From NCBI RefSeq assembly GCF_000179635.2, contig NC_014833.1, positions 3,360,001 through 3,392,000 on the forward strand: a stretch of DNA of 32,000 bases, in the 5' to 3' direction. The notes under the pieces are model-generated. The model was not told the origin of the DNA. It saw only the letters and a program-made list of their open reading frames with translations, and did not search any database. This DNA comes from Ruminococcus albus 7 = DSM 20455 (GTDB taxonomy: Bacteria; Bacillota; Clostridia; Oscillospirales; Ruminococcaceae). Of this stretch, positions 1-32,000 are shown one piece after another (position 1 is the stretch's first letter; each line of letters opens with the position of its first letter). The translations under genes and the position numbers were made by a program.

Positions 1-458
1 TTGGATTTGAAAAGGAAGGTATCATCAGACAGATACTTATCGGCATCGGACTGGGTCTTGCGACCTCACTTGTGCTGACAGGCATACCTGTTCTCGCAGG
101 CTTCGGAGAGTACGTAAACAGCGGCAAGTCCTATGACGAATTATGGAAGTTCGTATACGAATTCGCTTACTGCATACTTTCGGTAGGCGCCGCAGAGGAA
201 CTGGTTTTCCGCGGCTTTATATACAGTAAACTGAAAAGCCTTTTCGGCAAAGAGATATATGCCGTCGTAGGTTCGTCCCTCCTCTTCGGACTTTTCCATG
301 TATTCAGAGGAAATATAGCACAGATCTTCGTCACCGCAGTGATAGGCTTCATATTCTGCACCTACAAAAATAAGATAAAGGGCTGTACACTCCTGTCACT
401 GATGATATGCCACGGCGTATACGATGCCATGATAACCGTATGGGCATTGTACAAATAA
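1..458 (+). CDS. CPBP family intramembrane glutamic endopeptidase (CAAX protease / Abi-like), 5'-truncated by window edge
   Basis: The frame stays open back to position 3. Contains the three CPBP motifs: EELVFRG (EExxxR), FGLFH (FxxxH) and HGVYD (HxxxD/N). Hydrophobic throughout. Confidence 0.8.
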   Translation, partial: GFEKEGIIRQILIGIGLGLATSLVLTGIPVLAGFGEYVNSGKSYDELWKFVYEFAYCILSVGAAEELVFRGFIYSKLKSLFGKEIYAVVGSSLLFGLFHVFRGNIAQIFVTAVIGFIFCTYKNKIKGCTLLSLMICHGVYDAMITVWALYK

Positions 459-497
459 AAATATAGGCATCCTGCTGATACACCAAATTAACCGCAG

Positions 498-532
498 TTA
501 TCCTTTACCCGCCGCAGGCGGGGAAAGGATAA
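498..532 (+). terminator. GC-rich hairpin downstream of the CPBP gene (possible terminator, no clear U-tract)
   Basis: ttatcctttacccgcc / ggcggggaaaggataa forms an inverted repeat of about 15 bp with one mismatch and a 3-4 nt loop. It is followed by cataaac rather than a T-run. Confidence 0.3.
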
Positions 533-659
533 CATAAACACGACGTTCCCTGGTATATAGCACTTTGTGGTGATGTGATAAAGGGATGACCGTAAATAAA
601 AATAAAAGCGTCCTGCAATAAATAAAGAGAATGCAGGCATAATAAAGGAGAAAACAAAC

Positions 660-1628
660 ATGAGCAAAGCAGCAAAGGCAGCCGGCAGGATACTGCGCAT
701 CATCGGCAGGATCATCCTGTGGATATTCATAGTCCTCATATCACTTCTGGTGATATGCGGCGTGGTCAATAAAATAATGCAGCAGGGCGAAAAAGACCTG
801 CTGAAGGATGACCGCTGTCATATGGTGGAAGTAGACGGAAAAAATATGAGCATATACACCGAGGGCAGCGGCGAACACACCATAGTACTCATGTCAGGCT
901 GGGGAACACCCTCACCCATGTACGATTTCAGACCCCTGTACGAAAAACTCAGCGATGACTGTAAGATAGCAGTCCTCGAAAAGTTCGGCTACGGCTTCAG
1001 CGATAAAACAGACGGCGAAAGAGATATAGATACCCTTGTCCGTCAGGACAGAGAAGCCCTGCAGAAGGCTGGCATAGAAGCCCCATACGTACTTTGCCCC
1101 CACTCCCTTTCGGGTCTTGAAGCTACCTACTGGGCTCAGATGTATCCCGATGAAGTCGAAGCCATTATCGGACTTGATATGAGCACATCGGTGCTTATGG
1201 AGCTTGAAAGCGACAATATGCTAACCTTTGAAAAGGTGCTCGGCAAGACCGTAGCCCTTTCGGGCATCAACAGACCCATGCTTGCTTTATCGGATCTGCC
1301 CGAGTGCCGTAACGCCGAGGAAAAGAAACAGTATATAGCCGTATATTCCGCCAACGACGGCAACAGTACCGTCCTGAGAGAGGCTGACAGCCAGAAAGCC
1401 AACTGCGAAAAGATAAAAAGCCTGCCCCTGCCCAAGACTCCCACTCTGCAATTCATATCAGGCACTAACAGGGATAACGAACGCTGGGTAGATTCTCACC
1501 GCGAGATGACAGATGCTTCTTCCCACGGCAGAATGGTACAGCTCGACTGCGGACACTACGTCCACCACTACGAATCCGAAAAGATAGCCAAAGAGATAAG
1601 ATCTTTCCTGAGCGAACTGAAAAAATAA
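660..1628 (+). CDS. membrane-anchored alpha/beta hydrolase
   Basis: RBS aaaggag lies upstream. N-terminal TM helix (ILWIFIVLISLLVICGVV). Oxyanion-type VLMSGWG motif, nucleophile elbow HSLSG (GxSxG-like) and C-terminal GHYVHH histidine region. Confidence 0.85.
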   Translation: MSKAAKAAGRILRIIGRIILWIFIVLISLLVICGVVNKIMQQGEKDLLKDDRCHMVEVDGKNMSIYTEGSGEHTIVLMSGWGTPSPMYDFRPLYEKLSDDCKIAVLEKFGYGFSDKTDGERDIDTLVRQDREALQKAGIEAPYVLCPHSLSGLEATYWAQMYPDEVEAIIGLDMSTSVLMELESDNMLTFEKVLGKTVALSGINRPMLALSDLPECRNAEEKKQYIAVYSANDGNSTVLREADSQKANCEKIKSLPLPKTPTLQFISGTNRDNERWVDSHREMTDASSHGRMVQLDCGHYVHHYESEKIAKEIRSFLSELKK

Positions 1629-1676
1629 TACACCCTATGAAACCGTGGGTCCACCCACGACCGAGAGGAACGACAA

Positions 1677-1847
1677 ATGAAAAAACTGAAAAAATACGCA
1701 AAGACCATTCTGCAGATACTTCTGGTACTGGCAGCGGTCCTGCTGATATGGTCATTAGCCCTCAGGGCAGCCAAGCCCAAAAGCAGTACCTCACTGATGG
1801 ATCCGCCTTTCAGTATGTGGCGGCTCACCCCCAATGTCCGAAAATGA
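1677..1847 (+). CDS. hypothetical small membrane protein (56 aa; below the ORF-track cutoff)
   Basis: ATG preceded by gagaggaa. Translation MKKLKKYAKTILQILLVLAAVLLIWSLAL... is a basic N-terminus plus one TM helix, resembling the N-terminus of the upstream hydrolase. It may be a remnant. Confidence 0.3.
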   Translation: MKKLKKYAKTILQILLVLAAVLLIWSLALRAAKPKSSTSLMDPPFSMWRLTPNVRK

Positions 1848-1920
1848 TTATTTTACAGATATTAGTTTCATAACATCGACCGCTCAGATATAAACAGACA
1901 AATAATAAGGAGGATACAAA

Positions 1921-2205
1921 ATGAACGAAAAGAAATTTTACAGAGTAAGAAACGGTTCCATGATAGCAGGTGTGTGCTCAGGACTCGGCGCATATCTCAA
2001 CATCGACCCCAACCTCATAAGGATAATATGTGTAACAGGCTGCTGCATAGGCGGACTTCCCATTATCGCATATATACTGGCAGCACTCTTTCTCCCCGAA
2101 CTTCCGACCGCTCAGGATATGCCATCTGAGGTGACCTTCACAAGCATCACCCCCGATAACACCTGTAACACCGATACCACCGACAGCGGAAAAGATATTA
2201 TCTGA
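1921..2205 (+). CDS. PspC domain-containing membrane protein
   Basis: RBS aaggagg. YRVRNGSMIAGVCSGLGAYLNIDPNLIRII is the canonical PspC N-terminal motif, followed by a TM helix and an acidic Thr/Asp-rich tail. Confidence 0.85.
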   Translation: MNEKKFYRVRNGSMIAGVCSGLGAYLNIDPNLIRIICVTGCCIGGLPIIAYILAALFLPELPTAQDMPSEVTFTSITPDNTCNTDTTDSGKDII

Positions 2206-2210
2206 GCGTA

Positions 2211-2239
2211 TTGACAAACCTTCAGAAAAATAGTATAAT
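2211..2239 (+). promoter_or_regulatory. sigma-A type promoter for the second PspC gene
   Basis: TTGACA, 17 nt spacer, TATAAT: a perfect consensus located 31 nt upstream of the ATG at 2270. Confidence 0.6.
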
Positions 2240-2269
2240 TTCGTTAAACACAAAAACACCGTAAGGAGG

Positions 2270-2455
2270 ATGACCATGAAAAGACTTTACAGAATAAGGA
2301 ACGGCTCCATGATAGCAGGTGTATGCACAGGTATTGCAGCATACTTCGATGTAGATGTAAATATCGTCAGGATAGCAGCTGTTATCCTCGCCTGCATGGG
2401 CGGTATAGGAGTTATCCCATACATCGTTGCAGCCCTTATAATACCCGAGGGCTGA
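2270..2455 (+). CDS. PspC domain-containing membrane protein (minimal, 61 aa)
   Basis: RBS aaggagg. LYRIRNGSMIAGVCTGIAAYFDVDVNIVRIAAV plus one TM helix. Paralogue of 1921-2205. Confidence 0.85.
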   Translation: MTMKRLYRIRNGSMIAGVCTGIAAYFDVDVNIVRIAAVILACMGGIGVIPYIVAALIIPEG

Positions 2456-2471
2456 TATATCAAAGGATACA

Positions 2472-2526
2472 AAAAGGATAAAGAACGCAAAAGGCTTTCC
2501 GCCCGACGGTTCTTTATCCTTTTTCA
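2472..2526 (+). terminator. rho-independent terminator
   Basis: aaaaggataaagaac ... gttctttatcctttt forms a stem of about 14 bp with a large loop, followed by a T-run. Confidence 0.65.
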
Positions 2527-2735
2527 TTATGTAACATGGTTATCCATTTAACACACCATTATAAAGGACTATATAACATCCGAGTATTTCCAGTTCTGAT
2601 ATTACACCAAATTAATTGGTGTGTAAACGGGATAATCAGATTATGTAAAGCATTACACTAATGAGGATTCAGCATAAATTTGTTATTTTTATAAAGCCAT
2701 AGTTGTTTATATCGCTAAAACTTTGTATCTCACGC

Positions 2736-2764
2736 TTTACAAGTATAACGAATAGTGCTATAAT
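2736..2764 (+). promoter_or_regulatory. sigma-A type promoter of the LicD/TagF/TarI-like operon
   Basis: TTTACA, 17 nt spacer, TATAAT, lying inside the 5' extension of the tracked ORF. This argues for the downstream ATG at 2802. Confidence 0.6.
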
Positions 2765-2801
2765 GTATAGGCAATACTGCCAAGATACAGGAGGTGCAGC
2801 T

Positions 2802-4235
2802 ATGCTGTCCGAAAACGTGCTTAATGATTATACCGAAGACTGGGTGCTGCGCTGCACAAAATCAGACTGCATCCGTTTTGATATACTCAAACGCCGCGGC
2901 ATAATGCTTTTCTGTGAAGATAAACAGATAAAGCATACCTTTGAAAATATATTTGAAAAAAAGGACGTGTACTGCACTGATGTCCCTCTTTCGGGTAATG
3001 AAGAAGTGCTGTGCTGTCGCTTTTCTTTTTGTGAGGGCACTATCCCACATGAAGACGTTTTCCCCCATATCCTCATAACGGATATCCCCGAAGAAGCCGA
3101 AAAATACAGGGATAAATGCGCAGTCCTCTATACGGGCAGGATATTCGGTGCAGGATTTATCCACAGCCGTACTCCCCGTGAGAACAGTTCGTCAGTTATA
3201 CACGATGTTTTCACCGCCGCACTGTTCATGGCTTCAAGAAAGGGTCTGAAAAACGGTGTGTACTACTGCGGCTTCGGCGGATGCAATATAAAAGCCAAGT
3301 CCCTTATATCCGGCGGATTTGAACATATGCTTTCATACGAAGACAGCCTGTTCATGCTGGAATACTCTCATAAACACGGGGATAAGCTGTTCTGCTTTGA
3401 TAATACCTACGGCGGAAAACTCTCGCTGCTGCACGAAACACTGTTCCTGTGCCTGAATGAGTTCGACAGGATATGCAGAAAGCATGGTATAAAATACTAT
3501 CTGGGCGGCGGTACTCTGCTTGGGGCAGTACGTCACAGCGGTATGATACCATGGGACGACGATATGGACGTAATGATGCTGAGAGATGACTACAGACGAT
3601 TCATCTCGGTGGTTGAAAGCGAGATAAACAGCGATGAGTTCTTTTTCCAGTCTGCCGATACCGACAGCGAATACCACAGCATATTCACCAAGATAAGACT
3701 TAACGGCACCGAGTTCAAAACACGGTTCTCGTCCCGTTTCGGCAATATGCACCAAGGTATATTCATAGATATATTCGTGCATGATAAAACAGCGGATATC
3801 AAAGCCCTGCAGAAGCTCCATGTGTTCCTCACCCTTTTCGTGAGGTCAATGGTATTCCATAAGTGGGAGGGCACACCCATGCACTTCTACGGTAAAATGA
3901 AACTCCTGTGCAGGCTGACTACCCTTTTCATCAGGCATACCGATATACGTACCCTTGAAAAAATACAGGAGCGCACAGTCACATTCTTTGATAAGTTCCC
4001 CACCCATAGTCTTTACGACGGTACAGGCGAACATCTTCGACACGGGGCATTCCCCGCAAAGTGGCTGGGCAGACCGAAATATCTCCGATTCGGAGACCGC
4101 GAATACCCCGTACCCTCAGACTATGACAGGTATCTGGATTACTCCTACGGTGATTATATGAAACTTATACCCGCCAGCCTGCGCAAGGCAGGTCATGACG
4201 TGGTCAGTGTTGATTTTGGAAAATACGGGGATTGA
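2802..4235 (+). CDS. LicD family phosphotransferase with an N-terminal extension of about 230 aa of unknown function
   Basis: ATG at 2802 is preceded by caggagg. The C-terminal half carries LGGGTLLGAVRHSGMIPWDDDMDVMM (LicD nucleotidyltransferase-fold DxD motif) and IFIDIFVHD. Confidence 0.85.
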   Translation: MLSENVLNDYTEDWVLRCTKSDCIRFDILKRRGIMLFCEDKQIKHTFENIFEKKDVYCTDVPLSGNEEVLCCRFSFCEGTIPHEDVFPHILITDIPEEAEKYRDKCAVLYTGRIFGAGFIHSRTPRENSSSVIHDVFTAALFMASRKGLKNGVYYCGFGGCNIKAKSLISGGFEHMLSYEDSLFMLEYSHKHGDKLFCFDNTYGGKLSLLHETLFLCLNEFDRICRKHGIKYYLGGGTLLGAVRHSGMIPWDDDMDVMMLRDDYRRFISVVESEINSDEFFFQSADTDSEYHSIFTKIRLNGTEFKTRFSSRFGNMHQGIFIDIFVHDKTADIKALQKLHVFLTLFVRSMVFHKWEGTPMHFYGKMKLLCRLTTLFIRHTDIRTLEKIQERTVTFFDKFPTHSLYDGTGEHLRHGAFPAKWLGRPKYLRFGDREYPVPSDYDRYLDYSYGDYMKLIPASLRKAGHDVVSVDFGKYGD

Positions 4236-4260
4236 ACCCGTTCAAACGGAGGAAATATAA

Positions 4261-5535
4261 ATGAGTGAGTATAAAGTAAAAGGCAAGCTGGGTCAGATAC
4301 AGCGCCGCGCTGCTGAAAAATCTTTCTTCAAGTTCACTTTCATGCGCGCAAGACAGAAGACCGACCTGCTGATATCCTATCTGATGAAGAAATATATATC
4401 TTACAGCACCAGGGATAAGGTCGAAAAGAATAAGATAGTGTTCATGCATTATAATAATGTATATGAGTGCAACCCCAAGTATATCTGCGATGAGATAATC
4501 AGACAGGGTCTTAAATACGATATCGTGTTCGTCACCACCAAAAAGATAATGGACGAATTCCCTCTCCCATTCCCGCCCGAGGTAAGAGTTGTCAGAAGAA
4601 ACTCCCTTGAACATTTCTATGAAATGGCTACCGCAAGGGTATGGGTGGATAACGCAGTAAACTTCCCCTGGAACTATGTTCCCAAAAAGGGCAACCAGAT
4701 ATATATAAATACCTGGCACGGTTCTATGGGTCTTAAAAAGATAGACCCCGATGCCGTAAGCGATAAACACTGGAGAAAATGCGCCGAAACAGCAGGCAGG
4801 ATAACCAATTTCATGATATCCAATTCTTCATTTGAAACCATGGTATACCGTACTACCTACTGGAAAAGCAAAAGGGTAAGGGTACTGGAATACGGTCATC
4901 CCAGAAATGATATACTCTTCTGCACCGATGAGGAAAAGAAAGCAATCAAGGCTAAGATATGCGATTTCTTCGATATAGATGAGGACTGCAATCTTATCCT
5001 CTACGCGCCTACTTTCCGTGATGCAAGAAACCTTGATTGCTACGATATCGACTATAACAGAGTGCTCGAAGCCGCAAGAAAACGCTTCGGCGGCAAGTGG
5101 AAGATAGTAAACAGATATCACTTCAAGGTAGCTAACAAGCTGGCAAATGTCAAGGCAGTAAGAAACAACCCCGATATCCTTCAGGGCAACCTCTACCCCG
5201 ATATACAGGAACTTATGGCTGTATGCGATATAGGTATCACCGATTACTCCAGCTGGATATGTGATTTCGTTCTCACAGGCAGACCGGGCTTCATATATGC
5301 CAACGACCTGAGATCCTACGACAAGGAAAGAGGATTCTACTATCCCCTTGACTCCACACCTTTCCCCATCGCTGAGAACAATCAGCAGATGGAAGCTAAT
5401 ATACTGGCATTTGATGATAAGAAGTATGCCGATGACGTTAAGCAGTTCCTTGCCGACAGAGGAAGCAAGGAAGACGGCAAGGCAGCCGAGCGCGTAGTGG
5501 GTCTTCTCAAAAAGTATATGACCGAAAGCAAGTAA
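4261..5535 (+). CDS. CDP-glycerol glycerophosphotransferase family protein (TagB/TagF/TarL-like)
   Basis: RBS ggagg. Motifs NTWHGSMGLKKI and YAPTFRD are typical of the TagF family. Confidence 0.9.
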   Translation: MSEYKVKGKLGQIQRRAAEKSFFKFTFMRARQKTDLLISYLMKKYISYSTRDKVEKNKIVFMHYNNVYECNPKYICDEIIRQGLKYDIVFVTTKKIMDEFPLPFPPEVRVVRRNSLEHFYEMATARVWVDNAVNFPWNYVPKKGNQIYINTWHGSMGLKKIDPDAVSDKHWRKCAETAGRITNFMISNSSFETMVYRTTYWKSKRVRVLEYGHPRNDILFCTDEEKKAIKAKICDFFDIDEDCNLILYAPTFRDARNLDCYDIDYNRVLEAARKRFGGKWKIVNRYHFKVANKLANVKAVRNNPDILQGNLYPDIQELMAVCDIGITDYSSWICDFVLTGRPGFIYANDLRSYDKERGFYYPLDSTPFPIAENNQQMEANILAFDDKKYADDVKQFLADRGSKEDGKAAERVVGLLKKYMTESK

Positions 5536-5551
5536 CGGGAGGAATAATATA

Positions 5552-6304
5552 ATGAATATAGCAGTAATTTTCGCAGGCGGAAGCGGCGTAAGAATGGGCG
5601 CTGGCATACCCAAGCAGTTCCTTGAGATAAACGGCAAGCCCATAATCGTACACACACTGGAACTCTTTGAGAACCACAATGATATCGACAAAATATATAT
5701 CGTAATGCTGAAAGACTACATCCCCTACATGAACAAGCTGGTGAAGAAGTTCGCCATAAGCAAGGTTTGCGGAATAGTCGAGGGCGGTGAAACAGGTCAG
5801 GATTCTATCTACAACGGTCTGAAAAAGGCACAGAGCGAGAACCCCGATGATTCTATCGTACTCATACACGACGGTGTTCGCCCATGGGTAAGCTATGATA
5901 CTATCTGCAACAATATCGAGGGCGTTAAGCAGAACGGTAATGCTATCACCTGCACACCTTGTTATGAAACTATCCTTATGAGTACCACAGGCAAGACAGT
6001 TGAAACTGTACCCTACCGTAAGGATACCTACGCAGCACAGGCACCCCAGAGTTTCTACCTCGGTGAGATAATCGCCGACCACGACAAGGTAAGAGCTACC
6101 GAGAACCGCTATGATAATCTTGTAGACTCCTGCACACTCATAAAGAGCATCGGCAAGGAAGCCCACATGGTAGAGGGCAACCGCGGAAATATCAAGGTGA
6201 CCACCCCCGAAGATGTCTATATGTACCGCGCACTTATCCAGTACCGCGAAAACGAACAGGCTTTCGGTATAGGCTCCACCCCCGATATCCTCAAGCAGAA
6301 ATAA
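5552..6304 (+). CDS. IspD/TarI family cytidylyltransferase (ribitol-5-phosphate or similar polyol-phosphate cytidylyltransferase, by context)
   Basis: RBS gggagg. N-terminal AVIFAGGSGVRMGAGIPKQFL signature. Adjacent to the TagF-like and LicD genes rather than to ispF. Confidence 0.85.
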   Translation: MNIAVIFAGGSGVRMGAGIPKQFLEINGKPIIVHTLELFENHNDIDKIYIVMLKDYIPYMNKLVKKFAISKVCGIVEGGETGQDSIYNGLKKAQSENPDDSIVLIHDGVRPWVSYDTICNNIEGVKQNGNAITCTPCYETILMSTTGKTVETVPYRKDTYAAQAPQSFYLGEIIADHDKVRATENRYDNLVDSCTLIKSIGKEAHMVEGNRGNIKVTTPEDVYMYRALIQYRENEQAFGIGSTPDILKQK

Positions 6305-6394
6305 TAACCGCACCCGCCGTAAGGGCGGCGCTGATATAGAAGTTTTAAGCCATGGTATTTCTGATGCAAAGTCAGAAGTACTATGGCGTTTCTA

Positions 6395-6423
6395 TTGACA
6401 GTGCATAGATGACGTGCTATAAT
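6395..6423 (+). promoter_or_regulatory. sigma-A type promoter of the AT-rich GNAT gene
   Basis: TTGACA, 17 nt spacer, TATAAT: perfect consensus. Confidence 0.65.
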
Positions 6424-6465
6424 GGTAACTAACATAAACCAAATCGAAATTTAAAGGTGAAAAAC

Positions 6466-6951
6466 ATGATTAAGGAAATTGATCGAAGTGATATACCGAA
6501 TTGTGTCTCTGTTATTAAAGACAGCTTTATGACTGTTGCTGATGAGTTCGGATTCACTTCAGAAAATGCACCCCGATTTACAGCATTCGCTATATCGGAC
6601 GATAGACTGTACTACCAATTGGATAATGAAAATAGAATAATGGTTGCATACTATTTGGATAATAAGGTAGTAGTTGAATATTATTCCTTACTTTTGCAGG
6701 AAGATAATCAATGTGAGCTGAATAACCTAAGTGTCCTTTCCGATTATAGACATAATAATATCGGTACCGCATTGTTGGATGATGCTATAATTCGAGCAAA
6801 AAAATTGGGGTGCGTTAAAATCAATATCGGAATTGTTGAAGAGAATAAGATATTACGAAAATGGTACGAGGATAAAGGCTTTACTCATATTGGTACAAGG
6901 AAATTCGATTTTTTCCCATTTACTTGCGGCTATATGGTAAAGACATTATAA
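6466..6951 (+). CDS. GNAT family N-acetyltransferase
   Basis: The ATG at 6466 has aaaggtga upstream; the tracked ORF starts at an in-frame GTG at 6457. Acetyl-CoA motif-A-like HNNIGTALLDDAIIRAKKLG. Strongly AT-rich. Confidence 0.8.
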   Translation: MIKEIDRSDIPNCVSVIKDSFMTVADEFGFTSENAPRFTAFAISDDRLYYQLDNENRIMVAYYLDNKVVVEYYSLLLQEDNQCELNNLSVLSDYRHNNIGTALLDDAIIRAKKLGCVKINIGIVEENKILRKWYEDKGFTHIGTRKFDFFPFTCGYMVKTL

Positions 6952-6997
6952 TCTAAATTCTGGTTTGGTTTATCTTAGCAGTTGTATAAAATACAAT

Positions 6998-7027
6998 GCC
7001 CCGAAGCACTTTGAAGTGCTTCGGGGC
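6998..7027 (-). terminator. strong hairpin terminator between convergent genes, with a T-run only on the minus strand
   Basis: gccccgaagcac tttgaa gtgcttcggggc is a perfect 12-bp stem with a 6-nt loop. On the minus strand it is followed by attgtatttta. It may also stop the plus-strand GNAT transcript. Confidence 0.7.
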
Positions 7028-7070
7028 AAAACTTCTATATGAGTATCTGTTTTACGGCAGGGGCGGTATT

Positions 7071-7760
7071 TTATTTGCTTGTGTCACCGATGCCGTATTT
7101 ATCTTTCAGCCTTACGAATATTCTTTCTGCGGGCTTTACGAACAACACGAGGAATATGCAGTTCGATACCATATAGCTAACCGTGAACCATGCTGAGGTG
7201 AGGGTCAGCCCGAGAAATCTTTCGGGGGTGAATCCGCCGCCCAGCCATAACACGCTGCATATATCCATAAACACTGAATAACACGCACCTGCAGCCACGC
7301 CGAACACGCACAGCAGCAGGGGCTTTTTTTTCAGTTTACTTCCCACAAGACCTGCCAGCAGACCTATTATACCCCACACCATCATCTGGAAAGGAGTCCA
7401 TATCCCCTGGGTAAAGAAGAAATTTGATATCAGTGCTGTAAGTGCACCTATCATGAATCCCTGTTCAGCCCCTAGGTATATACCTGCAAGTATTATCACA
7501 GCCGCGCAGGGTTTGAAAGCGGGCAGAGGTGCGAATATTATCCTTCCTGCCACAGAAAGTGCCGTCATCACTGCTGTCAGTGCCACCTCGCCCGAAGCCG
7601 CTTCTCTCCGCTCGAACCTTGCGAAGAATATGCCGCATACAGCCACCGCAGCCGAACCTATCAGCCAGACCGCAGCCCTGTCCCTGAATATCACGCAGCC
7701 ACCTGCGATAAGTGCCATTGATCCTGTCAGCAAAGCCGCCTTCACCGACCTGCGCATCAT
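7071..7760 (-). CDS. ECF transporter S (substrate-capture) component, specificity unknown
   Basis: About 6 TM helices, small size, motif QGIWTPFQMMVWGIIG. ATGA overlap with the upstream ATPase gene. Last gene of a T / A-A' / S module. Confidence 0.75.
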   Translation of the reverse strand: MMRRSVKAALLTGSMALIAGGCVIFRDRAAVWLIGSAAVAVCGIFFARFERREAASGEVALTAVMTALSVAGRIIFAPLPAFKPCAAVIILAGIYLGAEQGFMIGALTALISNFFFTQGIWTPFQMMVWGIIGLLAGLVGSKLKKKPLLLCVFGVAAGACYSVFMDICSVLWLGGGFTPERFLGLTLTSAWFTVSYMVSNCIFLVLFVKPAERIFVRLKDKYGIGDTSK

Positions 7761-9343
7761 TCAACTCCCCCTGCCGCCAGCCGCAGCATCTCTGCAGTGT
7801 ATGCATTTTTGACCTCGCCGCGTGCTATCCTGCCTGCAGCGGTACTGAGATATCCTGCCTTCGCGAAAAATCCTGCCGCAGGCATCAGGCTCTCCACACG
7901 TCCGCCGCACAGTATACCACAGCTGTCTGCGGTTTCTGCCGCGTATTCCATATCATGGGTCACAGTCAGCACTGCCCTGCCCTCAGCGCAAAGCTTTCTG
8001 ACCATATCCCCTATACGCCTGCGTGCCTCAGCATCCAGACCCTTTGTGGGCTCGTCCAGCAGAAGTATCTCAGGCTCGCATAAAAGCACCCTGCCAAGAC
8101 CGCACAGCTGCATCTCACCGCCGCTGAGGTCATATGGGTGCATATCCCCGAGGTGTCCGCAGCCCATACGCTCAAGCATCTCATCAGCCCTGTCCTCAGG
8201 CTTTCCCATAGCCCTCAGTGCATAGATATAATCCTCGCGCACCGTCGGCTGAACAAACAGGTCTGCCGCCTCCTGCGGAAGCATCGCAGTAACAGCACCC
8301 TGCTTTTTCTGCCGTTTCCCGAAGACTTCCACCTTGCCCGAGTAAGCCCTGCAAAGTCCTGCAAGACACCTCAGCAGAGTGGTCTTGCCGCTGCCGTTAG
8401 CCCCGATGAGTGCCAGATGCTCTCCCCTGTGCAGAAGTATATCCGCCCCTGCCAGTATATCATCATCCTTGCGCCCCCACGCGAACCTTACTCCCTCAGC
8501 ACGCAAAGCATCCTCCCCGAAGGTCTTCCTTTCACCAAGAGGCACCTCTCTCTTATGAGGTATCTCAGCCAGCAGCCGCCTGCCCTCACGCACCGTCAGC
8601 GGTACAGGCTCATACCCTGCAAAAGCCCTTGCTGCCGCAGGCATAAAGCTCTCTGCCGCCTTTACGGCTGCTGTTTCACGGGGTGTACCGTCCGCAATTA
8701 TCCTGCCGTCTTCAAGGAATATCACCCTGTCACATTCTGCAAACAGCAGTTCGGTACTGTGCTCCGCAATTATCACCGTCATACCCGTTTCACGGTTAAG
8801 CCGAAGTATCAGGGCGCTCATATCCTCAGCCGTCACAGGGTCAAGTCGGCTGAAAGGCTCGTCAAGCAGAAGTATCTCAGGCTGCATGACAAGTGCCGCA
8901 CAAAGGCTCACCAACTGCTTTTCACCGCCCGAAAGCTCACTCAGTTTCCGCTCCGCAAGCTTTCCCAGCCCGAAACGGGTTATGGTTTCCGCCGCAAGCC
9001 GACGTACCTCCGCCGCATCAAGCCCTGCATTCTCAGGAGCAAACATTATCTCACCGCGCACCCTGTCACTCACAAAGCCGTCCTCGGGGGACTGTGCCGC
9101 ATACCCGACCTTCGGCTGAGGGCTCACTGCCTTCTCCCCGAATATCCTTATCTCCCCTGTCATATCGCCCCTCGGGGATATCTCAGGCTTCAGCAGTTTC
9201 AGCAATGTGGTCTTGCCGCAGCCCGAATGCCCCATAAGCATCACAAGCTCGCCCCTGCCTATCCTGATATCTATGTCCTGCAGTACAGGTGCATCAGCAC
9301 TGCTGTAACGAAACGTCAGTCCCTTGCAGTAAACAGCGTCCAT
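7757..9343 (-). CDS. energy-coupling factor transporter ATPase, fused duplicated A-A' protein
   Basis: Two full ABC cassettes: GHSGCGKTTLL / LSGGEKQ / LLLDEP and GANGSGKTTLL / LSGGEMQ / LLLDEP. Start placed at the internal ATG (MDAVYCKGL...) with ggagagg RBS. The tracked ORF extends to 9385. Confidence 0.9.
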   Translation of the reverse strand: MDAVYCKGLTFRYSSADAPVLQDIDIRIGRGELVMLMGHSGCGKTTLLKLLKPEISPRGDMTGEIRIFGEKAVSPQPKVGYAAQSPEDGFVSDRVRGEIMFAPENAGLDAAEVRRLAAETITRFGLGKLAERKLSELSGGEKQLVSLCAALVMQPEILLLDEPFSRLDPVTAEDMSALILRLNRETGMTVIIAEHSTELLFAECDRVIFLEDGRIIADGTPRETAAVKAAESFMPAAARAFAGYEPVPLTVREGRRLLAEIPHKREVPLGERKTFGEDALRAEGVRFAWGRKDDDILAGADILLHRGEHLALIGANGSGKTTLLRCLAGLCRAYSGKVEVFGKRQKKQGAVTAMLPQEAADLFVQPTVREDYIYALRAMGKPEDRADEMLERMGCGHLGDMHPYDLSGGEMQLCGLGRVLLCEPEILLLDEPTKGLDAEARRRIGDMVRKLCAEGRAVLTVTHDMEYAAETADSCGILCGGRVESLMPAAGFFAKAGYLSTAAGRIARGEVKNAYTAEMLRLAAGGVE

Positions 9344-10176
9344 TGAAGCCTCTCCTTTCCCAGTATAATAAGCGGCAGCATACATTCCGCAAGATATACC
9401 GCCGTCATAACGAGCTCATATCTTCCGAAGTCTATCGTCGGGAAAAACTCCGTTGCTCCGCCCATTGACGAAAGCACCAGACCTGCGGCTGTAAGCAGTA
9501 CCACCGCACCAATGGATACCATGTCCTTAGCCCTCAGTGCCCTCCTGTCAGAAAATCTCACGGGATGCGTGCCGTATCCACGGGCATTCATGCTCTGTGC
9601 CGCACCTGCAGCCGCCTCTGCCGACCAAGCCATGCAGGCAGTAAATACCGCCCCGACTTCTCCCAGCCGACCTGTAGGACTGTTCTCCCTGAAAAGCCCT
9701 GCACCGCGCTGCGCCTCGCTTATCCTTCTGTTTTTCTGTATCAGCCGCGGTATGAACCCGAGGGTCATACTGATAGTCATGGCAAGCCTCGGAGAATATC
9801 TCCCGAATATGCCCAGCATCTCACGCTCGTTCACAATACTTCGCATGACCGCCAGCCATACCCCCGCACCGCTCAGCGAAAGTCCAAGCTCCAGCCCGTA
9901 AAGCATGGATTCCAGCGTGTAGGGACGGTCATTCACAAAGAGCAGGACAGTCATTCCCCTGTGTGAGAATATGGGGTCAATAACAGCCGTAGCCGCACAT
10001 ATCACCAGTACACCTGCCGCCCATTTCAGCCCCCTGCGCCAGCCGTCATACAGCGCCATGCACATAAGCCCCGTCACTGTCCCGACACCTGCCGCGCAAA
10101 GTGACCTGGGGAACATTATCATCACCAGTATACCCACTACAGCCGCTATACGCGTCAGCGGCGCAAAACTCTTCAT
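9316..10176 (-). CDS. energy-coupling factor transporter transmembrane (T) component, CbiQ/EcfT family
   Basis: Polytopic membrane protein with the T-component coupling-helix motif ...SMNARGYG (Ala-Arg-Gly) and an upstream EAQRGAG. ATGA overlap with the upstream gene. Confidence 0.85.
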   Translation of the reverse strand: MKSFAPLTRIAAVVGILVMIMFPRSLCAAGVGTVTGLMCMALYDGWRRGLKWAAGVLVICAATAVIDPIFSHRGMTVLLFVNDRPYTLESMLYGLELGLSLSGAGVWLAVMRSIVNEREMLGIFGRYSPRLAMTISMTLGFIPRLIQKNRRISEAQRGAGLFRENSPTGRLGEVGAVFTACMAWSAEAAAGAAQSMNARGYGTHPVRFSDRRALRAKDMVSIGAVVLLTAAGLVLSSMGGATEFFPTIDFGRYELVMTAVYLAECMLPLIILGKERLQWTLFTARD

Positions 10177-10634
10177 CTGTCCGCCTCCCCGATAAAGCTG
10201 TCAACATATGTGAACACTATCTCGTCACCGCACTCGGGCTGATACTCGCCGCAGTTGATATCGGGGGCTGTACCGTTCACGGTGTATATCCAGCCGCTCT
10301 CAGCACCATAGTCAAATTCTTCCAGACCGCCTATACCGCTTATGTATACTGCCCTGCCGCCCTTGGTATCAAGGTCTATGCCCTCATACCTCAGCACTCT
10401 CGCGGCAACATCATATACGCTGTCACCGGAAACCAGTGCATATCTTCCCTCAAGGGAAATTCCGCCGTTCACCGCAGAGCTGTCCACCTTTATAGTGACA
10501 TACTCTCCGTCCTCTGTGACCTCAGTCGGGTGGAGCGCATAGTACTCCTCAGGGGTCTTTATATCCACAAAGAGGACAGCCGCTGTCAGTACAGCCGCCG
10601 CACCGCCTATTAATATTATATCCCCTGTTCTCAT
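10173..10634 (-). CDS. membrane-anchored DUF4430 domain protein (transcobalamin beta-domain-like)
   Basis: N-terminal TM anchor. C-terminal EEFDYGAESGWIYTVNGTAPDINCGEYQPECGDEIVFTY matches the DUF4430 signature (SGW-Y-VNG ... GD-I-F-Y). Confidence 0.8.
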   Translation of the reverse strand: MRTGDIILIGGAAAVLTAAVLFVDIKTPEEYYALHPTEVTEDGEYVTIKVDSSAVNGGISLEGRYALVSGDSVYDVAARVLRYEGIDLDTKGGRAVYISGIGGLEEFDYGAESGWIYTVNGTAPDINCGEYQPECGDEIVFTYVDSFIGEADR

Positions 10635-10655
10635 GCTCTCAGCTCCCGTCCATGA

Positions 10656-12467
10656 TCAATACAGCCCTCGCAGCCGCCGTATCAGACTTTTTATGCGCCC
10701 CTGTTTTTTAGAAGCCCTCAGTGCTTCCTCATAGAATCTCTTTGCCTTTTCCAAAGCCTTGTCATCGGGGGCTTTGTCGGAAAATCTCAGTTCCTCATAA
10801 GCCCTCTCGGATTCAGCGAACCGTGTGCCAAGCAGACCCTCTGCTTTCTCTGCCAGTACCTCGGGGGGAAGTCCGTGTAGTCCCAGCACCTCCTCCATAA
10901 GCTGTCTGCCCTGAAAATGATCAGCCTTCAGCGCCGCAGTATCATCATGCTTTCTCCGCAGTGACCACCTGTATGCCGCCCTTATCCTGCCTGCCGCCAA
11001 TGCCGCCGCAAGTATGCCAAAGGGCATCAGCATAAGCCTTCCCGAGGTTTTTGTGGTTTCCTTTTCGGCACGTATCTCTGCGGCTGTACGCGGCGGTGCC
11101 GAACGGTATATGATATCCTCCGCCGATGAGGTAAGTCCGTCACTTTCCTCACCGTCCGCGGAAGTCCCCTCGGGAAGAAGCGGAGAGCTTTCTTCATACT
11201 CCCGTGAAGCTTCAAACACTGACCAGCCTGCACCGTCGATGTATACCTCTGCCCATTCACGTTGCTCGCCGTCTGCAAGCCTTGCTTTGCCGCCTTCGGG
11301 CATACTCTTAAAATATATGCCCTTTACTGTTCTCGCGGCTATACCGCAGCTTCTCGCAATATCCACTGTCAGCTGCGCATGATCGCTGCTGTCAGCCGCT
11401 TTGTCCGAAAGCTCATTCCTCACAGCCGTCCTTACAGCTGCAAGTTTAACATCAAGGGGCTGTGTACCGTCCACAGGGTACTTCTCACGTAGCTTTTCTT
11501 CCTCATCAGCTGTCAGGCTGCCGTAAGCAGAATACACATACTCGCGGTAAAGTCCCTCGCGGTCAAGATATTCGCCTTCTTTCAACTGTGTCATCAGCCT
11601 GAATATCTCCTTATCTGCCTGCGGACACACCACGTATCCGCCTTCAGTATATTCCGAACATACTCCTGCAGGGATAAGATCTTCACCGACATTAACTTTC
11701 TCCATCGGCAGTACAGCGCCTGCAGATCCCATAAGCTGACCTTTCTGTGTCATCTCATCGAAGCCTGCTTCACGCAGGGTTTTCATTATCGCTGAACCTC
11801 TTGCATACTGCGCCTTGCTGCAGTGCGGCTCCTCGTAGCTCTCTGCCAGATAAAGGGTCATACCCTCTGCTGCCGATACTTCGCCTGCAGGCGGCAGTTC
11901 GGGCAGCCTTATCAGCACCGCAGGCAGGGCTATTACCGCCGCCCCCAGTGAAAGCACAGCACGCCTCATATCCTTTGCACCGAGTATAAGCACCGATACC
12001 GCCAGTGCGACCGCACCGCAGACAAGCAGGCTGCTGCCGCCGAAAAGCACGCTCCCCGCAGCAGCCGCTATCCCCCACAGTACCGCTGCCGCTCTCACTC
12101 CTGCGGCTGAATACACCGCACAGGATATGCCGCAGAAGATAAGCACTGCAATATAAGCACTGTCAGCCGCCCCTGCCACAGGCACATACATCAGACCGCG
12201 CTTTATCGTATACATATACTCAGCACTGTCGGCACAAAGGGCAAATTCTGCCCTAGCCCTGTCATGGAGGATACCTGCCGCCAGCCCGCCGCATAAGGCA
12301 GGCAAAAAGCCCCATATCCGTCCTAAACGCTCAGCGAGATATGCCGTCAGCACACACAGGAACAGAGCTGCCGCTCCAGCGTACAGCCCACCCCATATAC
12401 CTACTGTCAGTGCCGTCCCCACCCCGAAAACTACGGGTGCGGAGATATACGTTCTCTTTTCTTCCAT
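10656..12467 (-). CDS. transglutaminase-like polytopic membrane protein (TgpA-like) with DUF4129-like C-terminal region; catalytic triad apparently substituted
   Basis: About 6 N-terminal TM helices. Core ...ARSCGIAARTVKGIY...REWAEVYIDGAGWSVFEAS aligns to the transglutaminase core (GIPAR ... HAWAEVY..GW..FDP). A further TM helix and a helical C-terminal tail follow. Sits downstream of MoxR and DUF58. Confidence 0.8.
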   Translation of the reverse strand: MEEKRTYISAPVVFGVGTALTVGIWGGLYAGAAALFLCVLTAYLAERLGRIWGFLPALCGGLAAGILHDRARAEFALCADSAEYMYTIKRGLMYVPVAGAADSAYIAVLIFCGISCAVYSAAGVRAAAVLWGIAAAAGSVLFGGSSLLVCGAVALAVSVLILGAKDMRRAVLSLGAAVIALPAVLIRLPELPPAGEVSAAEGMTLYLAESYEEPHCSKAQYARGSAIMKTLREAGFDEMTQKGQLMGSAGAVLPMEKVNVGEDLIPAGVCSEYTEGGYVVCPQADKEIFRLMTQLKEGEYLDREGLYREYVYSAYGSLTADEEEKLREKYPVDGTQPLDVKLAAVRTAVRNELSDKAADSSDHAQLTVDIARSCGIAARTVKGIYFKSMPEGGKARLADGEQREWAEVYIDGAGWSVFEASREYEESSPLLPEGTSADGEESDGLTSSAEDIIYRSAPPRTAAEIRAEKETTKTSGRLMLMPFGILAAALAAGRIRAAYRWSLRRKHDDTAALKADHFQGRQLMEEVLGLHGLPPEVLAEKAEGLLGTRFAESERAYEELRFSDKAPDDKALEKAKRFYEEALRASKKQGRIKSLIRRLRGLY

Positions 12468-12481
12468 TATCGCTTATACTC

Positions 12482-13405
12482 TCATATACCGTCTATTATC
12501 GTGATACGCTCATCGTTTATGTCCGTATTTACGGCGAATGCGATGATATTACCTTCATCCGCCCTGCTGCAAAGCTTTTCGAGAAAGCTCACGCCAACAG
12601 ACTTATACATCGGGAAATGCAGTACCTCATACATCACAGTTTCACTGTCCGCATTCTCCGTATATCTGAAGTCATCCTCACCGTAAGGCAGTACCAGTCC
12701 GTACTCCACCCCACGCAGGGACAATACCTGTGCCAGACCGCACATAGCCTCTGCCAGTACTCCTGCCCTGTCACCTGCGCCATAGTCCGCAAACAGCCAC
12801 AGCTTGTCCGATCTTTCGGGGATATAGGTGTTTATGTACGGCTTGCCGAAACGGTGTGTAAGTTTCAGGTTTACCTTGCGCAGCGGCTCATCGGGACGTG
12901 CCTCTCTTGCACCGTCAGGTTCATTCTCCCCCACAGCAGCCTCCAGCATATCGTACACCTCAGCCGCAGGAGGATCGGGCATAACAGTTACATAGCCCTC
13001 CGCACAGCATACAACAGACCGCTTTGTTATACCGGGTATATCCTTTCTGTAAAAGCTCATATACCTTATCAGCAGACCGCCGCAGTTATCCTGCGCAGGC
13101 AGCACATATCTGCGTTCATCTCTTATGTCCACATCAAGGGCTGTCCTTTCACCTGTGACTATATTCTCGCAAAGCACCCTGCCGCGCAGACGTTTCTTTC
13201 CTGCGAATATCAGTACCGGAGATCCGCCCTTGTTTATGCATACCCTCTCATAGCTGACATTTACTTCGCCCTTGTCCGCCAGATTTTCAGCCGCAGCCGC
13301 GATCAGCACTGCCAGCATACCTGCCGCGAAGTACAGACCTATTTCATTGAAAAGACCTGCCGCCAGCGCCGCCGCAAAGCACAGCGCGAATATCAGCGTC
13401 CTCAC
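12482..13405 (-). CDS. DUF58 domain protein (vWA-like partner of MoxR)
   Basis: GTG start in a GTGA overlap with moxR. Two N-terminal TM helices. GAREARPDEPLRKVNLKLTHRFGKPYINTY aligns to the DUF58 motif G-R-Y--GD--R-I-W----R. Classical position between MoxR and the transglutaminase-like gene. Confidence 0.75.
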   Translation of the reverse strand: MRTLIFALCFAAALAAGLFNEIGLYFAAGMLAVLIAAAAENLADKGEVNVSYERVCINKGGSPVLIFAGKKRLRGRVLCENIVTGERTALDVDIRDERRYVLPAQDNCGGLLIRYMSFYRKDIPGITKRSVVCCAEGYVTVMPDPPAAEVYDMLEAAVGENEPDGAREARPDEPLRKVNLKLTHRFGKPYINTYIPERSDKLWLFADYGAGDRAGVLAEAMCGLAQVLSLRGVEYGLVLPYGEDDFRYTENADSETVMYEVLHFPMYKSVGVSFLEKLCSRADEGNIIAFAVNTDINDERITIIDGI

Positions 13406-14343
13406 AGGTTCTCCTTGTTTTCGGGGTAAGGCAGTTCTTTGAGTATTTCTTCTAGTATCCCCTCGGGAGTCTTACCTGAGGCACGTGCCTCCCTTGTCAG
13501 CACCAGTCTGTGCGCACATACGGGTATAAAGCAGGTACGTATATCACGGGGCACCACATGATCTCTGCCGTCAAGATAAGCCCCTGCCTTTGCCAGCCTG
13601 AAAAGTGCCAGCGCACCTCTCGGGGATATGCCGCCCTCGGTGTATCTGCTGTCAGCCGCCTTCTGAATAAGGTCACACAGATAGTCCGTCACTTCTTCAC
13701 TGACAGTCACCTTGTTTATCTCAGCCCTGATAGCATCGAGGTCTTCCGCATTACACACCTGCCTGACACTGTCCAGCGGGTCGGAATCCTTTCTATCCGT
13801 AATAAGCCTTTTCAGTGCTTCCCTGTCAGGGGCACCAAGCCTGAGCCTTTCCATGAATCTGTCAAGCTGTGAAAGCGGTATAGCCGAGGTGCCTGCTGTA
13901 CCCGTAGGATTCTGGGTAGCTATCACCGTAAAGTAAGGCGAAAGCTCATGGGTAATGCCGTCTACCGTAAGACCGCGTTCTTCCATGGCTTCAAGCAGTG
14001 CCGCCTGAGTCCTGCCGGATGTCCTGTTCAGCTCGTCTGCCAGCAGAAGGTCTGTCATAGCCGCACCCTCATGGTACACGAACTCGCCCTTGCCCTCATC
14101 GTAAGCCGAATAACCCGTTATATCCGAAGCTGTAGTATCAGGTGTCATCTGTATCCTCCTGAACCTGAGACCCATAGTCCTGGTAAGCGCCAGCGCAAGG
14201 GTAGTCTTGCCCGTACCGGGAGTATCCTCCAGCAGCACATGACCGCCTGCCAGCACACCTGCTATCAGCAGTTCAACGGTATCGTCCTTGCCGATTATGA
14301 CCTTTGTCAGTTGTTCCTTTATTTTCAGGGGAATGGTCTTCAT
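13402..14343 (-). CDS. MoxR family AAA+ ATPase
   Basis: Walker A LLEDTPGTGKTT and Walker B LLADELNR. RTSGRTQAALLEAMEERGLTVDG and ATQNP motifs are typical of MoxR/AAA_3. Confidence 0.9.
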   Translation of the reverse strand: MKTIPLKIKEQLTKVIIGKDDTVELLIAGVLAGGHVLLEDTPGTGKTTLALALTRTMGLRFRRIQMTPDTTASDITGYSAYDEGKGEFVYHEGAAMTDLLLADELNRTSGRTQAALLEAMEERGLTVDGITHELSPYFTVIATQNPTGTAGTSAIPLSQLDRFMERLRLGAPDREALKRLITDRKDSDPLDSVRQVCNAEDLDAIRAEINKVTVSEEVTDYLCDLIQKAADSRYTEGGISPRGALALFRLAKAGAYLDGRDHVVPRDIRTCFIPVCAHRLVLTREARASGKTPEGILEEILKELPYPENKENL

Positions 14344-15515
14344 CTGTTCTTTTCCTTTCTTCTTCGCATAAGGATGCCGCCCGATACAGCCGCTATCCCG
14401 AAAACAGCTATCACCGCAGATACAGAAGCCGTAACTTTTTTCCCTTTCGCAGAGCTTTTTTTCACAGCAGGCGCTGTGGTGTTCCTGTTTTTAGCGGCAG
14501 CCATAGCATCAAGCGTTGTCCTTTGAGGCTTTACTGCACTTCCTTCGTTCATATCGTACACAGACCTTTCGCCCGACCTCAGTCTTTGCAGGCTGCAAAG
14601 GGCTATCAGCGCCTGAGATGATGCAAGCTCGCTGCTGCTTTCGCCCTTTTTGTGAGCGAAGCCGCCGTCATCATTGGCAAAGCTTATCATAGCATCTGTA
14701 AGCCATGCGAACCTTTCATCAGTGTCGGGGTCTATATCAAGGCAGCACAGCGCACATATCATCTGCGCTGTACTCTCACAATTGTCGGCACTGCTTTTGT
14801 TCTCAGCCAGATATCCAAGGGCTGCAGCTATGGTGCCCTCAGCTTCCTCACAGTTTCTGTAAGGTGAAAGCGCCTGAAGTGCCATAGCAGTTATGTCGAT
14901 ATCGCTCCTGCCGTCACCTGCCGTGAGCGAATAGCCGCCGTCGGAGTTCTGTGCAGAGATAATGGTATCTATCATATCTTTCCTGTCGGGGTCTGCTCCC
15001 TCGGGCATCTTCCAGTCACAGCTGTCAACAGCTATCAGTCCCCATATCCATGCGTTCAGCCCCTGCTTGTCCAGTGACCTGTTCTCTCCGCGGAGATAGG
15101 TGCCGCACCCCAGCAGGTCAACACCCGATACATCAGCGGGGTCAGCCCCGAGGCAAAGCCCTGTGAGCACTGCCCTATGCCAGTCCGTAGGGACTATCTT
15201 CCCGATGCTTTTCTCGTCCGAATAATCCTCCTGTATACGTTTCTCCCATGCCGCACGGTACTCGGCTGTATCATCCTCCAGCCCTGCTCTTACCGCGCCT
15301 ATCGCCAGCCAGTCGGAGCTGTCGAACCCGGCATCCTCTGCTATACTGCCCGAAAGAAGGCTGTCCTTTTCGGGTATACCGTTCTTATTCTTTTCAAATG
15401 TGATGATGCCCCTTGCATAGCCCTCTGCCTGACCGGTCTCCAGTGCTGATGCACTTACAGGCACAAGCAGCATCACTGCTGCCGCGGATAATGCCGCAAG
15501 TCTTTTCAACATCAT
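14340..15515 (-). CDS. secreted alpha/alpha-toroid protein (prenyltransferase / squalene-oxidase repeat family; transcobalamin alpha-domain-like) with C-terminal TM anchor
   Basis: Signal peptide (AAAVMLLVPVSASA). Repeated Q-x-x-DGG-[YF] motifs (SAQNSDGGYS, ANDDGGFA). Helical-repeat signatures (DITAMALQAL, SSQALIAL). C-terminal TM helix plus RRRKEK stop-transfer. Confidence 0.75.
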   Translation of the reverse strand: MMLKRLAALSAAAVMLLVPVSASALETGQAEGYARGIITFEKNKNGIPEKDSLLSGSIAEDAGFDSSDWLAIGAVRAGLEDDTAEYRAAWEKRIQEDYSDEKSIGKIVPTDWHRAVLTGLCLGADPADVSGVDLLGCGTYLRGENRSLDKQGLNAWIWGLIAVDSCDWKMPEGADPDRKDMIDTIISAQNSDGGYSLTAGDGRSDIDITAMALQALSPYRNCEEAEGTIAAALGYLAENKSSADNCESTAQMICALCCLDIDPDTDERFAWLTDAMISFANDDGGFAHKKGESSSELASSQALIALCSLQRLRSGERSVYDMNEGSAVKPQRTTLDAMAAAKNRNTTAPAVKKSSAKGKKVTASVSAVIAVFGIAAVSGGILMRRRKEKNR

Positions 15516-17419
15516 TCACCTCCAACATCATTTCCAAGGTCAAGGGAGAATGCCAGCGTAACACGCTCGCCGTCGGCAAATACTGCCGAGGACATAGCGT
15601 ATGAAGGCTTTCTTCCGTTGCGGCTGTAAAGCCAACCCGAGCCCGGTGCAAAATCAAATTCACCGAGAGAATCGGCATCACTGCTGTTGTTGGGCGTTAC
15701 TCCCGCAGCTGCAAGATATGCCCTTGACTCCTCCGTCAGTGCAGCATCTGCAAATCTGCCCTGCATACGTATCCTGTCAAGATACCTGCTGCTGTCACTG
15801 CCACGTGAGGATACCTCAAAACCGTTTTCTTCAAGGAACCTCAGCATTGTATCAAAGCCGTTTTCGCCCTCCAGTACGGGAAAGCTGTCATCTTCACAAA
15901 GCGTACCCAGCCCGACGGCATCAGCTTTTACGGATACAGCTATCCTGCCTACCTCAGTACCTTTCTCAACAGCATCGCAGTTTATTTTATAGAAGAACTC
16001 TGATATCCTGCCTGCCCTGTCTTTCAGCTTTACAGTTACAGCATTCTCACCTGCACGCAGGGAAAGTATATATCCCGTACAGGTGCTGTCCTCCCATTTC
16101 CGCGGTACCTTTGTGCCGCCGCATATCACCTCGGCACTGTCCGAATACAGCCGCACTCCGTCGCAGTCAACTGCCCTGAAAGTCAGTGTATACGCACTGC
16201 CCTTTACCGTTATACCGTCGGTAAGGCTAATGCTTTCAAACCGCGGAAGTCTTTCCTCTGCTGCCGGCGGAAGAGATATTACGGTGAATGTCTGCTCAAA
16301 ACCGTCTTTTCCGTCACGTACCCACAGACGTATCTTATTGTTGCCCTCATTCAGTTTTGCGGTATAATCGCTTTCACCGCGAAGTGCTTTGTCGTTTACC
16401 AGCACTATCAGCTTCGGGGAATTCCCTCCCACTGCCTTTGCGCTGAAGGTGATACTGTCGGAATACACTGTGATATCAGAAAGGTCTGTTATCAGCGAGA
16501 GTTCTCGTACAGGTATATATGTAACAGAAAAATCAAGGACAGTATCCCCCGAGGACAGTTTTATCATGTTCTCGCCCTCGTTAAGGTTAACGGTGAATAC
16601 ATCCCTGCCTTCGACTGTCCTGCCGTTCAGCCATACCTCCATGCCGTCTTCGCAGGAGGCTGTAAAGGTGAATACGGGATCGTAAACATCGCAGTCTTTA
16701 AGGTCTGTGACTATCTCCGAAGCAGGAGATGACAGGTACACCGTATAATCGCGGAAAGCCCTGTATATCCTGTTTTCGCCGTCCTTATAGGTACAGCTTA
16801 CCCTGAGGGAGTTAGCACCCTCTCTCAGGCGCACCCTGCCTGCGAACCCTGTCATAAGAGAACCGTTGACCTCAACATCACAGCGGACAACTTCAAGATC
16901 ATCTGCAAGATGAGTTACAGTGAAAAAGTAGGTACTGTCACTGACGGTCTCACCGTCCTTTATCGAGGCAGTGAAGTACTCACGGTCGGCTTGTCTGCCG
17001 TCGGGGGTCACCTTTGCAGGTTCGGTGGCTTCGTCGGGGACCTGCACTGTCTGTACCGAGGCTTTGCTGTCATCCGCAGAAGATGTATCATCCTCTCCCG
17101 TGACGATGAACGATGCAGGTACATCTGCCGAAGAAGCATCACTGCCGCTGTCAACGGGTGCTGTATCGTTATCGGGTATGCTGTCGGGCACTGAGCTTTC
17201 ATCGGTACGGGAGCTGGTATCTTCCCTTTCGGAGCTGCTGTCCCTGCCCTTCAGCCCTTCGGCTGATATCTCGGGCAGCATGACTTCACGCTGAGTTATG
17301 CCGACAGATATATCCTCACGGGGAGCACTGCGGTAAAAGTGCGCAGCAAAGCAGACAGCCCCTGCTGTAAGCACAGCAGCTGCCGCAGATACTATCAGAC
17401 TTTTCCGCTTTTTTTCCAC
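15512..17419 (-). CDS. membrane-anchored surface protein: Ser/Asp-rich linker, four Ig-like repeats, C-terminal DUF4430 domain
   Basis: GTG start with gggagg RBS. N-terminal TM helix and an S/D/T-rich low-complexity stretch. Four repeats of about 90 aa, each ending L-EG-N-I-L...F-V-Y. C-terminal LGEFDFAPGSGWLYSRNGRKP...ADGERVTLAF is paralogous to 10173-10634. Confidence 0.75.
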   Translation of the reverse strand: MEKKRKSLIVSAAAAVLTAGAVCFAAHFYRSAPREDISVGITQREVMLPEISAEGLKGRDSSSEREDTSSRTDESSVPDSIPDNDTAPVDSGSDASSADVPASFIVTGEDDTSSADDSKASVQTVQVPDEATEPAKVTPDGRQADREYFTASIKDGETVSDSTYFFTVTHLADDLEVVRCDVEVNGSLMTGFAGRVRLREGANSLRVSCTYKDGENRIYRAFRDYTVYLSSPASEIVTDLKDCDVYDPVFTFTASCEDGMEVWLNGRTVEGRDVFTVNLNEGENMIKLSSGDTVLDFSVTYIPVRELSLITDLSDITVYSDSITFSAKAVGGNSPKLIVLVNDKALRGESDYTAKLNEGNNKIRLWVRDGKDGFEQTFTVISLPPAAEERLPRFESISLTDGITVKGSAYTLTFRAVDCDGVRLYSDSAEVICGGTKVPRKWEDSTCTGYILSLRAGENAVTVKLKDRAGRISEFFYKINCDAVEKGTEVGRIAVSVKADAVGLGTLCEDDSFPVLEGENGFDTMLRFLEENGFEVSSRGSDSSRYLDRIRMQGRFADAALTEESRAYLAAAGVTPNNSSDADSLGEFDFAPGSGWLYSRNGRKPSYAMSSAVFADGERVTLAFSLDLGNDVGGE

Positions 17420-17558
17420 GATGAGCTACCTCCCGAAAAAGCATAAAGACCTGCGCCCACGGTCTGAGAAAGTAAACAGTCCATGTGACGCAGATCTGTT
17501 TTTTATAGGTCAAAGTTTATGACATACCCCTGAACGGGATGTGCATGACAAAGAGAGA

Positions 17559-19436
17559 TCATCTCTCCTTGTTTATAAGCTTCTTGCCCTTTATATTTGC
17601 TGCTGTTAACGTGATATCACTGACATTCACCTTGCCGTCTGCATTCACATCAGCCGCATTGAAGCTGTACTTATCTATCACTTTCCTGCTCTTTATATTA
17701 GCTGCAACTATTGCCAGATCAGTGATATTCACTTTGCCGTCACCGTTGACATCGCCTTTATGAGCAAGTGCGCGCTTATACTGATCATCATTTTCTGCAA
17801 CGAGAACGTCTATATCCTGTGATACAGAAGGTGCTTTGCCGTTACCGTTATACAGACCGTAACTGAAGCTTGCTGTGAGGACTTCATCATCGGCACTGAA
17901 CTTATCAACGCTGAATGTAAGATCCTTGCCTGTGATATCTCCTATGGTCTTCACGGGACCGTTTTTGATATCAACAGTATACTCCTTATCGGCAGGTGTT
18001 TCATCTGCCTTGAAGACGAAGGTCTTTACACCATTGGGATGTATGGTGATATCGGGGCACTGGATATCGGGATCGGATATTCCGCTGCCTATTGCAAGGA
18101 TATTGAATGAATCGTTGCGTATATAGAGAAGTCCTGTTTCCTCGTCATATACAGGATCAACTGCGCAGTACTGTGCGTGCTCACCCTGGGGTCTGAACAC
18201 AACAGGAGGACAGGTATGCTTTTTGCCTGCAAGGTCTGTTTCCTCTACAGTATCGGCAGGAGCGGTCATGCCTGCTTTATCCCTGAGCATACGTACAACG
18301 CCCGAAGTACCGTTTTCAACATAGTATATAACATTATAGCCTTCCTTGTCAACGCCTGCGAAAACGCCCTTAGCCTTGCATTCTGCGGAAGTTTCAACGG
18401 CATAAGCAGGTTCAAGCTTTATCTTGCCTTCGGCCTCAACGATATCGAAAACACCGATGTGGGAACCGTTATAATCGTCCCAGCCTGTTCCCTGGAAAGT
18501 AACGTATACCCTGCCGTTTTCAACTATCGGGGTCGAGGTGCAGGTGAAACCATTCGGGCCAAGAAGAGAAGCTGTGATCCCGTAGCCGTAGACCTCACCG
18601 TTAGTGTCGATCAGATGCACACCGCCTTCACGCGAGGTATAGTAGATCACACCATCCTTGAGTACCAGCTTGCTGCGGATATCATCATGTGCGGTACCGA
18701 GCTTACTGATGAGCTCGCCTGTTGCATCGTCAACGGTGACGGTGCGGTTATTTTCGCCTTCCTCGTTAGCGCCTTCTTTGCCGTTCTCGACACCGAAGGT
18801 CACCTTACCGTCGTATACAACAGCGCTTGTCCAGTAGAAGCCGCCCGCATTGGTGTACTCCCATTCTGCAGTCTTTTCCTCATCTGTCTTTTCGGTATCC
18901 CCATCGGCTGCGCTTACCTTTACGAAATCGGCATCTGCCTCATCGGAGTTCCAGAAGCCTGTATAGAGATAGCCGTTTTCAACTACGATATCGCAGGTGG
19001 GCTTGCCGCCGTTCTTGTTTGTGTATACCCACAGTGATGTAAGGGTCTCGGCATCGAAAGCCTGTATCTTGCCGCCGTCGAGAGCCATGAACACTTTGCC
19101 GTCAGCATAAACGGGGCCTTTGGTAGCGTACATAGCTTTACCTGCCATTTTGCCGTTCAATACCTCTTTGCCTGTGAACTTATCTATCTTCTTGATATTA
19201 TCTGCCGAACAGATATAGAGATATCCGTTATCAGCAACAGTGAAGCCTGTGGGGGAATCCGACCACATCATCTTGTCTTCGCCTATCTGATCCGCCCAGT
19301 ACAGGACATTGTCATCAGCCTTGGTGAGATCGGGCGAAAGTGTCTTATCGGCAGCAAACACGTTTAATGCCGCTGCATTTACAGCCAGTATAGATGCGCA
19401 GAACGCACTGAGTATTTTTACAGTTGTTTTTTTCAT
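17559..19436 (-). CDS. secreted PQQ-like beta-propeller repeat protein with C-terminal type-I dockerin
   Basis: RBS ggaga and signal peptide (ALNVFA/AD). PQQ_2-like blades (GKVFMALDGGKIQAFDAETLTSLWVY). C-terminal duplicated calcium-binding segments GDVNGDGKVNITDLAIVAANIK and ADVNADGKVNVSDITLTAANIK form the dockerin. Confidence 0.85.
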   Translation of the reverse strand: MKKTTVKILSAFCASILAVNAAALNVFAADKTLSPDLTKADDNVLYWADQIGEDKMMWSDSPTGFTVADNGYLYICSADNIKKIDKFTGKEVLNGKMAGKAMYATKGPVYADGKVFMALDGGKIQAFDAETLTSLWVYTNKNGGKPTCDIVVENGYLYTGFWNSDEADADFVKVSAADGDTEKTDEEKTAEWEYTNAGGFYWTSAVVYDGKVTFGVENGKEGANEEGENNRTVTVDDATGELISKLGTAHDDIRSKLVLKDGVIYYTSREGGVHLIDTNGEVYGYGITASLLGPNGFTCTSTPIVENGRVYVTFQGTGWDDYNGSHIGVFDIVEAEGKIKLEPAYAVETSAECKAKGVFAGVDKEGYNVIYYVENGTSGVVRMLRDKAGMTAPADTVEETDLAGKKHTCPPVVFRPQGEHAQYCAVDPVYDEETGLLYIRNDSFNILAIGSGISDPDIQCPDITIHPNGVKTFVFKADETPADKEYTVDIKNGPVKTIGDITGKDLTFSVDKFSADDEVLTASFSYGLYNGNGKAPSVSQDIDVLVAENDDQYKRALAHKGDVNGDGKVNITDLAIVAANIKSRKVIDKYSFNAADVNADGKVNVSDITLTAANIKGKKLINKER

Positions 19437-19495
19437 TTTTCATTCTCCGTTCTTGTTTAAGATTTCAGCATTTTTTAAATGCCGATGATAAAGTA

Positions 19496-19524
19496 ATTAT
19501 ATCACATAGCTTTTATTTTTTCAA
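19496..19524 (-). promoter_or_regulatory. sigma-A type promoter of the minus-strand operon
   Basis: On the minus strand: TTGAAA, 17 nt spacer, TATAAT. The -10 element is about 60 nt upstream of the ATG at 19436. A small AT-rich palindrome gcattt-ttt-aaatgc lies in the short leader. Confidence 0.6.
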
Positions 19525-19897
19525 TAGTATATACCACCCAAACAACACGCGCGGTATATCAATAAGCTATGTGCAGGTATAGTTTTAAGCTATGCCGCAG
19601 ATGATCTTACGCTGTCTGATGTGCTTTACCGTGTGTAAAAATTTAATGTCTATTCAGTTGTCAAGATGCAGATATCCCCTTATACAGTATGACACGTCAC
19701 TTCATATCCCGCAGTCATAGTCAGCATCAGCCTGCCATCGTGCGCACAAGGGGACGATATATGTAAACGGCACTTATGAGGTGCCGGGATCTTTGGCTTT
19801 ATACAGAGGGGCATTTCGGAAAGTATCTGTGTACTTACCAAAAAGGTGATCGGCGGGTCTGCCTGATAAACCCCTTCTATATACAGCGAAAAACTGT

Positions 19898-19927
19898 CAA
19901 AAGTTGTACGTTTTTGTACAACTTTTG
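19898..19927. other. perfect 12-bp inverted repeat (orphan hairpin) in a long intergenic region
   Basis: caaaagttgtac gttttt gtacaacttttg. On the minus strand it is followed by acagttttt (weak U-tract). No annotated gene ends here. Confidence 0.4.
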
Positions 19928-20078
19928 CAGAAATATGTCCGAGTTAAAAGAAAAATCATTTGTTTATACAAAACGGACGAATGATGTCAGGCAAAAATGA
20001 CGATGATATGACCGGATATTGGTGAGTGCCGAAAAATCGGGGCAGCGCAGGACTTTTCAGATTTATCAGAAAAAGGTA

Positions 20079-20107
20079 TTGAAAAACAGGGAAATATGTG
20101 CTATAAT
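20079..20107 (+). promoter_or_regulatory. sigma-A type promoter of the SLOG/LCP-like/PII-like operon
   Basis: TTGAAA, 17 nt spacer, TATAAT. It overlaps the first codons of the tracked ORF (20096), so the real start must be downstream. Confidence 0.6.
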
Positions 20108-20143
20108 AATTTTAAGTGTTATCGGAAGGCGGTGACTGCAATA

Positions 20144-20722
20144 ATGAACGGAATGAAGATCATCTCAAAGGATGAATTTATCACTGACAAAGCATCCACC
20201 TGTTGTTTCACGGGACACCGTCGGCGCGACCTGCCATTTGGCGGAGATACCTCAAAGCAGGGAGTCAGGAATCTGATAAGCACTATACATCTGCTTTGCC
20301 GTGAGGCTTACAGCAGAGGCATCCGTACATTCATAACGGGAATGGCGGAGGGCGCTGATATGATCTGCGGATCGGTCATCATGGACATAATAGGCAGCGG
20401 AGAATGTCCCGGGACGAGGCTAGTATGTGCACTGCCCTACGAAGGACACATCAGGGAGATAAAGCTGCCGCGGGACAGGTATGTTTACAGTCTGCTGATG
20501 CAGGCGGCATCTGCCGTAGTGGTGACCGGAGATATCGGTGACAGCGGACGTTACCGTGAAAGGAACAGGTTCATGGTGGAGAATTCGTCGGCGCTGATAG
20601 CAGTATACAAAGAAAAGCAGCGAGGATCGGGCACTTTGCAGACCATAAACATGGCAAAGCGCAGCGGTCTTGATATACACATTATAGACCTCGACAAGAA
20701 CCCGCAGTTCTACTGCGGATAG
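20144..20722 (+). CDS. SLOG family / DUF1273 protein (YpsA-like)
   Basis: CCFTGHRRRDLPFGG, GMAEGADMICG and a C-terminal GSGT motif are typical of DUF1273. Start set at the first ATG downstream of the promoter, with ggaaggcgg upstream. Confidence 0.8.
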   Translation: MNGMKIISKDEFITDKASTCCFTGHRRRDLPFGGDTSKQGVRNLISTIHLLCREAYSRGIRTFITGMAEGADMICGSVIMDIIGSGECPGTRLVCALPYEGHIREIKLPRDRYVYSLLMQAASAVVVTGDIGDSGRYRERNRFMVENSSALIAVYKEKQRGSGTLQTINMAKRSGLDIHIIDLDKNPQFYCG

Positions 20723-20761
20723 GACGGGTATACAAAATCAAAAACAGTAAGGAGAAAATAT

Positions 20762-21718
20762 ATGTCATCTGCCGTAAAGAAAAAAAGAAGAAAGAAAAGG
20801 TCACAGGCTCCGGTCGCCCTTGTATACGTGGTCACGGTACTGATATTCATGGGACTGATCTCAATGCTTGCGATATATATGCTAAGATCCTACGGACTGA
20901 TAGGCACCGAAGAAAAGGAAGAAACTTCCGTTTCTGTACAGACCTTCAACGATCTGTTTGCGAGGGTGAACAGCAACGGTGATCTGGCAGACATGGTATT
21001 CATGAGGATAGACCCGGTGAACAACAGCATACTTGTAGTTCCCATGCCTGCGGAAACGCTCAACAAGACGAATAATATGAAAATGGGTGATATATACAAG
21101 ATATCGGGCATGGCAAGCGTAAAGACCGCTGTGGAAGATACTCTCGGCATGAGAGTGGACAACTACGCTTCGCTTTCAAACGATTCTTTTGAAAGAGTGT
21201 TCGATATGTACGGCGGCATAACCTACAAAGCACCCGAGGAGCTGTACTATCTATCAAAGAAAAACAACGATAATGACATCTCGATACTGAAGGGTGAGCT
21301 TGCTACGCTTGGCGGCAGACAGATCAGGCTGCTGACTCAGTACCCCGTATACTCAAACGGAAAACAGGGCAACAACGAGTTCCTTGGCGAGGCTGTAGAA
21401 TCACTGATTAACACTATGTTCCAGCAGGATTACATAACCAAGGACAATCTGGACAATATATACAACATCGTTACAACAAACAGCGACACTGACATGAACC
21501 AGGACGACTTCAAACTGCAGAAGTCCTACATCAAGGATATGCTCACAAGCAAAAAGTCACCTGCAGAGAAACTGCTTCCCACAGGAACATGGGGCGATAA
21601 GGATTCGTCATTCAAGATAAACGAAGACTTTATCACTGAACTGAAAGAGAAAGCAGCAGAAACGATACCTGAAGCCGGAGCATCTTCCTCCGAGGGTGCT
21701 GCAGAATCAAAACAGTAA
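20762..21718 (+). CDS. LytR-CpsA-Psr (LCP)-like membrane-anchored protein, apparently degenerate
   Basis: RBS aaggag. Lys/Arg-rich N-terminus plus a TM helix. ADMVFMRIDPVNNSILVVPMPAETL and VDNYASLSNDSFERVFDMYGGITY align to LCP core blocks (rsDtimlv..d....v.l.SiPRDt; idyyv.v.f.gf..lvd.lGGv.v). Confidence 0.6.
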   Translation: MSSAVKKKRRKKRSQAPVALVYVVTVLIFMGLISMLAIYMLRSYGLIGTEEKEETSVSVQTFNDLFARVNSNGDLADMVFMRIDPVNNSILVVPMPAETLNKTNNMKMGDIYKISGMASVKTAVEDTLGMRVDNYASLSNDSFERVFDMYGGITYKAPEELYYLSKKNNDNDISILKGELATLGGRQIRLLTQYPVYSNGKQGNNEFLGEAVESLINTMFQQDYITKDNLDNIYNIVTTNSDTDMNQDDFKLQKSYIKDMLTSKKSPAEKLLPTGTWGDKDSSFKINEDFITELKEKAAETIPEAGASSSEGAAESKQ

Positions 21719-21757
21719 ATGACGGCACAGCAGATATACTAAGGATAGTGATGACGA

Positions 21758-22183
21758 ATGAAGCTCATGGTCTTGATACTGAATAAAACAGATGCGCTGG
21801 AATACCTGCTTGAAGGACTTTCGGCGGCAGGCATAGGCGGTGCTACGATAATACCTTCTTCGGGCATGGCGATGACGCTTTCAAAAATGAATTCGAGCTT
21901 TCTGAGTTCTTCGATACGCAGTATGTTCAGCGGCGAAGAGGACGACAACAAGACCATAATATCTGTTATAGAGGATGAGCAGCTGGAACTTGCCAGAAGA
22001 GTGGTATACAACACCGTGGGCGATCTTTCACAGCCGAACACGGGAATAATGTTCACTATACCGCTGGATTTTGTCGAGGGCAGACGCAAGCGCCGCGCAT
22101 CGATACCGACGGAGGAGAGCATTAAGGATAACAAAGGATCCAAGGAAGAAAATGGCAAAGATAAAGGCAGCAAGGGCACGTAA
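21758..22183 (+). CDS. PII-like fold protein with basic disordered C-terminal tail
   Basis: MKLMVLILNKTDALEYLLEGLSAAGIGGATIIPSSGM parallels the PII N-terminus (MK-i-aIi----l--v--aL---G--G-T------G). The tail is RRKRRASIPTEESIKDNKGSKEENGKDKGSKGT. Confidence 0.5.
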   Translation: MKLMVLILNKTDALEYLLEGLSAAGIGGATIIPSSGMAMTLSKMNSSFLSSSIRSMFSGEEDDNKTIISVIEDEQLELARRVVYNTVGDLSQPNTGIMFTIPLDFVEGRRKRRASIPTEESIKDNKGSKEENGKDKGSKGT

Positions 22184-22236
22184 ACGGTAAAAAGGACGGG
22201 CGATTGTAAATTTCCTGTTAATATTCCGGGCAGCCC

Positions 22237-22265
22237 TTGCAATAATATACAATTTGTAGTATAAT
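22237..22265 (+). promoter_or_regulatory. sigma-A type promoter of the rimP-nusA-infB operon
   Basis: TTGCAA, 17 nt spacer, TATAAT. Confidence 0.6.
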
Positions 22266-22284
22266 ATATGCAATAGGCTTGACG

Positions 22285-22322
22285 AAAGACCGGAATTTAA
22301 AATTCACGGTCTTTTGTGTTTG
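22285..22322 (+). terminator. leader hairpin plus U-tract (candidate attenuator) between promoter and rimP
   Basis: aaagaccggaattt a aaattc a cggtcttt followed by tgtgttt. It lies about 20 nt after the -10 element and about 85 nt before the rimP start. Confidence 0.55.
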
Positions 22323-22404
22323 TATAGACCAAAGTTAACAGTGACCCGACCCCCGGAAGGGCGTTGACGGTGCTGTATACTGAACGATCGGGAGGGCAGA
22401 TGAT

Positions 22405-22950
22405 TTGAGTAAAAGCAAGGGCGGAAGCTCAAAAAAGAGTACGGCAGACATCGTTGCCGGGCTTGCACAGCCTCTGGCAGACGAACTGGGGCTTTTCCTC
22501 TGGGACGTAAGGTTCGAGAAGGAGGGCGCGACCTGGTATCTGCGGGTACTTATCGACAAAGACGGCGGTGTGACTATGGAGGACTGCGAGAATTTCACGA
22601 GGCCCTTCAACAAGATACTTGACGAGGCAGACCCCATACCGCAGAGTTATGTATTTGAATGCGGAAGTCCCGGACTGGGGCGCGAGCTGAGGAAGCCGAT
22701 ACACTTTGAGGTATGCATAGGCGACGTTGTAAGAGTAAGGCTGATACGTCCCGATGAGAACGGTGAGCGTGAGTTCATCGTGGGGCTGGTGGGCTATGAC
22801 GAGGAAGAAAAGCTTATAGCCTGTCAGACACTGGACGAGAACGGCGACGGTGCGGCAAATGTACAGTTTAATCTTAACGACTGCGCTTTTGTAAAGCTTT
22901 ACGATGACGGCGATCTGGAGGAAGAGCTGGCAGGTGCTAAGTTTGATTGA
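22405..22950 (+). CDS. rimP: ribosome maturation factor RimP
   Basis: TTG start with gggaggg RBS. LWDVRFEKEGATWYLRVLIDKDGGVTMEDCENFTRPFNKILDEADPIPQSYVFECGSPGLGRELRKP is the RimP signature. Precedes nusA. Confidence 0.9.
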   Translation: MSKSKGGSSKKSTADIVAGLAQPLADELGLFLWDVRFEKEGATWYLRVLIDKDGGVTMEDCENFTRPFNKILDEADPIPQSYVFECGSPGLGRELRKPIHFEVCIGDVVRVRLIRPDENGEREFIVGLVGYDEEEKLIACQTLDENGDGAANVQFNLNDCAFVKLYDDGDLEEELAGAKFD

Positions 22951-22965
22951 TGCTCAAACGGCTAA

Positions 22966-23240
22966 TGCAACGTGCAAAGTTTTGTTAGAATGGCAAACAG
23001 CGAGAGCCCACAGCCGACGCAGTCGCTGTTAGCGCTCTCTTGACCGAGTACGCGGAGTGAGGAACGAACGGAGCGCACGGAGCGTCAAGACTTTCAGGAG
23101 CGCGAAGGTCGAGCGTCGGGGGTATGGGGGGCTTCGCCCCCATTTAAGATAATTATCACGAGGCAAAAGTTTGTCAGAATATTTAGTTCGCAACAAACGT
23201 TTGTGAGAATATAATTATCACGCGGCAAAGTTGCTGAACG
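22966..23240 (+). repeat. repeat- and hairpin-rich spacer between rimP and nusA
   Basis: Four short palindromes of the form CAAA-n-TTTG or GCAA-n-TTGC. Three of them are followed by G-T-n-AGAAT (22973-22990, 23163-23180, 23194-23210). The fourth is gcaaagttgc (23226-23235). Direct repeat ataattatcacg[a/c]ggcaaa at 23149 and 23211. A central GC-rich block (23002-23145) holds several stem-loops. Confidence 0.5.
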
Positions 23241-23368
23241 CAACACGCAAGTCCCGCGGTTAGAACAGGCGGAACTTCACAAAAAGCAATAAGCAAACAA
23301 TTGGACGGTTAGCCGTCCGTCAGGGATAAAGTTAAGAGAATATTTTCAGAGAGGAATGGTCATAAAAG

Positions 23369-24487
23369 ATGAACGAACAGTTTTTTAATGCGCTGGCAGA
23401 TCTGGTCAGCGAGAACGAGATCGACAAGGACGTACTTATCGAGAAGATCAGAGAAGGCATCATCAAGGCTATAAAGAAGGAAAATCCCGAGAGCGAGCAT
23501 ATCAGAGTTGATATTGAGCCTGCTACCGGCAAGCTGGAGATGTGCATACTCAAAGAAGTAATGAAGGTAATGTTCGTGGATGACCCAGCTAACGAGATAT
23601 ATATCGGTGAGGCACAGACCTATGACCCCGATATAAAGGTGGGCGACTGGGTAGAGATACCTGTTAACCCCGCTAAGATAGGCAGAGTTGCGGCACAGTT
23701 CGCAAAGCAGTCCATAAAGCACGATATCAAGGATTTCGAGAGAAACAAGCTGATAGAGCAGTACAAGGACAAGGAACACGAGATAGTTACCGCTACGGTA
23801 CAGAAGGTAGAGCCTGCTACAGGCAACGCTGTTATCACCATCGACAAGAACGAGCACTACTTCTACCGCAGTGAGCAGATACCCGGCGAGGTCCTCAAAG
23901 AGGGCGACAAGATCAAGGTATACATCGTGAGCCTTGGCGGCGGCGAGAAGAGACAGCCTGTCGTTAAGCTTTCGAGAACTCACAAGGATCTGGTAAAGAG
24001 ACTGTTCGAGCTGGAAGTTCCCGAGATCGCTGACGGCACAGTTGAGATAAAGTCCATATCCAGAACAGAGGGCGTAAGAAGCAAGATCGCTGTATGGTCC
24101 AAGGACAAGAACGTTGACGCTGTGGGTGCCTGCATAGGTCCCAAGAAGTCCAGGATATCCGCTGTGGTACAGGAACTGAAGGGCGAGAAGATAGACGTTA
24201 TCAACTGGGTAGAGGACGAAGCAGAGTTCATCGCAAAGGCGCTGGCACCTGCTGAGGTACTCAGCGTTGAACTGCTGGAGCCTGAGGTAAGGATCGAGCA
24301 CAAGGGCGAGGAAAAGGAATTCGAGAGAGTTATCAAGAAGTGCCGTGTCATAGTTCCCAACAGTCAGTTCTCACTGGCGATAGGAAACAAGGGTCAGAAC
24401 GCAAAGCTGGCGGCAGGACTCACAGGCTACAAGATAGACATCGTCCCCGAGAACGCTCCCGAGAGTGCGGAGACAGAGGAAGAATAA
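23369..24487 (+). CDS. nusA: transcription termination/antitermination factor NusA
   Basis: N-terminal domain MNEQFFNALADLVSENEIDKDVLIEKIREGI, an S1 region, and KH motifs (CIGPKKSRI; AIGNKGQNAKLAAGLTGYKIDI). Confidence 0.95.
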   Translation: MNEQFFNALADLVSENEIDKDVLIEKIREGIIKAIKKENPESEHIRVDIEPATGKLEMCILKEVMKVMFVDDPANEIYIGEAQTYDPDIKVGDWVEIPVNPAKIGRVAAQFAKQSIKHDIKDFERNKLIEQYKDKEHEIVTATVQKVEPATGNAVITIDKNEHYFYRSEQIPGEVLKEGDKIKVYIVSLGGGEKRQPVVKLSRTHKDLVKRLFELEVPEIADGTVEIKSISRTEGVRSKIAVWSKDKNVDAVGACIGPKKSRISAVVQELKGEKIDVINWVEDEAEFIAKALAPAEVLSVELLEPEVRIEHKGEEKEFERVIKKCRVIVPNSQFSLAIGNKGQNAKLAAGLTGYKIDIVPENAPESAETEEE

Positions 24488-24488
24488 T

Positions 24489-24767
24489 ATGCCAGTAAAG
24501 CCGAAGAAGATACCGATGAGAATGTGTCTCGGCTGCGGCGAGATGAAGCCCAAGAAAGAGCTTGTCAGGGTGGTACGTTCAAAAGAAGGCGAGATAAACC
24601 TTGACCTGACAGGAAAAAAGGCAGGCAGAGGTGCATATATATGTGCAGACGCTGAATGTCTGAAAAAGGCACGCAAGGGCAGAAAGCTGGAAAAGAGCTT
24701 CGCGTGCAGGATAGATGATGAGATATACGATTCTATGGAAAAGGAGCTGAGCGGTAATGAGCAGTAA
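24489..24767 (+). CDS. ylxR: YlxR family RNA-binding protein (DUF448)
   Basis: RMCLGCGEMKPKKELVRVV and GRGAYIC motifs. Start at the ATG immediately after the nusA stop. Confidence 0.85.
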   Translation: MPVKPKKIPMRMCLGCGEMKPKKELVRVVRSKEGEINLDLTGKKAGRGAYICADAECLKKARKGRKLEKSFACRIDDEIYDSMEKELSGNEQ

Positions 24768-25092
24768 CGGAAAATCAGGTATACTTTCAATGAGCCGCAA
24801 GGCAGGCAAGATCGTTATGGGCATGGACATGGTAAAGGATGCTTGTTCCCTCGGGAATGCCAAAGCGGTATTCACTGCGGCGGACATCTCTGAGAAATCG
24901 CTGAAAGAGGTAAGATACACCTGTGCGAGATACGAGGTGAAGCTTTACGCACTGGGCATGACTATGGACGAGGTAGCCCTGGGTCTGGGCAAGCGCGTAG
25001 GCGTGGTGGCGATGACCGATGCAGGTTTCGCAAAGAGCTGTGCCAAGGGACTTGAAGAGATCGTGATCGACAGGAACGAATTCGGTATCTGA
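24757..25092 (+). CDS. ylxQ: L7Ae/L30e family ribosome-associated protein (YlxQ-like)
   Basis: SRKAGKIVMG...AKAVFTAADISEK...LG pattern. Conserved position between ylxR and infB. Confidence 0.8.
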   Translation: MSSNGKSGILSMSRKAGKIVMGMDMVKDACSLGNAKAVFTAADISEKSLKEVRYTCARYEVKLYALGMTMDEVALGLGKRVGVVAMTDAGFAKSCAKGLEEIVIDRNEFGI

Positions 25093-25183
25093 TAAATAAC
25101 GAGAAAAAATATGAGCCTTTTACGCGACGCGGAAGGCTATGGAAGAAAAAATATGTTCATCGTAAACAGAAGGAGGATATCTA

Positions 25184-27775
25184 TTGCCTATGAGTACGAA
25201 AGCAACTAAGAAGATAAAACTGGGCGACCTGGCTAAGAACCTGTCGCTGACCAACAATGATATAGCGGAGTGTCTTGAAAAGCTGGACGGTGTTACCAGA
25301 AAGACACAGGCTTCACTGACACCGGAAGAGGTAAGCTACGTATTTGAATACTTCACCCAGAATAATCAGGTGGAGAACTTTGATGCATACTTTGCAAACA
25401 CTGTAAAGCCTGCTGAGGAGCCTAAGCCCAGGAAGGCCGAGAAGAAGACCGCGGCTAAGGCAGAGGAAAAGAAGACTGCTCCCAAGACGGAGGAGAAGAA
25501 GGAAGCTGTTAAGGCTGAACCCAAGGTCGAGGAGAAAAAGCCAGAGGTCAAGGTCGAAGAAAAGAAACCCGAGCCCAAGGCAGAAGAAAAGAAGGAAGCT
25601 GTTAAGGCTGAACCCAAGGCTGAGGAAAAGAAGCCCGAAGTAAAGGCTGAGAAGAAGCCCGATAAGAAGAAGGAAAAGAAGGAAGCCAAGAAGCAGGAAC
25701 ACGGTGTGAAGATGCAGCTGGGCGGCGGAAGTTCCTTTGGCGGCGATGACAGCAAGGGCTATACTGTATCTGAGAGCACCGACGATCATTCGGACGGCAA
25801 GAGAAGAACTGTCGATACACGCGGAAGCTACATCGAGCTGGACAAGTACAACGAGAAGTACGACAATATGGCTACCAGCAAGCAGGGCAACAAGAACGAC
25901 AACTTCCGCAAGAAGCAGAAGATAACCCAGAAGTCCCAGCAGTACAAGAAGCAGCAGCACTCCCACAAGAAGGAGACCGAGCAGGATAAGCTGAACAGAC
26001 TGGCTCTTGAAAAGGCAAGAAAGCAGCAGCTGAAGGTAATGATACCCGATGAGATCGTAGTATCCGAACTGGCAAGCAGACTGAAGGTAACTGCTACCGA
26101 GGTCATCAAGAAGCTGATGGCACTGGGCGTATTCGCTTCAATCAACGAGGTAGTTGACTTTGATACAGCTTCACTGGTAGCTGAGGAGCTGGGTGCAAAG
26201 GTAGAGAAGGAAGTACACATCACCATTGAGGAAAGACTTATAGAGGACGAGGCTGATGCTCCCGAGGATCTGGAGGATCGCTGCCCTGTAGTAGTTGTTA
26301 TGGGACACGTTGACCACGGTAAGACTTCCATACTCGACAGAATAAGAAACGCTAACGTTGCAGAGGGTGAAGCAGGCGGTATCACACAGCATATCGGTGC
26401 TTACCAGGTAAAGTGCAACGGACAGAAGATAACATTCCTGGATACCCCCGGTCACGAGGCATTTACTTCCATGAGAGCAAGAGGTGCGAATATCACCGAT
26501 ATAGCTATACTCGTTGTTGCGGCTGATGACGGTATCATGCCACAGACTGTAGAGTCTATAAACCATGCAAAGGCAGCAGGAGTATCCGTTATAGTTGCTA
26601 TAAACAAGATGGATAAAGAGGGTGCTGACCCTGACAGAGTAAAGCAGCAGCTGACCGAGCATGAACTGGTAGTTGAAGAATGGGGCGGTGACGTTATCGC
26701 AGTTCCCGTATCTGCAAAGACAGGCATGGGCATTGACGAACTGCTTGAGAACGTACTGCTGGTAGCAGAGGTCAAGGAGCTTAAAGCTAACCCCAACAGA
26801 CTTGCTAAGGGTGCTGTTATCGAAGCACGTCTTGACAAGGGCAAGGGTCCTGTTGCTACACTGCTTGTACAGAACGGTACTCTCCATGCAGGCGACGTTA
26901 TCATCGCAGGCACATCTGTCGGCAGAGTAAGAACCATGACAGACTACCGCGGCAAGCCTATCACTGAGGCAGGTCCTTCCACACCTGTTGAGATAACAGG
27001 TCTGGGCGAAGTTCCTACCGCAGGTGAGACCTTCAACGCAGTTGAGGACGAGAAGCTGGCAAGAGAACTGGTAGAGCAGCGTAAGCACGAGGCTAAGGAA
27101 GACGAGTTCAAGAAGTTCCAGAAGGTAACACTGGACAATCTGTTCTCACAGATATCCGAGGGCGAGATGAAGGAGCTGCCTATCATCGTAAAGGCAGACG
27201 TTCAGGGTTCTGTGGAAGCTGTAAAGCAGTCGCTGGAAAAGATATCCAACGAAGAAGTAAGAGTAAGAGTTATCCACGGTGCTGTCGGTGCGGTAAACGA
27301 GAGCGACGTTATGCTTGCTAATGCATCCAACGCTATCATCGTCGGATTCAACGTTCGTCCCGACCCTGTTGCAAAGGCAAATGCTGAGCAGGACGGTGTC
27401 GAGATAAGACTGTACCGTATAATCTACGATGCTATCGAAGAGATCACCGACGCTATGAAGGGTATGCTTGCACCTAAGTACAGAGAAGTTGAGACTGCTC
27501 GTGTTGAGGTAAGACAGGTATACAAGATCAGCTCTGTTGGTACTGTTGCAGGCTGTTACGTACTGGACGGCAAGATCGGCAGAAACGACCTTATCAGAGT
27601 CGTTCGTGACGGTATAATCGTGGCTGACGACAAGATGAGCTCCCTGAAGCGTTTCAAGGACGATGCTAAGGAAGTCAGCGAAGGCTTCGAGTGCGGTATC
27701 ACTCTGGAGAAGTTCTCCGATATCAAGGAAGGCGACATCTTCGAGGGATACATCATGGAAGAGTACCGCGACTGA
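25184..27775 (+). CDS. infB: translation initiation factor IF-2
   Basis: aggagg lies 7 nt before the TTG at 25184; the alternative ATG at 25190 is 13 nt away. G-domain motifs [17 protein letters not shown] and NKMD. The N-terminal K/E/P/A-rich repeat region is typical of IF-2. Confidence 0.95.
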
Positions 27776-27835
27776 GCCCTCGGGCGGGCGGCTCGTTTCC
27801 GCCTATTATCGGAAAGCTATAAAGGATAGTATAGC

Positions 27836-28291
27836 GTGACGGCGGGTCGAAAGATCTTGATAAACGAAATGAACGATACTAAGTTTGAATTTACGAATAA
27901 ACTGAATGTTGAGGACTATCTGCGATTTCGGGAGGAGGCGGGCTGGAAACGGCTTGCCGCCGAACAGGCGCAGGCAGGACTTGACAACAGCTATGCAGTC
28001 ATAGCAGCGGTGTCGGGCGGTGAAACTGTCGGCTTTGCCAGACTTTTATGGGACGGCGGATATGTGGCTTACCTCGCGGAGGTATACGTTATGGAGGAAT
28101 GCCGTCATCAGGGACTGGCTAAAGTGATGGTAGAAAATCTCATAGAAAAGCTGAGGGCTGAGAAAAAAGAAGGCTGGGAGATAAAGATACATCTTCTGGC
28201 TAATCTCGGCAGAGAAAGCTTTTACGAGCCTTTCGGATTCAGGACAAGACCTGATGACAAAGACGGCGCGGCTATGGATATGTGGCTGTAA
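27836..28291 (+). CDS. GNAT family N-acetyltransferase
   Basis: Motif A CRHQGLAKVMVENLIEKL (R-x-x-G-x-A) and a C-terminal FYEPFGF. Start is uncertain: GTG at 27836 with aaagga upstream, or ATG at 27869. Confidence 0.75.
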   Translation: MTAGRKILINEMNDTKFEFTNKLNVEDYLRFREEAGWKRLAAEQAQAGLDNSYAVIAAVSGGETVGFARLLWDGGYVAYLAEVYVMEECRHQGLAKVMVENLIEKLRAEKKEGWEIKIHLLANLGRESFYEPFGFRTRPDDKDGAAMDMWL

Positions 28292-28319
28292 AAGATAAAA
28301 TAAGGAAGGAGCTATATAA

Positions 28320-28715
28320 ATGGCATCACACAAGGCAGGACGTATGTCCGAGGATATAAGACGTATAATCTCGGGAAAAATGGCAGACCTGAAAGACCCG
28401 AGGATAAACGGAGGAGAGTTCCTGACAGTGGTACGCTGCGATGTGGCAAGGGACGGCTCTTTCTGTAAGGTATATATATCCAGCTTCAGAGGGCTTGAGG
28501 AAGCAAAGAAGGCTGTTAAGGGCTTTGAATCGGCTACGGGGTATCTCAAAAGGGAGATATCAAATGTGCTGGGTCTGAAAAAGTGTCCCGAGCTGAAATT
28601 TGTGGCTGATGATTCGATAGAGCATTCGGCTGCTATAACAAAGAAGCTGAGAGAGCTGGTAAAAGATGAGCGTTCCGAAGATGAAGAGGGCGCTGAGGAG
28701 TCCGCAGAGGACTAA
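28320..28715 (+). CDS. rbfA: ribosome-binding factor A
   Basis: RBS aaggaagg. RRIISGKMADLKDPRI...LTVVRCDVARDGSFCKVYIS and LKKCPELKF motifs, with an acidic tail. Confidence 0.9.
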   Translation: MASHKAGRMSEDIRRIISGKMADLKDPRINGGEFLTVVRCDVARDGSFCKVYISSFRGLEEAKKAVKGFESATGYLKREISNVLGLKKCPELKFVADDSIEHSAAITKKLRELVKDERSEDEEGAEESAED

Positions 28716-28735
28716 GGTATAGAAAGGGCTATTGT

Positions 28736-29686
28736 ATGGAATACGGCGAGATAAACAGGATTTTTGAAGAAAACGACAAATTTCTCATATTGACACACAA
28801 GAGCCCTGACGGTGATACGCTGGGCAGCGGTTTCGGGCTGTGCTATTTTCTGAGAGATATGGGCAAGCTGGCTAACGTGGTGAATTCTGACGGATTCCCC
28901 GAAAGGTATGACTTTATGTACGCAGAGTACACGGCGCAGGATTTCGAGCCCGAGTACATCATAGCTGTGGACATAGCCGATGTCACACTTATGGGCAGCG
29001 GACTTGCTAAATATCAGCAGGAGGGCATGGTGGACCTTTGCATAGACCACCACATATCGAACAAGCATTATGCAAAGCTGACCCATGTTGAGGGGCAGAC
29101 AGCTGCTGCGGCGCATATACTATATAAGATATTCAAGGAATCCGGCAGGAAGCTGAGGGACATCACAGCTAAGTGCCTGTACACGGGCATCGCTACGGAT
29201 ACAGGCTGTTTCAAGTACGAGAACACAACTCCCGAGACCCACATGGCGGCAGCGGAGCTTATGGCTTACGATATCGACTTTGCCAACGTAAACAGGAAGA
29301 TGTTCGATGTTAAGAGCAAGGGCAGGCTGAAAGTCGAGCAGGCTGTTACGGGTGCTATGGAATACTACCTGAATGACAGATGCGCGGTGATAAGCATAAC
29401 CACAGAGCTTATGGAGCGCTGCGGTGCTGACCCTGCGGAATTTGACGGACTGGCTTCAATACCACTTTCGGCTGAAGGTGTAATCATAGGTCTGACCATA
29501 AAACAGAGGCACTCCAACGTATACAAGATATCTGTGAGGACCACCGAGGAAATGGACGCTTCGGAGTTCTGCAGCTATTTCGGCGGCGGCGGACATATCC
29601 GCGCTGCAGGCTGTGAGATAAAGGGCACCCTCGAAGAAGTCAAGGAAAAGCTGCTTGAAAGAGCAGGACAGGTACTCGGTATATGA
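28736..29686 (+). CDS. nrnA: DHH/DHHA1 phosphoesterase (NrnA-type oligoribonuclease / pAp phosphatase)
   Basis: LTHKSPDGDTLGS, DHH (CIDHHISN), GIATDTG and GGGGH motifs. Confidence 0.85.
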   Translation: MEYGEINRIFEENDKFLILTHKSPDGDTLGSGFGLCYFLRDMGKLANVVNSDGFPERYDFMYAEYTAQDFEPEYIIAVDIADVTLMGSGLAKYQQEGMVDLCIDHHISNKHYAKLTHVEGQTAAAAHILYKIFKESGRKLRDITAKCLYTGIATDTGCFKYENTTPETHMAAAELMAYDIDFANVNRKMFDVKSKGRLKVEQAVTGAMEYYLNDRCAVISITTELMERCGADPAEFDGLASIPLSAEGVIIGLTIKQRHSNVYKISVRTTEEMDASEFCSYFGGGGHIRAAGCEIKGTLEEVKEKLLERAGQVLGI

Positions 29687-30582
29687 CGGATAAGGAAATA
29701 AGCGGTGTTATAGCGGTATACAAGCCCGCAGGCTGGACATCTTTCGATGTCGTGGCTAAGCTGAGGGGTATACTCCATACACGCAGGATAGGTCACGGTG
29801 GTACGCTCGACCCTATGGCGGAGGGCGTGCTGCCTGTATTTGTAGGAAAAGCCACCAAGGCTTGCGATATACTTCCCGATGTAAAAAAAGGGTATCATGC
29901 GGGGTTCAGGTTAGGTATAACTACTGATACGCAGGATATCACTGGTACAGTGCTCAAAGAGGACGGCATGGCTGTGACGGCTGAGGAATTCAAAACGGCA
30001 GCTGAAAAGTTCATCGGAAAGATAATGCAGGTGCCGCCCATGTATTCGGCGGTGAAAGTTGACGGCAAAAAACTCTACGAGCTGGCACGCGAAGGAAAAG
30101 TCATCGAGCGCGAGGCGAGGGAGATAACTGTGCTTTCACTGGTGACAGATGATTACGATGAGGTGACCCGAGAGGGACACATGACAGTGCTCTGCGAAAA
30201 GGGCACGTACATACGCACACTTATAAATGACATAGGCGATATGCTGGGCTGCGGCGGAGCTATGACCTCACTGGTGAGGACGTACTCGGCAGGGCTGGCG
30301 CTGGAAGATTGCCTGACCATAGAGGATATACAACAGAGAGTCGATGAGAACGGTGCAGAAAGTGTACTGACACGGCTGGACAAATGCTTTGAGGTATACC
30401 CCGAAGTCAGACTGGGAGCGCGGATAACTGCGCTTTACAAGAACGGTGTGAAGCTGAGAGCTGACCAGGTGGATGCGCATGAAGGTACTGTATACCGCGT
30501 ATACGGCGCCGACGGAGGATTCATCGGGCTTGGCAGGATGGCTGACGGAGGATTCAGAAGCGTTAAGAATTTTTTCGTATGA
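29683..30582 (+). CDS. truB: tRNA pseudouridine(55) synthase
   Basis: ATGA overlap with nrnA. GHGGTLDPMAEGVLPVFVGKATK catalytic Asp motif and QVPPMYSAVKVDGKKLYELAR. Confidence 0.95.
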   Translation: MTDKEISGVIAVYKPAGWTSFDVVAKLRGILHTRRIGHGGTLDPMAEGVLPVFVGKATKACDILPDVKKGYHAGFRLGITTDTQDITGTVLKEDGMAVTAEEFKTAAEKFIGKIMQVPPMYSAVKVDGKKLYELAREGKVIEREAREITVLSLVTDDYDEVTREGHMTVLCEKGTYIRTLINDIGDMLGCGGAMTSLVRTYSAGLALEDCLTIEDIQQRVDENGAESVLTRLDKCFEVYPEVRLGARITALYKNGVKLRADQVDAHEGTVYRVYGADGGFIGLGRMADGGFRSVKNFFV

Positions 30583-30599
30583 TCGAGGAATGATTTGAA

Positions 30600-31526
30600 T
30601 TGAAGGAGATCGACAAGGGCTTTTCGCCCGACAAGGGAACTGTCTGTGCGCTGGGACTGTTTGACGGTGTACACAGAGGACACAGGCTGGTCATAAACAA
30701 TGCGCTGTCGCTGGCGGAGAAACTTGGTGTCAGGTCTGCGGTATTTACATTCAGGACCGACACAGTGACTTCAAAGGGACACGACGGCAGGATAGAAATG
30801 ATACTCAGTGATGCTGAGAAATGCAGACATTTTGAGGATATGGGAGTAGACCTGTTGTATTCACCCGATTTTAACGAGCTTAAAAATATGTCTGCGGAGG
30901 CTTTTGTACGTGATATACTGTCAGGTCTGCTGGGATGCAGGGCTGTGGTGTGCGGCAGCGATTTCCGTTTCGGAAAAGGTGCGGAGGGCGACTGCAACAC
31001 GCTGGAGCTTTACGGCAGGATATACGGCATAGACGTAATGGTATGCGACAAGCTGAGCTACAAGGGCGAGGAAGTAAGCTCTACGGTGATACGCGAGTGC
31101 ATACGCACAGGTCAGATAGAAAAGGCAAACGAACTGCTCGGGTACATATTCGGGCTGAAACTGGTGGTAGAACATGGCAGGCAGCTGGGCAGGACCTGGA
31201 ACTTCCCTACCATAAACCAGACGATACCGCGCGGGCAGATACTGCCGAAATTCGGGGTATATGCCACAAGGGTCATGATAGACGGCAAAAGCCGTTTCGG
31301 CGTGACGAACATCGGTGTCAAGCCTACGCTCAAAGCCCATGATGCGCCTCTGGCAGAAACCTATATACTCGATTTTTCAGGTGACCTTTACGGCAGAGAG
31401 ATAGAGATACTGTTAGATAAGTTCATACGTCCCGAAAAAGGATTTGACAGCATCGACGAGCTGAAAGCGCAGATAGGTAAGGATACCCTGAAAGTTAGGG
31501 AGTTTTACGGAGTTGACAAGGAATGA
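30600..31526 (+). CDS. ribF: bifunctional riboflavin kinase / FAD synthetase
   Basis: TTG start. N-terminal GLFDGVHRGH. C-terminal kinase motifs GRQLGRTWNFPTIN and ETYILDFSGDLYGREIEI...RPE..F. Confidence 0.9.
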   Translation: MKEIDKGFSPDKGTVCALGLFDGVHRGHRLVINNALSLAEKLGVRSAVFTFRTDTVTSKGHDGRIEMILSDAEKCRHFEDMGVDLLYSPDFNELKNMSAEAFVRDILSGLLGCRAVVCGSDFRFGKGAEGDCNTLELYGRIYGIDVMVCDKLSYKGEEVSSTVIRECIRTGQIEKANELLGYIFGLKLVVEHGRQLGRTWNFPTINQTIPRGQILPKFGVYATRVMIDGKSRFGVTNIGVKPTLKAHDAPLAETYILDFSGDLYGREIEILLDKFIRPEKGFDSIDELKAQIGKDTLKVREFYGVDKE

Positions 31527-32000
31527 AGAAAGAAAGGAAAGAAATAACATTTCCGATACTCAACAAGATGATAGAGAACGGAAATGACCGTGTATTTTCG
31601 GTGGTATTATTTCTTGCGTCATTACTGGTCAGGGCGAACACTTCGTGGAATATCATAAGGAATATAGGCATACATTACGGCGGAGATTTTGTTAGATTCC
31701 AGGAATGGGAACTCGAGCTTGACCGACTGGGAATGAAGTTTTTCTCTGAATACAATGACATTCCATATTACTGGGGATTTACGCTGTTACTTCATGCAGT
31801 TAAGAAGCTCACTGGCGGATACAGCGGGATCATAGTTGTGAATGTGCTGATGACATCGGCGGCGGTGATATTTCTTTACAAAACAGCAAAGATAGTAACT
31901 AAAAGCAAAACGATCGCACTGTTGGCTGGGTTAGAGTATGTATACTGTCCTAAACTGATGGAATGGAACAACGCGTTGACAAGCGACGCGATAGCGATAT
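31523..32000 (+). CDS. integral membrane protein, 3'-truncated by window edge (possibly a GT-C / ArnT-like glycosyltransferase)
   Basis: ATG overlaps the ribF stop (ATGA). I translated 159 codons to the window end without a stop (MKKERKEITFPILNKMIENGNDRVFSVVLFLASLLV...GGYSGIIVVNVLMTSAAVIFLYKTAKIV...). It is absent from the ORF track because it has no stop. The functional guess is weak. Confidence 0.5.
   Translation, partial: MKKERKEITFPILNKMIENGNDRVFSVVLFLASLLVRANTSWNIIRNIGIHYGGDFVRFQEWELELDRLGMKFFSEYNDIPYYWGFTLLLHAVKKLTGGYSGIIVVNVLMTSAAVIFLYKTAKIVTKSKTIALLAGLEYVYCPKLMEWNNALTSDAIAI

Follow-up and report, generated by a model that had tools for sequence, protein, structure and literature searches.

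Ten co-oriented ORFs lie on the minus strand between 7071 and 19436 of the window, a 32,000-nucleotide stretch of Ruminococcus albus 7 DNA. We number them g1 to g10; genes for a MoxR–DUF58–transglutaminase-like trio (g4–g6) sit between genes for extracytoplasmic proteins, and genes for an ECF importer follow. The locus raises two questions: whether so mixed a set of genes is a genuine unit and, if so, what that unit would take up.

Operon layout and control elements

The ten ORFs, their coordinates and their junctions all proved to be as the original prediction had described them (Table 1). Four-nucleotide ATGA/GTGA overlaps join g2/g3, g3/g4, g4/g5, g7/g8 and g9/g10, and the module boundaries at g3/g4 and g4/g5 are bridged by translational coupling. 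Gaps of 14, 21 and 139 nt separate g5/g6, g6/g7 and g1/g2, respectively. The predicted 28-nt overlap of g8 with g9 presupposes an ATG at 9343 as the start of g9: a good Shine-Dalgarno sequence (AAAGGAGAGG) precedes this ATG, whereas that of the longest-ORF start at 9385 is poor, making 9343 the reasonable choice. Pfam and NCBIfam matches across the operon comprise PQQ_2 plus Dockerin_1, AAA_3, Transglut_core, DUF4430, two copies of ABC_tran and an ECF S component.

Table 1. Predicted genes and control elements of the operon, in window coordinates.
Feature	Position	Strand	Support
Palindrome ATAGCTTAAAACTATA, possible operator (putative)	19578..19593	-	almost invariant in upstream alignment of window with L008-L010
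Sigma-70-type promoter TTGAAA-17-TATAAT, extended-10 TG	19496..19524	-	11/12 match
g1: secreted 8-bladed BamB/PQQ-type beta-propeller, beta-sandwich, type I dockerin	17559..19436	-	Pfam PQQ_2, Dockerin_1
Hairpin with U-rich tail in g1-g2 gap; terminator-, attenuator- or stabiliser-like	17435..17497	-	MFE z -4.6, -3.6
g2: N-terminal TM anchor, acidic/Ser-rich linker, Ig/cadherin-like repeats, C-terminal SLBB (DUF4430-like)	15512..17419	-	
g3: signal peptide, alpha/alpha-toroid domain, C-terminal TM anchor	14340..15515	-	Prenyltrans 26.4 bits, borderline
g4: MoxR-family AAA+ ATPase, cytoplasmic	13402..14343	-	AAA_3 158 bits, AAA_lid_2 76 bits
g5: divergent DUF58 with N-terminal TM hairpin, Ig-like sandwich, small alpha/beta domain	12482..13405	-	DUF58 signature motif
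g6: TgpA-like polytopic membrane protein, external transglutaminase-fold domain	10656..12467	-	Transglut_core 38.8 bits
g7: SLBB/DUF4430 (transcobalamin beta-domain-like), N-terminal TM anchor	10173..10634	-	DUF4430 59.9 bits
g8: EcfT (CbiQ-family) transmembrane coupling subunit	9316..10176	-	CbiQ 24 bits vs cut-off 25
g9: fused EcfA-EcfA' ATPase (ORF could reach 9385)	7757..9343	-	two ABC_tran domains
g10: CbrT-family ECF S component, presumed corrinoid-binding	7071..7760	-	PF07155 46.9 bits
Intrinsic terminator	6997..7028	-	14-bp stem, 9 GC pairs, T-rich tail

The promoter and hairpin terminator proposed to flank the operon are both present. The promoter hexamers are unchanged in three relatives despite only ~70% protein identity, and an upstream alignment shows that the hexamers, together with TGTGATATA, are kept in L008–L010. 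The 139-nt interval between g1 and g2 has the size originally given, but a strong hairpin and, after it, UUUAUGCUUUUU lie within it (fold z = -4.6), and a stable hairpin occupies the same position in every homologous locus examined (L001, L003, L005, L008 and L016). Because it is both strong and conserved, this element is likely to be an internal attenuator or mRNA stabiliser, and its presence qualifies the prediction that all ten genes share a single transcript.

The importer, the extracytoplasmic proteins and the trio

Although the g8 protein itself falls just under the CbiQ cut-off, its orthologues in the related loci L019, L020 and L022 exceed it, and the best NCBIfam matches of g9 are ECF_ATPase_1 and ECF_ATPase_2. 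The S component provides the most specific assignment: as a single sequence g10 matches CbrT (6FNP_A) with an E-value of 1.9e-6, and a profile of its family does so at 6.5e-18, covering residues 5–179 of 182. The next match of the profile was HmpT (E 1.4e-3), and no other S-component family was retrieved. Homology and context give good support for an ATP-driven importer made of EcfT, EcfA-A' and the S component.

Four further proteins are predicted to function outside the cytoplasm. The AlphaFold2 model of g1 (pLDDT 83) has BamB, YxaL and PQQ dehydrogenases as its top Foldseek matches, and BtuG was not among its top 50 hits; the orthologues in L005 and L030 carry an NPxTG-like sorting signal instead of the dockerin. 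For g2, with a TM segment at 8–26 and Pfam matches to Glucodextran_B and Cadherin-like, the originally proposed DUF4430 domain does not reach Pfam significance in the window copy. Homology nevertheless supports the assignment, the C-terminus resembling DUF4430 domains found in L019 and L021 and aligning to the SLBB motif, as does a Pfam DUF4430 match in the R. bicirculans orthologue. Searched against the PDB, the g3 family profile finds toroids of the SQHop-cyclase type (E 6e-12), in keeping with the predicted toroid; rather than being simply secreted, however, the protein has a C-terminal TM segment at 365–383. One protein of the relative L020 fuses such a toroid to an SLBB domain, and we presume that the g3 toroid is likewise a partner of SLBB domains. 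The g7 protein (TM segment at 5–23) conserves an SGW-Y-VNG motif. Neither transcobalamin nor intrinsic factor was retrieved from the PDB by the toroid and SLBB family profiles; the proposed link to transcobalamin rests on Pfam DUF4430 and on published structural analysis.

Within the trio, g4 has intact MoxR motifs (PGTGKT, LLLADE, ATQNP and LDRF) and is identical to R. albus 7 ADU23467.1. The g5 protein is a divergent match to DUF58: the window copy scores only E 0.17, and Pfam DUF58 is found in 7 of 13 members of its family (best E 5.9e-5). Its AlphaFold2 model has a pLDDT of 79, and one protein, P0175, is a DUF58–TGase fusion. As predicted, g6 is polytopic and transglutaminase-like, with TgpA (6G49) as its best PDB match (E 0.016) and with hydropathy indicating that the transglutaminase-fold domain is followed by a TM segment and by a basic tail in the cytoplasm, but the family alignment shows the catalytic Cys to be missing: its position is S/S/E/E/A/Q/E in seven lineages, and in the R. 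albus group the catalytic His is absent too. The external domain thus appears to be catalytically dead.

Conservation, ligand and proposed mechanism

Every uncut related locus has all ten genes in an identical order; together these loci represent at least four divergent lineages. The full set is found in the R. albus group (L001–L016), in a divergent rumen lineage (L005/L006) whose flanks differ, and in R. bicirculans (about 55 human-gut loci); in L022 and L023 the run from g2 through g10 keeps this order as well. This order is kept even though identity for g5 and g6 drops to 25–31% in R. bicirculans. Since homologues lie side by side in other genomes too, even where the genomic context differs, the adjacency is not fortuitous, and the ten genes form a real unit that has been conserved in evolution.

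Operons bearing the trio are confined to Ruminococcus. Trio and propeller occur together, and both are missing from six trio-less cassettes; a tree of EcfT, EcfAA' and the S component splits trio-bearing from trio-less operons with bootstrap values of 100/100. Three independent trio-less sister cassettes, whose S components are 48–50% identical, have a cobalamin-class riboswitch directly upstream (L021, RF00174, 104 bits; L020, 47.8 bits; L089, AdoCbl-II, 38.2 bits). Searching the window for a cobalamin riboswitch gave no hit, even at E<5, and none turned up in any of the trio-bearing loci scanned, so a direct regulatory tie to B12 is missing from this variant. We suggest that riboswitch control was lost there and that regulation probably occurs at the conserved promoter and operator, with the hairpin 3′ of g1 probably setting a higher dose of g1.

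The original prediction of surface capture coupled to ECF import is supported by these data, but its ligand need no longer be called unidentified: the CbrT-family S component, the transcobalamin-like SLBB/toroid binders and the riboswitches of the sister cassettes all point to B12. On balance, we think the locus probably encodes a dedicated (group I) CbrT-type ECF corrinoid importer with surface capture proteins. Judged from sequence, its most likely task is the capture and import of vitamin-B12-type cofactors, with vitamin B12, cobinamide or related cobamides as candidate ligands. The window contains no B12-dependent or B12-salvage gene.

That the same architecture handles another tetrapyrrole, heme or a non-cobalt corrin-like molecule instead of B12 seems to us unlikely. 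The lsa1836–1840 genes of L. sakei have been linked experimentally to heme uptake (10.1101/864751), Burroughs et al. allow another metabolite for some SLBB systems (PMC1796856), and trio-bearing operons have no cobalamin riboswitches; against this, the S component is specifically CbrT-like, cobalamin-class riboswitches control the nearest trio-less cassettes, and the window holds no heme-related gene. We are more doubtful still that two unrelated systems are merely adjacent by descent, with the trio (perhaps plus the propeller) being a general cell-envelope maintenance module that came to lie in a B12 importer operon and has no role in uptake. MoxR–DUF58–TGase modules are indeed widespread on their own (the PFNA cluster, the mycobacterial moxR1 operon, and L079–L088, where MoxR and DUF58 occur but ECF genes do not), and, as the trio-bearing operons form one clade within a single genus, one insertion event would be enough. 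However, the trio has a binder gene on either side instead of lying at the operon edge, an ATGA overlap couples its translation to that of the toroid gene, and it held its position while g5 and g6 diverged and the flanks changed. Furthermore, among relatives whose context was examined, which exclude P0162, a 29% outlier of g1, and some intermediate relatives of g5, the g1 and g5 subfamilies are essentially confined to the ten-gene operon type.

Two other readings would give the MoxR protein a different partner or task. With a tetrapyrrole as ligand, MoxR and DUF58 might be functional counterparts of the AAA+ and vWA subunits found in cobalt or magnesium chelatases (CobS/CobT, BchI/BchD), an idea we regard as highly improbable, as we do the corollary that a metal is inserted, removed or exchanged or the imported corrinoid remodelled. 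Weak NCBIfam matches of g4 to BchD/ChlD (E 8.6e-12) and to a putative cobaltochelatase subunit (E 0.004) lie far under the family cut-offs (44 vs 500 bits) and reflect general AAA+ homology, whereas the AAA_3/MoxR assignment is clear; a CobN/ChlH-like large subunit is absent, and the trio's other member, g6, resides in the membrane and has an external, apparently dead domain. The MoxR–vWA–beta-propeller "ternary" conflict (defence) systems of Kaur et al. 2020 come to mind because the operon includes a propeller gene and g4 exceeds the Pfam bpMoxR cut-off (34.3 vs 27 bits). Here, though, the propeller is secreted and separate from the vWA/DUF58 protein, the P-loop reads PGTGKT in place of GxxxTAKS, the AAA_3 score is far above that for bpMoxR, and the host is Gram-positive and outside the reported phyla; the defining features being absent, we consider this membership effectively refuted.

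Returning to the corrinoid importer, homology and context likewise give good support for a transcobalamin-like binder whose two halves come from the g3 toroid and from SLBB domains, one in g7 and a second at the end of the Ig-like stalk of g2; the membrane anchors of g2, g3 and g7 would keep the ligand near the S component. The g1 propeller would be displayed further out, tethered by its dockerin here and by the NPxTG-type signal in other lineages, with hand-off between the capture tiers. Cytoplasmic g4, g5 as a membrane-tethered DUF58 adaptor, and g6 would form a membrane-spanning module encoded between the toroid and SLBB genes. Most likely, the task of this trio is the assembly, maturation or remodelling of the external binder complex, powered by ATP from the cytoplasm; this may include freeing tightly bound ligand to the S component, and the trio would not act enzymatically on the ligand.

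Comparison with known systems

ECF-CbrT of Lactobacillus delbrueckii (PDB 6FNP), a vitamin B12/cobinamide transporter, shares its S-component family with g10 and likewise works with EcfT and EcfA/A' ATPases, but it uses a shared (group II) ECF module and lies in an nrdJ-cbrS-cbrT-pduO cluster (Santos et al. 2018, PMC5997447). The R. albus module is instead dedicated, has a fused A-A' ATPase and shares one operon with four extracytoplasmic proteins and the MoxR trio; g10 also carries a ~50-residue N-terminal extension.

The original prediction knew of no characterised system that unites such a trio, an ECF module and several extracytoplasmic binders. For the core of the operon, the ECF module with its several binders, this does not hold: Burroughs et al. 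2007 described Gram-positive SLBB genes, often two paralogues, with CbiO/CbiQ and with fusions to Ig, toroid or beta-propeller domains, and predicted B12 scavenging for them (PMC1796856), so the core was already known. The L. sakei genes encode S, A-A', T, and transcobalamin beta-like and alpha-like proteins (10.1101/864751). Common to these systems and ours are extracellular DUF4430/SLBB proteins, an alpha/alpha-toroid partner, Ig-like or propeller additions, an ECF module in the gene neighbourhood and predicted scavenging. The claim appears to hold for the inserted trio and propeller: neither source reports a MoxR, DUF58 or transglutaminase-like component, "MoxR" having no occurrence in PMC1796856 and the heme-tied L. 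sakei set being described as five ECF and binder genes (10.1101/864751). We found no link between MoxR and ECF transport in the literature searched, and the presence of the trio and propeller inside an ECF/binder operon is apparently unreported. What appears to be new, then, is a clade-specific variant with no detectable riboswitch, unlike several of its trio-less relatives, and with a surface-tethered BamB-like propeller and an inserted trio.

Bacteroides BtuG and BtuH, which include a propeller, are surface B12-capture lipoproteins that feed BtuB. The likeness is one of concept only, namely that gut anaerobes place surface accessory proteins ahead of a B12 transporter: there is no homology with g1, and neither the envelope type nor the transporter class is the same. 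Mammalian transcobalamin, intrinsic factor and haptocorrin sandwich the corrinoid between a toroid and a beta-grasp SLBB domain (PMC1796856), the same two-domain logic, but R. albus has the domains on different proteins, each anchored in the membrane (in L020 they are fused), and the sequence profiles of the R. albus family fail to reach the mammalian proteins.

Finally, the order MoxR (MRP), DUF58 and polytopic TGase-like protein is shared with P. aeruginosa TgpA (6G49) and with the Bifidobacterium PFNA cluster (pkb2-fn3-aaa_atp-duf58-tgm; PMC8430577), where the module is also associated with a secreted Ig/FN3-type protein. The R. albus-type trio differs in that its TGase-fold domain lacks the catalytic Cys in every lineage and in its position inside the operon of a vitamin importer, a setting that suggests a specific client.

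Layout and conservation of the ten-gene unit

The ten minus-strand ORFs of the original prediction (here g1 to g10, from 19436 down to 7071) were all found at those coordinates, and the junctions that it had listed were borne out: five 4-nt ATGA/GTGA overlaps (g2/g3, g3/g4, g4/g5, g7/g8 and g9/g10), gaps of 14, 21 and 139 nt and, if g9 starts at 9343, a 28-nt overlap between g8 and g9. The ATG at 9343 has a good Shine-Dalgarno sequence, which the upstream ATG at 9385 lacks. Pfam and NCBIfam also agreed with the predicted domains. Two points of the description change: g3, predicted to be secreted, does have a signal peptide but also a C-terminal transmembrane anchor, and g5 is related to DUF58, yet as a divergent member. 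N-terminal anchors are found in g2 and g7 and an N-terminal transmembrane hairpin in g5, and the g4 protein is identical to R. albus 7 ADU23467.1. Both flanks in the window are unrelated to the operon, with teichoic-acid genes and a GNAT gene on one side and YpsA, LytR and RimP-NusA-IF2 on the other. The GC content of the operon is 7-8 points higher than that of its flanks in the R. albus-type lineages (0.527 vs 0.446 and 0.487 in the window); it is not raised in R. bicirculans (0.466 vs 0.469), nor in related ECF cassettes without the MoxR-DUF58-transglutaminase-like trio (g4-g6). The raised value could reflect either a membrane/Ala-rich protein composition or past transfer. ARAGORN called a 95-nt tRNA-Lys(CTT) inside the g2 coding sequence (16796-16890, minus strand), which is probably a false positive given its length, its position within g2 and the absence of an Rfam tRNA there.

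The predicted near-consensus promoter and strong hairpin terminator were both confirmed (see the table below), and in an alignment with three relatives (loci L008-L010) the promoter hexamers are invariant although the proteins are only ~70% identical. Upstream of the -35 hexamer, the window and these relatives share a palindrome of the pattern ATAG(C/T)TT(A/T)AAACTATA and a TTATATACCGC block at about 19545-19560 (minus strand); judging from the sequence, either may be an operator acting in place of riboswitch control. In L022 and L023, which represent a further divergent trio-bearing lineage, the S-component gene is directly followed by a gene for a LysR-type regulator and by a short ORF resembling NrdD (10706-12094 and 10732-12125, respectively), and the LysR gene is a candidate regulator of that version of the operon.

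The gap after g1 has the predicted size but is not empty: it contains a long hairpin with a U-rich tract 3′ of it; the loop is longer than 8 nt, and a simple terminator scan passed over it for that reason. In all homologous loci examined, this position is occupied by a stable GC-rich hairpin, though of different sequence. A conserved attenuator or mRNA stabiliser is thus indicated, and it would favour expression of g1 over that of the downstream genes; one uniform transcript for the whole operon cannot be taken for granted.

Regulatory features of the operon and its relatives (L numbers denote homologous loci; L005 belongs to a divergent rumen lineage, and L020, L021/L090 and L089 are trio-less sister cassettes)
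Feature	Locus	Coordinates	Strand	Details
Promoter	window	19524-19496	-	TTGAAA-17-TATAAT, extended -10 TG; top site of its kind in region
Palindrome	window	19593-19578	-	ATAGCTTAAAACTATA; nearly invariant in window and L008-L010; upstream of -35 hexamer
g1-g2 intercistronic hairpin	window	17435-17497 (gap 17420-17558)	-	long hairpin, then UUUAUGCUUUUU; z = -4.6
Terminator	window	7028-6997	-	top site of its kind in region
g1-g2 hairpin	L001	2060-2150		
g1-g2 hairpin	L003	5525-5650		
g1-g2 hairpin	L005	5644-5738		
g1-g2 hairpin	L008	5805-5950		
g1-g2 hairpin	L016	5820-5960		
Riboswitch RF00174	L021/L090			104 bits
Riboswitch RF00174	L020			47.8 bits
Riboswitch AdoCbl-II	L089			38.2 bits

When all ten window proteins were used in tblastn searches, each locus uncut by a contig end had the ten genes in the same order. 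The divergent rumen lineage of L005 and L006 keeps all ten, with identities down to 31-36% for g1, g3, g5 and g6 and with flanks that differ from those of the window (GH94; CheR/CheB/CheW), while L022 and L023 have g2 to g10 in the same order. An exhaustive g5 profile search followed by a metagenome scan added about 55 human-gut loci, again with the same ten genes in that order; these are Ruminococcus bicirculans, whose proteins are 33% (g1), 27% (g5), 25% (g6) and 47% (g10) identical to those of the window and whose S-component cluster was found on at least 1000 contigs. Homologues thus co-localise in the same order across lineages, so the claim of a unit is not refuted by scattered neighbourhoods, and the adjacency of the ten genes is not fortuitous on any short timescale.

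The g5 family is very small (24 proteins among a 5.8-billion-protein collection) and, in species-representative genomes, was found only in Ruminococcus (R. albus strains and related MAGs); loci of more distant DUF58 relatives (L079-L088) have MoxR and lack the ECF and SLBB genes. The propeller gene (g1) and the trio occur together, both being absent from six of six trio-less cassettes, and a neighbour-joining tree of concatenated EcfT, EcfAA′ and S proteins splits trio-bearing from trio-less loci with a bootstrap of 100/100. This pattern is consistent with a single acquisition of propeller and trio, and as far as sampled the variant is restricted to one Ruminococcus clade, of which one species is abundant in the human gut.

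The importer and its surface proteins

The importer genes g8 to g10 have the features of a group I (dedicated) ECF transporter, and their order (EcfT, EcfA-A′, S) is conserved among loci. EcfT (g8) scored 24.0 bits against the CbiQ family, for which the cut-off is 25, and its orthologues in L019, L020 and L022 scored above it. The fused EcfA-A′ protein (g9) has two ABC_tran domains (182.7 bits) and matched ECF_ATPase_1 (274 bits) and ECF_ATPase_2 (263 bits) best in NCBIfam; since g9 is a fusion, these scores do not reach the equivalog cut-offs. The S component (g10; PF07155, 46.9 bits vs a cut-off of 26.7) has as its closest solved relative 6FNP_A, with an E value of 1.9e-6 for the single sequence and 6.5e-18 for the family profile, covering residues 5-179 of 182. 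This structure is ECF-CbrT, the vitamin B12/cobinamide transporter of L. delbrueckii (PMC5997447). The profile's sole other PDB match was HmpT (4HZU_S, E 1.4e-3), with no RibU, FolT, ThiT or BioY chain among its matches; g10 is thus predicted to belong to the CbrT family, its full-length likeness to CbrT exceeding that to other S components. Compared with the 182-aa CbrT, g10 (window 7071-7760) has an N-terminal extension of ~50 residues (residues 1-55) with one or two additional hydrophobic segments, common to the whole S-component family (224-242 aa).

That family is broad (583 matches), and outside the trio-bearing clade its members are found in EcfT-EcfAA′-S cassettes, usually with DUF4430 and toroid proteins. 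Cobalamin-class riboswitches lie directly 5′ of three independent trio-less cassettes. For the trio-bearing operons no such riboswitch was found: there was none in the window at gathering score, none in 17300-20200 even at E<5 and none in any trio-bearing locus scanned. Other B12-linked context was also absent from the window and the trio-bearing loci, where we looked for B12-dependent genes as well, and a literature search on B12 auxotrophy of R. albus gave nothing usable.

The membrane-anchored SLBB proteins (g2 and g7) and the toroid protein (g3) would together form a split transcobalamin-like binder, a prediction well supported by homology and context. DUF4430 was matched by g7 at 59.9 bits, and the C-terminal SLBB/DUF4430 domain of g2 is supported by homology and motif as well as by Pfam in the R. 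bicirculans orthologue. The g3 toroid scored 26.4 bits against Prenyltrans (cut-off 26.5), its orthologues reach 48 bits, and its family profile found the toroids of SQHop cyclases in the PDB (E 6e-12). In a relative from L020, toroid and SLBB lie within one polypeptide, which is the transcobalamin architecture. The kinship to transcobalamin is taken from the literature (PMC1796856): a direct PDB sequence link to transcobalamin or intrinsic factor was sought and not found, in that neither the toroid nor the SLBB profile retrieved transcobalamin, intrinsic factor or haptocorrin chains, and a single-sequence search of the PDB with g7 returned nothing.

The AF2 model of g1 (pLDDT 83) comprises an 8-bladed propeller, a beta-sandwich and a dockerin. 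Its best 50 Foldseek matches in the PDB were BamB, YxaL, PQQ dehydrogenases and designed propellers; BtuG was not among these 50 despite the good model, and we do not regard g1 as a BtuG-like B12 propeller. The dockerin is of type I (Dockerin_1, 45.7 bits vs a cut-off of 22.9), with a duplicated calcium-binding loop-helix motif (repeats DVNGDGKVNITD and DVNADGKVNVSD). The g1 orthologues in L030 (R. bicirculans, 4559-5305) and L005 (5201-5650) have no dockerin and end instead in a Ser-rich linker, NP(N/A)TG, a hydrophobic segment and RKRK/KRRK, a predicted sortase-type sorting signal. Since one tether is swapped for the other between orthologues, the protein appears to be displayed at the surface via interchangeable anchors, and a transporter accessory protein tethered in this manner extends cellulosome-type anchoring beyond carbohydrate-active enzymes. 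In the L021/L090 cassette, a DUF4430 protein encoded behind the cobalamin riboswitch (3168-5661 and 3166-5659) also has a dockerin, and the gene just upstream has a faint cohesin match; B12 binders tethered by dockerins may thus be more widespread among ruminococci.

The MoxR, DUF58-like and transglutaminase-like trio

With AAA_3 at 158 bits, AAA_lid_2 at 76 bits and intact nucleotide motifs, g4 reads as a standard MoxR, and g5 lies directly downstream with a 4-nt overlap, in line with the adjacent DUF58 gene that marks the MRP subfamily. The window copy of g5 itself falls under the Pfam cut-off for DUF58 (PF01882, E 0.17), which is matched by 7 of 13 family members (best E 5.9e-5; 5e-4 for the R. 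bicirculans orthologue), and the DUF58 signature motif is present in g5. Its model (pLDDT 79) has a transmembrane hairpin, an Ig-like sandwich and a small alpha/beta domain; it gave only generic Ig-like matches in Foldseek, and the segment with the signature was modelled at a low confidence that allows no statement on a vWA fold or MIDAS. A relative of 895 aa (P0175) is a natural fusion of a DUF58-like N-terminal half to a transglutaminase-like membrane protein that is 30% identical to the corresponding gene of L023, and this Rosetta-stone evidence argues that g5 and g6 may act together.

The transglutaminase-like protein g6 consists of ~7 N-terminal transmembrane segments, a ~290-residue domain with the Transglut_core fold (38.8 bits vs a cut-off of 23), a further transmembrane segment and a C-terminal tail that is basic. 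Following the positive-inside rule, the domain would face outward and the tail inward. A PDB search with the single sequence gave no match, and the best match of the family profile, a weak one (E 0.016), was the periplasmic domain of P. aeruginosa TgpA (6G49). The Cys-His-Asp triad of transglutaminase-like enzymes is not present: the nucleophile position is never Cys (S/S/E/E/A/Q/E across seven lineages), Arg replaces the His in the R. albus core group but not elsewhere, and the Asp position is an invariant Glu. With Cys missing in seven lineages and the triad altered, the domain appears to be a pseudo-enzyme that has been conserved, and a role in binding or as a scaffold is more likely for it than proteolysis or cross-linking.

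For MoxR-DUF58-transglutaminase modules, the literature on the PFNA cluster (PMC8430577) and the mycobacterial moxR1 operon suggests no more than a general chaperone function, and we found no report, in the literature searched, that links MoxR to ECF transport. In the ternary conflict system of Kaur et al. 2020, a propeller is fused C-terminally to the vWA protein and the P-loop is often GxxxTAKS; here the propeller is separate and secreted, g5 has none and the P-loop is PGTGKT, and we rejected an assignment to that MoxR-vWA-beta-propeller type. A chelatase-like role for MoxR was also set aside, since the scores go no further than general AAA+ homology and a large subunit is lacking.

Ligand, mechanism and relation to known systems

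The functional sketch in the original prediction, a multi-tier capture and import system, was broadly right; it left the ligand unnamed, and a reasonably confident assignment is now possible. Burroughs et al. 2007 described surface SLBB proteins, in many cases as pairs of paralogues, that adjoin CbiO/CbiQ genes and carry toroid, Ig or propeller additions, and predicted that such operons scavenge B12 or its precursors (PMC1796856). The most probable ligand of the window operon would likewise be a corrinoid. The main alternative is heme or another tetrapyrrole: heme was proposed as the ligand of an L. sakei operon of the same class that was studied experimentally (10.1101/864751), and this reading also agrees with the missing cobalamin riboswitch in the trio-bearing operons. 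Of the two we favor the corrinoid, and its ATP-driven import through EcfT, EcfAA′ and the CbrT-like S component is well supported as a prediction.

On the outer side, the long stalk of g2 and the attachment of g1 to a cohesin or the wall would extend capture outward. The trio would span the membrane and, more speculatively, draw on ATP for assembly or remodelling of the external binder complex, perhaps freeing tightly held ligand. Outside the membrane there is no energy source. Transcobalamin-type carriers have practically zero off-rates and free B12 only by proteolysis (PMC5997447), so that bacteria with the same fold at their surface need a release mechanism. Together, these considerations provide a rationale for an ATP-driven role of the trio at the binders, and the embedded ATPase module is a concrete candidate for ligand release. 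Cytoplasmic ATP hydrolysis might be relayed via the DUF58 adaptor and the polytopic g6 to its external, probably catalytically dead domain, which would pry the corrinoid off the very-high-affinity binders, or reset them, and the freed corrinoid would pass on to the CbrT-type S component. We think it unlikely that the trio is in fact such a membrane-spanning transducer of force or conformation; if it were, Gram-positive bacteria would have a functional equivalent of the TonB-energised release that takes place at the outer membrane of Gram-negatives, and the widespread MoxR-DUF58-transglutaminase module would have its first defined client and assay. That the modules are functionally independent and were simply inherited together is a weakened explanation, since the trio is internal in the operon, is translationally coupled to the toroid gene and has retained its arrangement through deep divergence.

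Competition over B12-family cofactors shapes gut and rumen communities, and to our knowledge their acquisition by Gram-positive fibre degraders is poorly characterised; the operon occurs both in R. albus and in a species common in the human gut, R. bicirculans. MoxR-DUF58-transglutaminase-like modules are widespread and, as far as we know, have been without a known function for about two decades. Here the trio is locked in an operon whose output, corrinoid binding and uptake, can be predicted and measured, and four surface proteins are obvious candidate clients, which makes its function directly testable and the operon a tractable system both for that function and for ligand release from transcobalamin-like binders.

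The original prediction knew of no characterised system of this kind, which does not hold for the core: with the operon class described in 2007 and its L. sakei member studied, the combination of ECF, SLBB and toroid components is already known (PMC1796856, 10.1101/864751). Compared with the cassettes that have no trio, this clade has acquired a 5′-terminal propeller gene and the MoxR, DUF58 and transglutaminase-like genes between the toroid gene and the small SLBB gene, and, in contrast to the cassettes that bear riboswitches, none of its scanned loci has one. The embedded MoxR-DUF58-pseudo-transglutaminase module, the tethered propeller and the loss of the riboswitch are the new features of this variant over the known core.

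Follow-up and report, generated by a model that had tools for sequence, protein, structure and literature searches.

A TgpA/YebA-type membrane protein with a predicted-dead transglutaminase domain in a capture and ECF importer operon of Ruminococcus albus

The 32,000-nucleotide stretch of the Ruminococcus albus 7 genome analysed here (the window) encodes, on the minus strand at 10656-12467, a 603-aa membrane protein of the TgpA/YebA type (P0001) in which the Cys and His of the transglutaminase triad are replaced by Ser and Arg. We consider it quite probable that this is a predicted-dead form of the domain that arose through a single loss of the Cys and a later His-to-Arg change, and that it serves as a non-catalytic scaffold or adaptor of a MoxR-DUF58 module within an uptake operon of the vitamin B12 type. 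The kind of protein is clearly that of a pseudo-enzyme, which is not unprecedented, because inactive transglutaminase-like domains and papain-like families with Cys-to-Ser replacements are known (PMC10318531). What is new is the genomic setting in which the nucleophile is missing.

P0001 has the TgpA/YebA architecture, with a polytopic N-terminus, an extracytoplasmic transglutaminase-fold domain, one more helix and a DUF4129-like C-terminus. We infer its topology from the AF2 model (mean pLDDT 83.6, ~92 in the core) and the alignments; all segments given here lie on the minus strand. The N-terminal helical membrane bundle (residues 1-189; 11901-12467) is delineated by AF2 helices between residues 9 and 185 (pLDDT ~85-93) and by hydrophobic stretches. 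It is followed by the presumably extracytoplasmic domain (residues 190-475; 11043-11900), residues 190-427 of which align to the periplasmic domain of TgpA and which includes the transglutaminase core (residues 347-435; 11163-11429). The last transmembrane helix (AF2 helix 476-504; 10956-11042) leads into a stretch that is rich in Arg and Lys by charge count, and the C-terminal helical bundle (AF2 helices 509-599; 10656-10955), probably cytoplasmic, resembles DUF4129 weakly (Pfam E = 0.024, below the cut-off). The Pfam match to Transglut_core (PF01841) covers residues 347-419 and is not due to chance, because its score of 38.8 bits (E = 1.2e-9) lies above the cut-off of 23. TgpA_N gave no direct Pfam match in P0001; the atlas neighbours of the protein bear TgpA_N, Transglut_core and DUF4129, and a search of NCBIfam assigned P0001 to no family.

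The preliminary description had aligned the core by eye and placed Ser, Arg and Glu on the three catalytic columns, and this register holds. The peptide that it quoted is encoded exactly on the minus strand at 11193-11405 (residues 355-425 of the ORF); the residue 15 positions before the Gly of GIAAR (Gly375) is Ser360 (AGC, 11388-11390), the residue two positions before the conserved Trp405 is Arg403 (CGT, 11259-11261), and the one that follows G414-W415-x-x-x is Glu419 (GAA, 11211-11213). The same columns come out of three independent alignments. Among the 13 Transglut_core matches in the R. albus 7 genome, the best is a canonical paralogue (C1:2496171) that aligns to P0001 without gaps over 66 residues, with its Cys, His and Asp on Ser360, Arg403 and Glu419. 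An HMM of 21 canonical Cys-His-Asp/Glu cores detects P0001 with E = 8.6e-20 and maps the triad to the identical three positions. The core-segment profile (A3) matches the solved, active TgpA of Pseudomonas aeruginosa (6g49) with E = 8e-17, and the Cys, His and Asp motifs of TgpA land on columns 360, 403 and 419. Only this kind of profile, which includes canonical relatives, reached TgpA in the Protein Data Bank, direct sequence searches with the whole protein, the A1 profile and the core alone having yielded nothing or noise. With three alignments in agreement, including the one to an active enzyme of solved structure, there is practically no chance that the manual register is wrong and that P0001 has a normal Cys-His-Asp triad. 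The specific way in which the register could have been off, namely, with Cys374 as the nucleophile, fails as well: this column is C/L/I/F/Y in relatives with a Cys or Ser of their own 14 residues further upstream.

Superposition of the predicted structure leads to the same fold. Residues 190-427 match the TgpA periplasmic domain (6g49/6g4h) with Z 11.3-11.5 over 189-191 residues, and the full-length fold matches both Bacillus subtilis YebA and P. aeruginosa TgpA with probability 1.00. Within the modelled core (pLDDT ~92), a helix spans residues 360-373 and starts at residue 360, the papain-type nucleophile position; the strands 401-410, which bears Arg403, and 414-418, which precedes Glu419, follow. 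This modelled arrangement is the papain-like core fold, in which the helix with the nucleophile position at its N-terminus packs on the beta-hairpin that carries the His and Asp positions.

The claim that all three catalytic positions are substituted stands for two of them. The Cys and the His are lost; the Asp-to-Glu change is a normal variant and no loss, because Glu is commoner among the relatives that keep both Cys and His (28 related cores are Cys-His-Glu versus 12 Cys-His-Asp). Outside capture clusters, 38 of 49 loci carry Glu at the third position and the other 11 carry Asp. Compared with an active enzyme, P0001 thus has Ser360 in place of the Cys nucleophile, Arg403 in place of the His base, and, in Glu419, an accepted alternative to Asp. 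Comparison of 16 Ruminococcus albus-group orthologues (41-66% identity) reveals different fates of these columns: column 360 is S/G/E/D/N and never Cys, while Arg403, Trp405, Glu407 and Glu419 are invariant in all 16, and Arg403 is also invariant in the 18 closest relatives. The Arg403 codon, CGT, is a single transition away from CAT. In these alignments, Ser360 is not a conserved replacement, and no conserved residue has taken the place of the nucleophile.

The disappearance of two catalytic residues might indicate a functionless relic on its way to decay, which we regard as very improbable. Every orthologue found, down to those with 41% identity, has an intact reading frame of ~600 aa, and the gene keeps its position in the operon even where the TgpA-like protein is only 23-28% identical to P0001. 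Conservation peaks in the core, with 30 of 90 columns invariant, including 11 of 21 in the hairpin 400-420, as judged by column conservation among orthologues that are either 99% identical or below 66%; a gene whose core is its best-conserved part is not decaying. The scaffold motifs are well conserved, as had been noted at the outset, and the intact ORF is embedded in the operon, with gaps of 14 nt and 21 nt to its neighbours. The fold is retained, the essential residues are lost, and purifying constraint is apparent, so that P0001 classifies as a pseudo-enzyme with predicted inactivity. We infer the absence of catalysis from this combination, and the initial suggestion of a pseudo-enzyme or repurposed scaffold gains support from the unconserved nucleophile column next to the invariant Arg403 and Glu419, the conserved core, the intact frame and the ten-gene order that persists in clusters with TgpA-like proteins of only 23-44% identity.

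Two candidates for a displaced nucleophile were considered and rejected. Cys374 (11346-11348, minus strand), directly before GIAAR, lies where the 14-residue helix ends, in a hydrophobic column (C/L/I/F/Y/M in relatives), including canonical relatives that have their own upstream Cys or Ser. The segment 268-275, similar to GVCSEY, was tried as a second nucleophile motif; its score is not significant, it is predicted to form a strand, and P0022-P0024 lack Cys270. It is quite unlikely that P0001 is still an enzyme in which Cys270, Cys374 or Ser360 acts as the nucleophile and Arg403 and Glu419 have taken on other catalytic functions. In favour of such an enzyme, the 15-16 closest orthologues all have both Cys270 and Cys374, the Cys270 segment weakly resembles the G-V-C-x-x-Y nucleophile motif (domain score -3.4), and active-site migration as well as Cys-to-Ser variants occur in the papain-like superfamily (PMC10318531). 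Nevertheless, Ser360 varies among the orthologues, the location of Cys374 at the far end of its helix is that of a hydrophobic residue in canonical relatives, and Cys270, which the AF2 model puts in a beta-strand rather than at the N-terminus of a helix, is missing from the next relatives with Arg403 (P0022-P0024). Furthermore, we know of no Arg that acts as a general base in the transglutaminase fold, which also counts against a re-wired enzyme.

The P0001 gene occupies the sixth place in a row of ten genes that all lie on the minus strand. The operon starts with three capture genes, which encode a PQQ-propeller/dockerin protein (17559-19436), a cadherin-like protein (15512-17419) and a prenyltransferase-type alpha/alpha-toroid protein (14340-15515), and continues with a MoxR AAA+ ATPase (13402-14343; Pfam AAA_3, E = 1.3e-46) in which both Walker A (GTGKT) and Walker B (DELNR) are intact. 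Next comes a divergent, 307-aa DUF58-like partner with a hydrophobic N-terminus (12482-13405), for which the Pfam DUF58 match reaches only E = 0.17 and which matches the DUF58-annotated genes of related clusters in position and size. The P0001 gene directly follows this MoxR-DUF58 pair, with the DUF58 assignment being the weak one, and is itself followed by genes for a DUF4430 protein (10173-10634), ECF T (9316-10176), a fused ECF A-A' (7757-9385) and ECF S (7071-7760), an order that is conserved in related clusters. The order of the ten genes, including the first three, recurs at three other loci (L009, L016 and L019), where the TgpA-like proteins are, respectively, 44%, 23% and 15% identical to P0001 in the full-length alignment (A2); local matches of TgpA-like proteins in related clusters give 23-28% identity. 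A cobalamin riboswitch precedes one related cluster (L016:1224-1496, 46.4 bits); the Rfam search of the window yielded neither a riboswitch nor a member of another family. Toroid and DUF4430 proteins together make up the transcobalamin fold, one half each, according to a 2007 paper on SLBB and transcobalamin (PMC1796856) that mentions neither transglutaminase nor MoxR. A simpler operon of Lactobacillus sakei, with toroid, DUF4430 and ECF genes and without the trio, is reported to import heme (bioRxiv 10.1101/864751), so the ligand captured by the R. albus system is a tetrapyrrole of uncertain identity, probably a corrinoid.

The loss of the nucleophile is tightly associated with this operon type. 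We collected the 80 loci with the best tblastn matches to P0001, a sample that is biased toward relatives of this protein and consists of related rows, scored the triad columns of each TgpA-like ORF, and screened the flanks using HMMs of the other proteins in the operon. MoxR lies upstream of 65 of the 86 TgpA-like ORFs. Cys is absent from all 37 genes located in capture clusters, that is, with two or more capture or ECF genes in the vicinity (Ser in 24, Asp in 7, Ala in 2, Glu in 1, and 3 unaligned), a count that represents essentially one evolutionary event rather than 37, because the rows are related. Among the 30 ORFs accompanied by MoxR (with or without DUF58) only, 22 have the Cys (Ala in 6, Asp in 1, Ser in 1), as do 16 of the 19 with neither context (Glu, Ser and Gly in one each).

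Phylogenetic trees constructed with FastTree and with IQ-TREE (LG+C20) are consistent with such an event. The non-Cys proteins form one clade of 47 tips (SH-like support 99 in FastTree; SH-aLRT 92 in IQ-TREE) that encloses a 40-tip clade of capture-cluster proteins (97 and 91, respectively), and the Arg-bearing proteins form a 9-tip clade (99 and 99) with a Ruminococcus Ala-His-Glu pair as its sister. The tree requires two changes between Cys and non-Cys and one between His and Arg; the counts amount essentially to one old loss of the Cys and one later His-to-Arg replacement. Most members of the wider clade are Ser-His-Asp/Glu. The Arg form itself is narrow: an exhaustive search of 1.84 billion representatives produced only seven clusters at E < 1e-30, and only 3 of 201 genomes from the same family had a match at E <= 1e-10.

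Under the scenario that we favour, the Cys nucleophile would have been lost once, in the ancestor of a clade of Clostridia proteins, most of which are encoded in transcobalamin-like capture-gene clusters that often include an ECF importer of their own; a single later change from His to Arg would have followed in the Ruminococcus albus group, which includes P0001. The strong constraint on the fold-determining motifs makes non-enzymatic work the most likely occupation of the protein. P0001 would span the membrane as the scaffold or adaptor of a module made up of the MoxR ATPase and DUF58. It would couple ATP hydrolysis in the cytoplasm to the handling of the tetrapyrrole (probably corrinoid) capture proteins on the surface, which supply the ECF importer, by assembling, remodelling or unloading them; such an adaptor role, connecting MoxR-DUF58 to the capture proteins, appears likely. 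Arg403 and Glu419 could plausibly form a structural salt bridge that would replace the His-Asp pair. Counting against this explanation, the Ser-His-Asp/Glu combination of the wider clade could in principle constitute a serine-type active site, in which case the ancestor of the clade was catalytic and the R. albus group changed function instead of keeping a scaffold.

The same cleft residues could be read differently, with the old active site turned into a ligand-binding site in which Arg403 and Glu419 contact the tetrapyrrole or a peptide of the capture protein, so that P0001 would be a receptor and not a passive scaffold. Both residues are invariant while the nucleophile column drifts, the proline of GIPAR changed to Ala or Gly in step with the His-to-Arg replacement, and the gene adjoins tetrapyrrole-binding modules and has a relative under the control of a B12 riboswitch. 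We nonetheless deem a receptor unlikely given that a structural salt bridge explains the Arg-Glu pair equally well and that the His-bearing sister proteins have the same task in the same operon.

More tentatively, with a chance that we put as modest at best, the Cys-less clade as a whole might be an ATP-driven extracytoplasmic handling factor dedicated to transcobalamin-like tetrapyrrole capture proteins, the predicted-dead cleft gripping the capture protein or the corrinoid while MoxR-DUF58, from the cytoplasmic side, powers assembly of the capture proteins or the release of the tightly bound ligand to ECF S. The cleft residues concerned are Arg403 and Glu419 in R. albus and Ser/Asp-His-Glu elsewhere. 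Animals solve the problem of releasing a tightly bound ligand by degrading transcobalamin. A handling factor, if real, would be the bacterial counterpart to this degradation and would give the MoxR-DUF58-TgpA trio its first concrete function in a capture/ECF operon type.

MoxR-DUF58-TgpA trios are widespread in bacteria, and a clade that lacks the nucleophile, with one lineage that lacks the His as well, in an operon that remains intact argues that the job of the module here requires no transglutaminase chemistry. The strict tie to transcobalamin-like capture/ECF clusters provides a concrete, testable setting for learning the function of the trio, the uptake of corrinoid or heme by gut and rumen Clostridia. 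It also calls for caution in annotation: Cys-less TgpA-like proteins should not be labelled as transglutaminases or cysteine proteases. In the literature that we searched, there was no description of a Cys-less TgpA clade tied to capture/ECF operons or of the Arg variant; searches for bacterial transglutaminase-like pseudoenzymes retrieved none, and those for yeaC/yeaD/yebA returned nothing useful.

Among known systems, erythrocyte band 4.2 (EPB42) and FBXO21 have the transglutaminase fold without a working triad and function in protein binding or scaffolding (PMC10318531). Unlike P0001, these proteins are eukaryotic, soluble or peripheral, and come from an unrelated context without a MoxR/DUF58 partner. 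The bifidobacterial PFNA cluster, in the parts of its published descriptions considered here, comprises pkb2, fn3, a MoxR-type ATPase, duf58 and tgm (PMC8430577, PMC6803598). As far as those parts go, the cluster resembles the window operon in that a MoxR-DUF58-transglutaminase-like trio lies beside a surface binding protein, and differs from it in that the surface partner is an FN3 protein and an ECF importer does not belong to the cluster.

The best full-length structural match of P0001 among reviewed proteins is YebA of B. subtilis (P94476), an uncharacterised Firmicute membrane protein of the TgpA type that resembles the query over residues 10-580. No capture or ECF context is known for YebA. 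TgpA of P. aeruginosa (PA2873), which is essential in that bacterium, is similar to P0001 in architecture as well as in the fold noted above. It has a conserved Cys-His-Asp triad and measured transglutaminase activity, and its gene is co-transcribed with two upstream genes (PMC3507681). The operon logic of two genes upstream is thus shared with P0001, which differs from TgpA in the Ser/Arg/Glu columns, the low identity (~16%) and the location in a capture and ECF operon. The two genes upstream of tgpA we take to be MoxR and DUF58, although the paper does not name them so. Close counterparts of P0001 are also the Cys-less TgpA-like proteins of capture/ECF clusters in other Clostridia (for example P0025, P0047 and those of loci L016 and L019), which share the ten-gene neighbourhood, the loss of the Cys and membership in the same clade. 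These proteins keep the His, mostly as Ser-His-Asp/Glu or Asp-His-Glu, together with the proline of GIPAR, whereas the R. albus group has the Arg, the motif GIAAR and fewer residues in the loop that separates the strands of the core.

The capture-cluster clade (the TgpA-like proteins encoded amid transcobalamin-like capture genes) has as its sister group a set of TgpA-like proteins with Ala-His-Glu or Asp-His-Glu in the catalytic Cys, His and Asp columns (loci L076, L086, L094, L084, L099, L055 and L049), with Eggerthellaceae (Actinomycetota) among its members. Of the genes of the R. albus operon, these loci have only MoxR nearby, in some cases together with DUF58. Because the sister group lacks the catalytic Cys and is accompanied only by these partner genes, the loss of Cys may be older than, or separable from, the association with capture clusters.

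Capture-cluster-type TgpA-like genes with Ser-His-Asp/Glu columns are also present on two contigs with non-Firmicutes labels, L062 (from a record titled Bacteroidaceae) and L100 (Coriobacteriaceae), which could reflect either binning error or lateral transfer. A related ten-gene cluster encoding a Gln-His-Glu TgpA-like protein is preceded by a cobalamin riboswitch (RF00174; L016:1224-1496, plus strand; 46.4 bits); no Rfam match was detected in the leader of the R. albus operon. In one relative (L018:1494-5089), an 895-aa TgpA-like protein (P0026; Lys-His-Glu) is encoded directly after a MoxR gene and is followed by a DUF4430 gene; P0026 looks like a DUF58-TgpA fusion.

The body of the R. albus operon (window 8001-16000) has 53-56% G+C and a strongly negative GC skew, and the flanks have 44-47% G+C. 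In P0001, the TgpA/YebA-type protein of this operon, Cys270 (codon at 11658-11660) belongs to a P-x-x-V-C motif that the 15 closest orthologues share without variation, that is missing from the next relatives, and that maps to a predicted strand in the N-terminal part of the putative ectodomain.

Transglut_core matches occur in 13 places in the R. albus genome, several of these with an intact Cys-His-Asp triad, including two whose ORFs are 909 and 1325 aa long, so the predicted inactive copy is not the only transglutaminase-fold protein of the cell. Among the representative hits, P0027, P0028, P0030, P0049 and P0056 are giant proteins (1000-2800 aa) containing two to five transglutaminase cores each, with Cys-His-Glu cores alternating with cores that read Ser/Gly/Ala-His-Asp or Ser-Arg-Asp; given the Ser-Arg-Asp cores, the His-to-Arg replacement arose elsewhere in the superfamily, too.

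Follow-up and report, generated by a model that had tools for sequence, protein, structure and literature searches.

A ten-gene operon of Ruminococcus albus that combines a split transcobalamin-like pair with an ECF transporter and probably scavenges corrinoids

The window, a 32,000-nt stretch of the Ruminococcus albus 7 genome, contains a ~12.5-kb operon of ten close-set or overlapping genes on the minus strand (Table 1). In order of transcription, these encode a β-propeller-dockerin protein, a 635-aa surface protein, a 391-aa toroid protein, a MoxR-type ATPase, a DUF58-like protein, a transglutaminase-like protein, a 153-aa DUF4430 protein and, as parts of an ECF transporter, EcfT, a fused EcfA-A′ ATPase and an S component. 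A single strong promoter serves the operon, and a single strong terminator closes it. The promoter (11/12 matches) is the top one of the region and is kept in relatives; the leader from it to the first ATG at 19436 comprises ~60 nt and is therefore too short for a riboswitch. The terminator lies immediately 3′ of the stop codon of the S component.

Table 1. Features of the operon and its flanks, listed from its 5′ to its 3′ end
Feature	Position	Strand	Characteristics
Palindrome, near-perfect; candidate operator	19579..19593	-	~55 nt upstream of the -35 box
σ70-like promoter	19496..19524	-	TTGAAA, 17-nt spacer, TG-extended TATAAT
Secreted PQQ-like β-propeller with C-terminal type I dockerin, 625 aa (gene 1)	17559..19436	-	Pfam PQQ_2 4e-12, Dockerin_1 7e-12
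Surface protein, 635 aa	15512..17419	-	N-terminal membrane anchor, Ser/Asp-rich stalk, Ig-like β-sandwich repeats, C-terminal divergent SLBB/DUF4430
α/α-toroid protein, 391 aa; putative transcobalamin α-domain analogue	14340..15515	-	Pfam PF00432, AF2 model, Foldseek, P0091 colinearity
MoxR-type AAA+ ATPase	13402..14343	-	Pfam AAA_3 1e-46, AAA_lid_2 1e-21
Membrane-anchored DUF58-like protein, 307 aa	12482..13405	-	weak DUF58 match
Polytopic membrane protein with transglutaminase-like core, 603 aa	10656..12467	-	Pfam Transglut_core 1e-9
Membrane-anchored DUF4430/SLBB protein, 153 aa; putative transcobalamin β-domain analogue	10173..10634	-	Pfam DUF4430
ECF T component	9316..10176	-	Pfam CbiQ 3e-5, slightly under gathering score
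Fused EcfA-EcfA′ ATPase	7757..9385	-	two ABC_tran domains, E 7e-54
ECF S component, CbrT-like	7071..7760	-	Pfam ECF-ribofla_trS 4e-12
Intrinsic terminator closing the ten-gene operon	6997..7028	-	14-bp stem, 9 GC pairs, T-rich tail

Among 80 related loci, the toroid is encoded in 80, an Ig-SLBB protein of the 635-aa type in 76, the small DUF4430 protein in 66, EcfT in 59, EcfAA′ in 58, EcfS in 52 and MoxR in 32. The transglutaminase protein is found together with MoxR again in related loci, and the DUF58-like assignment follows from position after MoxR and conservation in relatives, the DUF58 match having an E value of 0.17. The PDB sequence matches of the propeller-dockerin protein were dockerins and BamB only.

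The 391-aa protein scores 26.4 bits against the Pfam family Prenyltrans (PF00432; gathering score 26.5), and its AF2 model (pLDDT 90, high confidence) shows a toroid built entirely of helices, preceded by an N-terminal signal helix and followed, at residues 359–390, by a C-terminal transmembrane helix, as expected from the original prediction of a secreted α/α toroid. The predicted 4-nt overlap with the preceding gene was likewise found: at the junction, GGAGGTGAATGATGTTG, the TGA stop of the 635-aa frame and the ATG start of the 391-aa frame share an ATGA, and a GGAGG ribosome-binding site is present. Q-x-x-DGG repeats had also been described; the motifs QNSDGG (residues 189–194) and NDDGGF (residues 281–286) are there, but with one of each the term "repeats" is slightly generous.

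Taken alone, the toroid cannot tell transcobalamin from terpene cyclases or prenyltransferases, in line with the caution, voiced at the outset, that α/α toroids occur elsewhere. Foldseek returned generic toroid matches, transcobalamin among them, all with E values of at least 4e-3, and a family profile of the toroid found class II terpene cyclases as its best PDB relatives (E 1.6e-19); by both sequence profile and fold, these cyclases and prenyltransferases match the isolated toroid at least as well as transcobalamin does. The segment D205-I-D207-I-T-A aligns with the cyclase motif DxDDTx, with Ile at the third Asp of DxDD, and conservation of D205, D207 and T209 is 90% or higher.

Pfam places the 153-aa protein clearly in DUF4430 (E 3.4e-16), the domain at the C-terminus of transcobalamin proteins. 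Its gene overlaps that of EcfT by 4 nt, which bears out the placement of a stand-alone DUF4430 protein directly 5′ of the ECF genes, and in related loci it always lies directly upstream of EcfT. A further DUF4430 domain had been assigned to the C-terminus of the 635-aa protein. This domain remains under the Pfam threshold (18.1 bits vs 23.8, over half of the model), but BLASTP relates it to the 153-aa protein (E 4e-7), the alignment spans the entire domain, with the motifs SGW-Y-x-NG-x-P and DLGxDxGG and a ~40-residue insert, and in most loci orthologues of the 635-aa protein cross-match to small DUF4430 proteins. Judged by these sequence comparisons the domain is real, although its predicted extent (15512–15800) was too short and should read ~15512–15961. 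A DUF4430 profile from related loci did not reach transcobalamin among PDB sequences. The 391-aa, 635-aa and 153-aa proteins all carry a predicted signal or anchor, as had been proposed, with topology read from sequence and, for the 391-aa protein, also from the model.

Single-chain fusions of a toroid with a DUF4430 domain, the two parts separated by a transmembrane hairpin, form more than 200 clusters. The window toroid is colinear with the N-terminal half of one such homologue, P0091 (32% identity, E 2e-32), and the 153-aa protein with its C-terminal part, transmembrane anchor included (31%, E 6e-20). In other lineages, at loci L035, L043, L049, L057 and L066, the Ig-SLBB protein of the 635-aa type is itself joined to the toroid via a Ser-rich linker. 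For a model of one fused homologue, the top 15 PDB matches were transcobalamin, haptocorrin and intrinsic factor (E 1e-9 to 1e-6, 499–554 aligned columns), with GH105/GH88 toroids also among the fold matches. Its SLBB part matched the isolated transcobalamin β domain with a TM score of 0.78; how the two domains sit relative to each other in the model is uncertain (pTM 0.61, RMSD ~10 Å to transcobalamin). The fold comparison suggested with the original prediction thus favors the B12 carriers for the fused form, but not for the toroid by itself.

A cobalamin riboswitch lies shortly 5′ of the operon, on its strand, in about 43 of the 80 related loci, among them 32–34 of the 35 canonical ECF loci whose 5′ end is complete. 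An iterated nhmmer profile detected it in 47 of the 80, always on the operon strand and ahead of the first gene; Rfam confirmed the family (RF00174) in 15 of 22 loci scanned. In L009–L011, whose gene order is identical to that of the ten window genes, the riboswitch precedes the propeller gene, and propeller homologues are the first gene behind it in L008–L011, L044 and L071. No cobalamin riboswitch was found in the window, even at E≤10, as had already been reported from inspection of the sequence, nor in the closest clade (L001–L005, L050). This R. albus-type clade instead has a short leader and a clade-specific palindrome, ATAGCTTAAAACTAT, which occurs once per locus in the window, L001–L005 and L050, is absent from the remaining 74 loci and may serve as an operator. 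Cobalt transporters and B12-independent isozymes are likewise B12-regulated, and riboswitch control alone is therefore no proof of a corrinoid cargo.

With regard to the transporter, the listed EcfA-A′ reading frame overlaps EcfT by 70 nt, and its true start is probably an internal Met at ~9343. The sole significant PDB sequence match of the S component was 6FNP_A, from the ECF-CbrT entry (E 1.9e-6, residues 59–223; a modest 31 bits); we take the chain matched (182 aa, labelled "Membrane protein") to be CbrT. The S component shares 54–59% identity with its counterparts in the riboswitch-controlled loci L009 and L011; conservation exceeds that of the ATPase, and in comparison with riboswitch-bearing loci the S component is the best conserved protein. 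Like the window system, ECF-CbrT is an ECF-type importer; it reportedly relies on a shared (group II) ECF module, whereas that of the window is dedicated, and sequence similarity is low. Moreover, ECF-CbrT works without an extracellular binding protein, whereas the window encodes surface binders beside the transporter.

Natural fusions, the fold of the fused form, the riboswitches of relatives and the CbrT-related transporter are four independent lines of evidence and, as read from sequences and models, support at the family level the prediction that a two-chain counterpart of the transcobalamin fold supplies an ECF transporter. We consider it likely, if well short of certain, that the operon serves to scavenge corrinoids (vitamin B12, cobamides or precursors) at the Gram-positive surface and to import them. 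The membrane-anchored toroid would form a heterodimer with an SLBB/DUF4430 domain, and the pair might clamp a corrinoid in the manner of the transcobalamin α and β domains. The corrinoid would then pass to the CbrT-like S component and be imported by the dedicated EcfT and EcfA-A′ module. Further out, the 635-aa protein on its long stalk and the propeller with its dockerin tether probably help to capture or relay the ligand. For the MoxR/DUF58-like/transglutaminase trio, assembly or anchoring would be our guess.

Transcobalamin, intrinsic factor and haptocorrin share with the window the combination of an α6/α6 toroid and a DUF4430/SLBB β domain. However, these carriers are soluble single chains, whereas the window encodes two or three chains tethered to membrane or wall; unlike them, the window toroid retains the terpene-cyclase-like motifs QxxDGG and DxDxTA, sequence identity to them is ~11–14%, and ligand binding in the window is predicted. 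In Bacteroides, BtuG-BtuB has a surface β-propeller at the front of a riboswitch-controlled B12 uptake locus. The likeness to the window is conceptual, an analogy only; the PQQ/BamB-like window propeller showed no detectable relation to BtuG in a PDB sequence search, the window organism is Gram-positive and its transporter is of another type.

An ECF transporter supplied by a split pair has its direct precedent in Lsa1836–1840 of Lactobacillus sakei, the one system with this architecture that has been studied by experiment; a deletion phenotype and docking led to its assignment to heme uptake (Verplaetse et al. 2019). Its genes encode S, fused AA′, T, transcobalamin-β-like and transcobalamin-α-like proteins, and the five core parts described (S of ~230 aa, fused A-A′, T, separate exported β-like and prenyltransferase-like α-like proteins) have counterparts in the window; the Ig-SLBB protein, propeller and MoxR trio of the window are not described there. 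Accordingly, heme or iron porphyrins might be the cargo in place of corrinoids: deletion of lsa1836–1840 impaired heme accumulation, heme and corrins are tetrapyrroles alike, and the cobalamin riboswitch has disappeared from the window clade, which may have switched cargo. We regard this as unlikely, given that cobalamin riboswitches control most related loci and that the S component keeps 54–59% identity to those of riboswitch-controlled sister loci. Furthermore, the S component has its nearest solved relative in ECF-CbrT of Lactobacillus delbrueckii, an importer of both cobalamin and cobinamide in which hemin is no competitor of B12 (Santos et al. 2018, eLife; PDB 6FNP), and the L. sakei study, with B12 outside its tests, left specificity open.

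It also seems improbable that the core of the locus (MoxR, DUF58-like protein, transglutaminase, propeller-dockerin, Ig-stalk) is a module for assembling surface proteins or for the cell wall, with toroid and SLBB proteins as structural clients and transport secondary. Ig-SLBB, toroid, MoxR, transglutaminase and a giant propeller do occur together, with ECF genes absent within 10 kb, at ~11 loci (L012, L013, L029, L030, L041, L045, L047, L054, L060, L069, L078), and the dockerin implies cellulosome-type anchoring. However, two of these ECF-less loci, L029 and L047, still have cobalamin riboswitches, 41 loci combine ECF genes and binders without MoxR, and the missing ECF genes may lie elsewhere in the genome. 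Very improbable, finally, is that the toroid is an active terpene-cyclase/prenyltransferase-like enzyme, or a lipid or glycan binder, on the cell envelope, its DUF4430/ECF neighborhood reflecting some other shared process: the cyclase relationship, the conserved Asp/Thr motif and the GH105/GH88 matches would fit, but the toroid is exported and membrane-anchored with its domain extracellular, where isoprenoid diphosphates are not expected, it is single rather than part of a βγ didomain, has Ile at the third Asp, is repeatedly joined to SLBB domains, finds B12 carriers as best matches in its fused form and is under riboswitch control in relatives.

Operons of this class were independently predicted to function in B12 scavenging by Burroughs, Balaji, Iyer and Aravind (2007, Biol Direct 2:4; PMC1796856), who in the passages concerned describe fusions, in either order, of α/α toroids with SLBB domains that are secreted or anchored. 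The window locus fits the type described there almost point by point, except that the toroid and the two SLBB domains each have a polypeptide of their own, as does the propeller, which bears a dockerin, and that a MoxR/DUF58-like/transglutaminase trio is embedded in the operon; riboswitch control and the S component are not reported in those passages. We conclude that the locus is a real but previously predicted kind of putative bacterial B12-scavenging system. New are the riboswitch statistics, together with the MoxR/DUF58-like/transglutaminase and dockerin-propeller genes embedded in the operon. In this locus, the two halves of the animal B12-carrier fold are encoded separately and anchored at the surface, beside a B12-type ECF importer.

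The ten genes of the minus-strand operon run head to tail from 19436 to 7071, with neighbors mostly separated by 4-nt overlaps or gaps of less than 25 nt, and are framed by the best promoter-like site of the region and a strong terminator. The junction GGAGGTGAATGATGTTG bears out the 4-nt overlap originally predicted between the genes of the 635-aa protein and the α/α-toroid protein, the stop codon of the former and the start codon of the latter sharing ATGA. The EcfA-A′ reading frame as listed overlaps EcfT by 70 nt (9316-9385); translation more likely begins at an internal methionine (MDAVYCKGL, about 9343). The closest database protein shows 99% identity and is labelled Ruminococcus sp., and an NCBIfam scan of the window proteins yielded no informative names. 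Beyond the operon, further ORFs lie on the 2703-6304 side.

Features of the operon and its surroundings (window coordinates), with the number of loci, among 80 whose ORFs were searched with the ten window proteins, that encode a homologue
Feature	Position	Strand	Remarks	Loci (of 80)
Divergent genes	20096-21718		YpsA/SLOG-family protein and LytR-CpsA-Psr family protein
Inverted repeat	19898-19927		CAAAAGTTGTAC-N6-GTACAACTTTTG, perfect, 12 bp
Palindrome	19579-19593		ATAGYTTWAAACTAT, near-perfect, ~55 nt upstream of the -35 box
Promoter-like site	19524-19496	minus	TTGAAA, 17-nt spacer, TG-extended TATAAT; ~60 nt before first ATG
Gene 1, propeller	17559-19436	minus	625 aa; PQQ/BamB-like β-propeller with type I dockerin	23
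Gene 2, Ig-SLBB protein	15512-17419	minus	635 aa; membrane anchor, Ser/Asp-rich stalk, Ig-like β-sandwich repeats, C-terminal DUF4430/SLBB	76
Gene 3, toroid	14340-15515	minus	391 aa; prenyltransferase α/α-toroid family match	80
Gene 4, MoxR	13402-14343	minus	AAA+ ATPase	32
Gene 5, DUF58-like	12482-13405	minus	307 aa
Gene 6, transglutaminase-like	10656-12467	minus	603 aa; membrane protein	21
Gene 7, small DUF4430	10173-10634	minus	153 aa	66
Gene 8, EcfT	9316-10176	minus	CbiQ family	59
Gene 9, EcfA-A′	7757-9385	minus	fused, double ABC_tran	58
Gene 10, EcfS	7071-7760	minus	ECF S component	52
Terminator	7028-6997	minus	strong, 14-bp stem; after S component

The original prediction saw in these genes a bacterial two-chain analogue of the transcobalamin fold that feeds an ECF transporter. 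The 153-aa protein, encoded right before EcfT, is indeed an unambiguous stand-alone DUF4430 protein (PF14478, E 3.4e-16) with a hydrophobic anchor at its N-terminus. The C-terminus of the 635-aa protein scores 18.1 bits against Pfam DUF4430, under the 23.8-bit cut-off, and matches the 153-aa protein in BLASTP (E 4e-7). As their alignment spans the whole domain, with SGW-Y-x-NG-x-P and a terminal DLGxDxGG in common and an insert of ~40 residues, this DUF4430 domain is real and covers about 15512-15961, more than had been marked. The β-domain component thus falls into the DUF4430/transcobalamin-like SLBB clade. PDB sequence searches with the 153-aa protein alone or with a 16-sequence DUF4430 profile returned chance-level matches only and did not reach transcobalamin. 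All three proteins (391, 635 and 153 aa) carry the expected signal or anchor sequences, as read from the sequences without a signal-peptide predictor and, for the toroid protein, also from a structural model.

In this model (pLDDT 90, pTM 0.83), the toroid protein is predicted to form an all-helical barrel (approximately residues 27-313) between an N-terminal signal helix and a C-terminal transmembrane helix (359-390). Of the proposed QxxDGG repeats, one is present as QNSDGG and only one more, as NDDGGF. Sequence searches of the PDB with the toroid protein and with a 68-member family profile did not reach transcobalamin; their matches were squalene-hopene cyclase and class II terpene cyclases (7xq4, E 1.6e-19). 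A Foldseek search of the PDB with the toroid model alone gave weak matches throughout (all E ≥4e-3), among them transcobalamin 8ixt at rank 16 (E 9e-3; also 4zrp and 7qbe), interleaved with terpene cyclases and prenyltransferase β subunits; because of this intermixing, the toroid-only fold search does not discriminate between these families.

Natural fusions are more telling. Several distant homologues carry PF00432 and PF14478 in one chain, mostly with the toroid preceding DUF4430 and sometimes in reverse. A search from one such single-chain homologue, P0091 (539 aa), found 222 proteins; the 120 matches listed are ~515-570 aa long and all contain PF14478. Residues 1-321 of P0091 align with the window toroid (32% identity, E 2e-32) and residues 370-528 with the window 153-aa protein including its anchor (31% identity, E 6e-20), so that P0091 corresponds exactly to the toroid gene plus the small DUF4430 gene; two hydrophobic helices, forming a transmembrane hairpin, join the halves. 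With the P0091 model (pLDDT 87.6), the top 15 PDB matches are transcobalamin, haptocorrin and intrinsic factor (E 1e-9 to 1e-6, 499-554 aligned columns), and GH105 hydrolases and terpene cyclases rank behind at E 4e-6 or worse; the relative orientation of the domains in this model is not reliable (pTM 0.61, RMSD about 10 Å). The SLBB part alone superposes on the isolated human transcobalamin β domain 5no0 with a TM score of 0.78. The proposed fold search therefore favors the transcobalamin family for the fusion, and not for the toroid by itself.

In a second fusion type, found in L035, L043, L049, L057 and L066 of the related loci, the Ig-SLBB protein continues via a Ser-rich linker of ~120-190 residues into a toroid that lacks a signal peptide. 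As two fusion types exist, each of the two SLBB paralogues is fused with the toroid in one lineage or another. Unlike transcobalamin, in which one chain carries the α and then the β domain with a short linker, the window has separate genes, and the fusions in its relatives use a transmembrane hairpin or the reverse order with a Ser-rich linker. We regard the natural fusions as the decisive evidence for the relation to transcobalamin.

The related loci were collected by scanning one genome per species, seeded with 20 closer sequences. The resulting 80 loci stem mostly from Oscillospiraceae, Lachnospiraceae and other Clostridia, with a few from Christensenella, Desulfosporosinus, Kurthia, Siminovitchia and Pseudogracilibacillus. 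Canonically, they begin with a large protein that contains a toroid or a propeller, followed by Ig-SLBB, toroid, small DUF4430, EcfT, EcfAA′ and EcfS; the small DUF4430 gene always accompanies EcfT. In Ruminococcus-type loci (the window and L001-L011), the MoxR, DUF58-like and transglutaminase-like genes are inserted as a trio between toroid and small DUF4430; MoxR comes after EcfS in some Bacilli and Lachnospiraceae. Ig-SLBB, toroid, MoxR, transglutaminase and a giant propeller occur with no ECF genes within 10 kb in about 11 loci. The trio (window 10656-14343) recurs with toroid and SLBB genes in L015, L018, L025, L034, L077, L079, L029 and L047; its place is within the operon or behind EcfS, or else it belongs to a locus that has no ECF genes but retains a cobalamin riboswitch. 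In L008-L011, L044 and L071, the gene that comes first after the riboswitch encodes a propeller homologue, often a giant one (for L008, the riboswitch was detected by nhmmer only). A PDB sequence search with the window propeller for a BtuG-like relative matched only dockerin and BamB entries; the window propeller is possibly a functional analogue of the Bacteroides BtuG propeller.

Rfam scans of 22 loci detected the cobalamin riboswitch (RF00174) above gathering score in 15 of them, where it directly precedes the first gene and has the orientation of the operon. These include L009, L010 and L011, which have the exact 10-gene order of the window with the riboswitch before the propeller gene, as well as L029 and L047, two loci without ECF genes. 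A profile derived from four Rfam matches and iterated with nhmmer extended the count to 47 of the 80 loci, each match lying on the operon strand upstream of the first homologous gene. Thirty-six of these reach at least 70 bits, and all eight of them tested were confirmed by Rfam; of the 11 weaker ones, seven were confirmed and four (L008, L024, L036 and L072) fell below the Rfam gathering score and are not counted as firm, leaving ~43 loci with a credible riboswitch. Among 35 canonical ECF-only loci with their 5′ end on the contig, 32-34 carry the element, and nearly all loci without it are truncated upstream. Upstream of L031 (Ligaoa zhengdingensis), cobalamin riboswitch aptamers occur in tandem (6947-7130 and 7268-7417). 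In L036, a strong TwoAYGGAY RNA match (129 bits) lies at 6868-7034 on the minus strand, just upstream of the toroid locus, where the unconfirmed nhmmer riboswitch match is partial.

The window itself differs: as the original prediction had noted, it lacks a cobalamin riboswitch, and neither this nor another plausible riboswitch was detected by Rfam in the whole window at gathering score or in 17300-20200 at E≤10. The element was likewise not found in the other members of the window clade, L001-L005 and L050, and the predicted leader of the window operon is only ~60 nt. The palindrome ATAGCTTAAAACTAT occurs once each in the window, L001-L005 and L050, and in none of the other 74 loci. We infer that it is a candidate operator, which may have replaced the RNA switch that occupies this place in the sister loci L008-L011 (in L008 by nhmmer only). 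A separate 12-bp inverted repeat, kept in the window, L001, L002 and L050, sits between the divergent genes, upstream of the operon promoter.

Searched by sequence against the PDB, the S component has a sole match below 1e-3, 6FNP_A (E 1.9e-6, residues 59-223 versus 12-177). The similarity is weak and spans most of the length of this 182-aa chain, which is labelled "Membrane protein" and which we take, from its length and membrane character, to be CbrT. The entry represents ECF-CbrT, an L. delbrueckii importer of vitamin B12 and cobinamide for which hemin does not compete (PDB 6FNP). The window thus encodes a weakly similar homologue of this S component together with EcfT and two ATPase domains; the B12-responsive riboswitch of an ECF-CbrT-type importer is missing from the window and its clade, whereas most related loci have it. 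When the window is compared with riboswitch-controlled loci, no protein is better conserved than the S component, which is 54-59% identical to those of L009 and L011 and 45-47% identical to those of L018, L025 and L044, compared with only 36-46% for the ATPase. This conservation argues against a change of substrate in the window clade, and the family-wide riboswitch link argues that the cargo is a corrinoid, which we consider probable.

The main rival is heme, whose uptake has been reported for the L. sakei Lsa1836-1840 system (bioRxiv 10.1101/864751). That system has the same architecture, comprising S, fused A-A′, T, an exported β-like and an exported α-like protein, all five of which have counterparts in the window when matched by description; an L. 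sakei homologue was not among the top 120 matches listed in a search from the Kurthia toroid. Verplaetse et al. 2019 (bioRxiv 10.1101/864751) did not settle whether the L. sakei system is specific for heme or for cobalamin, and both the riboswitch statistics of the related loci and the relation of the S component to CbrT weigh against heme as the cargo here.

Several positions of the toroid are highly conserved. Residues 205-210 (window 14886-14903), D-I-D-I-T-A, align with the DxDDTx motif of class II terpene cyclases, and conservation within the family reaches at least 90% for D205, D207 and T209 despite the protein being extracellular; H288 (within DGGFAH) as well as E247 and Q251 (both within NCESTAQ) are likewise nearly invariant. 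Retention of this degraded motif could point to a cyclase-like enzyme, but such a role is unlikely, given the extracellular location (signal peptide and C-terminal anchor), a single barrel rather than a βγ didomain, and the replacement of the third Asp. The conserved residues may contact the ligand. An α2-macroglobulin/complement thioester (TED) domain fails as an explanation, since the CGEQ motif is absent from the 391-aa sequence and TED/α2-macroglobulin matches are marginal only.

The fusions, the fold matches of the fusion model, the riboswitches in relatives and the CbrT-like S component together support a two-chain transcobalamin analogue that feeds an ECF importer. The corrinoid would be clamped between the membrane-anchored toroid and an SLBB domain, as it is between the α and β domains of transcobalamin, while the Ig-stalk SLBB protein and the dockerin-tethered propeller would reach outward as outer capture or relay elements. 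From there the S component would receive the ligand, and the dedicated ECF module would bring it into the cell.

Much of this has been anticipated. Burroughs et al. 2007 (PMC1796856) described bacterial transcobalamin-like SLBB domains with a predicted role in B12 scavenging, their fusion to α/α toroids in both orders and to Ig and β-propeller domains, another SLBB paralogue encoded by the same operon, and linkage to genes of the CbiO and CbiQ type. Separate exported transcobalamin-α-like and β-like proteins beside an ECF module of S, T and fused AA′ were reported by Verplaetse et al. 2019 (bioRxiv 10.1101/864751). The locus therefore belongs to an already described, predicted kind; the observation is confirmed and its interpretation supported. 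A literature search found no paper joining the riboswitch, a prenyltransferase-repeat protein and ECF. Within the searchable literature, the new points are that riboswitches control the canonical loci almost universally, that the S component is linked to CbrT, that fusions come in two types, that MoxR, transglutaminase and propeller recur in association, and that the riboswitch has putatively been replaced in the R. albus clade.

A bolder reading, to which we give little credence as a whole, is that the corrinoid-capture operons of many Clostridia are larger surface machines than a binder plus ECF, with the trio and the propeller as integral, B12-regulated parts. The propeller, which here may be attached to the cellulosome through its dockerin and elsewhere be giant and associated with the wall, could act as a BtuG-like high-affinity outer binder; the MoxR/transglutaminase trio could mature, cross-link or recycle the binders, and in the R. 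albus clade control of the entire unit would have passed from a riboswitch to a protein and its operator. The palindrome in place of a riboswitch and the MoxR, transglutaminase and dockerin-propeller genes within the operon are new leads; they were noticed on the side and are not proven parts of the mechanism.

Gut and rumen communities are shaped by competition for corrinoids, and B12 acquisition by their Gram-positive anaerobes is still poorly mapped. The cargo question is directly testable with a few purified ectodomains, and the riboswitch link bears on the published heme assignment of the L. sakei system. The locus represents a well-preserved example of a predicted class, in which the B12-carrier fold of animals, in a split bacterial form, is coupled to an ECF importer, and lends support to a descent of animal transcobalamin from bacterial proteins of this type.

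Follow-up and report, generated by a model that had tools for sequence, protein, structure and literature searches.

We propose that the protein encoded by gene 1 (P0001), an open reading frame at 17559-19436 on the reverse strand of a 32,000-nt stretch of the Ruminococcus albus 7 genome (hereafter the window), is the extracellular, surface-tethered part of a system that scavenges and imports corrinoids (vitamin B12-type compounds), a reading to which we give a probability of about 0.6. Among gut and rumen Clostridia the system recurs widely, though patchily. Gene 1 encodes a secreted propeller-Ig-dockerin protein of 625 amino acids and heads a 10-gene unit, in which nine genes follow on the same strand with those of an ECF importer last (Table 1).

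Table 1. Positions in the window of the gene 1 domains, the downstream genes and the transcription signals
Feature	Position	Strand	Description and basis
Promoter-like site	19496..19524	-	TTGAAA, 17 nt, TG-TATAAT; 11/12 matches, extended -10
Signal peptide (gene 1)	19353..19436	-	Residues 1-28; predicted cleavage after VFA, site judged by eye
Eight-bladed BamB/YxaL-like (PQQ_2) beta-propeller (gene 1)	18081..19325	-	Residues 38-452; Pfam and AlphaFold model
Ig-like beta-sandwich (gene 1)	17793..18059	-	Residues ~460-548; strands in model
Type I dockerin with linker (gene 1)	17562..17771	-	Residues 556-625; two Ca-binding segments
11-bp hairpin	17548..17572	-	Overlaps gene 1 stop codon; minimum-free-energy structure
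Long hairpin and U-rich run	17437..17497 (stem 17448-17497)	-	Immediately upstream of gene 2 ribosome-binding site
Gene 2	15512..17419	-	Membrane-anchored: TM helix 7-30, disordered linker, four Ig-like domains, C-terminal DUF4430-like domain
Gene 3	14340..15515	-	Prenyltransferase-like alpha/alpha toroid (Pfam Prenyltrans-like)
Gene 4	13402..14343	-	MoxR AAA+ ATPase (AAA_3, E 1e-46)
Gene 5	12482..13405	-	DUF58-like, 307 aa; weak DUF58 match of orthologues, no Pfam match of its own
Gene 6	10656..12467	-	Transglutaminase-like (Transglut_core)
Gene 7	10173..10634	-	DUF4430 protein (Pfam)
Genes 8-10, ECF transporter	7071..10176	-	Pfam matches
Gene 8, T component CbiQ	9316-10176	-	Pfam
Gene 9, fused A/A' ATPase	7757-9385	-	Double ABC_tran; ECF_ATPase_1 and _2 matches
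Gene 10, S component	7071-7760	-	ECF-ribofla_trS/ECF_trnsprt match
Intrinsic terminator	6997..7028	-	14-bp stem, 9 GC pairs, T run; strong

The N-terminus of the gene 1 protein reads as a Sec-type signal, with a K-rich start, a hydrophobic core and a VFA/AD cleavage site, and its sequence holds no lipobox, the Cys lying within the hydrophobic core and F occupying position -1. In the AlphaFold model (pLDDT 83, pTM 0.80) residues 1-33 have a pLDDT below 50, with a helix at 6-26. PQQ_2 (PF13360) matches residues 61-143 (E 4e-12; 46.7 bits, cut-off 27.6), and residues 38-452 align to the 8-bladed BamB with Z 35. Structure comparison of the model also gives Z 34.4 for the designed 8-bladed Cake8 (313 of 320 residues, rmsd 2.1) and Z 32.7 for YxaL, and the scores of Z 33-35 to BamB and the designed Cake8 and Tako8 extend across the full target length. 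From the alignments to BamB, Cake8 and YxaL we set the blade count, which the preliminary description had left to be checked on a predicted structure, at eight. Among solved structures a sequence search finds no significant relative of the propeller. An Ig-like domain lies between propeller and dockerin, and in relatives a Big_3 match follows the propeller at the equivalent position. No GH, CE, PL or CBM family matches gene 1 (Pfam, E <= 0.01), so that sequence, Pfam and model together bear out the original account of a signal peptide, propeller blades and a duplicated dockerin lacking any glycoside hydrolase or CBM.

By its sequence, gene 1 ends in a canonical type I dockerin with two predicted Ca-binding loops, DVNGDGKVNITD and DVNADGKVNVSD, each of 12 residues with D or N at positions 1, 3, 5, 9 and 12. 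Dockerin_1 (PF00404) matches residues 560-610 (E 7e-12, 45.7 bits, cut-off 22.9), and the AlphaFold model places helices at 571-581 and 605-615. The recognition residues at positions 10, 11, 17 and 18 are I/T/A/A and V/S/A/A, in agreement with the R. albus consensus given in PMC4081043, and the domain is 55-64% identical to many further dockerins of the R. albus 7 genome. Judged on these likenesses, the dockerin of the R. albus-clade propeller is of its host's general type.

Transcription of the unit is seen in RNA-seq data from four studies, in which one assembled contig per run (four runs) covers the region from 7019, 7044 or 7345 to 19468, 19479, 19898 or 19927, although assembly into contigs masks local depth and is no proof of a single transcript. 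The contigs that start at the terminator do so at 7019-7044, and at the other end the contig of X9 stops at 19468 and that of X10 at 19479, a short way downstream of the promoter-like site; depth in these two runs is about ten-fold lower upstream of the promoter. The preliminary description had asked whether the 139-nt gap after gene 1 (17420-17558) allows read-through, and the contigs from all four studies cross it unbroken. They also pass through the long hairpin within this gap, which lies in a 176-nt stretch that folds at z = -5.7. A stem is found at the equivalent place in eight orthologous spacers, with compensatory changes in 4 of 8 pairs, and the hairpin at 17448-17497 is possibly a partial terminator or a stabiliser.

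The genes downstream of gene 1 include transcobalamin-like parts as well as a transporter. The gene 2 protein matches Cadherin-like/Glucodextran_B in Pfam, and its Ig-like domains span about 80 residues each in the model. We considered it as a hidden cohesin and rejected this, as no cohesin appears among its 50 best PDB matches, all of them generic Ig arrays or S-layer proteins. In relatives, its C-terminal part picks up the same ORFs as the DUF4430 gene does. Gene 7 provides the single Pfam DUF4430 match in the R. albus 7 genome, and the DUF4430 domain makes up the C-terminal region of transcobalamins (PMC4350170; PMC1796856); a sequence search with the DUF4430 protein against solved structures gives nothing significant. 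T component, A/A' ATPases and S component are encoded together in genes 8-10, and among solved structures the S component comes closest to 6FNP chain A, from the entry for the vitamin B12 importer ECF-CbrT (E 1.9e-6 over nearly the full length). The earlier label of a transport operon is right, but it passes over the six non-transporter genes that separate gene 1 from the ECF importer.

Orthologous loci at 45-70% identity show the full set of ten genes in unchanged order. As the propeller family is patchy, with 3 carriers among 121 in an even sample of the order's genomes, we surveyed instead the genomes behind the fetched propeller loci; many of these are related MAGs, so that the counts that follow are not independent. 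Within 10 kb of the propeller in 80 Clostridia loci, out of 394 in all and many of them on cut contigs, there is a gene-2 homologue in 70, MoxR in 62, the toroid in 60, DUF4430 in 33 and an ECF-T gene in 24. The preliminary description would have been contradicted by orthologues never linked to the downstream genes; the linkage is instead evident, both in the conserved ten-gene order and in the 70 of 80 loci with a gene-2 homologue. Its further suggestion, that a place directly behind the promoter marks the protein as the outermost tier, finds no support in that position, since gene order varies among relatives across the 80 loci.

The connection with B12 is drawn from these relatives. In 8/8 propeller-first loci the cobalamin riboswitch RF00174 directly precedes the propeller gene, in L022 it precedes the gene-2-first cluster, and it is present in 9/9 loci with a visible cluster start. 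Of 49 other genomes, at least 32 have it at a distance of 25 kb or less ahead of a propeller gene with which it shares contig and strand. The ten-gene order is fully preserved in three Ruminococcus relatives under riboswitch control (L015, L017 and L066). Fusions to the propeller are seen for DUF4430 (L028 and L071) and for the DUF4430-like C-terminal region of gene 2 (L021 and L058). One small dockerin-type relative, P0021 (41% identity), lies on a 3-kb contig with no riboswitch and very short context. No cobalamin riboswitch is found in the window (Rfam gathering score over the whole 32,000 nt; E <= 5 over 17300-20200) or in seven R. albus-clade orthologous loci, and RF00174 is found nowhere in the R. 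albus 7 genome. The R. albus 7 genome encodes a MetH-type cobalamin-dependent enzyme and CbiD was not found in it, and we take this combination to mean that the organism needs a route for B12 import. The analogy first drawn with B12 capture in Bacteroides therefore gains substance from the riboswitches upstream in relatives, the DUF4430-propeller fusions and the CbrT-like S component, but it stops short of homology, the propeller being an eight-bladed, BamB-like one and no homologue of BtuG.

How the gene 1 protein might be held at the surface is suggested by the C-terminal modules of 80 relatives, which comprise a dockerin in 36, SLH repeats in 4, a sortase signal in 4, a membrane tail in 6 and other sequence in 25, with 5 cut; the dockerin count comes from a rebuilt HMM, a narrow HMM of 17 close orthologues having under-counted them (17/80). 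Proteins of the outgroups closest to the R. albus clade have NPxTG at their end, followed by a hydrophobic stretch and a K/R tail. This supports the view that the dockerin is an anchoring device, in the slot taken in relatives by a sortase signal, SLH repeats or a membrane tail. With C-terminal labels taken from the rebuilt HMM, cohesin genes lie within about 20 kb on the same contig in 16-17 of 28 dockerin-type genomes versus 1-2 of 21 others. In two genomes (G002 and G003) all five cohesins and all three dockerins of the genome are within the propeller locus, which in G003 lies behind cobalamin riboswitches, the G002 contig ending before that point. In these relatives of the CAG:110 type two of the dockerins are on propellers and one is on an adaptor, and the cohesin proteins of the locus measure 680, 555, 233 and 372 aa. 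Clusters with cohesin and dockerin genes behind a cobalamin riboswitch are seen in G001, G003 and G004. Relatives also encode adaptor-like cohesin-dockerin proteins and multi-cohesin proteins, and one (G004:C33) has an apparent cohesin on the propeller polypeptide itself, scoring 27.5 bits in the genome scan, above the cut-off, and 21.7 in the protein scan, below it.

The R. albus clade departs from its relatives in having neither riboswitch nor cluster cohesin, and in its general-type dockerin. There is no cohesin gene in the R. albus 7 ten-gene cluster, and the cluster-type cohesins of relatives have no homologue in the genome, their matches being to dockerin parts alone. PF00963 gives two weak matches genome-wide (25.9 and 23.7 bits). 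R. albus 7 has one published cohesin protein (PMC4081043, PMC4300822) and one borderline candidate, its cohesin or cohesin-like sequences including that of Rumal_2328 and a 333-aa protein at G000:C1:1877092-1878093, and multi-cohesin scaffoldins are not recognisable with PF00963 or the relatives' cohesins as queries. R. albus 8 has no cohesin protein (PMC4081043) yet keeps a propeller orthologue (L010), so that cohesin-mediated tethering may not apply in R. albus. Tethering to a surface scaffold through the dockerin, as originally supposed, is accordingly favoured by the anchor slot in relatives and the in-cluster cohesins of other lineages, but has no counterpart in the R. albus cluster. Display on a cellulosome scaffold finds no backing, with just one or two weak cohesins in the genome and a cargo that is neither CAZyme nor CBM.

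A plausible course of events is the following. Gene 1 is transcribed together with the nine downstream genes from a promoter at about 19500 to a terminator at about 7000, as the continuous RNA contigs indicate, with the conserved hairpin after gene 1 perhaps raising its share of the transcript. The protein would be exported by Sec, given its signal peptide, and held at the cell surface by the C-terminal dockerin, by comparison with the anchors of relatives; being of the general R. albus type, this dockerin probably binds the receptor of other R. albus dockerin proteins. Outside the wall, the propeller would capture a corrinoid or a corrinoid-loaded partner; against this step, the BamB/YxaL-type fold is best known for protein-protein contacts. 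The corrinoid would go next to the transcobalamin-like parts anchored at the membrane (C-terminus of gene 2, toroid of gene 3 and DUF4430 of gene 7), which may hand it to the CbrT-like ECF importer. Within the propeller family, identity is 33-40% across about 450 residues among families of Clostridia, and the alignment has some 40 invariant positions, many of them aromatic or charged, which we mapped by hand mostly to loops of one face. These conserved loop residues are no more than suggestive of a cobamide-binding face.

The propeller might instead be a structural platform that binds wall polysaccharide or other proteins of the system (those with DUF4430, toroid or Ig array) and so arranges or spaces the complex, leaving the transcobalamin-like parts alone to bind the corrinoid. 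BamB acts by scaffolding, and BamB and other interaction propellers are the best structural matches of gene 1; the apparent cohesin on the propeller polypeptide in G004:C33 would likewise fit a scaffold role. For SLBB proteins with fused propeller and Ig domains, Burroughs et al. proposed that these domains tether them to the surface (PMC1796856). Nonetheless we think a platform rather unlikely, as the identity and number of invariant positions are high for a mere spacer, many of these residues lie in the loops of one face, the dockerin, SLH and sortase signal modules already provide a tether, and the propellers of Bacteroides B12 loci, BtuG and BtuK1, do bind B12, albeit with unrelated 7-bladed folds (PMC13616437). 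It is also conceivable, if improbable, that in the R. albus clade the cluster now serves a different cofactor or tetrapyrrole-like nutrient, or that it is constitutive for some other purpose; the B12 reading drawn from relatives would then not carry over. A riboswitch is absent here, from 7/7 clade loci tested and, as RF00174, from the genome, and the unit is expressed in the RNA-seq runs, one R. albus 7 study having added B12 (PMC4300822), although its runs may not be those used. Set against this are the ten-gene order shared with the riboswitch-controlled L015, L017 and L066, an S component still nearest to CbrT, and a genome with a MetH-type enzyme, no CbiD found and no second DUF4430 locus.

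Two other explanations concern functions unrelated to uptake. After the gene-2 homologue, MoxR is the gene most often found beside the propeller (62/80 loci), and it matches PF20030 bpMoxR weakly (E 1.6e-8), which with the DUF58 (vWA-like) protein recalls the MoxR-vWA-beta-propeller ternary systems of conflict or signalling. We consider membership of this class very improbable, as the MoxR protein scores 158 bits to AAA_3 against 34 to bpMoxR, the propeller has a signal peptide and surface anchor and is not cytoplasmic, and the clusters lie behind B12 riboswitches and include ECF importers; neither a bpMoxR-clade ATPase nor a cytoplasmic propeller is present. That gene 1 encodes an enzyme resembling PQQ-dependent dehydrogenases, carried on a cellulosome-type complex, seems scarcely credible notwithstanding its eight blades, its PQQ_2 match and the PQQ alcohol dehydrogenases among the lower structural matches: there is no PF01011 PQQ-enzyme match at E <= 0.01, the best matches, BamB and YxaL, are both non-enzymatic, and the gene context is one of uptake and not of redox.

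Returning to corrinoid scavenging, we regard the locus and its relatives as a candidate capture machine made up of a propeller, transcobalamin-like domains, a CbrT-like importer and often private cohesins and dockerins. Because the only cohesin-dockerin parts of some cells lie beside the propeller in B12 operons, this mode of assembly, known from cellulosomes, appears also to serve vitamin scavenging in some Clostridia. More tentatively, and at somewhat less than even odds, we suggest that gut and rumen Clostridia build, for corrinoid capture, a dedicated surface complex of cohesins and dockerins under B12-riboswitch control, whose conserved propeller binds or transfers cobamides, convergent with BtuG/BtuK, and that the R. 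albus copy has been plugged into that organism's dockerin receptor system. If true, cohesin-dockerin biology would gain a second major use, and the Bacteroides extracellular B12 relay a Gram-positive counterpart. Within the library searched we found no paper that links cohesins or dockerins to cobalamin uptake or names the R. albus dockerin-propeller protein, and a 2026 review describes extracellular cobamide capture in Gram-positive gut bacteria as yet uncharacterized altogether (PMC13616437). Competition for B12 shapes gut and rumen communities, and a new uptake route in abundant Clostridia would thus be ecologically relevant. The finding also touches the puzzle of R. albus strains, which have 58-90 dockerin proteins each versus at most one cohesin protein (PMC4081043), since a dockerin in place of a sortase wall anchor on a non-fibre protein argues that R. 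albus dockerins may be general surface anchors.

Among known systems, cohesin-dockerin assemblies include the cellulosomes of R. flavefaciens, the amylosome of R. bromii and non-cellulosomal dockerins (PMC4081043, PMC4611034, PMC4300822); gene 1 shares with cellulosomal proteins a canonical type I dockerin, but its cargo is no carbohydrate-active enzyme and R. albus lacks recognisable scaffoldins. The propeller has the fold of E. coli BamB and Bacillus velezensis YxaL (Z 33-35, rmsd 2.2-2.4 over ~320 residues), although identity is only 16-17%, and neither the gene context nor the predicted role is shared, nor are the added Ig-like and dockerin domains. Chain A of the B12 importer ECF-CbrT from Lactobacillus delbrueckii (6FNP, PMC5997447) is the nearest, though a distant, match of the S component (E 1.9e-6). 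The R. albus locus has its own T component and A/A' ATPase, and differs in encoding seven further surface, MoxR-type or other genes. Operons with SLBB (DUF4430) and alpha/alpha-toroid genes together with CbiO/CbiQ, for which Burroughs et al. (2007) predicted scavenging of B12 or its precursors, are of the type seen here (PMC1796856). That paper notes an SLBB-beta-propeller fusion from Clostridium and treats the propeller as a possible surface tether, but it describes neither cohesin-dockerin parts nor the near-constant presence of the propeller in the core of the cluster, and the words dockerin, MoxR and transglutaminase occur in it 0 times each.

A further parallel is the extracellular cobamide relay of B. 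thetaiotaomicron, with BtuG, BtuK1 and the BtuGH fusion (PMC13616437, PMC8941943). BtuG is seven-bladed (PMC13616437), whereas the gene 1 propeller is of the eight-bladed BamB/PQQ_2 type with no detectable sequence relation to it; the former is lipid-anchored and pairs with the TonB-dependent BtuB, whereas the latter has a dockerin (or, in relatives, also a sortase signal or SLH repeats) and lies upstream of an ECF importer in a Gram-positive envelope. Gene 1 accordingly shows none of the seven blades, lipobox and BtuB partner of BtuG-type lipoproteins, and B12 binding, which for BtuG is taken from the literature, is for gene 1 a prediction. BtuGH joins the B12-binding BtuH domain to its propeller, and relatives of the R. 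albus locus join DUF4430 to theirs. The BtuH domain may itself be a DUF4430 domain, an identity that we could not confirm and do not use in the argument. Notwithstanding these differences, both systems place in B12 uptake loci a beta-propeller that is surface-exposed, by prediction on the R. albus side, and for both it is proposed that capture takes place outside the cell and is followed by hand-over to a transporter.

Two Pfam matches, each above its cut-off, are found in the protein encoded by the propeller gene (gene 1): PQQ_2 (residues 61-143) and Dockerin_1 (residues 560-610). The Pfam search gave no profile for a glycoside hydrolase, a CBM or a quinoprotein dehydrogenase, and the N-terminus carries a Sec signal that lacks a lipobox. 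In an AlphaFold model made with 18 homologues as input (pLDDT 83, pTM 0.80), residues 38-452 fit 8-bladed propellers (BamB, Z 35; YxaL, Z 32.7), and 313 of 320 residues superpose on the designed propeller Cake8 with an rmsd of 2.1. Because of these superpositions we assign eight blades, a count that the preliminary description had left to structure prediction. Some 40 propeller residues are invariant and, when mapped by hand, lie mostly in loops of one face. A beta-sandwich follows, and C-terminal of it is the dockerin, which has two canonical Ca-binding loops.

Features of the ten-gene unit, its surroundings and related loci (window positions unless a protein, locus or contig is named; G000, R. 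albus 7 genome; G002-G004, genomes of relatives)
Feature	Position	Strand	Remarks
Gene 1 ORF	19436..17559	minus	625 residues
Beta-sandwich of gene 1 protein	residues ~460-548		Big_3 match at equivalent position in relatives
Gene 2			TM helix, disordered linker, four Ig-like domains, DUF4430-like C-terminus
Genes 3-10			prenyltransferase-like toroid, MoxR, DUF58-like, transglutaminase-like, DUF4430, ECF T, A/A' and S components
Promoter-like site of ten-gene unit	19524-19496		strong
Terminator of ten-gene unit	7028-6997		strong
Hairpin over gene 1 stop codon	17548-17572		11 bp
Long hairpin and U-rich run	17437-17497		hairpin at 17448-17497; just upstream of gene 2 ribosome-binding site
Inverted repeat	19898-19939		perfect, 12 bp; upstream of promoter
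Divergent neighbours	20096-24487		YpsA-like, LytR-CpsA-Psr, then rimP-nusA-infB
G003 locus (L095)	G003:C10:24000-43900		in order: cobalamin riboswitch; 1506-aa cadherin-like/propeller/dockerin protein; 676-aa protein, two cohesins; 544-aa cohesin protein; 229-aa cohesin+dockerin adaptor; 360-aa cohesin + Listeria-Bacteroides repeats; gene-2-like protein, MoxR and DUF58; transglutaminase-like protein; 1554-aa propeller-dockerin protein; toroid, DUF4430, ECF genes
G002 locus (L096, L097)	G002:C144		arranged as in G003
1525-aa G004 protein	L099:13078-17652 (G004:C33)		behind cobalamin riboswitch; cohesin match, Big_2, Cadherin-like, propeller
333-aa cohesin candidate	G000:C1:1877092-1878093 (L101:3092-4093)	minus	adjoins polysaccharide deacetylase gene

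The nine genes downstream of gene 1 all lie on its strand. Logan contigs from four RNA-seq runs of four studies were mapped to positions 6800-20300, and in each run a single contig of 12.1-12.9 kb covers the entire ten-gene unit. In two of the runs (X9 and X10) one contig end, at 19468 or 19479, falls shortly downstream of the predicted -10 box; the X10 contig begins at 7044, beside the terminator, and upstream of the promoter the depth drops from 47-69 to 5-7. The contigs run across the gap between genes 1 and 2 rather than stopping there, which agrees with the proposed co-transcription of gene 1 with the downstream genes, although such contigs hide local depth and are not proof of a single transcript. 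The 139-nt gap has a high degree of structure (z = -5.7). A stem at the site of its long hairpin is also seen in eight orthologous spacers, with compensatory changes in 4 of 8 pairs, and this hairpin could serve as a partial terminator or as a stabiliser and may set the ratio of gene 1 to the downstream genes.

The inverted repeat upstream of the promoter is common to many other RNA contigs, whose loose ends run into unrelated sequence, and because it is shared so widely it looks like a short repeated element of the R. albus 7 genome. From 7000 to 19000 the G+C content is 0.50-0.57 as against 0.40-0.48 in the flanks, and the operon shows strongly negative GC skew throughout; the compositional step at its edges may reflect acquisition by transfer. 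In the R. albus clade, orthologous loci (L003, L004) have retained the divergent neighbours upstream of the operon, and the cluster therefore occupies a stable chromosomal site there.

A word-based search returned 17 full-length homologues of the gene 1 protein (45-99% identity), all 17 with a dockerin. Gene order is retained in three homologues at 45-54% identity, over all ten genes in two and, for the third (P0009), as far as the contig limit at gene 2. An exhaustive HMMER search with only the propeller as query gave 1304 cluster representatives at a threshold of E <= 1e-3, or 406 when it is set at E <= 1e-30; most of the matches are a 33-40% identical domain within surface proteins of 1000-3500 residues. 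Scanning one genome per species yielded 394 loci, of which the best 80 were retained; within 10 kb of the propeller these hold a gene-2 homologue in 70 cases, MoxR in 62, the toroid in 60, DUF4430 in 33 and ECF-T in 24, all lower bounds because many contigs end early. Linkage of gene 1 to the downstream genes is thus found among its orthologues, as the preliminary description had supposed. The family is patchy (of 121 genomes drawn evenly from the order, only 3 carry it), and 79 of the 80 retained loci are labelled Bacillota or uncultured Clostridia or Clostridiales. The exception, L068 (CAVEPP010000029.1), is labelled Alloprevotella sp. (Bacteroidota), and its propeller-dockerin gene nests among Clostridia sequences beside L070; a binning error is a more probable explanation than transfer. 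A small propeller-dockerin protein, P0021 (L104; 616 aa, 41% identity), has a divergent HTH_3 regulator gene upstream and no riboswitch on its short contig.

No cobalamin riboswitch is found in the window, in the whole R. albus 7 genome (99.99% complete) or in seven R. albus-clade loci examined. Outside this clade, the cobalamin riboswitch family RF00174 is directly upstream of the propeller gene in 8 of 8 propeller-first loci (38-117 bits), and in L022, a locus headed by gene 2, the riboswitch is upstream of gene 2. At least 32 of 49 genomes have a riboswitch within 25 kb upstream of a gene for the propeller, on the same contig and strand, the remainder being mostly contig-edge cases. The propeller is fused to DUF4430, the transcobalamin C-terminal domain (PMC4350170, PMC1796856), in L028 and L071, and to the DUF4430-like C-terminal region of gene 2 in L021 and L058. 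Among solved structures, chain A of 6FNP, the entry for the ECF-CbrT B12 importer (PMC5997447), is the closest relative of the S component. These riboswitches, fusions and CbrT-like S component uphold B12 capture, which the preliminary description had offered as an analogy only, as the setting of the propeller. The R. albus 7 genome encodes a MetH-type methionine synthase with B12-binding domains (contig C3, ~50207-52486), this is its only DUF4430 locus, and CbiD was not found in it.

At the C-terminus of the propeller protein the 80 relatives differ in the module they carry: a dockerin in 36, SLH repeats in 4, a sortase signal in 4, a membrane tail in 6, other or fn3 in 25, and cut in 5. In a maximum-likelihood tree built from propeller domains, eight Ruminococcus sequences form the clade that contains the gene 1 protein; this clade has full support, and each member has a dockerin. 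Its sister, L014, and the lineages that come next (L015, L017 and L066) have a sortase signal at the end, made up of a Ser-rich linker, NPxTG, a hydrophobic segment and a K/R tail. The dockerin label requires at least six changes on this tree. The gene 1 dockerin shares 55-64% identity with many of the other dockerins encoded in R. albus 7 and only 33-40% with those on propeller proteins of other lineages, and at positions 10, 11, 17 and 18 its residues agree with the R. albus consensus (PMC4081043). From these sequence comparisons we conclude that in the R. albus clade a covalent wall anchor appears to have been replaced by the host's own dockerin type, that the dockerin of the gene 1 protein would therefore be an anchoring device, and that its partner is probably the same as that of the other dockerin proteins of R. 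albus. Surface tethering by the dockerin, as first suggested, agrees with its taking the slot of the sortase signal in the nearest outgroups, and a dockerin protein with no GH or CBM profile is indeed tied to a transport operon, with ECF genes in the same unit.

The further suggestion of a cellulosome scaffold is not borne out, as the R. albus 7 genome (4,482,087 bp, 5 contigs) has 59 Pfam dockerin matches as against two weak cohesin matches, and no cohesin is encoded in the ten-gene cluster; the argument from the position of gene 1 directly behind the promoter is likewise unsound. Gene 2 was considered as a cohesin and rejected: it is an array of Ig domains, and its best fold matches include no cohesin. 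The genome has no homologue of the cohesins found in relatives' clusters. One of its two candidates is a published cohesin+dockerin protein (419 aa, 24.5 bits; PMC4081043, PMC4300822); the other is a borderline 333-aa protein with cohesin and Cadherin-like matches (protein scan, 23.3 bits; genome scan, 25.9 bits), which could be a second R. albus 7 cohesin besides the published Rumal_2328.

In other lineages the dockerin partner appears to be encoded within the cluster itself. In G002 and G003, genomes of non-cellulosomal gut Clostridiales, one B12 uptake locus holds 5/5 Pfam cohesins and 3/3 dockerins of the genome, behind cobalamin riboswitches in G003; in two further relatives, G001 and G004, dockerin and cohesin proteins are directly behind riboswitches. 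The 1525-aa propeller protein of G004 shows a cohesin match at its N-terminus, at 27.5 bits when the genome is scanned and at 21.7 bits, under the cut-off, when the protein is; if this match is real, a propeller protein can itself be a scaffold. A cohesin lies within about 20 kb on the propeller's contig in 16-17 of 28 dockerin-type genomes as against 1-2 of 21 others, counts that are descriptive only because the 49 genomes are partly related MAGs.

The operon type was predicted earlier: SLBB/toroid/CbiO-CbiQ operons were proposed in 2007 to scavenge B12, and one SLBB-propeller fusion was noted, with the propeller read as a possible tether (Burroughs et al.; PMC1796856). A 2026 review describes extracellular capture in Gram-positives as uncharacterised (PMC13616437), and our literature search returned no paper linking cohesin-dockerin modules to cobalamin uptake or describing this propeller family. 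On our reading the system would combine two known kinds, an extracellular cobamide relay and cohesin-dockerin assembly. Strong conservation, riboswitch control and the DUF4430 fusions, together with the analogy to BtuG, BtuK and BtuGH, suggest that the gene 1 propeller may itself bind corrinoid. The BtuG, BtuK and BtuGH propellers (PMC13616437) are a parallel to it but are unrelated, and BtuG, with which the preliminary description had compared it, shows no homology.
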